Source: Yuukianura sp. NJ FZ-2021 (lineage: Eukaryota). From it: a stretch of 64,000 nt of DNA. Where the stretch lies: contig CM102285.1 of the NCBI GenBank assembly GCA_046563655.1, positions 2,418,001-2,482,000 on the forward strand, read 5' to 3'. Below are positions 1-64,000 of this stretch, piece by piece (position 1 is the stretch's first letter; each line of letters begins with the position of its first letter). The notes under the pieces are model-generated. The model saw only the letters and a program-made list of their open reading frames with translations, ran no database searches and had not been told where the DNA came from. Made by a program: the position numbers and the translations under genes.

Positions 1-1179
1 ATGTTTCCAATGGGATTTATGAACAACCGCCTAGAGTTGTATATGTTTACGCGCGATAACAGAGATATTCATTACCACATTTATGCGGCAAATGTTTCTG
101 AACGTACGGCAGTACAATATCTCTAAACAATACTGCTTTAATTGTGCGGATACACAAAGTTAAAAACCGTATTGAATATAATCTTGTGGAATCTTGCAAA
201 ATCTTGTGAAATTGGAAGAAATGATGTTGGTTTGAATGAGGCCAACCTAACTTAACGCTGAAAACCACACTTTTGATTTTCTCCAAGCTTCGAAGATTCA
301 TGGATTTACTCTATGCATTTCAAAAATGTTGGAAACAAGAACCATTAATTTAAATTAAAATGCTTATGTAAAGGTTGTTGACATCAACGTAAGCGAGGTG
401 ACTACCCGGCTTCCTGGATCATATTCGTCGCCCATATAACGATTTAGTAGTTAGCGTTTCTCTCTTAAATCCAACACCAGCATTGCATTACCGCTTATAA
501 TGAAAATTTATTAGACACCTTTACTTTCCAAATCTAACTTTCTCGCTTCCAAAAAACACCAAAGAAGAAACAACAAACAGATCAATTACCTGTTAGTCAA
601 AAATTTCATCAGCACTGGCAGAATTACGACAGCTTTGAGCAACAAAATGTTGCGTACATCCGTTTTCAACGCTTCCGTCATGTAAAAGGTCATCTACAAA
701 AAGTACCAAAGGTTTATTAAACCTTAATCTATGTAATAGTCAATTGTAAATGAAACAAATTATTCCTTTGCTAACATCATCAAAAGAAACGTTTGATGCG
801 AGTGGATTTGCGAACGTTTTCTCCAAATTTTCGATTATATAACTGTTGAAAATTTTCTGAAGTTTATTATTTTGTCACTCCTCTGTAGCAGCTTTCAGTG
901 CTGAGCAATTTACCAAGCCTTGGATTTCAAATTTTTCAACCATGTCTGGACGTTGATTTTTCTGTAAGGCATGCACTCAATCAAATTGATGTATTTTCAC
1001 AAATAAATAATTTAACTTTATTTAATTTGCAATCGCCTCCACCTTTTCAAGTTGCCATTCTGAAGTGCAAGCTGCACTTCTGCATGCTGCATGTCCAGTT
1101 TTTCCACGAGCGTTCCCCTCGGTATAGAAACGTCGGCGTCAGTGATCCAGCCTGCCTGGGGCAATCTTTTCATAAATGT

Positions 1180-1840
1180 CTACTTATTTTTGAAAAGTCT
1201 TGCAAAATCAGAGACTGCTCTCAACAAGGCAAACTGCATCAATAATGTCGGTAGCGTGATAGAATTCACCCTGTCGACGTTTCCCTTCACAGTCAACACA
1301 CACCCATGCATTTGCAGAAGAGTCTTGGGTGCTAACACGACCCGCGTTTCTTTGGACTTCTTTTCCTTTGACCCCGTCATTCGCACTTTGTGTCGCTGAC
1401 GACAAACTTCATGTTCGCAAGTGGAATCGAACTTGTTCAGGAGCGCTTCAAAATCGGCATAAACGCAATCCAATCGTTTGAGGTCTTGCTCGCCGTTAAT
1501 TACCGTATAACTAGGATTTTTAAGATGTTTTAAACGTATGCTTAACGGAAAGGGTGTCGCTTTCTTAAACGCTTCACAATCGTGGTTTCTGGCTTCTTCA
1601 GCGGCTTGTAGATGCTAGCGTCAGTTCCATCGAAGAATACAGCGATACAGTGGACGGGATAAAGCGTTTTGGAAATCTTCGGTCTCTAGACGCTAAGAAT
1701 TGCACATTTTCCGACGTACTCACCTTTTGAAATATCCGTAACGTCGTTGGTATCGTATCCAAACTGCTCTTGGGTTACCTTGCTATTACCACAAAAGTCC
1801 AGCGTCAATGTGACTAGTTCTTCCGCTTCCAAATTCGAAA
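1180..1840 (-). pseudogene. Possible N-terminal/exonuclease-region fragment of a Polinton-type pPolB (degenerate)
   Basis: ORF 1180-1473 has CVYADFEALL, resembling the (PF)V(I/V)YADFE(S/A)LL ExoI motif of Polinton pPolBs. The upstream frame is broken by stops. Only one motif supports the call. Confidence 0.4.
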
Positions 1841-2429
1841 CCTAACGATAGGATAAACTGGTATTAAAGCAATATCAGTGTCAAATACGTCCTTTGGAGG
1901 TCTGTAATGAAACATGCCTGAAGGTATTTGTCATGGTAATTTCTTTCTCAGAACTAAGTTTCTATAAAACAGGAAAAATGTATGATTATCAAATTTTCAT
2001 AGAATTGTATAACGTAACTCAACTAACTCACCTTCATGAACGTGATGAAAATAAGAGGGCAGGTTCCCTCTTCCGGCTTTTTTCGAAGTGAATCCACTAA
2101 TTTTGTCGGTACCTTAACAACACCGTGAGCATAGTTGTTGTAAAGTGGAATTTTGCTGCAATAATGACTTTGGATCGCTTGTTGGTCAGAGGTTATTGAG
2201 ATGCTATTTTATTGAAATGCAAAACGGAACTGAATATTAAAACAGAATTTCCTAGCTGAGGAAGAACAAAATTCTAAAGCAGAAATAGTTAGAAGAAGTC
2301 AAGGTTCAAGTTAGATTTAGAATTTTGGTTTTGAGTTTGAGAAAATGAAACAATGAACTTTTTCATAAAAGTTCATGAGCATGTGAGTCATTGTGACTCA
2401 TGGCGTCAAAGTTTCAACTCCAAGTTGCT

Positions 2430-2900
2430 ATTTGGAGTGGGGTCAAGATTGACATTTCAACAATAGTACCTCTCATCGCACTCGGTGGGTAATTCCCTTG
2501 TCCAGTGCAGCCATACAGCAGGGATTGCCGTCTGAGTTCGTAATGTGTCCGGAAGTGGCTTCGCTGATTCAATTCATTCAGCGCGATGTATAGGAGAAAC
2601 ATTTTTCAGCATGAAGTACGAATGTACTTCCTGGAGTCCTCGTGGAGTACGGACGAGACCGTTGACACTATATGTGAGCTCGTTACGGTCAGTGTTTGTA
2701 TTTCTGAAATTTTGAAATAAAATTTTAGCATACTTTTAAGCTAAAGTAAACTAAGCCTAACAATTTAGCAATTTCAAACTTACCTGATTGTTATGAATTT
2801 ATCCACCACTGTCGAGTAATCATCGCGAATCACCCGAGGTACTCCATTAGATTTACCTCTCATGTCGAAGCGTAACACTTCCAGGACCCCACTTCCACGA
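2430..2900 (-). pseudogene. Truncated copy C of the clan-CE protease gene (part of exon 1 and exon 2)
   Basis: Translates to ..LEVLRFDMRGKSNGVPRVIRDDYSTVVDKFITIR^NTNTDRNELTYSVNGLVRTPRGLQEVHSYFMLKN.., nearly colinear with intact copy A (..MEVLLLDMRGKHLGVPREIRADYSAVVDRFITIR^NTTTDRDELINMVNGIVRTQRGLQEVHSYFMLKN). Same first intron position. Frameshifts and stops follow. Confidence 0.8.
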
Positions 2901-2904
2901 CACT

Positions 2905-3480
2905 TTCAGGACAAGAGCCGTTCGGCTTCTTCTGATAAATGTTTATTTCCGGAGAGGTTACACTTGATGGTCGGGAGTTTAAGACTTCCGATTGTGTACA
3001 TTTTAGGTCTCGGACTGTAGACATAGGTAATAACGGCCGCAGCAGCTTTGTCTTTGAATTTTCCGAGGACTTTTTTGTTGAAAGGTTTATCAAACTCTCC
3101 AAATTGCGGATGATCTGCTGGATACTCGCTACAGTTCCTTGTTTTCAAACATGTCCCGATACATATCCTCGATTTGAATGTGATTAATGAATGAATCTGC
3201 AAGGAGGTTGGTTTTTGTAATGAATTTTGCCAAAACTAAAAGTAATTTGTGCTTACCAGTATCGGTATATGTCAGACGACACTTGTCTCCATACTTTGCC
3301 TGTGATGGCGATACATGATGCTCTTGGCCAGCTCGAGTACCGTAACTCCTGTGAAGATTGGGGTGGCTAGTTTCACTTGAAGTTTTTTCATCATAAAGAC
3401 ACAAGTCGTCACGTTTATGGGAATTACGTTTCGAACCGTAGGCTCCTTGTTGTAGTATAGCGCTTTCTCAACCGTTGTGA
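2905..3480 (-). pseudogene. Polinton/adintovirus-type protein-primed DNA polymerase B, C-terminal fragment (copy 1), with an intron at 3197-3256
   Basis: Motifs LATPIFTGVTVLELAKSIMY, KYGDKCRLTYTDT^DSFINHI, SEYPADHP, NKKVLGKFKDK and PRPKMY, with frameshifts. Removing the GT..AG intron 3197-3256 restores YTDTDS. Confidence 0.88.
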
Positions 3481-3789
3481 AATTATACCAGCCTATTTTA
3501 ATTTTAGTGTAAGTGTTACATACTTACACTACTATTTTTTTTTCTTAAATATAATAATTAAAAAGAAAATTGCAATTAAAATTTACCTTTTGTTGTTTAT
3601 GCTAAGTGTATTCCCTCCTTTTTTCAAAAATATAACCTTTGTGCCCAGAGCTGAAAGAAAATGAATATATTTATTTTATTTATAAAATAAAATGAATCTT
3701 CAAATGTACTTAACTTATTTCTTATACTAATGTTAATTGCGTACTGTCTTAACTTAGTTTTAACTGACCTAAAGATTTTTTAGAACGAC

Positions 3790-3980
3790 AAAGAAAATCT
3801 GAGTATTCATTATCCCTCTTTATAAATTGAAATCTCAGAATTCGGGGTATTAGTCTCCCTTTACTACTAAACTAAAATTTTTAATTCAGAGAATTAGTCA
3901 CCCCTTAGTGCTAAGTTCGAATTTGTGAATTCAGGGGATTAGTCTTCCCTTACTTGCTAAATTAGAATTTTTAAATTCAG
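3790..3980. repeat. Degenerate ~44-bp tandem repeat (3-4 units)
   Basis: Recurring AATTCAGGGGATTAGTC(T/A)CCCTTA..CTAAA..AATTT units. Confidence 0.6.
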
Positions 3981-5479
3981 GTAATTACATTCGGTTGTAG
4001 TGAACCTTGCTTCAACCTAACTTGCACACATCTATCCATGTAATCGGCGTATTAGTTACCTGTGTTTTTGCTTTTTAAGTTAGATAAAAATTAAATGTTC
4101 TAAATTAACTTTAAACGTTAAAAATTGTTTTTAGAGGGTCATTGTTTGACAATTATGTTCTCAAGAAATTAATAATGACTTAAGCACGTAAAAACCCAAC
4201 AGTCCCAAATTGTTCAGCACCAAAAGCCGAGTCTCAAAGTCATCTTTGCTTTACATTCTATGGTTGAGTCTACCATTTTGCTAAAAAATTTGACTTGTAA
4301 AAGTTTGTCATGGATAAATTTTCCATTTTTGTTTTGAGTTTATGTATTTGTGAATATATTTATAAATTCCAATATCTTCTTCTGGAAAGTTTCTTTGTCT
4401 ACCTTGTGAGATGAAGCTTCTGTGTCAGCGATGGTGGTTAATTCATCCAGCTCCTTCTTCTGGTATTCCAAGTCACTTTCCTCGTCTCTTAAGAACGCGT
4501 CCAGCAGTTTTTGTCCAATAGCCTCCATTACAGCTCTCCGCCTTGTCAGCCTAAAAGAGAGAAAGGAACAAAAATGAATTGAGCAGTGATTTGGTAACAC
4601 ATGATTTTTCTCTTGATTACTAAACTAGTATATTAATTGATGAAAACTTTGTATATGCGACAACTGTAGTTTCCATCACCTTTGTTTCACTGCATTCGGC
4701 AACATGAAGAAGGGAAACTTCCTAATTGTGTCATCCGAAACGTTTCCAAACGTTGTTACCGAAATTTTTTGATTATCTACAAGTAAAAAAGATTATGCTT
4801 TAAAAACTTGAGAATGCTTGGCTTATGAAACACAAAGGTTCAAATGAAAATCTTGTTTGTACCATTCGGTCCAGTAAATGCTGTCAAGGCAATCCCGATG
4901 CCTACAAGAAGGCCGACGGTGATTGCTACATGAAGTAGAAGATGAGTATCGGTGTACATTTTTTGTGAATTGAGTGGATCTGAACTTCGAGCTCCTTTCT
5001 CGTCAGTGGTTGAGTGTAGAATGTAAGGTTGTGTAGATGTGTTTTCTTCCTTGTATACTTTCACAGCATGATGGACAATGCGCTGGGGTAGACATTCCAA
5101 TAAGTTAATAATAATAAGCTCTTCATCGCTTGAGCAGACGCTACGGCAAGAAGAAAAGTTTAAAAAAATAAAATAAAAGCCTATTTTTAATTGATCTAAT
5201 TTTCTAAACCTTTATGTTGAGCTTCTACTCGATGGCTTCACTCTTACGACTGACCTTAAGCCTTGTGCACTTGAAGTTGAAATTTTGTTCTGAAATTGAT
5301 AATTAGTTAAATCTTGTGCATAAATTTTTTATTGTTATTTTTTAATATAATAAAAATATAATTATAACAAGAGTTGTAAGTATAAAAATTAAAATAATAT
5401 AAAATTTACATAGTATAATAATTTATCAAATATAAAATGTATCAAAATCGGATAATAACAAATACATAAAAATAGAAAA

Positions 5480-6861
5480 AATCATGCCAAAATTTATGCG
5501 TCTGGATCTTTTAACTCTGCATCCATGGCCATGGCCATGGTACAGAGCCATGAGCTACCTAGTGTCCAGAACGTCGTCTTTTTTAAACATACCTTGAACA
5601 TTAGCCTTTTGATGTTCTATAACAAGTCGCGCAGCATGAGCAGCGATTCTTCCACAGTTGCCGTCGGGTCCCATATTCAAGCAGAGCTAGGTCGGTTGTT
5701 CCAGTACAAAATATCAGTACGTCAAAACTTTTTTGCCAGAACTATACTCACCAACCTTCTCATATTCCGAAGCAAGTCCGGCTTGAAGGTGTTGTACATA
5801 TAGGCTTCCCTAAAAAGATAAAAGTTAATTGTTAAAGTGAATACTTATTTGATCATGTATGCTTATTTGTAAAGTAACTTACCAATTAATGATATCAATC
5901 ACCGTCATAAGAAGATGACCCGGAACTCAAACGGGGAGGATGAAAATCTCCGTATCGTTCGGCAGAGCCCAGAATGCAACCTCCATTACTGCAAAGACTT
6001 CCCAAGTCGGCTCCATGAATTGACGTACCCTCAAATCGGTGATGGAGCAGACGAAGCCCTTCTGAATATCTTCTTTTATGTAGTGTGGCGCAACCCTGAA
6101 CGCCAATTCTGGAGAGATGTACTGGATCCTGCTGTTATGATTCTGGAGCATCAACCTCTGTAAAAACAATATATCATAATTAGAAAAAAAAATTCAAAAT
6201 AATTACAACAAATTACACGCATGAAAACCAAAAACACGTTCAGCGGAGTTCCACGTTCCGGCGTATCTCTGAAACTATTAACCGATGTTTCCGCAAGTTT
6301 GAGGAAGCCGTGATCATAATAAGATTCCCGGCATCTCACGTTGTCCAGATACTCATGATCCCATACCAGCCACTCGCCTGGAATTTCGGATTTGGAGAGT
6401 TTCAGATTGGGCAGCGGCTTTTCGTTGGCGGAGTCAATCCAACTTATACGATGCTTTGCCGGCACATTGTTCATCATAAAGTACGAATGCACTTCATGAA
6501 TTCCCCGACGACGTCGCACAAAATCATTGACAAAGAGAAGCTTTTGATTTGTGTTGGATTTTCTGAAAAAAAAGGTTAGGTTAGCCAACTAGGATGTAAT
6601 TGACTTTGTTAATTACTTACCTTTGTTTGATGAATTTTGAAACGACGTCAGTATAGTCGTTTCGGATTTTCCTTGGAATTGACGAAGGTTTTCCTCGGAC
6701 ATCAAAAAACACAACTTCCAGAGTTCCTTCCAGTGCTTGTGAAAATAGTATGGAAGCTGTCGCTCCGCTTGAGGAGATAACCCTACCGATTCACGATACC
6801 TCCTGTTCACATCCGCTAACCTGTACACTTCTTCCATGTAATACTGCTTCCAAGGATCCAA
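5480..6861 (-). pseudogene. Copy B of the clan-CE (Ulp1/adenain-like) protease gene, 4 exons, disrupted
   Basis: Exons colinear with copy A (RGIHEVHSYFMMNN, YYDHGFLKLA, PNDTEIFILPV*VPGHLLMTVIDIINW, PDGNCGRIAAHAARLVIEH). In-frame TGA just before the catalytic His, and a stop plus frameshift in the last exon. Same intron positions as copy A. Confidence 0.82.
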
Positions 6862-7059
6862 TTTGAAAAAAATTCAATACTTGTTTTATTTTTTCCTAAT
6901 CCTAATCCGGAAAAGGTCGAAGGTCACCTTTTCCAAGAATACAAGGTCATTGGCATTTGTCAATTAACTTTAAATGTCGATTAACTAAACTTTTTTTGTT
7001 GTCGACATTTTTGTTGTTGATATGTTTCATCCTTTGAGATTCTCGTTGTTGACATTTTT

Positions 7060-8176
7060 GAGGCCATTTCTTAAGTACAATGCGAGATATGAAAAATTAG
7101 AGCGGTTTGATACACTAGCACTCTACTATTGTGACCATCGTTTGGACGTTTTCGCGCAAGACTTTTTCGTAGTCTTCAAATTTCATCTGACTGCTGTTTT
7201 CGTGATTCCCTTTGCCTTCTTGGTGTATTCGTCCTTGAAGTTACCATGAACCGTTAGGCTTCTTCTGATAAATGTTTTTCCAGAGAAGTCACGCTTGATG
7301 GTTTGGAGTTTGAGACTTCGGATTGTATACACCTTTGGCCGAGGGCAGCGGACAGTATGTATGTAATGGCAGCACCAGCAGCTTCATCTTTGAATTTTCG
7401 CAATATGTGCTTGTTTGTCGGATCGTGAAAGTTTCCGAACAATGGGTGATCTGACGGGTATTCGCTCATATCGTAGCGTTCCTTATGCTGCAGCATGTCT
7501 TCGTAAACGTCATTTGTTTGGATGTGATAGATGAAGGAATCTACAACAAAATATAATTAGCAACTGAAATGCTAAATTTTAAGAGTTAAAAAAAGTACCT
7601 GTATCAGTGTAAATGAGTTTGCACTTGTCGCCATATCGAGCGTGCATCACCACTCTGTGATGCCGATACATAATACTTTTGGCAAAGTCTAAAACGCTAA
7701 CGTCAGTGAATATTAGCTTGTTGAGTGTTACTTGGAGCATGTTCATAATGAAAATGCACGTGGTTTCATTGATTGGAATAACATTCTGGACGGTGGGCTT
7801 CTTGTTGTAGTACAAAACCTTTTCAGTAGTCAGTGACAACTCGAACGTTCTATCGATTCCTGACTTGCTCTGTGGTTTTACAAAAAGCAGAGTTGTTGAG
7901 GAGTTTCCAAAAATCGTTTGCAAAGTCGCTTGTAGCCTACTTCTTCATTTCAATGTTGAAATCGATGAATTCCTTCATCCATGGACGCTGGGTGAAGGAA
8001 ATACCGTGGTGGACCTTTGCCACCTTGACACCCATCGTGCGATACTTTTTCAGCACTTTTTCTTGGTGTAGAATGTAGTTTGTCTTGTTATTCAAATCTG
8101 CAACCAGTTTCTTCACTTTAAAGACTCCTGGTCCTGTTCCAAGATCTTTCAAGGGTTGGTGCTGATGACTGGACAA
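7060..8176 (-). pseudogene. Polinton/adintovirus-type pPolB, polymerase-domain fragment (copy 2), with an intron at 7541-7598
   Basis: Motifs KKLVADLNNKTNYILH, VHHGISFTQRPWMKEFIDFN, FWKLLNNSAFCKTTEQVRNR (motif B), VSVLDFAKSIMY, KLIYTDT^DSFIYHI (motif C), YDMSEYPSDHP, NKHILRKFKDE and KKAKGITK..KFEDYEKVL. Several stops and frameshifts. Confidence 0.92.
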
Positions 8177-8189
8177 CTCATTGTAACTG

Positions 8190-8540
8190 TTCTGGTGACT
8201 AGAGCGAATTTTTAAGAATCTCTTTTACTTGAGCTGTAATCGATTCGGTTGACTCTCCCGCAGAGTGTTGTAGCCCGTGTAGTATGAGATTTCATTTGTT
8301 AAAGTTAATTAGAATATTTTCGATCTCACGGTCGTGACTACTTAAGTGGTGACTGATCTGTTTGTTGGTGGCCTCTACTTCGTTCACTTTGGTTTGGAGT
8401 GCCGTGATACATGTTGTGATTAACTGTATTTGATTCGTAAGCTCAATGTGATTGTGATCCATTCTGTCGCTCAGTTTGTTGATGGCCGCCAGTACCGCAG
8501 CTAGATTTCAGATTTGCTTCTGTCATTTTGGTAACTTTGG
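8190..8540 (-). mobile_element. Decayed non-LTR retrotransposon ORF1-like fragment abutting pPolB copy 2
   Basis: Coiled-coil-like LAAINKLSDRMD..LQTKVNEVEATNKQI..DREIENI followed by NLILHGLQHSAGESTESITAQVKEILKNSL, the pattern of LINE ORF1 coiled-coil/RRM junctions. Contains stops. Confidence 0.45.
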
Positions 8541-9978
8541 TTGATTGCGAAATTTCTAATTCGGATTTCAGTTTCTTTCCTCTTGTGTTGGCTGGTTGGA
8601 TTGAGTTCTGTATTGGTAAGTGGTGATATCTGTAGGTTAGAAAATATTTTGGCAGTATTTCATGGTAACAATACTTGGTTGGTTTTTGACGTATCAGTCA
8701 TAAACTTATCTGTAATTGATAAGTCAGATGGTTCTGCAGAGAGCAAGAACTGACTATGCAAGCAGGCAGCCACTTGTCTCTGATCAGCTGTTGTATCCGG
8801 AGTCACTGATTCTTGTATTTTGGTTACTGTCCAAGTTGACCTAATCCAGTGTCCCTTGTATCCAGAAGTCCTTATATCAACGTCCTGGTCACTCAGTGGT
8901 GGTCCTCAGTCACTGGTGAAGCATACTTTGTGCAATAGACTTCGATGTTGGAGTTGCAATCTTTCAACACATCATTAGCTTTAAGTGGAGCGGTTGCGCC
9001 TTATTTAATTAGTCCACAACACAAAAGGATGGCGCAGAAACTTCTCATTGTCACAAAAATTCAACTGGAGCAGATAACAAAAAACGGTATTGGATTAGAG
9101 TTTTGTTTCTAGTATACAACGAAAGTAATAGAAAAAAGAGGTTGGGCATCAGTAAGATGTGAAGATTTGGATTCTGTTCCTGATGATTCATAACACAACC
9201 TTCTAAACACACTTCGACGAGCGAGGAAATCTCGCTCGTCGATTCCATTTCCGGATTTGAATGTTAAGCTTCAAAGTTCTGCAGTTCGCTTACTGAATGA
9301 TCAGTCGAGAGGAAAAATAGAATCAACTTGGAAAGGAGAAATGAAATTTCCTTCATTTCTACCATTATACAGTAGCGCTCTCTCCTGATGTCGCCTTTCT
9401 GACCGCCTTCATTTTGTTTTCACCAGCAGTACTGTACTATCTTAGCTTGGACCTATCTTACGTTGAAATTTTTTAAAGAAGAAAACCAGCAACCTAAATA
9501 ATGAAGTATATCTTTGATGGAGGAACTCTATAAACATAACTTCGTATTACCACATTTGAGGGGTTACGTTCCGCCAAAAGTTGGCGACAGGGCAAGTACA
9601 TTGTTTACTTTGATCCAGGATTTGTTCAGACATAAAAATGAAATCATCAGAAATGTATTGTTGTTTCGGAGTTGGATAATTTTTACGAACATAAACCACT
9701 GGTTCAAATGACATCCACCAGAATGAGCACGAAATGTTAGTTTGTACTCTGACACATTGGGTTCAGCAGCTATTGACTATTGACGCTATGTTTTTGTTCA
9801 GCTCGACGTACTGACAACGGATTTGCCAACAGGCTTACGCAAGAAGTTTTGCCCAGTCTCAAGTTACCCTCCAGTATGCTGAAGAGTACCAAGTTCCGTT
9901 GTAGCAACAAAAATGTCTTCCGAATTCTGACGTCTGACAAACTGATCTCATAATTGTGGACGTTGTGAAGTGGCATAT

Positions 9979-10247
9979 TCATGCTTCAGCGTCATGAGAT
10001 GCCGTTCCGTGTCGTGTTATCTGCATGCTTGGCAACTCTCTCGAATCACGGCCATTCTCCATGTAAATCTGGAAGAGGTATCCCATGAGTTTCGGCACAT
10101 CTTCAAAGTCAATGGCAGTGGCGCTCCTGTTTTGACGTATATTGATCGCTTTGTCTTCCCCCCGTTTACTAAACCAGCACAATAACAACTTGTCGTTCAC
10201 TGGATGAGGTCTCCTTTGCCGACTGATGGATTTCCTTGAAGCCATTG
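9979..10247 (-). CDS. Small hypothetical protein (basic N-terminus MASRKSISRQRR)
   Basis: Open ORF in a tightly packed minus-strand run; no recognisable domain. Confidence 0.3.
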
Positions 10248-10367
10248 TTGTTTGCTTAGCATAGAGTAAAAGTATCTTTGTTTTTCTCACTTTTTATTAA
10301 TTCAATATGTTATACAAACTGACACCAACAAGTACGATTCCACATTTATAAAATACAATAAAAGTCT

Positions 10368-10676
10368 TCATTCTCTCTTTATTTTTTTCAGAATAAAAAA
10401 TGCGAACCACTTGGTTAGTCTATCATATAGGACCCGTTCTGATGCAATTCCGATTGTGTCTATCTCTCCAATCCATGCGGTTAAAACGTCTGCCACATTT
10501 TTCGCAGCCGAACGTAACAGGTGCCTCCGCATGAAACGTGTTGGAATGACGGTAGTAATTGTAAGGCTTTGAAAATGTTTTAGGGCAATCCGGGCACTAA
10601 ACTCTATTTGTGCCAGGAACGTACAGCCTAATGTGACGTGATGGGTGATGTATGGGGAAAATGGGTTCAGCGACAT
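10368..10676 (-). CDS. Hypothetical 102-aa protein
   Basis: ATG lies 2 nt after the chromodomain gene's stop (TAG TA ATG); followed by an AT-rich stretch. Confidence 0.3.
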   Translation of the reverse strand: MSLNPFSPYITHHVTLGCTFLAQIEFSARIALKHFQSLTITTVIPTRFMRRHLLRSAAKNVADVLTAWIGEIDTIGIASERVLYDRLTKWFAFFILKKIKRE

Positions 10677-10678
10677 TA

Positions 10679-11951
10679 CTAGGATCGTCCTTTTCGTTGC
10701 TTACGGGACGACGACACTTCAACTTTTTTGAAGAATTTATGGGGGGTCAGTGGGCTTGCGATACATAGCTGGAGCTCACCATCAGCGATAAGCGAACCAT
10801 TGGCATCCTCGAGAACATTGTCGTGAGTTGGACTGAAAGCATGAGATGGCGACGGTTCGATGTCTGACGGAAATAGACAACGACGAGGCGAGATGGCAGC
10901 ATCATCCCCAGCAGCATGTTTCTGCTCCCACTCTTCATTTGCAGCTTGAATGTCGTACGGCGCTCCTATATCCAGACGCTTCTCGCATTCGCTAATCAAA
11001 TAGCCAGCATCAACATTTCCGGACAATTCGTATGAGAATCTGTGACAAAAGAAAAATGTATCAACCGACTCAATGAATAGCTGAATATTGTGTAAAACAA
11101 TACCTGTCACCGGAAGAATCATATGACGGCCCAAAATCCACTTCATAGTAAGTATGGCCTAGATGGTCCACCAGAATGTCCCTAATGCCAACTATGTCAT
11201 ACTCCGTCCCACCCACGGTCGTCGTTGTATTCTTCCTTTGAGGTGGCTTATATGGAACCAGGTCGGATGGGCTAGATGGAGGTGACTCTTCTTCGGTGTA
11301 ATCTGGCCGCCCCTGATAGTCCTGTAACATAATAATGACAATTCATGTACTATAAACAAGCAAACAATATTATATGTTCTTTACGCCAGATAGTTGACTT
11401 ACAAACGGATCAAAGAACCGTCGTGGACCACCAACACTAGTACCTGGCCGTGGTTCCGGCTGGACCTACACCAAATACATAAAGTCTAACATTGAACACA
11501 CAATTAAACAACTGACAAATTGATAAAAACATACCACCGCCTGTTGACGCATCCTTGGCCTTCTCTTCACAAACTTTGGCTGCTCACAGTCAAGGACATT
11601 GTACAAAAATTTTTACACAACAATCAAAAAAAAATAGTTGACATCAAACAAAACAAATATAATACTTACAGATGACGACGACCCGCCCAACCTATGACTG
11701 ACTTGTTTTTTGCCACGCACCTGCTCACACGTTTGCGTCACAACTTTTCGACGATCAACACTATCAAACACCTATAATCAATAACAAAAATTACAACCAA
11801 CTGATCAACACTAACTTAGTTAATCTAACAGTAGTAAACATACCTGGTTTGACCACGAACTGTCTGCATTCTCAACTCCACGTGCTACCTCGTCAATTGT
11901 AAGCTCTAGAAGAGTTGCACAGCACGAAGAATCTTTCATAACACGAACCAT
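10679..11951 (-). CDS. Six-exon chromodomain-containing protein (~298 aa)
   Basis: Exons ~11844-11951, 11670-11771, 11535-11579, 11403-11465, 11104-11321 and 10679-11039 join through GT-AG introns into one open frame. The spliced sequence TEYDIVGIRDILVDHLGHTYYEVDFGPSYDSSGDR^FSYELSGNVDAGYLISECEKR fits the chromodomain pattern. Confidence 0.72.
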
Positions 11952-12509
11952 TATTAAATAAAAACTCACACTCACTCTTCACCTCCCACTTTCTTTTTTT
12001 TTAATAGTTAATAACACACACACACACGCTTATACAACACTGTTAGTCTACTCGGCGGCTAACATTGGGTCTAGGTAAGTCCTGCGTGTTGACTTACCTG
12101 AATGCTGGTGGTTCTTTCCTTCTGTCCCCGAAGCCTGTCTGCCACCGAAGTAGCCGATGGCTCTGAGGTGCTACTGTAGACGGAAGCTCGACTGTATACG
12201 ACGGTACTTTGGACGGTAGATCGGAACGGTAAGATGTTGAGACAATAGGAAGGTAAGAACAATAGGAAGGTAATAATAGAATCGGTAACTGGTTAGGTTA
12301 CCGATTCGATTGTATTGTCTAGTGTCTCTCTACCGAGAGACGAAACTCTCTGGTCAGAGAAGGGAATAAAGTTCACGGAACACAATAACTTTGGTTGAGT
12401 AACTACTGTTTATTGTTAGAGTAGTGTGTAAGGTGGGACAACGGGCCCATTTATTTTTAGAACAGTCACGGGGGTTAGTCGGCCGCAATATTGGGGAGGG
12501 GAAAAAACT

Positions 12510-12640
12510 CAAAAGTCCTTGTTTGAACTTGACAATTCCTAGAATTTTCCAACACCCGAGGCCTGACGAATTCCGAGAACTTTTAAACGAAAGTTCTTGT
12601 TTGGACTTGTCAATTCCTTGAACTCTCCAACGCCCGAAGC
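12510..12640. repeat. Two-copy ~80-bp direct repeat upstream of the F-box-like ORF
   Basis: AAAGTCCTTGTTTGAACTTGACAATTCCTAGAATTTTCCAACACCCGA versus AAAGTTCTTGTTTGGACTTGTCAATTCCTTGAACTCTCCAACGCCCGA. Confidence 0.7.
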
Positions 12641-12773
12641 AAAAACAAATACTTTTTTATTTTTGTGTATTACAAAGTTAAAAAGTTGTTCATTTTCAGC
12701 TTCTCTCTTGCCGCGTCAACAACTGAAAAACTTTTTAAAACAGTAATTGCAAAGTAAATTTGTTATTGTCGAA

Positions 12774-13355
12774 ATGGCATATCAATTCGATTTCGATCGA
12801 CTCCCATACCTGTGCCAATTAGAAATATTTTCAAATTTGGACAGGTTCGCTTTGCAACTGGCTAAAGTGTTCCCAGACTCCGTAGCCATACTCAAGCCAA
12901 TGCTTGACAAGATGGGCGCCAAAGTTGCTGAGTATACCCCACATGTTATATGTGTTGGTGAGATGCATATCGTCCATCTTGAATTCAACAAGAAACAAAT
13001 GTTTAGAGTTGTGCTGGCGGGTCTAAAAAGTTTTCCGATTGGACGCGTCCTCACGGTGAAAAACTTTGTGACAGCGATTGCACCACTCAGAACGACAGTC
13101 GAAGTCACGCTATTCAAAAATTGTTCCATCGAAGAGCTACTACACCTCACCGAAAAATTCGACTTTGAGCGCGGGGTTTTTCGGGATGACACTGTAATCA
13201 ACATCACCCCTCATCGCTACAGCTGCAGATACGAGATTTTCGGCTGCAGATTCGAGACGTTTCAAGCTCTTGGAAGTATTATTTTTTTTTTTTTATTTGT
13301 AGAATACTCTCCCTGCGGGCCCGCAGCCCATGGAGAGGGAGTTCGATTCGTTTGA
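12774..13355 (+). CDS. F-box-like protein (3' structure uncertain, possibly disrupted)
   Basis: N-terminus MAYQFDFDRLPYLCQLEIFSNLDRFALQLAKVF resembles the F-box consensus (F..LP.E....IFS.LD..L..L..V). Confidence 0.5.
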   Translation: MAYQFDFDRLPYLCQLEIFSNLDRFALQLAKVFPDSVAILKPMLDKMGAKVAEYTPHVICVGEMHIVHLEFNKKQMFRVVLAGLKSFPIGRVLTVKNFVTAIAPLRTTVEVTLFKNCSIEELLHLTEKFDFERGVFRDDTVINITPHRYSCRYEIFGCRFETFQALGSIIFFFLFVEYSPCGPAAHGEGVRFV

Positions 13356-13469
13356 AATGAAGCTAATAATAAATTTAACGTGTGGGGCTGTACAAACTGA
13401 TAACATATTTGGGAGAATGATTGATTACATAGTAGGGGTTAAGTCGAAAAAATTTAAATTTAATAGAAC

Positions 13470-14030
13470 TTATTTCCGTCTTCTTCGTTCTTTGAATTTT
13501 GCCTTCATTTCGTCAAGTTTCGCTTGTAGAAGGGATTTGTTGAGATGATCCAATGATTCATGATTAAGTTCTCCATAGTGTTCAGCAACTGCTTTTTGGA
13601 AGGCGTCTCGGCCCTGCATTGCTGCTAATTTGAAGGAGTGTAATTTGTTGAGTTCTGCATGACCTCCATTTTGTGCAAGAAGGTCGGGCTGCTTGTGACT
13701 AGAGTTTGTGGCTGGAATTTGCTGATGTTTGGTGGTGAGGGTCTTATGTTTCGTGGGAGCAGAGTTTGGAAGATGAGAATCTGCATGGGAAGCGAAAAAC
13801 GTCTTCGATGACTTTCTTGTTTCTTGTGGAGATGTGGAGTTTTGCTGAATGGCATCTTGATGTAAAATTTCGGATGTTGGAGACTTTGAAAGAGCGCCTG
13901 GGTTGGGGTCAAAGGTTTCATTAAGGGTTTGTGACTGGATGACCTGCTGAGGTTTGTCCACGAGAGAGGTGAAGCTCTTGGAAGTATTGAATACGCCCAA
14001 CATCGCGATGAGAAAAATCAGGAACTCCAT
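13470..14030 (-). CDS. Intronless 186-aa hypothetical protein with a signal-peptide-like N-terminus
   Basis: Hydrophobic start MEFLIFLIAMLGVFNTSKS, S/T/Q/P-rich middle, basic C-terminus. Confidence 0.45.
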   Translation of the reverse strand: MEFLIFLIAMLGVFNTSKSFTSLVDKPQQVIQSQTLNETFDPNPGALSKSPTSEILHQDAIQQNSTSPQETRKSSKTFFASHADSHLPNSAPTKHKTLTTKHQQIPATNSSHKQPDLLAQNGGHAELNKLHSFKLAAMQGRDAFQKAVAEHYGELNHESLDHLNKSLLQAKLDEMKAKFKERRRRK

Positions 14031-14529
14031 CGGCTAACATTGGAATCATCTATTAAATTTGACAAAGAGTTGGAAGAATCTCATCGAAAATACCAATTAA
14101 AAATGCGAAAAGAAAATTGCAACGTTTGCGCGAAGAAAAATTCCAACGATGGATTCGTCGTCGGAAGGAATTGAAACAATCTGCTGCTTTTGTCAAGCTA
14201 AACATATATCGTCGTCGCTTAGCTCTTCAGCGTTTGAGCAAACGTAACTAAATAAAACGACAATAAATTTGTGAAATAATTAAATTATTTATAATGTTGT
14301 AATAAATGTTAAAAGTAAAAAAAATTTTTAAAAGTTTTAAATATAAAGTAAATTGTAATCTTTATAATAAATTAAGATTTTATAAAGTTAAAAAGTTTAA
14401 TAAAATAGTAAAAGTTTAAAAATATAAAGTAAATTGTATTATTTAAAAAACAAAATTTATAAGTTATAAAGATAAAAAAGTTGAATAAAAAAATCAAATC
14501 AAACAAAATAATTTTAAGACTGTTTAACG

Positions 14530-16029
14530 TTAGTTGTCACCCTTACAGATGCGAGCTTTCCTAGCATACTTGATAATAAGGTTATGTGTCTTCCGCACTC
14601 CAGCAAGGTCGATGTTGTTGTGGACATCAGCATTTCCATGTTCAACAACCATTCGCGCAGCATGACAAGCAATTCTGCCGCAGTTGTTGGCCGGTCCCAA
14701 TGATGAGTATAAGATGTTGCGATTAAAGTTGGCGTAGTCCCATCGAATGGAATAATTCATGTTGAATTTGTGGCGGAGAACTCTGTCCAGTTGAATTCTC
14801 ACATTGAAGAGCCTTGCTGGTGCAAATGTGTCATAGAAGTATCCGCACCTAAAATTAAAAAACAGTATAATTAAGCAAATGCTAACCCACAATGAAGTAG
14901 CATAATAAATGAAAACTTACCAATTTTTGATGTCAACAGCTACTAGTAGGATATGTCCTGGAATTTTCACGCTAACCAGCAGGATCTCAGTGTCCGATGG
15001 CACGGCCAAAAACGGCACATCAATAATGCCCAACACGTCCATTGTCGGGCTCATAAACGATGTCGCTCTTAGGTCGTAGTAAGGACAACCCAAAGCCGGC
15101 TGGATATCTTCCGATACGTTCCACTTCACACAACGCCATGCCTGCTCCGTCGGGATGTAGTGAATTTTTTTCCCTGAAGTTCTGACATCTTCCATGAGTT
15201 TCTACACAAAAACAGAACAAATTTATGATTAGTATTTAAAATTTAAAAAATATAAAAAAGTATAATTGTAAAATAAAACTCAACTTACCGTCATGAACGC
15301 GATAAAAACAGTAGGGAAGGTTCCACTAGTCGGTTTTTTCCGAAGTTCGTCTACGTGAGATTTCGCCACCTTAACGACGCCGTGATCGTAGTACTTCTCT
15401 TTGCACTTGAGTGGGAATTCCCTTGCCCAGTACAAATCTGCAGCGGGGATTTCCGTTCGAATTTGTGCAGTGTCCGGAAGTGGTTTGTAGTTGGCTGAAT
15501 CAGTCCAGTCTGCGCGATGTTCCGGAAGGATATTCTTGAGCATGAAGTACGAATGTACTTCCTGGAGTCCGCGCTGTGTACGAACAATTCCGTTGACCAT
15601 ATTGATGAGCTCGTCGCGATCAGTGGTTGTGTTTCTGAAATTTTGAAATAAAGTTAACAAATTGTCGTGTTTAAACTGTTTTTAAAATTTAAATTAACTG
15701 TTTTTAAAATTTAAATTAACTGTTTTTAATTTGTGTAATAAAGTTTTTAATGAATTGCAAGCTTACCTGATTGTTATAAATCTATCGACGACTGCCGAGT
15801 AATCGGCGCGAATCTCCCGAGGAACTCCGAGATGTTTACCTCTCATGTCGAGGAGTAACACTTCCATGATTTCTTCCCAGTGGTCGTAAAAGTACTCTGG
15901 AAGAGGCTGTTCCGCAGCAATAGCGTCGACAAACTTTTGATTTTCACTGGCTTTGCGCATGGGTTCTTTAAGGCGCTGATTCCGAATAAGCGGCGCTGGC
16001 GGTGGAACTAACGATGATGATGATGACAT
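14530..16029 (-). CDS. Intact four-exon clan-CE (Ulp1/SENP/adenain-like) cysteine protease, ~402 aa (copy A)
   Basis: Exons 15767-16029, 15289-15634, 14921-15201 and 14530-14848 splice in frame (1209 nt). Catalytic-type order H-D-C: ILLVSVKIPGHILLVAVDIKNW^CGYFYDTF ... GPANNCGRIACHAA. Confidence 0.75.
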
Positions 16030-16554
16030 TGTTGTTGTTTAGAGTTTAACGTTAATTGAAAATTGAAAATTGCAAAATTGAAATGAAAATTATCAAACTT
16101 TGCTTTACTTAAAAAAGTAAAGCAAAATTTTCAGACTTTTTCCATTTTGTCACTATTTAGTGCTTAAAGTACTGATTTGAACACACATTTGCATGGCGAA
16201 TCCGCTGGTGCAATTTGTTTTCCCATAAACTTAATGCTTTAAAAGTTACAGCCACTTAAAGTCGCGCTTAATTTTAACACTAATTTGAACGTTTTTAGCA
16301 TGTGGCTTATGCTATTCAACATTTATAGGGTCATAAAGGTTGCTCACCGACACAAAATTTGATGGGGAATCGAGCACTGGTTTTAGTTTTCATTTAAAGC
16401 TTCTCTGAAAAAAGTTACAACAGAAAAACCGATTTTTCAGTGACTTTTCAAAATGGATGTTGGAAACATAAATAAATTATAAGAACAACTGACCTATAAA
16501 ACGGCTTCTTAACATTTCATTGACACTTTTTTAACTATTATTAACAATGATTTC

Positions 16555-16790
16555 ATTTTTTAGTGATTTTCAGTGATTTTTCAGTGCTTTTTCAGAGGAA
16601 CTTTTTTAAAGGAAAGTTTTAATAAAATTCGATTTCACATTTTGGAGCTTGTTTATTCTGATTATTTGATTATTTATTAACTAACATTAACTATGATCCC
16701 ATTTTTTAGTGATTTTTCAGTGATTTCTCAGAGGAAATTTTTAATAAAATTCGATTTCACATTTTGGAGCTTGTTTATTCTGATTAATTA
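16555..16790. repeat. Two-copy ~120-140-bp direct duplication with AGTGATTTTTC sub-repeats
   Basis: AATAAAATTCGATTTCACATTTTGGAGCTTGTTTATTCTGATTA occurs at ~16621 and ~16743. Confidence 0.75.
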
Positions 16791-16881
16791 ATTATTTATA
16801 GCTAAATAACTAACATTCACTAAATAACATTATTTTGGAAATTCACAAATGCATTTTACATAAATTCACAGCTTTGAAAAC

Positions 16882-17088
16882 ATGGCGAAAAGATCTGCAT
16901 CTCCCGCTCCGGGTCCATCATCTAAGCGCGGGTGCCACACATGCGAAATCTGCAACGAAAAATTCCCATGCGCAAATCAGCTGCTCATCCACATTCACAT
17001 TCAGCATGAAGAGGACGAGACTGTGAGCGAAGCAACACAACAACTTCCACAGATTCCCAATGGAGACTTCGCCGTGGTATTGTTCTAG
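16882..17088 (+). CDS. Short ORF/exon with one C2H2 zinc finger
   Basis: HTCEICNEKFPCANQLLIHIHIQH matches C-x2-C-x3-F-x5-L-x2-H-x4-H, after a basic NLS-like start. Probably truncated. Confidence 0.5.
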   Translation: MAKRSASPAPGPSSKRGCHTCEICNEKFPCANQLLIHIHIQHEEDETVSEATQQLPQIPNGDFAVVLF

Positions 17089-20000
17089 AGTCGGAGCTCC
17101 GCACACCGGAACTCCGACCCTTCGAGACTCTCAATCTGGGCTTATTGTTCGAAGATCATATTGTTTGTAGACCTAACTATTGTCCTAACCAACTGTAACT
17201 AACTGCTAACTAAATAAGTATAACTACTAATGTAATCTGTCCCTTGAATGCTGAAGACTGGGTACTAACTAACTTACTTAGAATAACTAATTACTAACTA
17301 ACTAACTACTTACTAACTACTAAAGGGTTGACCCTTAGGGTCTGACTCCTTAATTATCACTGACTCTAACAGAGGTGAATTCAAGCTGCTTAAGGGTAAG
17401 ATGACTCACAAGCTCACAAGAGCGTGCGTCATTGACTTGGATAGGTCCACGTGTGTTCACGTGTTAGAACGATGTTACTGCCACGTAGGCTACTGCGTCT
17501 TAGAGTTATGAATCATGCACACCTGCTAAGTTTAGGTCACTGCGACTTACACTACGACTTGACTTATGTCTTACAGTTATGGGTCATGTGTGCAGTACAC
17601 TGTGAGTGAGATGACCCGGTCACAACGCTCACAAACACCAAAATAATTCGAATAAAAAAAACACAACTCACCCAACTCACCCCTCAAAAAAACAAAATTC
17701 AGAAAAAATTCCACCCTTCCCGCCACCTCCCAAACACACCCTAACCCCCTCCCCTCTGAAGAAGGGACGCCACGCCATCCTCTTATCCAAACGAGAACTG
17801 GTGAAGGAACAATAACAACTCAGAACAATAACATCTAATCGATCCAAATTAATCAATAAATCACATCGTCCACTAACTAGAGGAGTCTTCTTGTTCAAAC
17901 TTTCAAACGTCATGACTATTGTACTTTCCCGAGCTACTCTCCCTATCACTTTCTTCTTTACGACAAATGTCGCATTTCCGCCAACCACCGAGCCGAGCCA
18001 AATTTTGTATATTCTATCTCGATATACTCATCCAGCGAAATTACTGGCATAATTCCAGTGTCCGGGAATAGCTAGAAAGAGAAATAATCGTAAATTTTGC
18101 CTTTGACTAACAAAAAATATTGTTGCAACGTACATTTATTATGACAGTATTTGGCGCAATCTACACTATGGTAATGCATCACCGTAAAACTTCATGATTT
18201 CGCACTAGTCTACCGATTGCCATGTTACCACTCACGAAAAGTATAATTGAAAGAGGAAGGGTAATGCTAGTGTAAAGAACCTAGTTTGCAATATGTTTAC
18301 TTTCTTGTCAAATAATCTTCTAAGCCTTCAAAGTTCATTTCATTTTCATTTTCTTAAAACACTTACTAACTTAACTAGTTTAACTGCCCAATAAATGAGG
18401 ACAAGTTTTTCGTTAATTATAGCAAATGATTCTAGAGTTACTAATTAGTTAATTGAAAGCTCAGTAGTTCAATTGGTTTTGAAATAATCTGCAAATTAAA
18501 CAAATGTACAAAAAATTGCACATTTTGTGGAGTTTATGTTTGAAATTTCAACGAGAATTCCGATCGTGTTTTATTTTAGTTACTTGCAATGTAATAATAC
18601 GATGTTGATGAATTGAGCAAGTACATATATTTTAACATAAGATAGGAAATTCTCGAATATGCCAGCATAATATTATTCATGGACACACAATATAAAGATG
18701 CTCACATAGTGATTCGTGAAGCCAACTTTCTTCCAATTAAAAATCAAAAGAGCAACGTAATTAGAACCACAGATTCGTAGTATGGAAACAGCATATAAGA
18801 TGTCAGTTGCGGCTTCTGAAACAAGCGGATGTCAAGGACGTCTCGTCGACTCTATTTTTTAGTACAAATATCGTTTGCTTGATGTAATGTAGCTAATATT
18901 AATCACAATATTTATCATAATATTAATCACAATATACTTAGAAATTCTAAGTTATAATTTAATTAAAACCAATGAGTTGAAAGCATTTTGTAGTTACTTA
19001 TTTCAGCGGATGTTGTTGTGATTTCTCTAAATTATTTTATTCGATTGTTGTTGTTTTTTATTAAATTTTTCTCTAAGAAACGCCGTACTTCATTTCATAC
19101 TGAAAAACAGCTATATTGTTTTGTTTGCGTAGAATTGAATTTTTAATACGTCCTTATATGCAGTTTGCAGTACGGCGTCTTCTTTTTATACAAAACCAAA
19201 AGTGAAAATCAATTTCATTACTATGTACTAATAATTTTTTTAAACATCTGAATATTTTTATTTGAAATAATTTGAAACAAAAAAAAATTAGTTTCTCGGT
19301 TGGTTTTTAAGTTTATAAAAATTTTTTCTAATTTAGAAGAATACTTTTAAGTACAAAAAGTATTTTTTTAAATACAAAAAAAAATTTTTTTCAAAAACTT
19401 TTTTGTCTTTTTGTAAACTTTTTTTTTATTTTAAGGAAAAAATATTTAATTATAAGATAAAAATAATTTATAGTGAAAGTCGTTATTGCCCCTCCATAGT
19501 TGAGGTTGAGCCTGAAAAGAAAAGAGTGTAAGCGTCGTAAAAAAGCGTGGTTGGGTAAAAAATGCCGGGCTTTCCCCCAGGACGGGCTGCGGGCATGATG
19601 GATTTCTGGCTTCCATTTTTATAATGAAAAAGTTGTACAAAATATGGATTTTGCTGAACGCCCGCTAAATCGATCCCGCGCATTTAAATCCACGGATTAA
19701 ATCCGGCTCCGCCTTTTAGGGAGACCCCTCAACTGTCAACTTAGGGAAACAATAAGCAATAGGAATAAAAAAAACACGTGCTCGTTGTTGGACTTCACAT
19801 GTTCCACTCGTCCTCGCACGTCGGGTTTCGGAGAAAGAAGTTTTCGCGAGATTTCGTCACGAATTCGCAATGTAAACATAAAACGTTTTCGCAATGAAGA
19901 TCATATTCAACAGAAACTATTCTGTGACGTCTGACGCTTCTAGTTTATCCAACCCTTCACCTCCACTTCTCCTATCTTATCATCGGTAAGACAAACTACA

Positions 20001-20200
20001 AAACGTAGCTAAAAGGTTTATACATTCAGAATTATTACTAATATCAGTGTCCGGTGCGGTGGCGTTGATGATTTGTTTTAGGCGAAATTCCGCTTCACAT
20101 TTGACCTTAGTAATCTGCATAATTCACAACTTGACGACCATAAATCAACGGCGCGGACTGAAGTAAGGCACAGTTCTGAGGGCGATCTTGAACACGAAGG

Positions 20201-28750
<8,550 letters not shown>

Positions 28751-29177
28751 AATCTAAAGTTACCAACATTTATTTAGTTTTGTTTACTTCTTTGTTTGCA
28801 CCAAGTTACCAGTAGTTTGTAGCGTCTAAAAAATTAAAGGAATTTACAGTTTGTCGTTAAGTTGCCTCTCGTAAGAAAAATCAATGCTCAAAATTACGGT
28901 CAGTTAAGTGCGGTAAAGGTGATTACTGAATTCTACCGCAAGAATTTCATACTTTTCATAAGTATATTTCGGTTTGCGTTCAATTTGTAGCTGAAATTGT
29001 TATATTCTATCACCTTCCTTAAGCAAGCGTTTCACACGGTATCAAACAAAATTGAGTTAATTAAAAAGTCGGAAGAGATTACAGAAATATCTATTGCTAT
29101 AAATAGGCGGTTACTAACATAACCAGCCATACCGAGCAAACCATTTTTCTTTTGAAATTTCAAAAACGGCTTCCACG

Positions 29178-29880
29178 ATGTTGGCGCTTGTAGTGGCGTT
29201 GTCCGTTGTTGGATACGTGACCGGAACGGGTATGGTCATAACCACTAGTACGACAACAGAAAATGGAGGTTTGCGCCTACTGTCAGGAACACTGTCAGGT
29301 TAAGAAGACTGGACCAGACTTCGAATATTTATGAGGTTTGCTCCGATTCACGCTACGTTCCACTTCGGGAGTTCCTCAGTACCGTACCACCAGATTTTCA
29401 TTACACTTCGACCTGGAATGAAGGCTGTAAGTTTGAAATTTTAACAAAGTTTTACATAATCTAAATTTAAAGTTCTTAGGATTTTTCGGTTAGGATTTAG
29501 CGCATAACTCGTATTGGCATTTGGGTGAACTTGCTCGTGTGGCTAAGTCACCACTTAAGGGTACTGTTCCCCTGACGCGGTACTGGAATGGACGAAACAA
29601 TAGACTTTCAACACAACCACTTACTGGAGGATGGAATCCCTGGACAGATGCTAACTACGCGCAGACGTACATTTACACGGAACTAAAGGAAGGGACGTTT
29701 GGACTCTACGCATTCAACAGAGGACCCATCCAGCGATTAGCTCTGGACTACAACATAAATGTAATGGAGAACATGGGATGGACCAACGAAGGTCTTCTGG
29801 GCTATGTCTACAGACCATGCCCATCACCACATACGGCTCTGCCCGCAAATAATGTCAATATTACTACAAAAGTAGAGTAA
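29178..29880 (+). CDS. Putative secreted protein with DUF5648-like repeats (reading frame possibly disrupted)
   Basis: Signal-like MLALVVALSVVGYVTG, then segments YVPLREFLS..DFHYTST, GTVPLTRYWNG and GWTNEGLLGYVY resembling the VPLYR.YN..DHFYT..EG..GYV repeat. I could not join the pieces in frame with canonical splice sites. Confidence 0.5.
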
Positions 29881-31847
29881 TATTGTATGTTTCATAATAT
29901 TTGTCAATAGTACGATATTACAAAAATGTAATAAATTTGAATTGGATTGGTTGTTTACTCTGTATTTGCATCGGATATATATTCTATCACATGCTAATTT
30001 CAGTCGTAAATACATTTATGAGCGAATTTACGATTTATGTCGAAATGAGCTTTCCGCTCTAAACAAACCGTTTTCAAATTTACTGTTTGTATATAAGTTT
30101 TTAATACATTTGACAAAAACAGATTTCTGAGCAAACAAAATACATTTATTTTGAGTATTTTAATATAAAAATAAGAGCAATTATGTTAGCAAATACGGGT
30201 ATCAGAACTCGTATTAACAAACAAAAAAATTTTATGCCCAAGTCCCTCGCCCTATCCGGGCAAAGGCGTACTTGACATCTCATGATGTTTGTAATATGGC
30301 ACAAAATTCACTTTTTCAAGTTTATCTTCACATATAATATACATTCGGGATTTCAAAAAAATGCATATACAAAAGAAATCAACAAAGGTTTACGCTTATC
30401 ACTACACTAACTTGTACATTGTATAATTTTACTTAATTTCTCTTTAAAAATGTGCTTAGAATCATAAACAGTAAATAATTTGTAAAATTTCAATGTAGTT
30501 AAATCTTGAGGGAAGCCACAGACTAGATTTCCTTTGTTGCAAAACTGTTAGTTAATAACAAATATGCTACTTGTCAATTAAACTTTTTAAAATTTTTTAA
30601 CAATTCCTGATTTAATAAAAGTTGAAAACTTAGTTAAAACTTGAATTTCCAGGTTGAAAACTAGTAAGTTCAATTTTTGAGCAAACTTAGGGAAATCAAA
30701 AGTCCAAGTTTTTCATGTGTGCAACTGCGGTAAAACTACAAATACATTTAAGAATTTACTCCATGTTGCAATAAATTCAAAGTGTCGTGATTTTTTGTGT
30801 AAATCGATACGTGAGGTATAGAACGGTAGCACACCATTGCTGTGAAATGAATTGCTCCAAAAGAAATGCTACGAAACCTATTGCGCCGAAATTGAATTAA
30901 TTCACATTATTGAGATTAGAGTAAATATAGGTTAGATTTATAATCGTAAGGTTATTATTACTGATTGCGGTAACAACGATAAGACTACTGTGGTTTGAGT
31001 TATTAGTGATCGAATTAGCTTCTGGTTAGCTTGAAGTAATTTTGGAGCACTTTCACGTTCGGAATAATTGGATTCGCGGCAATTCATTCGGATCAATTTG
31101 TTCGGAGCAATGGCATGGAGCCGTGTTTCTTTTCATTTTCTATTAATAATGTAAAAGTATACACTTGCGTTACCCGTCCCAGTCTATAGGACAGCCAAAA
31201 AATGTTCAATACGTTATCACGTTCCACGCAACATACGAACAGTTGGACGACATCAATTTTCTAATTTAGTTTTTAAATTTTCTTCTCCATCAATTGGATC
31301 AATCTTGAGAATTCTTCACTTTGAATAGTCAAAAATATCTGCGTAGCCCTTGCGTATACCGGTTCCGCATTAGCTGGAATTCCAATATAAAAACCAGTTA
31401 TGGGAAAATTTTGAATTTTAAGTCCCGCAGGACTTTTACCGAGTTGACAAAACCTCTGAAGCTCGCATTTTCGTTTGAAACTCAAAGTGTTTCAATATTT
31501 TTTTTTACATTAACTTTGCTGCTTGTTACCTCTTCCTCGAGGTTTAGAAAATCTAATATATTATTTTTTTAACTTAAATTCTAAAATATAATTGAATTAC
31601 ATATCTGTTTTTTGTATGGCATTCACCGGTTGATACACCAGGTACACTTTGATATATTACTGACATCAGTAATATTTTACTATTTTACATTGGAAATTAT
31701 TGGCTCTGCCAATTATTCATAAAGTAAGCAGCACAGTTGTCCAACCGGAATTAATGCTTTGGTTCTTTCAAAAGAGGTACAGCTTTGGTTCTAGGCGCGA
31801 ATATCGCGCTAAATTTTAAATTTCTAAATTTTAAACATTCCCTCCAT

Positions 31848-34547
31848 TTAATCCTGAATTGACCGGGACGGAGACGTAGGAGAACCAACGGAGAGTGAGC
31901 TTAGGTTGAGTGCTGAGGAACTGCCACCAGGTGAATCAGGGGCAAAACTGGAAGCGGACGACGGTGGTCGGGAATACGTCGTGGTCACCTCCATTTTTAC
32001 GGGAGCATCCCTATCTGACCCTGTCATGGGGTCACTTGTCAACTGAAGTGACGCTGAACTTGGTGTTTGTTCACCAGAAGAAGAGCTGTTACGCGTGTGC
32101 GTGCGGAGGTGACGAGTAATCATGTCGCGGCGACAGGCAGAGTATGGACACTGTGGGCATTTGTAAGGTTTTTCTCCCGTATGAGTCCTAAAAATATAAT
32201 CAAAATTTATAAATCTTGTGTTTCAACTGAAATATTTTGGAAAAAATAGTAAAAAGTTTTGAAGTTTTCTTTCTTTCTTTTTTTTTTCGAAAATTTGTTG
32301 ATTTACCTTTGGTGCGTGCTGAGATGGTCTGACCGGGAGAAGACTTGGCCACAGACGCGACAAGTGTATGGCTTGACTCCTGTGTGTAAGCGCATATGCC
32401 GTGTGAGCATGTCACTCCGTGCAAATGACCGGTGACAAATGTCGCAAGGGTAACTTTTATTAGGATCGTGTGGTTTGGACTTGTGTCGGGAAGCCATGTG
32501 CTTTGCTAGTCTGTCATGGAGACTAAACATTTGACCACAAATGGGACACACAAAAGCCATGTCAGCTCCAGGCGGCATTTGCTCCACCACGGGTGACACG
32601 TCCAGGTTGTAGCGTAATGCCACGGAATTTCTGGTACTTGGTGACGCAATGTCTCCACGCACAACGGCTACAAATCAAAAAGTTAACATTAGATCCAGTA
32701 ATTCTCGGGTTATCTATAGAGATGTCAAAAATATTTAGTCTCCATGCCCGTAATGTTAACAAACATATTTTTGAGTTTTTTATTAGTAGGTATTTATATA
32801 TTTGCCCAATATCATTACTGTTAGTTTTTAAGTAAATATTTAGGCAATGTAAAAAAGACATATTTTTTTCTATTAATATTTCGGGTGTTTTCAGCACATA
32901 TTTTTGATATCCCTGGCTATCTGTCATGCTGTGTGGGTTTTGTTACCTGGAGAAAAACTAGTGGAAGTTGGAGTAATCGGTAAGCTCGGCAATAGTCGGG
33001 ATGAGAGACTTTCGGAACTTCCAATACTTCCGCTGCCTTTCACGGATAAGTCAAGCGGAGAGTCCTGAGGCGACGATTGGTCCGATTCGAGTGAGCCGCC
33101 TTTGGTGGGCATTTTAAGTGGGTGCGGAATGCATCGTTTTAGCCTGGTTGCCAACTTGGGATGACTCTTCTTTACTGACAAATCTTTAGGCTCAGATTTA
33201 CACTCCTCAGGTGTCAGTGGCAGTTCCGAGTCTGAGTGGCATCTAGAATTTTAAAATTTAAATTTTCTCTACATTAGAAAAATTCAAAAAACGGGAGATA
33301 TGAAAGTAGCGAAGCCAGGATTGAAATCCGACCAGACTTCAAGAGTCAAATGTGTTTAACCGTACAAAAAAGAGGCAAATTTGAGCCGATTTAAAAATAA
33401 CGGGTTTTGAACAAGGTTTGTTGATATAATTTTCGTTAACAGGTTGCGTAATACCTCAACGTTTTGCAATTTTACGAAAAAGTTTCATTTGCATTTCAGG
33501 GTATCGTAACCATGACAAATGGTTAATACATATTTTTATTTTTGAAATTGGTACCAACGGTACTCACTTATTGTTATTTTCATTTTTTGGTAAACAACTA
33601 GTATTACGCAACCTGTCAAAGAATACTAAATTGTTGTCAAGGAACCTTGGTTTTCCAATGACAGACAGACGGACGGACAACGTGAATCAGTAAAGTAGAT
33701 TTCCATAATTAGATTTTTATATTTATATTTTTTTATACGCAAGTTTTTCACTTACCGTCTGCGGTAAAGCTCTGCTAGTAAACCCTGTTGAAAAATTTGG
33801 TCCGAAAAGAGGGGTGAGGGGGAAAGCGGTGTGTTGGGGGTGAGGGGTGAGATGGGGGATGAGGGAAGTCCAAAGAGACTTGGAGCTGGTTCCAGTGCTG
33901 CTGTTGTCATGGTGACTCCGTGTGCTCTGCTCAAGGTCAAATGGTTCTTGCTCTCCATTGGCTGGTTGTTTGACCTTGGAGGGGGCGGTGGGGAGTCCGT
34001 TGTGCTGCCAAGATGGAGGGAACTAATTGTGATCGAGGGGGAGTCGAGTACTAACTGGTCATATGATCTTGTTGAGCTTGAGGGCGACAGCGCAGGACTG
34101 AAAACTTCTTCCTCTTCAGAGATGGCGCTGCACAGGTATCTCTCCCTGTCTGTACTGTCGAATCGAAATACTTCTGAGTGGTGCTGGTGGGCCTGGGAAG
34201 AGGTGGCTGGAGTTTGGGGTGAAGTGAGAATGTGGGTTGACGCCAGGGTGGGGCCAGGAGAGCTGCTACTCAGAGCACGTCGAGGAGAGCGAGAGTGGAA
34301 TGGGTGGTCAGGAGTAGAGGTTAGTGGAGTCAGCCGCTTAAGTTCTGGTTGACCTTGACCTCCTTCGACAAGGTTCAATTGTGACCCGCGTTTCGCCTTC
34401 CAGAACTTTGAGTGGATTAGAAGTTCCGGATTCTCCTCAGGCTCTTCACTGTCCATCGCCAGCGTTGCAGAGAGTTGGAACTTTGAATTTCCGGAGTCCA
34501 GCGGCTGCCAGCCACCGGCCTTAACCTTGGTCTTGACATTTGCAAAT
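31848..34547 (-). CDS. klu: Klumpfuss (EGR/WT1-related four-C2H2 zinc-finger transcription factor)
   Basis: Fingers [68 protein letters not shown]^[30 protein letters not shown], plus a CtBP-type PLDLS motif. Exons ~33755-34547, 32947-33243, 32307-32667 and 31848-32187. The start codon is uncertain. Confidence 0.9.
33412..33648. mobile_element. MITE-like element in a klu intron (CAAGGTTCCTTGACAAC-type end)
   Basis: Inverted pair ACAGGTTGCGTAATAC / GTATTACGCAACCTGT. Right end GTTGTCAAGGAACCTTG is shared with 43593-43609. Confidence 0.55.
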
Positions 34548-35280
34548 CTACAAATCAAATCGAAAACGTAAATTGCTTGAACTTTGGATTATATTTAAGC
34601 TCAGTTTTGAATTCAAAATGGAAAAAGTTAACATTTTCGGTCCAAAAATATCAAACGGTTAGCTAAATGCCAAAGGAAAATTCCTTTTAAAGGTCAAGAT
34701 TTTAATTTTCATTCTACTGCTAATAAATCGATTGAAATTTTCAGATGAAAATACTTTATGCCAAGCAAAAAAAATTGAACTCCTGGGCATTTATGTGATA
34801 CGAAGGGTAATACAGACTCCATTTTCCAAAAAAAATTGTATTCAATAAATATATTGGGACCTAATTTTTTCCGGAAACACTAAGTAATTTATTTTTCAAA
34901 AGAAAAATTCTTTTGATGTGACATCGGAAATCCGGATTTCGGTTTTTTGTATGGTTTGTATCTATTATGATGTTTTTTTTGACAATTCAGTTGTGTTTTG
35001 AAAGCGACGAGATTCTAAGCGACGAGAAGTGTTACATCATGTCCAACAGGTTGCCTAATACAAAACTCAAAAACGTGTCGACCGAAAACGGATTTACTTT
35101 TTCTTTCATGTACCATTGAGTACTAATGTACTGTTACCAAGACCACCACATTTTCTACTAGACTTCAACGCTCGATAATCGCTTTCTCATATACTTGTTA
35201 TAATTGCTATAATACTCCTCCAAGGTTTTTTTTTCCTAACTGGAAGCACTCTCCTTCCGTAGAAACCCTTAAAAAATATT

Positions 35281-35548
35281 GGAGTTTTTCTACTGAGCGA
35301 TTACCAAAGAAACATGAAACATTTTTGCAAAAATCTCGAGGTACCCCAGCTGTATTCACGATTTTTTGAACAAAATAAAAATAGAATCATCAAAAAACTG
35401 GGTTAAAAATAATTTTTTTAGAGACAGGGATTCAAAACTTTTATCATAGAATTTTATATTGTTCAAACAATTGCGAATGTAGTTGGGGTGATTTGAGATT
35501 TTGCAAAAACGTTTCGTTTTTCGCTGATCGCTCAGTAGAAGAAAACCA
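35281..35548. mobile_element. Degenerate MITE-like inverted repeat
   Basis: TTCTACTGAGCGAT..TTTTTGCAAAAATCTC pairs with GAGATTTTGCAAAAA..ATCGCTCAGTAGAA. Confidence 0.45.
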
Positions 35549-38500
35549 ATGTTTTCTTCAGGTTAGGTTGCTACGTATAGTACTAAAAGGTACTACGAAA
35601 CCTTTTTTTTTCATTACATTATACACTTGATACTTTGTAAACAGATTGTAGTAAACAAACAATTTTCTAAAAAAGTGCTTTGTGTTCTACGGAAAGCTTT
35701 CGTTTCAAAAACTGCTTCTTTTTTTCACATCTAAAGAAGCTCTCATTTTTTTCAGCTGATGAGCTCATGTCCAAAAGAAAAAAAGAAAGTTACATGCTTT
35801 TGCTGTCTTTTTTCTAAAGCTTTGTAACAAGGAAGCAAGAAATTACAAAAAAGAAAAAAGCGAGGAAGGATACGCGATGCGACAGACAGAAAAGCGCCAT
35901 AATTTGATAGGAAAAGCGTGCAGAGTGTGTACGTACAAGAGGAAATCCTATGTTGTCGTGACAACCACGAGCACCGCTCTTACCTAGTCTCGGATTTGCA
36001 GAAATTTTCGAAATCCTGCTTACACGGTAAGTACAGCACGTGTAGCCATGACGTTATCAACCCGTTTTCAAAATAAAAAATACAAGGTAAGAGCGAAAGG
36101 TTTTTGAAATGTGAGAGCTGTTACACAAACTTTAACTGTGATTTTTGGAAAGAAAAATTACAATTCTGTTTTTATGAGTTTACAAAAAATGCTCAACCGA
36201 CATAACAAAATTTCAAATCAGTGAAAAACAATTCCTGGAAATAACTGTTTATACATAGTACCGGGGAGGTAGTAAATTTGAGTTGTAAGCTTGACCTAAG
36301 TCAACGTTTTAATTATTATGCTAATGCTTTTACGGATGAGTGAATTACTGTAGTAATTTGCTTTTATGAACTTTCACAATTTCTCCAAAATTTTTTTAAC
36401 CAAGGTGTATATGTCTTTCGTTGCAGATTTTGGAACAAAAATAAGCAAGTCAGATTCCTGTCGTGGTGTTTACAGCAAGACAATTTACGCTAATGCATTT
36501 TGGTGGTGCATTGAACTTGCAGAAAGGTCGCGCTTGTTTGATCTTGACTGAAAGCATATTGGATTGGAATTAAGCTTTTGGAAAAAAGCTTCTAGCAACA
36601 GAAGGGAAACCAGCAGAAAACAGGAACAAAGATTTTGAAGGAAATCCGTGTGCTGCGTGTACGTGAACATTCCGGGCACTTGCGGGCTTTTCAAAAACTT
36701 TGAGAAATGGGAATGACGTCAATGGAGAAAGAGGGAAGCGGATGAGGAGGAGACAGGTAAATAGAGAGAAAGATGCTGAAGTGGAAACAGGCTTTGTAAT
36801 TGGACCTCCGCACGGGTTGGAAATGACAGAGAATATTGTTTAGAGCTTTATAAAGTCGTTGTGTTGGTTTGGTGGGACAGGTAGGCTGGTGGGTCAGGTG
36901 GGTCCGGAATGGTGGGTGGGATCAATACTGGTTGAGGAGGCGGATGTGGAGGTCAGAGCCTTGAAGTTTCCTCTGCGACCGACCTTGGGCGTAAAAGGAC
37001 TGCACACACACTTGGAGAAAGCAGACGACTTTCTCCTCTGTAAATCAATAGTTACTCCCCCAGTCCTATCTCAAAGGCATAGCCCTTTTGTCTCCACTTT
37101 TAAAATATGTTCAAAGAAGCGCACTAAAATTCAAAAAATACACGTTAGTTTAGTATGAGCTAGGTTCTTTTTACAAAATTTTGGGATAGAAACCCTCGGA
37201 TTAGCAAAGCAAATAGCAAAGTTTAAAAAAAATATTTAAAAAAACGAAAATAGATTTGCCTTGTGCTCAAGAAAAGTGTTCGATAATCAAAAATTTTCAG
37301 AATTTTCAGACTGGCAATTTCAAAATTTGGAATTCCAAAGTATAGAACTTTAAAATTTAATAAGTTATAGTCTGGAGATTAAAAATGAAGGAAGAATACT
37401 CGAAAACTGAAAACTGAAAATTTTGATTTTAAAGGTGAAAGTTTGTTAGAAATATTACAGGTCTGAGGAAAGTTTAAGTTGATTGACTTTGAGAAAAAGT
37501 CCTTGACAAAGTCGACGCATTTGGAAACGACTCCAATTTTGTGATTCAGCAAATTTCGGTGTTCTAAATATTAATCAAGGTTGGCGCGTCCTTGTCATGT
37601 TCAAACTGAGAACAAAGTTGAATGATTTTTTTTGAAATAGAGGGTGAAAGCGATAGCTGTTTACCATAACTTTTTGTCTACTCTGTAACCAGGTTGCATC
37701 AAGTCAAAGTTTAAGACGATCCACCTTGACCATGACCATGCATAGCTTGAATCAATAAATGGAACTTCTACAGAGCATCGTCCTCTGCCATAAAGTCATT
37801 TTCAAAATCATCTTCCATGACCTTTACAATCTTTCGGGAAATTCGAAATTCCTAAACGGAAATCGAACTTGATCGATCAGACAAATGTGTTACGTTAAAT
37901 TTTACACTTTTCCGTACCAAAGTCGTTTGCGGAAGTGAACTCGTTTCCTTACTTTTTACGTAACCCTTGACATTTGATTTTCGGTACATGTGATTTTACA
38001 GGAAACCAGGCATTTTACAAATTACTTTTTCAAAAATTTTGGCCAAAATGAATATCTTTTTCCCAAAACTTTGTTTTCCGCACGTGTCGCTCCCTACCCC
38101 AACACCGTGCTGGATAATTTTCTGCCCGGATGTACGCATTTCGTACTCCGAACTTCATGGAGAAAGTGCACGATATGAGAATTGAGTAAACTGATTGTGA
38201 GTAAATAGTGCTAATTATGCTCTTACAAAGCGAGCAAATCCTTTTATTATGACATGCGAATTGCGATTTCAAACGAAGCTAACTTATATATACAAAAGCA
38301 AATTCTTCAATCGAACAAAGATTTACAGTTTTTGAAACTTTAGGAAATTCAGAAAAACATTTATGTGCTAGAATTTCGAGTTACTTGAAGTTCTGGTTGT
38401 TTTGAGAAATGATAGGAACATCGAAAAGTTAACTTTGTAATAGAATCTACCAATTAGCCAGATAAATAATACTTTTGACACTTTTCCAGGTTTATATAAG

Positions 38501-41500
38501 ACAATAACTTAGTTTTTATTCCAATTTTTTGCAATTACCTATAATAAGCCAAATTTAAGCAAGATTCAGTTTTCCAAATAACGGGAGTATAAGCCGGTTC
38601 AAATAACAGCAAATTATTTGAAAAATTATATAACAAATGACATTGGACTATTATCCTCCATGTGATATTTCATTAACATTATATTCTTAGATTTAATAAT
38701 ACTTGAAAATTTGAGTATCAAATTCCCGCTTCTTGCTATTCATTACAACACGTTTCCTACGCCTCTGCCAAGTATGTGGATAAAATTTAACAAATTTAAC
38801 GAATGTAATTTCCCTAATGTTCCACACTATCAAAAGAGGATATCCTCACTTTCACATCCTAAGCCCTCTTCAACATTAAATTTCATGTTATGATTAAAGC
38901 ATGCACAAACTTCAACGTGACATCGAACATAAAAAAGAATTTTGTCTTTCCAACTTTGAGTCAAATTTGGTTAAAAAAAATTTTAATCTTAATTTAATTT
39001 AATTTAAATTTAACTTAATTTAAAATGTTTGGGAAGTACGAGTTTTAAAAAATATTTTGTAGTTAGTTTTTCAAAAGTCAATGAACTGCGATTTATGTAG
39101 TAAGTTGCGATCAGTACCACGAGTACATCCTCACCTTAACCAAAAAATTGATTTCAATTTGAGGATATCTTCAAAGTACATGCAGACGAAGTATGAACCG
39201 ATAGATAGAAAAAGATACAAGGAATGATTACTCACAAAGGAGATGTCAATCGAAATCAGTTCTTTTGTTTTCCTCTTCCTCATGTCGATTGTCATTAGTA
39301 TTCGAAGGAGTCTTATACACATTTTGAATCATTATAAAAAAATATTACAGGGATAATGACAAGAGAGCAACAGGTGAATTCGTGTTAGGACTCCAACGGA
39401 CTCTGTGTCCATGCGCATTTGAAATTTAAAACAAGACAGAGATGATGATGGGCATGATGAATCTTCTTTGTGCAAACTATTTATAGCAACCTCCAATGAA
39501 TTTGCAACAAACGTTTTCCTAAAACGGCACCCCACACCCCCTGATAAAACTCATTCCGTATGCCAAGCGCGCGAAAATTTTCGAATTTGAAAATCGCGTT
39601 TTCCCTTCACGGCACGAACCTTGTCCCTGACATTTAGTATTTCATTACCGTGTTACCTTGAGCAAAAAAAAATTCATAGGCGTGACACCTAAACCCAGCT
39701 AATTTTAACTCATTTTTTAAAATGTCAACCTGTTGCAGAAAACTAAGTTTAAACTTTCCCGCCCTCTGCTCATTTACCTTCAAAAGTGACAAAGACGTCA
39801 CTCGCTTTTCTCGGTTACGAAGATACAGGCTCCAAACTTTAAATGTTTGCGCTCTGCAGTTCTGTTCGTCCTCGTGTCTCAACTTTCTCTAACTTAACAA
39901 ATGTAATAAAGTTTAAAAGCAATTTGAAACGCTATACGCTTCATAAGTAATTCATTCTGAACACTTCGTTTTACACAGGTAAGTTCAAAAAATGTTTCAA
40001 GCGATGCTGTAGTTGTTTACTATACTTTACGAATTTATAACTACGCGGTCAGCGGGATTTTGCAGTAACTTGGTTGTAACGCAACAGCCGCGGGAGACTG
40101 AAAAAATGTGGGATTTCTTTTGCTGACGTCACAACATTTCTTTTTTGCTTTCATCTTGTGCACAATGTTGGACGTGTAAGGCTTCAAAAAAAATTGCCAG
40201 TGCATTTTTGTACACTTTTAGAAATTTATAAGGAATTCCTTTGAATTTTTAATTTTGGGCAAAATGTACCACGGTTCAAATCTAACAAAATTGCCGAAGC
40301 ACTAAGAAATTCTAATTTTGACAGAAGAACCGTCACTGCGTTTTTTTTAGTTTAAAGCCAAAATGTCATGCACGAGGAGGGAGGATTGTTCAAAGTTATT
40401 TACGCTTTGAAATGCCGCGCTCCGAACAAAATTATTGACATTGCCATTTTTAGCTCTCATTTTTTGTAGCATTGGGTGTTTTGGTCAGCATGTGGCCCAT
40501 GTGCGTCACTACTCGACGGAACAACAACAAAGTCAAAGTAGAAGCGGGAATTGGCAAAGAAAAAGCAAACGAAGTGTTTTCCTTTTGCACGCGTTACACC
40601 TACGCCCTCAACTTTTCTCCTGTCATACACTTTCTTCCTTGTTTTCTTCTTTTGCTTTTACTTCTCTAGAGTGTACACTTGCACAAAAGCAAAAGAAAAT
40701 GTCAATAACTGATTCAAACTTAAAGTTCAAGAAATTATTCTCAAAATAGAAATTCCCATTGACATTTCACAACAACCGGGCACACTTTGGAAAATACTGC
40801 CTTTACCTTGTATTATTAACACAATGTCAACAACTTAACCCTTACAACTCTCCTGCTATTGAAACCTCCAAATGTCGTTCAACTACGCTGAAACAATCTT
40901 TTCTTTGTTCAAAGAATGTATGAGTTTGAAATTGATCCACTTGTTGACAAAAATATATTTCGAAAAATGATTGGTTTGATAGATTTTTTTGTAAATGTGG
41001 GAGTTGTTGATCTATTGTTGAAACATTTGCACCAATTTCATTTGCCATTCAATTTCCATTCAAGTTCATTCAATGTTCATTTGAACCAATTGCTCAGAAC
41101 TGTCACAACTCTCCTACTACCGAAAAAAAATCTTTGATTGAAATTTTCGAAAGCAATTAGCGCTTTAAAACTTGTGTTTATAGAGCAAGCATAAAGCTTA
41201 GTACCTGGTCTTGAAGTCGTTCGGTATGTTATAGGTATTTTGTAGGCTGCATTTCAAACCGTGTAATACAAAACGGACCAAAATGGAAACATGGGCAGAA
41301 CGTCAATTCAAAGCAAAAACCGCTAATCGAGATTGGATTTGGTTAAGGTAAAAGTCATCACGATAATAAAATTAAGGGTGGACATGAGGTCATAATTTTC
41401 TGGAATTGAAAAATTGAAATTTTTGGAGTGAAAGCAGTGAAATTTTGGGTAGAGTATTTCTGTTGAGTAAACCACGCTATGTTTCGCCAGGAGAAAATCA

Positions 41501-43387
41501 ATAGGCTGGTTGCACGTGCAAGGAGAAACGCAACTCCCGTAAGGATAGTGGGTGGAAAATAGGAGAGAATGAAGGCCAGACCTTGACTTTCTCGGAATTT
41601 TTGAGACAAAAAAAATTGCACTACTATATGCTTCCCATACTTCGCTTTTGCGAAAATGCACAAAAAAAGACAGTTCAAAAATATGTCTCAAAATTACTTC
41701 ATAGTAATTGTACAGGTTGAGTCCAACGTTTCATGATATTGTCCTAAAAGTTTGCCTGCAGTTGGCAAAAAAATTTTCTTTTCGAAATTTCAAATTTAAT
41801 TTAGGTAAAATTATGGATGGGGGAAATCGCATACGTTGTTTTATAAGAATTACTGTGCAGCACACTAAATTTTGTTGTTTACTTGGAATGTATATGTTTT
41901 CAATGAATAAAAAAATATAATAAAAAAATTGAGTAACAATTCAGTTAAAAAATTGTGTGTCGAGCACAATGATATGAACAATAGAGACACAATAGAAATC
42001 AAGCTCAGGTTCTGTGCAAGCAACAAACATAATCTTCTTTCTTCTTTTGAACTCTCGTTAAACATCTTTTACAATTCAGCAAAAGGAAAACGAAATTTCA
42101 AGGAGCTTAAATCCACGACTCGCGTATTGCCATTATTGGAAGAAATTTTTGAAATGACAACTTTGTTACAATATCAAAGCTTTAAACTTGAAGGGCTCAC
42201 CTCAACCTTCACCTCAGTATTTCTATTGGAAATTATTTCCTAATTTACTGCCCTTGAGTAACCATCCGACAATGGCAATAATAATCATATTCAGCCAATC
42301 ATTAACCATACTTGGACATGATGAGACTTACAACTAAAAAAATACCAAAAAAAAATGTGGAAAATACTTACAAAAACAACTTACTACAAAAAATAAAATT
42401 CTACAAACACAAAAAATTCAATAAAAAACTTTGTTTTACGTACCATTGTAGCCATGTCGGACGTGGTTAGCAGCTTAGAAATGATGATTAAAAGATTATA
42501 GCTATTGTTTCATTTCGTATCGACTATCGACGCCTATTATTCAGGTACTAGTAACTCTACGTTCCAGGTAACTTTTGTGGAAGTTATGTACTAAAGTAAA
42601 CAACTGTTGATTTTTTACTATTTTACAGAAATTTGACTTTTTCCAAAAGTTATTGTTCTCCCGCCTTTCAAAAATTACTTTCTCTCTATAAAAATATGTG
42701 TAGTAACTGCGAAGGCGAGGAACCAACTAACGCGCTAGCACGTTAGACGAGTAGTAATATAGTAGTAAACGTAGTGGGCTTTTCAGTTCTGGAAAAGCAA
42801 ACGACCGCGGAAAAGCTTCTCGTCCTTGTCATGCCTACTAGAAGACTTTCTCAACTTTCTCCCAAACGGGCTTTTCCAACACAGCCCAGGCACTGGGCAA
42901 AGTTTGCAGCACCCTCAGTCCTGCACGGTACAACTTCCTCGGCTGTTCAAGCATAGAGGTTGTTCCTCAAATTTACAAGCATATTGTATCCATACAGGGG
43001 AGTACTAGCACCTTTGACTAACCTCCAGATTTCCCATGATGCTCTACATATGCAACTCTCGGCGGAAGTTCAAGGAAGAAGAGTTTTCAGGGCCAACTGA
43101 CTTTCACCGGAAAGAAACGAACGTGTCGGAATAAATCTACCTTGCATCAATACGCGCTCAATATTCGTCTGAGAAATAACGGAATCAAAAAATTTGCCAC
43201 CTACATAAACGTATGCTACAACGTAGGCGCATTTGATGAATACTTGACGAAGATTCTAACTCAATAGATAACAAGAATACCATAAGCGGAAAACTTTCTC
43301 ATAGTTTTGAAGAAAATATAGTAGTTGCATAAAGCTTTGTTTTATTATGACTATTTAGTATTTAGCTCAGAAAACAAAATTGTGGAA

Positions 43388-43609
43388 CCAAAGGTTCGTA
43401 AAAAAACTTTTTCTACACCAGGTTGTCCAATAACTGGAAGTTTTAAAATTTGTTTGAGAACGGCAAATCTGCCTTTCTATGGTAATGTTTTGAATGTAAT
43501 GTAGTAAATGGGATTGGTGCAAAAATTTGTTTAAAGTAAGATTTTTGGAAACCCTGAGTTATTGGAGAACCAGTTGTAGGAATTACAATTCGGTTGTCAA
43601 GGAACCTTG
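43388..43609. mobile_element. MITE-like element, same end family as 33412-33648
   Basis: CTACACCAGGTTGTCCAATAACT pairs with AGTTATTGGAGAACCAGTTGTAG; the element ends in GTTGTCAAGGAACCTTG. Confidence 0.5.
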
Positions 43610-46600
43610 TGGAGACTTAGCATTTAATATCCTATTGAAAGTTTTGGGAGTTTAGGTTTTTATGTCTAGGTGTTTTGTATGTTTTTTTTTCTTAGTTCTT
43701 CTTTTTGTTTTTCTTAGTTTTTGTACCCTTATCTCTTTTCTATCATATGCAGTTATGATGAAAAAATTCAAAACTGGAATCTTACGAATACATAAGTTTG
43801 AAAATTAAAAAAAAACGGTTGTAGACAGAGCGAGAAAGTAGCGAGAGATTCTGTAAAATTTGAAATGTCAAAGCTTTGTGCGGACACTAAGCCGGTTGGA
43901 CTCGGACGACGACTGTCTGTAGCTTTCTTTGTCTCTGGCGTTAGAGTATATAATATTAATTTATGTTTTTAATGTATTTTTTATAGCAAAGCGCCCTGTG
44001 AACCTTCAAAAGAGCCTTGTAGGTGGGAAATTGCTGTTGGGCTGATTATTGAAAGAGGGTGAGATTGGAATACCTGTTGCAGAGATGCTGTTGTTGATTG
44101 AGAGGAAGATAATTGGAAGCGGGATTCCTTTCTTATTTACTGGAGGAGCCAAGATCAACTTCTTACTACTTATCAAGGGAGCTCAAGAGGCAGGGAAGAT
44201 CAGCGGACACAAAAAGTGGTCGAACATTCCTTTGTGATGCAGACAAGGGGCTCCTCAAACACCCTCGCCACCCTCAAGTCCACTTTTTTCATCAACACTT
44301 TCAGAGAATTTCTTAAATCTTCCCTTTAGTTACTTGTTTCAAGCGAAACAATTTGAGAGGGGGAGGTGAAGGGTCTCAGCCCTTGAGGAATTTCGAATTA
44401 CCCGCCTTCTAATTTGGCAAAATTCCAAGAAATTATATGCCAAAACCACTTTAAACGTTGGCCAACATTGCCATAAGTACAGACAAAAATTTGTAAGAAC
44501 TTTTAGCCAGTTTTACTCTGGGCAGTTTTGCCCAAATTCCATGAAACCTTTCTAAAACTGCAATTTGACTTTAGAAATTTTTTCATCGAAGTGCAACGTT
44601 ACAATATTAGACGAATTTCCGAAATTTTATAAATTCAATAGCTTATAAAAGCCTTGTAAACTGCCCACAAACTTTTTCTACACATTCAGTTACACAAATT
44701 GAGGCGGTTTTTGGTTTGAGCGAATCCTGACTTTTTTATGAGTTCTTTTTGAAATTTAGTAAATACATAATGTTATAATAGCAGTTTTTATTTCAGTTTC
44801 ATCACCTTGATAAATTAAATGGTGAATTGGAACTTTTTTTTGGAAATAATAGAAATGTTTTTCAATTTTTTTTGAAAATGTTGTTTGTGAAATAGTTGAA
44901 ATTATTTATTATTATTTTTTGAAAAAGCTAGTTTTGGTGAATTCTTGCAACAGGTAAAAGGTCACATTTACATTTAATTACAATTGTTTGCTCCTGTAGG
45001 AGATCCTTAAGGAAAACCACTTACACAGAGACACAACAAGCACCTGTTTGCAGTTTGGAATTCCAATGGAATTGAGGTGTTTTGTTTTAACTAAAAATTG
45101 GTTTTTTAGGAAGACAGCAGGAGAAGATGAGTCTTAAAGTCTTTGTGAAGATGTGGCTCTTTATTGCATGTTTTCGAAAACAGGTTTCAAGGCTTTTGAG
45201 CTGTGATTTTCAAAAGGAAGCAGGATCTTCAGACTGACTGACTAAGATGAAAATCCGGATTCAAAATCAATTGTGGGGGCGTGAAACTCCTCTTTTTCTA
45301 CAGATTTATAACATATCTTCACGCAGGAATTCTTTTGGTACTCTTAAAATTCACATTTCATCACGGCCGTGATTCAAGCACTTAAGAAGATTCTGGAAAA
45401 TTAGCTTTTGCAATAAAAAAAAACTTTTCCAGTTTTGTATTCTATAAAGAAAGTTGCAATTTTTTGTATTTGGGTTTTCCAACAACTTAATCTAAAATTT
45501 TGAAAAAAATGGAATTGTTGTTAGGGATTGGAAAATTGGATTTTTTTTTAAACTTTGATGGTTAGGTAGTCGTTTGTGTTAAATTTACTTTAGTACATTT
45601 TATTTAAATTAATTTCTGTTAGAGACTAACTCGTTTGGAAGAATTTTGGCGGTATATTCAAAATCTGCATTCTCAGTTAACATTGGATAATGAATGGTTT
45701 AATGTTGCAAGCTTAGCGCTTATGAACGGTTAAGCTTATGGAAGCTTATATTCAGTAAAAGAAGTGCTCCAGGGAAAGTTCAGAGATCACGCAGCTTGTA
45801 GATTTTTGAATTTAGCGGCTCTTTTGACTGTAAACAAAGGCAGTCATTTACCATAATTTTTACAGCATAATTTTTTTTTATATGTCAAATTGCTTTGGCA
45901 AAATGTTCATTATGAATTTCAGTGTTCACGTATTACGCCCCATATCAAAACCGCGGGAACCTTAAAGGTTATTTTTTCCTTCAAAAAATGTAAAAACATT
46001 TTCGACTTCCACTCACCCACTAACCCCACATAACTTTCACTCACAAACATAACCAACTATGTTTAAACCTAAATAAGCTAGCAATTTGAAACGTAAATTA
46101 AACGTATAAATGAAATTATAAACGTAAATGAAACGTAAACATAAATTCCTCAAGCCTTTCGTTACTGCTGCAACCGCGGTAGCGTAAGGCTAGCTGCATT
46201 AGGTTTAATTTTCTTTTTGTTTCAGTTTCTATGAATCTCAAAAAAACATGCGCAGCGAGGACGTATTTCCATGCCAAAAGCTGCGCAGTTGCTTTTCCTT
46301 AGAATCGCGGCACCGTGGAACCCTGATTTGACTGACTTGGCGAGTAATGTAGTGAATGAGGTGAGGGTGGCTTAATTGCCTCTACGAAGCAAAAGTGCCC
46401 GTAGGCTCCACACAAGCCTCACCCAAAGGTCAAGTCTACGTCCTTGCCCAAACAGGAAAACAGGAGAAGAATAGTTGAAAAGGAGCTGCATTCCTGTGCT
46501 TCCCCACATACACATGCTCAACAATAACGCTTGGTGCCAGATAACATAACAAAATCTAAGGTTTTGTTAACCTACGGTTTCGGAAGACAAAAGGATGAGC

Positions 46601-49600
46601 CCCCATGCCCAGAAATGTTATGTTTCATCTTCCCCGTGAAGAATCTCTATTAAAATGCCTCTGTGGAGGAGGCGGAGGCGAAGATGAGCTCCGAAGTGGA
46701 GCAACAACTCATTACCACCAAACAATCATCGAGTCTGTAACGTTATGGAGATTTCAAATCTCCCTCCAAGACAATTCTCAGTCTATTCTGAGACTCAAAA
46801 AAACAGTATGCGATTCAAATCTCACCATCAGCGCATGTCTAATCATGTACTTAAGTGCTCAAAGCAAATGAGAGGCTGGAGGTGGTAAGTAACTAGCATT
46901 ATAAAGATGCGGAAATGTTGCTTAATTACAAAGATTTTGATAAGTAGGAGCGAAATGGTTGTTGAGAACTTTAAGTAAGAAGGATTCATAAGAGAGATTT
47001 CAATAGAAACAAATAAATTTCAGCCGGATTTCAATTGGGGGAGGAGATTTTTGAATAATGATGAACGACTTGTTACCAAGAGAGGCTCGCCCTTAAGTAG
47101 ATTTCCAATTTGCAAAAAAATTTGCAATTGAAAAAAAAAGTAAGGCGGGGTAATGGCCCACAAATTCTGGAACCTCCAAGGAAAACGAATTCATAAAATT
47201 TTTGAAAGCGAAATTCCTAGGTTGATTTCCGCTTAACTGAAATTCCAAAACGTATTTGGCGTAATTCTGAAATTTTTCTCCAAAATTTGGCACCAGAACC
47301 CCTCGAATTGTTATTTTTTTTTGAAAAAACCGGGTCATTTGATCATTGTACGTTTTTTAAAGCAAAAACACAAAAAGTACAAAAACAAAACTTCGAAATT
47401 TTTACTCACAAAAATGCAGTTTGTTGCATTTAAAGTTTTTGGAACCAAAATTTAAACTGAATTAACTCGAAAAAAAATTGGCAGAAGTAGAAATTTGTTT
47501 TTGCAAATTTTGTGACCATTTGGAATGCAAACGACTTGAATTTTTGTATTTTTTTGGATGAGCAAATTCTTTCAACACAAAAACTTAATGTTTACTGTGT
47601 TCTGTTTGTTGTAAAAAAGTTGTTTTGTTTGTAAAAATTCTTGTTCGAAAAATTTCAAACAAAAAAAGTTTAAACTATTTTCGAAGGACTTTTATTTTTA
47701 AACGCCCCCGCCACCTTGTACATCCAAACATCCCGTAAAAAATTTGCAAGGTCTTGTCATCTTCCATAAATTTTCAACTTGGCAAAAAGTTTTTGTCAAC
47801 ACCAAATTCAGCTTACGGACAAACACAATTCTTAAAAAGGAAGAAAAAAAATTTCCGCCACCCTCAACAAATTTTGAATTGTTCACTGCAGGGATTAAGT
47901 TTGACCTAGTGCTATAGGGTTCGTTTTCATTTTTGGAAAAACCGCGTTACCAAAAATGGACATAGCCTCATTAGCATCTCGTTTTCGAAAATCTGGACCA
48001 GTACAAAAAGCCTTGGAGGGAAACACGATTTGTGTAAAAATTTACTACTATGGTGTAGAAAAACTAAATTTATGGCAACTGAAAATGACACTGTCTTTCC
48101 GCCTTGTTTGTGCAACATAATTTTTCTGTCATGTTTTGATTTTTTGAATTATTGCGCATGCCCTGTTGCATTTCTGGACAAATACCAAAGCTTTCCTTTG
48201 CCTCTGATTGGCATCCCCTCCAGTGTTGCAGAGTTCTACTTGGGATTAATTGGTCCCGTATGTTTGGGCATCTGTAAACTGTAATATGCCTGATGGCGGA
48301 TGAGTTTAAATTAAGCGTTTATGTCAATGAGTGCTTTTAAGTAGTAGGCGCGGGATTCAAATGACTTTGGGAGGCGGATGTAGGCGGAAGGTGTAGGAGT
48401 GTGTGAGAGATGAGTTCAGAACGAATTTGCCAATTTTAATTTTGCACATGCAGATTCCGAGTTACTAAAACACTACTTTGCGGTTTGCAAAAACAACAGG
48501 CGTGCTATATTAGAAATAGCGTAAAGAAGAGTTCTAGCAATGAAAACAAAAAACAATCATGCTTTGAGCACATCTCTGTTGTATTTCTTCAAAAAAAGTA
48601 AAGCTTCAACTAACAAATTTTGCTTCAGTTCCAAAAAGAAGTGTCAAAATTTCCATCAAAAGCCACAAGTTTTGTTTTGGAATAATATAAAAAGTCAGAC
48701 TTCATTATGAAAATACAGAGCGTTAACTTCCAAAATTTTAATAAAACTTGAAAATTTAAGAAACTGTAAAATTTTACAACAAAACTTTTCGATTTTGGTC
48801 TACAATTCAAAAACAAAATTTATTGATAAAACTTGCTGCAAATTTAAAGAAAAATCAATTTCTTACCTTTAAGTTGAGCAAAAATTTCAGAAAATGATAA
48901 TTTGTGGGCGGAGTGTTTAGGTTTCTATCACGCGTTTATTGCGTCAAATGTGACAGGTTTGTTTTTTAATTGATATTAACTATGAGGTTTGTTTAGGCAC
49001 TTTGAAAAACGAAGTTAATTTTTTATAATAAAATTTAAGTTTTACGTAATTTATTTGAGTTATTGCTTGAAGTTGAGGCACTGATTTCGTTGCTGCAAAA
49101 TTTGTAAAACTTAAAGAGTGAAAAGTCGTGAAAGTGAAGTTTTTGGCACAATAAGGAGCTGTTCTGTGTTTGGTAACTTTTACTTTCGGACACTTCCAAC
49201 TGAATGTGTAGTGTGGAGCGTGGAGGCTCATGAAAGTCAGGTTGCTGTGCTTAAGGATCTTAAGCTGGCCACCCTCAACACCGCCTTCACTTTGTCTACT
49301 ATGAAGTGAATGGGATTTGAAATAGCCTAGGATCTCCCTCCATCTTCATCCTAAACACATCTTCAGTCTCTCAGCATCCGTCCCATGGAAAGAACCGTGG
49401 GATTTTTTCACTCTGATCTTTCATTAACAAGCATACACCCTCCGCTTCCATTCAATGTAATTTCTTACACGCAAAAAAATTTGCAGGTTAACGAAGATTT
49501 TTTTGTACATGCAAAAAAAAATCATATTTTTTTGTTGATGTTTGAACTCGCTGCTTCCAAAAATTAATCTTTTAATTTTTTTTGTATGCCACCGCTTTTA

Positions 49601-50010
49601 AACTTATTTTTTGATTTCAGCTACTTCTTTCTAGCAAATGTGATCGAAATGCTTCTCACCAAAAAGAGAAGAATAAATTTGCAAACCAATACGTAAATGC
49701 TCTGACAAGATTCAAAAATTATTTCAAACTAAAAAATACTTTTGAAAGAATATATAGTTGTAACATCAATGCGATACTGATAGGTACTATATTTAAAAAG
49801 TCAAATTTATGTAACTGAACTTTTTTTTAATAACAAAATCCAACAAAAAATTAACTTGTTTGAATCCAATGCATTGCATGGCGGAAAAATCGAACTCCAA
49901 AATAACAAAAAAGAAAGATTTGAAGAAAAGTTAACGGCGTTTTTTTTTCAAATTGAAAAAAGGCGCGCGCGGGATTTTTTGAAGGTGGCGGAGGTGAAGA
50001 ATCTGTGGGA

Positions 50011-53000
50011 TTCCCACGGTGCTTGTACGGTCTACGATCCTTCCTTTTACATTTCAAAATTAAATAAAATTGAAGTGGTTACTTTTGAAATTGTAATTGC
50101 AATTCCTACCCTCTCTCTGCGCATGCTACGCGCCGAGAATTGTGATTTGTATCAGAGGGGGTGTCATCTTGGCTTCTATTCGAAATTTTGAAATGACCCG
50201 CCCTCCTTTTCTCAAAAACCTGGTTCTCCTGCCCCATTATTAAGCTGACTCCGAGTTCTTATTGTTTTGAAAAGGCCGTTCACACAGGTTAAGAATGGAA
50301 CAAGAAACTCAACTTACAAAAGGAAAGTAGTGTAGAGCATGAAGGGATTTTTTGAAAAAGAAAGGACGCGTGGGAATCGCTTGGATTTTTTGCTCCTTCT
50401 GCGAATAAGGCTCCCCCAAATAAGGCTCCCAGAAATCAGGATTTTGAATTATAAAGGATTCTTTCTGATCTGCAGGAATTCGGAAGCGGAGAAAATACAA
50501 AGGACGAGGGGAGCCCTTAAGTTCCTTCCTTCCGATTTGTGATCCACTCCATGTCACCTTGAATCGTGGGAACGCAAGGGACCTTAAGAGTGAAGTCATT
50601 TCCATTTGGAACAAAAGGGCCCCCACTACATCATCATTTTAGGCAGGTTCAGCTTCCACCTTCAATAGATTTCAAAAATCTTCCCAAAAATCTCTTCTAA
50701 ACTTTCAAAATTTCATCCCACGATTTTCAAAAGATCGTTTCAACATTAGCCGGAAAACTTTGAGACATAAAACAGATCACGACGAATACATCTTTCGCTA
50801 AAAGTTTAAACAAACGTTCTAAATCAAAAGTACTCAATAAAAAGTTCTAAAGAAGATGTGCCGCGTAACATCATGTTTTGAAAAACAACTGTAAACTATG
50901 CATTTCGCTTATTTTATTAAAAAAAATTGCAGATTTTTCAATGAAAATGCTTTTCTAGTCGACTTAAAGCTCAGCATTCTGAAAAAAATTTTGTATGAAA
51001 AACGATTCTTTGTTTTGGATTTGGCCTAAAGCCTCTTTCACACCGGATACGACGTAACAACTGCCGACGGCAGTTGTGACGGCGTATCCATTCACACCAA
51101 ACCAACTCACCGCCGGTGAGTTGGACGACGGAAGAGAAAGTTGACGGCGGAAGACGGGTGAGGTGTTCACATTGCCTCACGGCTGCCGCCGTCACATTTT
51201 ACGCCGTCAACTCTTCCTACAGGAGGAGATGGGACCCCCAAAAGTTGAAAAGTTTCAACTTTTGGACCAACTCCGGACGGAAAGTTCCCATCTCATCCCA
51301 GCTGATCATCCTTCCCTCCTTCTTTCTACGTAATCAGCAGTACCGAAGTAGGAAAAACAAAAGTATAACATTGTTTAAGTGTTAATTAATAGCTAATTAT
51401 GCTAATTAGCTATTAATTTGTGTTAATACATCACCCTATAGGGAAATACGTTGGCTACTCCTCCCAAATCATGGTAATAGAGCAATTACACATCAATAAT
51501 TGTAATCATTTGGTTGTTTTCAATTCATTTACTTCATTTGTCTTCCCATATGAAACTGAAAGGCGCCTTTCAAGAATTGTGACCAGATGAAGCTGTATCA
51601 CACCGAGACCGGCGTAAAACTTTCCGTAGAAAAAATTTACGGCGTAAAATAAGCCGGTGGTGCAGTGTGAAACCCTTCAACAACTATCTACGGCAGTTTG
51701 TTACGCCGGCACAACTGCCGTAGACAGTTGTTGCGGCGTATCCAGTCTGAAAGAGGCTTAAAAGTTTGACAAAAATTTTTTCTAGATAATTTTACAAAAA
51801 GACTTGATTGAGCTGTGTTTTGCTTACCGTGGTGAAAGTTGTGGTTTTTGTGGAAATTTTTTTTGGTGACACCAGAAATGCATAAATTTTTGCACACTAA
51901 TTTTCTTTTGCCAAACTTCAACTCGTGAGGCCACAGGAGATTAGTTGTAGCTGTCTTTCTTTAACGTGTCAGTTTAGACAGGTACTGGAAATGGAAAAGA
52001 CATATACGCCAACACACCCCGCCACACTTGTCCTTATGACTTTTCTTAAAGTCACGGAGCAAATCCAAAATTGAGTTTGTCGGCAACTTTTTTTTAAATT
52101 GGTGCAAATTTTTTGCTCTTTAGAAAAGCAAACGATTGTTTTTAAATGACGAGCAATTTTGGGTCCTTAGTTTTCTCTTTTTTAAAATCTGAAGATTAAG
52201 TCGACAGTTTTATTCTCCGTTGAAAATTTATTTTCAGGGAAATTATTCTACAAAAAGAAAAAACTCAACGACTTCTATTCATCCATACTAACATTTTTTT
52301 TTGAAAAATAAACAAAAAAATTTAAATGAGTTTTCTTAACTTCTAAGGAATATCATCTACCCACTACTGATCAGCACTCCTCCATTTCAAATATAACATT
52401 TTCATAATTCCCACGTTTCGGTACATAAATTTCCAATGTTGCCAAGTGAAAACTGTACGTTTACGCAACTTTTTTCTTTAGAATCATCCAATATTTTGTG
52501 TTTTTGATGATCTTCATCCACCCACTCAATTCAATTTGAAAATTTTCAATCTGATTTTATCTTCCAAACTCCATAAATCATGTCGTTTGGTAGGAAACAT
52601 TTTAGCGCTTGAGTTGGAGGAGGATTTATGGCTTGCCGAAAAGAATCGATGACCAATTAATAACTTCACGCGCGCGAAATTTCACGTACGCGGAAACTTG
52701 TACTTTGAACGCAAAATAGTGACGATGCGCATTAGGAAGATAGATTTGCAATGTCCATTTTTGGACTTGAGTGACACGGATGACCATGGACATGGTCGCG
52801 GAAGACAAAAAAAAAGTGACGGGAGATCAATTGCGGTAATTTTTAAATCTTTGAAGATCGCGGGAGCAGCAGGAGCTTCATGATCTTTTGCCAATTTGGA
52901 AGTTTTGTGAATGATGACGACAAAAGACATTCGTCAACATTCCTACGGCGTGAAGTTGTTACTCCCACACGCGCCCGCGCCTGTCTTAATTTGCAAGGGT

Positions 53001-55690
53001 TTTGTTCTTTTCGCCGCGGTTTCTTTGGCTCTCACTCTTAAAAACTTATTTGGCTCTGGAAACAAAAGAGATTCAAAAAGATTTCACGCTTGGGAAGCTC
53101 ACTGTAGCCTTCAATTTAAAATAAAAAGGTGAACAGAACAAGCGTTGAAAAAATGTTTCAAACCGATCTACCCCCGCTGTAGTTAATTTGTGCTCGTGCA
53201 AAAAAAATTGCACGAAAAAATGTTTGCAATTTATTTTCGTTATCTGAAGTTCATTTTTTTCTCACAGTAGAAAATAGAATATAATTAAATGAGGAGCATG
53301 TCATGTTAGGGCACACAAGGGAGTGAACACAGAACAGAGATGAATTGCATCTTAAAGGAAAAAGATGCCGCGCCGCCTCTACAGTTTTCACTGCTGCTAT
53401 TTAAAAAAATTGTCTCCAATTTTTTTTTCTAAAAAACTAATTTTCAAATTCCAAATTCCAAGAAGCGTAGCGGGTGCACAGAGGGAAATGTCTTTTGTTC
53501 TTCATCTTCCGCGTCGTCTTTTCCGCCTCCACATAACAGTTGAACCTAATGACTTGAAATCAAAATTTTCAAGCTCCAGAAAACACTTCTGCGAATTTTT
53601 TTTGAACCAGAACATACCTACGCATGTTCATTTTTCAAAAACTCATGTAGTACCTAACGTTTTTGCATTCTGATGAGGTTGGGCACTGTGTTTTTCAATT
53701 TTTAAAGTTAGTTTTACATTTTTTTTATGCAAATTTTGTTAATTTAAAATTTCTACAAAGTTGGATTGCAAGCTGTATTTGTCGTTTTTTTTTCAAAATG
53801 CGTTTTCTAGCTTATGTTTGAACCTTTATGTTTCTTATGCTGTTGCCTGTTGAAAACGTTACATCACATTTTTATGAAGAAAAGCAATGTTTTTGACCAA
53901 TAATTTTTACTCAGTTTTTAGTTTGTTGATAAGTGTAATTTTCACTTTAGTTTTTAGTAGATTTTCATATGGAATTATGAAAAAATGTTTGAGATAATTT
54001 TAGCGTCGAGATTTGTTCAAATGATGGAAGACATCATTTAAACAGAGTTTCATCTTGAGCAGACGTTGTACAGCAGCAGAACATGAGCAAACAATAGATT
54101 TCGGGATCCTGCCAAACTATGTGTTCACTTTTTCTTCTTCTTGTTCTTGACTTCACTTCAAGTGTAGATGGATGAGTTATTTTTACATTAACTCCTACGA
54201 CTTGTCTCATTAAGCAAAATAGTTTTGAGAAGAAGCTACTCCGCTTGTCTCCATTTTTGAAATTTTAGAACAAAAAAAATCGTCTACAGCTTCTCATGTT
54301 AAAAAAAAATAAAAATCAACTTATAGCTCATTGTAAAACTCTTTTCGAAATGAAAAAAATTTAAAAGTTTAAAAGTAAAGAAAAACCAAATTTTAAAATC
54401 CCTTTTTTGTCAATTTTTTTTCAAATCAGCTCATCGCCTCTTCCACTACTTTTTTTAAGTTTTCAGTTGTCAGGAAACTCTACAGTATCACATCTTTCAT
54501 CCATTTTGAAATGACAGCTTCCTGCTGCTCCTGCTGAAGTTGCCTGTCCATTAGAGCTCTAATGAACCAACAGACTGCTTTACTGTCACTTCCCAATTAA
54601 CGCCAAAACAATTCCATTATTCCTGTGCCATTGTGTAATGAACTCTGCAAGGTCAACTTAGTCCAAAACTATGCAGAAAAGTGTACAAAAATGCGTGGAA
54701 AGGACAAAAGAGAAAGTCAAAACAAGGATGTCGTGAAACATGTTCCTCCTCTGCTTTCACCAACTGTTGAATTTGACATTTTCTCGATTAACTAGTATGG
54801 ACAACTCACGCTACCTCAATGTGACACAGGTGAAAGCACGAACCCCTCAAACTTTTCTTTTGGGTTCTTAAAGCAACTTAAAACATTAAATTGGAAAATT
54901 ACTAAAAAGTGTCAAGTTAAGCGAGACTTTCATCAGTAGTGTAAAATGAAAGCAAATAATTGAGATATTCAAAAAAAAAAGTGAAAGTTGCACAACAAAA
55001 TCAAATTGAGAGGAGATGGTGAAAGTAAGTTGCACATTTTTTTTTATACAAAGTGAAAGTATAAAGTTAATCATTTTTATATAACTAGTACAATGGTGAA
55101 ACGAACGACACAAATTTTGTGTAGTGTAGTAAGGTATGCTGTGCAAACATGCATGTGTCATACGCGGTAAGAAACTGATGTACAATACAAGCATGTTTGA
55201 CAATGGCTTTTGTGTAAAACAGAAGTATAAGAAGAGTTTAAAATTTTGCTACAAGACTCGAATATTGGCGAGTGGTATAAACCCAATACGTCCACGTTAT
55301 GCAACGAAATGGATTAACAAAATTCTCCAATTTTGTAACAAAGCAAGATAAAGTTTTGATCAATTTCTAAATACTTGCTAGAAACAAAGGAACAAAGGGT
55401 TTGAACAAAGTGTAAAACATGTTGTTAGTATGTATTTAAATTTCTCTCCAACCGAAAATTTAGGAAAATTATAGCGAAAATTTCCTTGACTCCTGTCTTT
55501 TGAAAGAAAAGGCTATGAAACGACAAGTATAGCTTCTTCCTCATTCAATTGATGGTTTCTGAAGTGCTAAACGCTCTATTGAGTAATCGAACGTATTTGA
55601 AAAGGAACTGGTTACAATGGACAGGAGACGGAAGAATGAACAGCTTTCACCACTTTTCTTTCAATCCGAAATCCAAATCACCTTCCCACG
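50011..55690. promoter_or_regulatory. Cluster of high-affinity Su(H)/CSL sites (CGTGGGAA) upstream of klu
   Basis: Exact 8-mers at 50011-50018 (-), 50369-50376 (+), 50565-50572 (+), 52408-52415 (-) and 55683-55690 (-). Confidence 0.55.
51030..51758. mobile_element. PIF/Harbinger-like non-autonomous element
   Basis: TAA|AGCCTCTTTCACACCGGATACGACGTAACAACTGCCGACGGCAGTTGTG ... CACAACTGCCGTAGACAGTTGTTGCGGCGTATCCAGTCTGAAAGAGGCT|TAA: ~60-bp imperfect TIRs with a 3-bp TAA TSD. Confidence 0.75.
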
Positions 55691-56344
55691 AACCCATCGA
55701 CCTCCTCAAGGTCACCTGCGAATGTCAGCCGTAGTCAATACCGTTATTTATTGGTTCCTCCCGTTCATCCATTATGGACAATACATAATTAACGGAGGTT
55801 TCTTTACACAAGAGAGCTGTTTGAGTTTGAACATTTGACAAGGGAAAGGAAACCTACAGAGAGAATGGGCTGTGATAAATAATTGGATTTTTGTTAACGA
55901 AATTTGCCATAACCTACAATCAACTCAGTTTTGAATTTTTTAGTATATGAGTGAATAACCCGCCTTTTTAAAATCATTGCCTTCGACAACCTTGGTTGCC
56001 CTCTTTCCGTACATCCTTCTCTTTTCCTGTCTAATGGAAATCCGAAACCGATGAACTTAAGTAAACTTAATCTGTAAAGCAATTAACAGTAACTGCTCTA
56101 TTTAAATCTAAATCTGAGACGAGTGAACTAAATTAAGTAAAAATTAAATAAATAATTAATAGTAATACTTTTGCTTCCGGTTAGCTGTGAAGCAGTGATG
56201 ATGATGACTTGTGATGTTAAGCTTCGGTTCAAAACCGGATATTAACCAAAACCCATTTTTGTGACTTACAATTTCTTTAACACAGGGAATAGCATCTTTT
56301 TAGGAGTTTTGAGTTGGCCGTAAGCGGTAGTGTGGTGAGTAGTT

Positions 56345-59165
56345 TCATAAAAATGTAGGAGGTCCATAAGTTCCACTGTGTCGTATCATCGTCGGACTAT
56401 AATTCCTACGCAAATAAAAAAAAAAACTGGTTATATTTTCCAAAAACAAACAACGGTTTCAAAATTTTGAAAATTAGTTTACCTTCCTGCTCGACCCCTC
56501 TCACCATCACCCAAATCCAATCCAACTATGCCTAACTGTAGGCCGTCAACTTCGTCCTCCAACTGTGGACCAATTCTGTCTTCTGCTCCAATGGCCACAT
56601 CCGGCATCCTCTCGGATAAACTAGTCGGACTCTCTCTTTGCTCCGTAGATGCTGCTGCTATTGATTGGCGGTTGGAATTTAATATCACCGGAGGCGGCGG
56701 TGGGTGACGATCGAGGTACTTTGAAAAAAGTAAACATAAAAGTTATCAATCGCGGCACTTCACATCAAACAATTTCAACGGAGCTTGAGACTGGAAAAAC
56801 TTACTTGAGCTACTGAGTCTGGCATTCCAAATTCGCGGACAACTCGAAGTCGAATGTAGGTGATCACTTGATGATTGAGGAGCCGACTGTGCTGTGACCT
56901 CAACTTCTTCTCCCGATGAACCATCGCAGAAAACAAGTCCGGGTCGATTGCTGCTGAAAAATAGTTATTGAGTGCTTTCTTGACCTCTGAAGTTTCAAAT
57001 TCTGAATTTAAAACCAAAGAAGCAAAAGTAATGAATTGCAATACTTACCCGCATCACTTCCATCGAAGATTTCCCTTGGTTTCCCGTGACTCCCACCGGC
57101 AGTCATGTAGAGAGTATCCGGCATTCCGACGAGACTCTTTAATCGACTCAAGCAAACGGCACCGTCAGCCCCCATCAGCGCCTTTGTCTCTTCATAGAAT
57201 ACAGTGTAAAGTCTTGGCCTCAACGTTGTCATGGTTCTGCCCCACGGATTCTCCTCACTGAGCATGTGTGACGGTGGCAATGATAGCTGTAAACACAATT
57301 AACAATTTAAGAAACAATTACAAAATTGCAAAAAGTTGAACTGCTGGACGAAACTTACCATTCCTCGTCTTACACAGCTCAGCAACAAGTCATTGTTAAT
57401 TACATACTCAGTTCTGATGAGTTTCATTAGTGGATGCAGTAGTTCTGCTAAATGACGAGAACGCTGATCACGAGGCGTCGAAGATGACAATAAATTTGGT
57501 TCTACAAAACGAAATTAATTTAAAAACGTCAACTAACTAATCTCTCTTCAAGTCTGGTTAACTTGAATACCTCTTGCATCAGCGCGCTTAAATTGCTCTT
57601 CTCCCCAACGTACAACTGATTGAAGAATGTCTGACTCCGACGCCTGAAATACAATGAAGAAGTGGCTTGAGTAAATATAATATTTTGAAATCCAATTTAT
57701 GAAGCTAGAGAGCAAAGGATTTGACTTTACCTGTACGAAATCCGATGAAATTAGTTCACAGAAAGTGTGCCGATCTATGTCGAAGAATGACGAACTTGCA
57801 CTAAACCTTAAAAAGTCCTCTCGCAGATACACTATACAATTTCTGTAAACATATTTGGATCCGTGTGATTCCTTGGCCCATTTGATGAGGCTGATAATAT
57901 TATCAAGTGAGATCGAGTCTACTAGCAAATCTTCGCATTTGTGTGAAAGTGAGTCCAACTCCAGGAAACGTGCTGCAAGTTATGAAACAAAAGTGAACTT
58001 TAAAAACAATGTCAAGTTGGGCTGATTGATTAGTATGTTTACCAATTTGATACAACTCAAATCCCTCGTCGATTCCAACTTCAAAACTTCCATTCTGTGT
58101 CAAGGATTCTGCCTGGTTTAGCCCCGTTTTCCCACCGATCAACGAGAAATCCAGACGATCAGTGTAGATGTAATGAAGCAGAGCCCTAGCGTACCTTCTG
58201 GGTATAACAGCTGTATCGAGTTGCAGAACCGGTGTGGTAAGACGAGCGAGCATGTTCCTAAAAATTCAATTAATCAAATAAATCGTTAAACGTAAATGTT
58301 TAATGCAGATTTGAATTTGAGGGATGCTTGCTTACCTAAATATGGGTGACCTTGCAGATAAAACTGCCTTGTGGACTGGTACAGTTAGTTCTCCAAAGTC
58401 ATCATCCCATACCAAATTCAAATCACTGTACTTTCCTGTGCTGAGGAGACAACTGAGATCGTGGTCCAGTCGGACTTCGCTATAACTGTGACGGTCTTCA
58501 TTCTCGCCAGTGTACAAATATCGGAGCATACGACTCAACCGGGGAATATCAATGTTCAAGTCCACCTGGACATTGGTTGCATGAGTTTGGAGTAATTGTC
58601 GAAAATATTTAGAGCGCGACATTAGGATACAACGGTGAGCAGGAAAACTGGCAGGGGGAAGCAGTAGGTTGACATCGGAGTTGTACTTGAAGTCTAAGAG
58701 GTCAGCTAAGTCTGACTGCAGCGTCGGTGGTGTTGGTCTTGCAGATTCAGCTGTTGTATAGAGATCCTTCTCGTAGGTTAATGTCGAATATGTAGATGCT
58801 GGAAAAGAGAAATCACATTTCAGTTGAAGATGAAGACTCTTTAAATCTTTTATTGCCAAATACGCCGTTTTACTCATACCTAGTTGCATAACGTCAGTCA
58901 GTGGCCATGCTGTCATGAGATCACGTAGGGGTTTTCCTGGATCCAGGGCTGAGTTCCTCCTCCGCCACCATCTTCGCTTCCTAGTATCGAAACCAACATA
59001 AAATCAATTAGAAGTCTGCATAAATCCTGCTCTAACGAACCTCACAGCTCATGTTTTAGTAGTGCTTTCACTGATTAATCTAATTATTACTCAGATTTAC
59101 CTGGCATAGCTTCCTGAAGTGTCATCAACCCCTCTGTTGGCACTTTCACTAAGATTGGCTCCCAT
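56345..59165 (-). CDS. BTBD7: BTB/POZ domain-containing protein 7 orthologue, multi-exon
   Basis: Starts MGANLS. Contains ARPTPPTLQSDLADLLDFKYNSDVNL..FPAHRCILMSRS, VHKAVLSARSPIFR, VIPRRYARALLHYIYTD, a BACK region SSDFVQASESDILQSVVRWGE and YIRLRVVREFGMPD. Stop at 56345-56347. Confidence 0.9.
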
Positions 59166-59345
59166 AGTCCTGTGACCTCTCGAGAAAGTTTTGAGCCAGA
59201 AGGTTAAGAATTAATCAGCTACATGACACGCCCACTGCTTCCCAAAAACACACATCTTGGGCACAATTCACTGGCATTCAAGTAACTATAAATAAACATG
59301 AAACAGCTGTCTGCAGTTCCTTTGGTGTAAGATTGAGGACAGAAT

Positions 59346-59734
59346 GGTTGGATACTAGGAAAGGGTGCGCAAAGATGAAAATTTTCTAAGTCCCAAAAAT
59401 TTGACCCGGAGTCCCCTGACAACCTCAAAAATGACCTCTACAAAAGTTGTCAAGGGTCACGAGGGGAACATTTTTTGTCCTCTGACATATGACCCTGTGA
59501 CCTTCCGTTGAGGTCGTAGGTCAATTTGAAGGTTTAACCTAACCTAGCTTTCAAATTGACCTATGACCTCAACGGAAGGTCATAGGGTCATATGTCAAAG
59601 GACAAAAAATGATCCCCTCATCAAGCCCAACAACTTTTGTAGAGGTCATTTTTGAGGTTGTCAGGGGACTCCGGGTCAAATTTTTGGGACTTAGAAAATT
59701 TTCATGTTTGCGCACCCTTTGCTAGTATCCAACC
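59346..59734. mobile_element. 389-bp almost fully palindromic MITE with an 8-bp TSD (Merlin/hAT-like)
   Basis: GACAGAAT|GGTTGGATACTAG ... CTAGTATCCAACC|GACAGAAT. Arms of ~185 bp surround a central loop containing TAACCTAACCTA. Confidence 0.9.
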
Positions 59735-60612
59735 GACAGAATACAAGGACGATGAAACTGATAGGAACGATTTACCTACTTAAATTACTCAAATGGTACA
59801 CTTACTCAAAAGAAGCAAATTCACAATCAAGTCGGTGACATAATTAATTTTACGCAAGATGTAAACACACACCCGTAAGCACAAAAAACAGGAAACAGGA
59901 CACACACACCAGGAAGGACAGAATACGTAAACGACGGAGAGAGTTCAGTGTGTGTAGTAAAGTAGGCGATGAGATCGAAGAAGGTTGAAGTTGAATCGAA
60001 TCTTGCAAAAGAAGGATATGGGATTTTTTGGGTTATATTCCAATTCTATTGTTTGTTGTGTATGCAGTGAGAGTGAGATGAGTTAAATTGCGCAAGAACC
60101 GTTACCATGGAACCAGGGTTGTAACTAATCCAATGACTAACGGTACTGTAAAAATCGCATTCCTATTTGAAGCATGTCATACGATCCTTTTTTTCCACTC
60201 GAAGTAGCATCACGTTCACGTACGACTTTTGAAGATCTTCAGTTTTGTTTCGCATTTTCAAACATCCAACCACATTTGATATTTTACCATTTCCAGCTTT
60301 TAGGTTTCAAACTCTCCGTTTCTTTAAAATCTTCAAATTCGTTTGACTTCTACTACAATTTTCAAATTGTTCAAAGGTTTCCGCGAAGGCAAAGGAATCC
60401 CACTCGCATTTATTTTATTGCGGTTTAGCGGATTCCGACGATTGGTGTCACCCCTGTCATTGGTTCACATCATCACATCAATGAGTTTTTGTCAGACTCG
60501 ATTGTTTTTGTTTTCAAAATCAAATTATTAATCGAAAGGAGTTTTATTACTATATTGTTATAACGTTAATTACTTGATTTTGATTACTGACATATTTATC
60601 GTAAGGCAAATC

Positions 60613-62481
60613 ATGGATACGGATTCCAGTTATGCAGAAGAAGACGAACAGCAAGATGAAGTGTCATATATTGCAGCGGTACGTACATGTAAAATTGACT
60701 TACATCGCGAATGATTGCCTTTTTTTTTTGTCAGGTTGATGATGCCTACAAGGAGGAAACAGATGACGATTTTGCAGTGAGTAGATCTGTTTAAGAAAAG
60801 TTGACTGCTGAAGTTCTCTTTGGTTTGATTTATGAAAATTCTATACGTAGGAGCTGATTTCTTTGGAGGATGAACATTGTCTCAGTGCAGATCAACTTCT
60901 TTCGTCGGAAAATCTTGCTCGTGCAGAGGCCGACCTTCCTCAACCACTTTCCGAGATGATAATTCTGCACCTACAGTTAGTAAATTACGTCCAGCTGGCA
61001 TTTCTATGCCTTTTGTGGCACACTTTTGAATTGGTGATCATTGAAATGTGCATTTATTTCTAGGGTTTTGGAACATATTTTGAGCAAGGACTTTGATAAG
61101 GCTCTGACTTCCCAGGGTTGCTTAGCTCAGACGTTTATTCGCGAGTTCCAAAAGCAGAGCGACGACAACTGGGGAATGAAAGTGATGGAGACAATTTGTA
61201 GAGATTTGAGACGAATTGCTCTCACTGCACAAGCTAACGAGGATCCGTTGGCAAGGACAGAAGAAAATGCTCCAACTTGTATGGAACGTGCTGCTGAATT
61301 TATTTTGGGACTGTTTCGTGTCTGTGCAGGAGATTCGTAAGCGGTCAATGTGTAACAATTGTTTTGTATTTTTGTAAATTAAGATTGTTCTCACAGACGT
61401 GTTCAAGAACCTGGGTCAAGGCGATGGGGAATGCTTATGCTTGTGAATCAGCTCTTTAAAATCTACTTTTGCATTGGTCGCCTCCAACTTTGCAAACCTT
61501 TGATACGTGCCATTGAGTCCCAACCAATCAGAGACAAGTTTCCTGTGCATCAGATGGTTACATACAAGTACTACGTTGGAAGGAAAGCCATGTTTGATTC
61601 GGAGTTTCGGGAAGGTGATACACTGTCCGCCAAGTTAAAAAAAATCACGATATTCTGCAATTAATAACAATATTTGGTCACTTTTTAGCGGAATCTTGCC
61701 TCACTTATGCGTTTGAGAATTCATCATCATACCCGCTCTCAGTTAATAAGAGGAAAGTACTCATATATTTGGTTCCTGTCAAAATGTTTTTGGTAAGCAT
61801 TTCACATAAAAATTGACCATCACATGGCAACTAGTTTCTTGTCACTTCAGGGCTACTTACCAACGCAAGAAGCCCTTCTGAAATACGACATCAACGAGTT
61901 TATGGGAGTAGCCGTCGCCATTCGGTACGGAAATATTCGAGACTTCGATGCCGCACTTCAGAAACACGAAAAAATGTTCATCACCAACGGAGTATACTTC
62001 ATCTTGGAAAAACTTCGGACCCTCCTGTTTCGAAATTTATTCAAGAAAGTGTAAGTTGAGTCACTAAATTCATGCAAATCTCTTTCAAGGATTCTGGGAA
62101 TTGCAATGTGACCTCCGGGATTAACTTTACGTACTAATTTAATGTTATTCAAACTGACAAGGCAATTATGAGCATGTCATAACTTTTTTTTTGTAGAAAA
62201 GCGGAGATAATTTATTGAAGACTTAATTGTTAACTAACTGATGGGTGATTAATTGTAGGTGCCTTCTTCACGACTCGAATCAGATCCCAATTAACTTGTT
62301 CGTGACAGCATTGAACTGGTCAGGCTACAAGGAAGCCGACGGAGATGAAGTCCAGTGCATTTTGTCCAACTTGATTTATGAAGGTCAAATCCGTGGCTAC
62401 ATTTCTCATCAACATCAAATCCTTGTTGTTGCCAAAACAAATCCGTTTCCGAAGATCTCTGCCTGCAGCGGTACGGACTAA
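60613..62481 (+). CDS. PCID2: PCI domain-containing protein 2 (TREX-2/CSN12-like), multi-exon
   Basis: [92 protein letters not shown] and [30 protein letters not shown]. Confidence 0.93.
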
Positions 62482-63183
62482 AAATCATAAGTTGTTATTG
62501 GATCTAAACAGTCGATGTTGTCCTTTCCATTTCCAATACATAAGTGGTAATTAACTACCGTTAAGTCGGTCTTCTTCAAAATACTATTACACAATACCCG
62601 CAGATCCTTTTATTCGTCTTTTCAATGGTAAGACTTTTTTGTTAGGACAGACAGAGAGTGCTATATGTCAATATTTAATTGAGCACCTAAATGCAGGGTG
62701 ACCAATATTGTAGTAATCCTGATTCTATTTTTAAAGGTTGCCATTTGGAAAGGTAAATAAAACAGTGGGCTAAGGTCATTTGAGCTCCATTGTTATTGCT
62801 TCCCATACTGCAAGCCCTTCTCTTAAACCCATAAGCGTCATGACAAATTAAAGCCATGATGAGTTAATACTTTGAACACCAAGGCAGTACTTTGTGACTG
62901 TCTGTTGAGCTTCTTCCACTCAATCAATCAGTTCGGTCATAATATCTTCAACATCCTTTTCAAATTAGTCAAAGTTTTGATGTGCTTGATGTGTTCATGA
63001 GTGCAGTAAACTGCACTTCAACTTTTCCGTAATTTGTCAAATTTCACATCTCTACCCAAGCATTACTTCTTCATGATTTCTGACAGGATTAACCATGTCT
63101 CAACATTTACGTGGGGATTGGGCGTTAAAATGTTTAAGAACTGCGAATTTTGGTGGGTGATCGAATAACTTAAAACCTGTCCT

Positions 63184-63422
63184 GCCAAATAGTACAGACA
63201 ACTCTTTGAATTAGAAAAACTGCAAAATACAAAACAAATGGCAATTGAGGGATACAAAATAACTTAGATATAGATATATACACAACAATTGGCGGTAAAC
63301 AGACAAAATGACATATGAAATGGCAAATGATTGATATTGCAATGGCAATTGGACCAACATCCATGCCATTTGTTTTGTATTTTGCAATTTTTCTAATTCA
63401 AAGAATTGTCTGTACTTTGGCG
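63184..63422. repeat. ~60-bp inverted repeat pair (MITE-like)
   Basis: AGTACAGACAACTCTTTGAATTAGAAAAACTGCAAAATACAAAACAAATGGC pairs with GCCATTTGTTTTGTATTTTGCAATTTTTCTAATTCAAAGAATTGTCTGTACT. Confidence 0.65.
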
Positions 63423-63527
63423 GTGGTTGTTGTCGAAATTTCGTTACTTTACTTCTAACTTGATTTATCCGTATTTATCTCTATAATGCATTCTATAATA
63501 TTACCGATATTATATACGGTATATATA

Positions 63528-63742
63528 CAGTGAGCGCCAGCTAAAACCATACACCCATATTTTGTTTCCGTAGAAACAAGTTGAAAATTATGTAAACATG
63601 GTGGGAAAGGTAACTCAAAATGTGCAACTTCAGTTAAACTCTTATGATGAAATTTTTGCAAATCGCGTAATTTCACTGGTTTTCCCTCCACAATAGCGAA
63701 GTTAAACAATTCCGGGTGTATGGTTTTAGCTGGCGCTCACTG
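63528..63742. mobile_element. Tc1/mariner-type MITE (215 bp)
   Basis: TA|CAGTGAGCGCCAGCTAAAACCATACACCC ... GGGTGTATGGTTTTAGCTGGCGCTCACTG|TA: perfect 29-bp TIRs and a TA TSD. Confidence 0.9.
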
Positions 63743-64000
63743 TATTATATACCTATATTTATCTGTAAATTAAATCCTAAATATTGCTATTTAAGCCTAT
63801 CTAATCTTGCTATGTAATAATTTTTCGTTAATTGTTGCACAAAATATTTGCATATGTGCCCATAGATTACCAATTCAAATGGTGTTGGAGAACCCTGCTT
63901 TCCTTGATTTTTTGACAATCATCTTATGCATTAATGCAAATACACAATGGAGCTAAAATAGCAATAAATTTGCTTCATCTCCGTGATCTCTTCACCTCGT

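Follow-up and report, generated by a model that had tools for sequence, protein, structure and literature searches.

Polymerase remnants with an intron in motif C and a linked four-exon gene at one locus of a Yuukianura genome

The core genes of Polintons/Mavericks are usually intronless, as stated in the available text of Widen et al. (bioRxiv 10.1101/2022.07.12.499685) and of Barreat and Katzourakis (2021, PMC8097293, citing Kapitonov and Jurka), and this intronlessness is taken as a sign of a viral lifestyle. Three described systems are among the closest to the locus considered here. The nematode Mavericks in the available account of Widen et al. bear intron-bearing cargo, the wosp/wasp serine proteases and krma kinases. 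In Caenorhabditis elegans, the accessible part of Zhang et al. (bioRxiv 10.1101/2024.01.15.575659) describes Polinton remnants that correspond to the pPolB end. Finally, introner-bearing eupolintoviral proviruses have been described in dinoflagellates (Gozashti et al., PMC12166617, from the portion available).

How does the present locus compare with these systems? The window, by which we mean the whole stretch of DNA that was analysed (64,000 nt of Yuukianura sp. NJ FZ-2021, GCA_046563655.1, contig CM102285.1, positions 2,418,001-2,482,000, forward strand), contains two pPolB remnants, each adjoining one copy of a linked gene, and one more copy of that gene, which is intact (Table 1). The Mavericks, as far as that account describes them, are likewise pPolB-bearing, virus-like elements of nematode-type genomes that are mostly pseudogenised, and likewise have a linked, intron-containing non-core gene, some cargo copies persisting as host genes. 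They differ in carrying an HtrA-like serine protease or a kinase with a ubiquitin-like N-terminal domain; at the present locus, in contrast, there is an intron in the polymerase itself, a linked gene encoding a Cys-protease-like motif follows closely downstream of pPolB, and neither TIR nor integrase delimits an element. Furthermore, the Maverick cargo families described there have near-identical copies in distant species, whereas the only outside homologue of the linked gene is 33% identical. The C. elegans remnants are similar in being partial elements, consisting of the polymerase end only and clustered at one locus; in the available description they are recent, their TIRs can be recognised and they belong to Polinton-1_CB, whereas here synonymous sites are saturated, TIRs are lacking, and the pPolB type has a single database relative found. 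The dinoflagellate proviruses share with this locus the combination of integrated Polinton-like elements and spliceosomal-type introns. As reported in the text available, those introns derive from transposable introners in protist hosts; the polymerase here has a single short intron at a conserved pPolB catalytic-motif site, in an animal-type genome and with no evident repeat family. In the main texts of the accessible literature, we came across neither a nematode Polinton with an intron in a core gene nor a cysteine-protease cargo; related copies could stand in the supplementary element lists that accompany Widen et al. and Jeong et al.

Table 1. Positions of the features discussed, numbered from the first letter of the window.
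Feature	Position	Strand	Basis
ORF with ExoI-like motif (..VYADFEAL..), candidate N-terminal pPolB fragment	1183..1614	-	motif only
Linked gene copy A, degenerate pseudogene	1957..2890	-	similarity to copy C
pPolB remnant A, pseudogene	2912..3523	-	tblastn with P0002
pPolB A intron, 60 nt, GT..AG, in motif C	3197..3256	-	spliced reading
Linked gene copy B, pseudogene	5516..6836	-	similarity to copy C
pPolB remnant B, pseudogene	7125..8160 (approximate)	-	tblastn with P0002, direct reading
pPolB B intron, 58 nt, GT..AG, phase 1, in motif C	7541..7598	-	spliced reading colinear with P0002
Multi-exon gene, chromo-like first part (unsupported) and C2H2 finger exon	10426..11342	-	gene reading, Pfam
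202-aa ORF, F-box-like N-terminal motif (unsupported)	12747..13352	+	ORF, motif
Linked gene copy C, intact, four exons	14530..16029	-	spliced ORF

An earlier note on this DNA had counted two pPolB fragments, perhaps three. Two paralogous minus-strand remnants were recovered by tblastn with P0002, the closest polymerase relative (68-75% identical), which sits on a separate metagenome contig. Remnant B aligns with P0002 at 8023-7832 with 75% identity, and a second segment, 7830-7189, extends the match (joint E 2.7e-53). It spans the C-terminal half of the polymerase, including motif B (KLLNNSAF..) and motif C, with faint C-terminal polymerase traces reaching ~7040, and its lesions comprise two in-frame stops and at least three frameshifts. 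Remnant A (3478-2963, E 2e-42 to 2.8e-44) covers P0002 residues ~62-225 and is disrupted by frameshifts and a small deletion. At the protein level the window polymerase matches P0002 with E 1e-25 and 68% identity. The pPolB identity of the remnants is transitive: P0002, which contains the motifs KLLNNSAYGK and YTDTDS, matches phrog_1907, 'DNA polymerase' (E 3.7e-9), and the window's own polymerase pieces gave no direct match to a polymerase HMM or in a PHROG scan. We infer protein priming for this polymerase. The Atlas, a language-model search, gave leads to two clusters, one labelled Preplasmiviricota (0.93) and one DNA_pol_B_2 (0.88). Scans of IMG/VR, run with P0002 and with alignment A7, returned no relative, and the predicted structure of P0002 has a pLDDT of 36.9. 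The putative third fragment is suggested by the ExoI-like motif YADFE only. It may be an N-terminal pPolB piece, and it found no match in Pfam or PHROG and no homologue among 340 candidates.

Both remnants are interrupted in motif C by a 58-60 nt GT..AG intron, so that the Polinton trait of intronless core genes does not hold here. With the intron removed, remnant B reads KCKLIYTDTDSFIYHIQTN, colinear with P0002, and remnant A reads KCRLTYTDTDSFINHIQIE. Excision brings back YTDTDSF and leaves the residue count unchanged relative to the intronless P0002, a sequence possibly from transcript assembly, whose intronlessness would then be uninformative about its DNA. The two introns have identical site and phase, and their sequences agree in only 34 of 63 aligned columns. 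These readings support the view that A and B come from a pPolB lineage in which the polymerase gene took up a spliceosomal intron. Spliceosomal-type introns, which the earlier note proposed for the element genes, are present in pPolB (A and B) and in the linked gene.

The linked gene is best read from copy C, which encodes a 402-aa product in four exons (16029-15767, 15634-15289, 15201-14921 and 14848-14533, followed by the stop codon) separated by three introns, all GT-AG. Copy C matches exon 2 of copy A with E 2.8e-35 and copy B with E 2.1e-32. Copy B is broken by frameshifts in its first and fourth exons and by an in-frame stop in exon 3. Copy A keeps half of exon 1, exon 2 and just the start of exon 3, exon 4 being unrecognisable; its exon 2 bears a stop and is interrupted by an insertion of ~330 nt, and a deletion of ~500 bp joins pPolB A to its exon 1. 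Of the three copies of one spliced protease gene proposed earlier, the number and the splicing thus stand, and the protease label is without HMM or PDB support. The contrast drawn earlier between intact genes and decayed polymerases holds for one copy of this gene, copy C being an intact ORF and both pPolB copies dead.

Downstream of each pPolB remnant, also on the minus strand, stands a copy of the linked gene; in unit B the polymerase C-terminal region runs to just upstream of the copy B ATG. Order and orientation are alike in units A and B, which lie on one strand 4.3 kb apart, and DNA similarity between them is restricted to the two genes. As there are only two units, the pairing of pPolB and linked gene is one ancestral arrangement observed twice. 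Copy C is nearest to copy A in sequence and has no adjoining polymerase; searches upstream of it gave no polymerase hit, nor did searches of L001, a metagenome contig with a colinear homologue of the linked gene (E 2e-12, 33% identical, three of three intron positions kept). Among 1.84 billion database representatives, a single relative of the family turned up. Exon 2 found no homologue among 94 candidates when compared with longer proteins, and a metagenome scan with the exon-2 alignment gave no match. We also considered an origin of exon 1 and early exon 2 from the pPolB C-terminus; this was rejected (P0002 compared with the spliced product by blastp, best E 1.0), and it is also countered by copy B, which has a separate polymerase C-terminal stretch.

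How the two units diverged can be read from their codons. Over 128 codons, pPolB A and B give pS 0.90, pN 0.16 and pN/pS 0.18, with 91 residues identical. When 19 codons are added (147 of the ~159 overlapping codons, the in-frame alignable stretches), differences at the three codon positions number 32, 21 and 92 (chi-square p 7.6e-14). Amino-acid identity is 71% at ~65% nucleotide identity, and synonymous sites are saturated. For the linked gene, pS is 0.78 between A and B, 0.87-0.92 between C and B (pN/pS 0.40-0.42), and 0.24-0.48 between A and C (pN/pS 0.43-0.62). From the pS values of both genes it follows that polymerase and linked gene within a unit share their depth of divergence, and the A/B differences are mostly at third positions, which means that the split occurred between working genes and not by copying of a dead fragment. 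These codon comparisons show that purifying selection acted on polymerase and linked gene alike over most of the period after the A/B split. Such selection implies that the intron-bearing polymerase was functional, expressed through host splicing, and that the pair was inherited together; the linked gene has stayed joined to pPolB in both units, diverging in step with it.

Beyond the polymerase, the window holds little that is characteristic of a Polinton. A protein-primed family B DNA polymerase is present as remnants only (P0002 to phrog_1907; motifs B and C), and Pfam gave no match for integrase, ATPase, capsid, adenain or DNA_pol_B_2 among 119 ORFs in 1-20.2 kb and 94 ORFs in 20.2-64 kb. 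An rve integrase was absent from both ORF sets, in which decayed or intron-split copies could escape detection, and jelly-roll capsids and a packaging ATPase had no match in the window with Pfam, which is weak for such proteins. No inverted pairs of at least 40 nt were found in 1-21 kb; those present are AT-rich, 36 nt or shorter, with 70-85% complementarity. The earlier note had described an array of Polinton/adintovirus-like elements, a tandemly amplified, partly decayed family. Two diverged, decayed pPolB copies agree with that description; the array is overstated, lacking any further core gene or TIR, and in these 64 kb membership of Polintons or adintoviruses beyond pPolB finds no integrase, ATPase, capsid or TIR to rest on.

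We propose, with about even confidence, that the locus represents the remnants of two anciently diverged copies of one Polinton/Maverick-like lineage with intron-bearing genes, together with one retained linked gene. Within a host genome with nematode-style introns, the polymerase gene of this lineage would have borne a spliceosomal intron in motif C; ~100-300 nt downstream of it, in the same orientation, would have stood a four-exon gene whose ~400-aa product has a clan-CE-like His/Asp/Cys arrangement in its C-terminal half. Units A and B, both now dead and truncated, would have lost integrase, capsid genes and inverted ends from the window, and copy C would have been kept by selection as a host-resident gene, domesticated or still element-derived.

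A long-lived tandem host gene pair would leave an identical signature of selection, and a host origin has to be weighed. According to this explanation, which we consider unlikely, a domesticated pPolB-derived gene gained an intron beside a host protease-like gene, and the pair was tandemly duplicated, was long functional and then decayed to leave copy C. The arrangement of the units on one strand 4.3 kb apart, the missing TIR, integrase and capsid, and the retention of the linked-gene intron positions in the distant homologue on L001 all accord with such a history. Two redundant domesticated polymerases, both strongly constrained (pN/pS 0.18) and both dying, are however less parsimonious than an active element lineage. 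The polymerase relative on a separate metagenome contig also fits a mobile or widespread lineage, although it could be an orthologue.

What kind of protein does the linked gene encode? Clan CE proteases such as Ulp1 and adenain have an ordered His, Asp/Glu and Cys, spaced by ~17 and ~50 residues, and an oxyanion-hole Gln a few residues ahead of the Cys. The 402-aa product shows this order and spacing in its C-terminal half, where the candidate triad is H286, D303 and C353 (His-17-Asp-50-Cys). The L001 homologue keeps the candidate His and a YDS motif; copy B has Asn in place of the candidate catalytic Asp. Like adenain (C5) and Ulp1/SENP (C48), the product has a C-terminal domain of ~200-230 aa. 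It differs from them in an additional N-terminal part of ~175-200 aa, in a fold that is putative (AlphaFold2 model of the protease-like domain, mean pLDDT 39.6), in the absence of a Gln among the eight residues preceding C353, and in the lack of any profile match: the clan CE profiles (Peptidase_C48, C5, C57) matched in neither Pfam nor NCBIfam at E up to 10, and PDB searches by phmmer and by profile found no CE chain. An Atlas lead from exon 4 points to Peptidase_C48 and ElaD/SseL-like clusters (0.86), with a recognition score of 1789 against a guide of 2300. The claim of a clan-CE protease was thus not upheld by Pfam, NCBIfam or PDB, and the label stands at the level of a motif and a weak language-model lead. 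Should the triad prove real, the product of copy C would probably be a cysteine protease of the deubiquitinase/deSUMOylase type or of the viral-maturation type.

The linked gene could be the element's own maturation protease and not cargo. We regard it as improbable that it is the Polinton core PRO, an adenain-type maturation protease that was N-terminally enlarged and invaded by introns, with copy C as a domesticated viral protease. The triad spacing, the exon-4 lead, the old and tight linkage to pPolB, and the presence of PRO as a core gene of nematode Polintons (Jeong et al., PMC10748475, in the text available) would all suit such an origin. Against it, the linked protein is about twice the usual size of PRO, the L001 homologue points to an old, intron-rich gene structure, and the tests just described returned no HMM or PDB sequence match, no Gln before the Cys, a model of low pLDDT, and an Atlas score below the guide, which makes it a lead only. 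A single dead pPolB fragment beside a host gene, the composite being duplicated in place, would yield the equal order and orientation of A and B and the limitation of DNA similarity to the two genes, but dead DNA changes equally at all codon positions, and we reject this highly improbable origin on the skew of 32/21/92 (p 7.6e-14).

More tentatively, we suggest that the remnants may stem from a 'nuclearised' Polinton-like lineage of nematode-type hosts that depended on host splicing and carried a four-exon clan-CE-type protease gene, either an enlarged PRO or new cargo, of which one copy was domesticated by the host; this fuller reading is possible but doubtful. If a polymerase kept working while its catalytic motif held an intron, some lineages would be expressed like ordinary nuclear genes, and nuclear-style expression bears on the persistence of elements, their silencing and the domestication of their genes. 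If the linked gene is a protease, it would become the third type of gene to accompany nematode pPolB elements.

Finally, the other genes once described as cargo (chromo-like and F-box-like) are only neighbours. A C2H2 ORF had been claimed, and one finger is indeed present at 10426-10596 on the minus strand (Pfam zf-C2H2, 33.7 bits against a cut-off of 25.2, E 4e-8). The claimed spliced chromodomain gene, a candidate split by an intron, whose exons were tested singly, matched no Pfam chromo profile and no PDB chromodomain, and the 202-aa ORF claimed as F-box-like had no match to the Pfam F-box profile or support in the PDB; both domain labels therefore fail. No evidence ties the F-box-like ORF to the elements, or the gene with the chromo-like part and the C2H2 finger, and a role as 'host-manipulation cargo' is speculation. 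These two genes and a secreted low-complexity ORF are best explained, at a confidence no higher than middling, as ordinary, fast-evolving neighbours. Neither Rfam nor a tRNA scan gave a match in the window. Ordinary host genes had been placed downstream from 20.2 kb, and Pfam matches from ~20.4 kb agree: an ABC transporter with TMD0, BTB/BACK, PCI and C2H2.

What kind of sequence adjoins the gene that self-comparison of the window found in three minus-strand copies (A, B and C; hereafter the linked gene)? The same comparison revealed two paralogous stretches directly upstream, in gene sense, of copies A and B. We read these stretches as remnants of a protein-primed family B DNA polymerase (pPolB), each forming a unit, A or B, with its neighbouring copy. 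The window's own polymerase pieces matched no Pfam or PHROG polymerase model, and the only match among 119 candidates was P0002, a 336-aa protein encoded on a 1331-nt metagenome contig (E 1e-25, 68% identity). Some 320 nt of that contig extend past the polymerase stop. P0002 contains KLLNNSAYGK and YTDTDS, and its residues 10-287 match phrog_1907 'DNA polymerase' (E 3.7e-9). As a tblastn query it recovers remnant B at E 2.7e-53 and remnant A at ~2e-42; the Atlas leads for the polymerase are a Preplasmiviricota-labelled cluster (0.93) and a DNA_pol_B_2 cluster (0.88).

Coordinates of the linked-gene copies, the polymerase remnants and their inserts
Feature	Position (nt)	Strand	Remarks
Linked gene, copy A	~1957-2890	-	self-comparison
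Linked gene, copy B	5516-6836	-	self-comparison
Linked gene, copy C	14530-16029	-	self-comparison
pPolB remnant A	2912-3523	-	upstream of copy A
pPolB remnant B	~7125-8160	-	upstream of copy B
pPolB A insert	3256-3197	-	60 nt, GT..AG
pPolB B insert	7598-7541	-	58 nt, GT..AG

Both remnants are decayed. Remnant B spans P0002 residues 1-273, with weak traces beyond, and is broken by two in-frame stops and by three or more frameshifts; remnant A spans residues ~62-225, is frameshifted, and is fused to mid-exon 1 of copy A by a ~500 bp deletion. The remnant B reading reaches the polymerase C-terminal region shortly ahead of the copy B ATG, and this boundary looks like a natural gene-to-gene junction. 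The earlier note had counted two pPolB fragments, perhaps three. The first two stand as A and B, and the candidate third (ORF 1183-1614) has an ExoI-like YADFE motif, beyond which Pfam, PHROG and homologue searches (340 candidates) gave it no support. A tandem array of a 44-nt unit (3.3 copies) lies between the two units at 3839-3987.

The apparent frameshift after YTDT in the polymerase is a short GT..AG insert at the identical site and phase in A and B. With the insert removed, remnant A reads KCRLTYTDTDSFINHIQIE and remnant B reads KCKLIYTDTDSFIYHIQTN, and each is colinear with YTDTDSFIYHIKTD, which P0002 carries uninterrupted; the P0002 record may represent DNA or transcript. The two insert sequences are poorly similar to one another, matching in 34 of 63 columns. 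This shared intron is older than the split between the two remnants, and working genes carried it. Together with the GT-AG introns of the linked gene, it bears out the earlier claim that genes here acquired spliceosomal introns.

How did the units diverge? The two polymerase remnants share 91 residues over 128 in-frame codons, with pS 0.90, pN 0.16 and a ratio of 0.18, which serves as an upper guide because synonymous sites are saturated. With 19 codons added (147 of ~159, the alignable in-frame codons), differences at codon positions 1, 2 and 3 number 32, 21 and 92 (chi-square p 7.6e-14). The linked gene follows the same pattern: pN/pS between C and B is 0.40-0.42 with pS saturated, and pS is 0.78 between A and B and 0.24-0.48 between A and C, which gives the splitting order ((A,C),B). 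The depth of the split between the two units is the same for the polymerase as for the linked gene.

We propose, at about an even chance, that two diverged copies of an intron-bearing pPolB element lineage have left their remnants in the window, that a protease-like gene was inherited along with them, and that one further copy of this gene was retained intact. The main rival is that the two genes form a long-lived module of the host, which we consider improbable. Profile searches of the window (119 + 94 ORFs) found no integrase, ATPase, capsid or adenain; inverted repeats sought as element ends over 1-21 kb were only short AT-rich pairs; and no polymerase trace adjoins copy C or occurs on L001, a metagenome contig with a linked-gene homologue. 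Our first reading, in which a dead polymerase fragment was duplicated together with its neighbour, was dropped in view of the codon-position differences, a pattern unexpected for DNA dead at copying.

The earlier note had described three copies of one spliced protease gene. Three spliced copies are present, of which only copy C is intact: removal of its three GT-AG introns, at 15766-15635, 15288-15202 and 14920-14849, leaves an uninterrupted frame of 402 codons. In copy B, exon 3 contains a stop and exons 1 and 4 are frameshifted. Copy A carries a stop as well as ~330 nt inserted into exon 2, and past the start of exon 3 it can no longer be recognised. Upstream of copy C lies a tandem array (16520-16800) with units of ~122-146 nt. 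Searches of Pfam, NCBIfam and PDB sequences (phmmer and profile) returned nothing for the product, and searching all 1.84 billion representatives exhaustively returned a single match, P0003 (E 7.1e-5). The contig that encodes P0003, L001 (1420 nt), has a colinear homologue (23-33% identity, joint E 2e-12) in which all three intron positions are conserved. The linked gene therefore represents an old intron-bearing eukaryotic family and is no recently captured intronless viral ORF. At L001 1218-1300, a GTAAGT donor follows the His-bearing exon of this homologue, and the intron shows no obvious AG acceptor ahead of the point where the YDS-bearing reading continues; a pseudogene or an unusual acceptor may be the cause.

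Is the product a protease? In copy C, H286, D303 and C353 are separated by 17 and 50 residues, which we take to be the spacing of clan CE. The Atlas feature lead for exon 4 (0.86) is to clusters of Peptidase_C48 and ElaD/SseL type, with a recognition score under the guide value. Counting against a protease, the 8 residues ahead of the candidate catalytic C353 include no Gln, and the fold prediction reached a pLDDT of only 39.6. From the residue spacing and the Atlas lead, we slightly favour a clan CE protease. The gene may be cargo or an enlarged PRO, the adenain-type maturation protease.

In published accounts, nematode Mavericks carry intron-bearing cargo beside intronless core genes, in mostly decayed copies (Widen et al., bioRxiv 10.1101/2022.07.12.499685), and C. 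elegans has pPolB-end remnants clustered at loci (Zhang et al., bioRxiv 10.1101/2024.01.15.575659). The gene set of nematode Polintons comprises PRO, ATPase, capsids, fusogen and integrase, with two classes of pPolB, in a paper that makes no mention of spliceosomal introns (Jeong et al., PMC10748475); intact vertebrate Mavericks are described as lacking introns (Barreat & Katzourakis, PMC8097293), and dinoflagellate eupolintoviral proviruses as containing introners (Gozashti et al., PMC12166617). Set beside these accounts, the decayed remnants and the intron-bearing gene linked to them amount to a variation on a known picture. What is unusual is the conserved intron in the catalytic motif of the polymerase, kept under purifying selection, and the orphan Cys-protease-like partner gene.

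The earlier picture of an intron-bearing Polinton/adintovirus-like array was thus confirmed in part as observation and supported in part as interpretation. Its chromodomain and F-box cargo correspond to a chromo-like exon and an F-box-like ORF, for which, as for other ORFs, we found neither support for such labels nor a tie to units A or B. Its C2H2 ORF holds up: one finger (exon 10426-10596, minus strand) is the sole significant Pfam match in 1-20.2 kb (119 ORFs). After the finger exon (CPDCPKTF..H) comes a second finger, C2HC-like, within 10426-10700 (minus strand), and no in-frame GT-AG joining of this stretch to the upstream chromo-like exons was found. Nearby, a 187-aa ORF at 13473-14033 (minus strand) without a Pfam match has a hydrophobic N-terminus, followed by a low-complexity body rich in Ser/Thr/Gln/Pro; its product looks like a secreted orphan protein.

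Finally, the window is eukaryotic sequence with introns of ~50-130 nt, GTAAG donors and TTTCAG/TTTTAG acceptors, a short-intron style that we infer to be nematode-like. Ordinary host genes follow downstream, as previously noted: from ~20.4 kb, ORFs match the families ABC transporter with TMD0, BTB/BACK, PCI and C2H2 (94 ORFs, Pfam). Directly downstream of the first ABC-transporter exons is a near-perfect inverted duplication (22131-22580 versus 22941-23404; 97-100% at the protein level over 28-76 residues). Candidate explanations are a hairpin-forming repeat, a foldback element and an artefact of the assembly. Another inverted repeat pair lies in 59345-59780 (59359-59508 versus 59721-59572), with ~86% protein-level identity.
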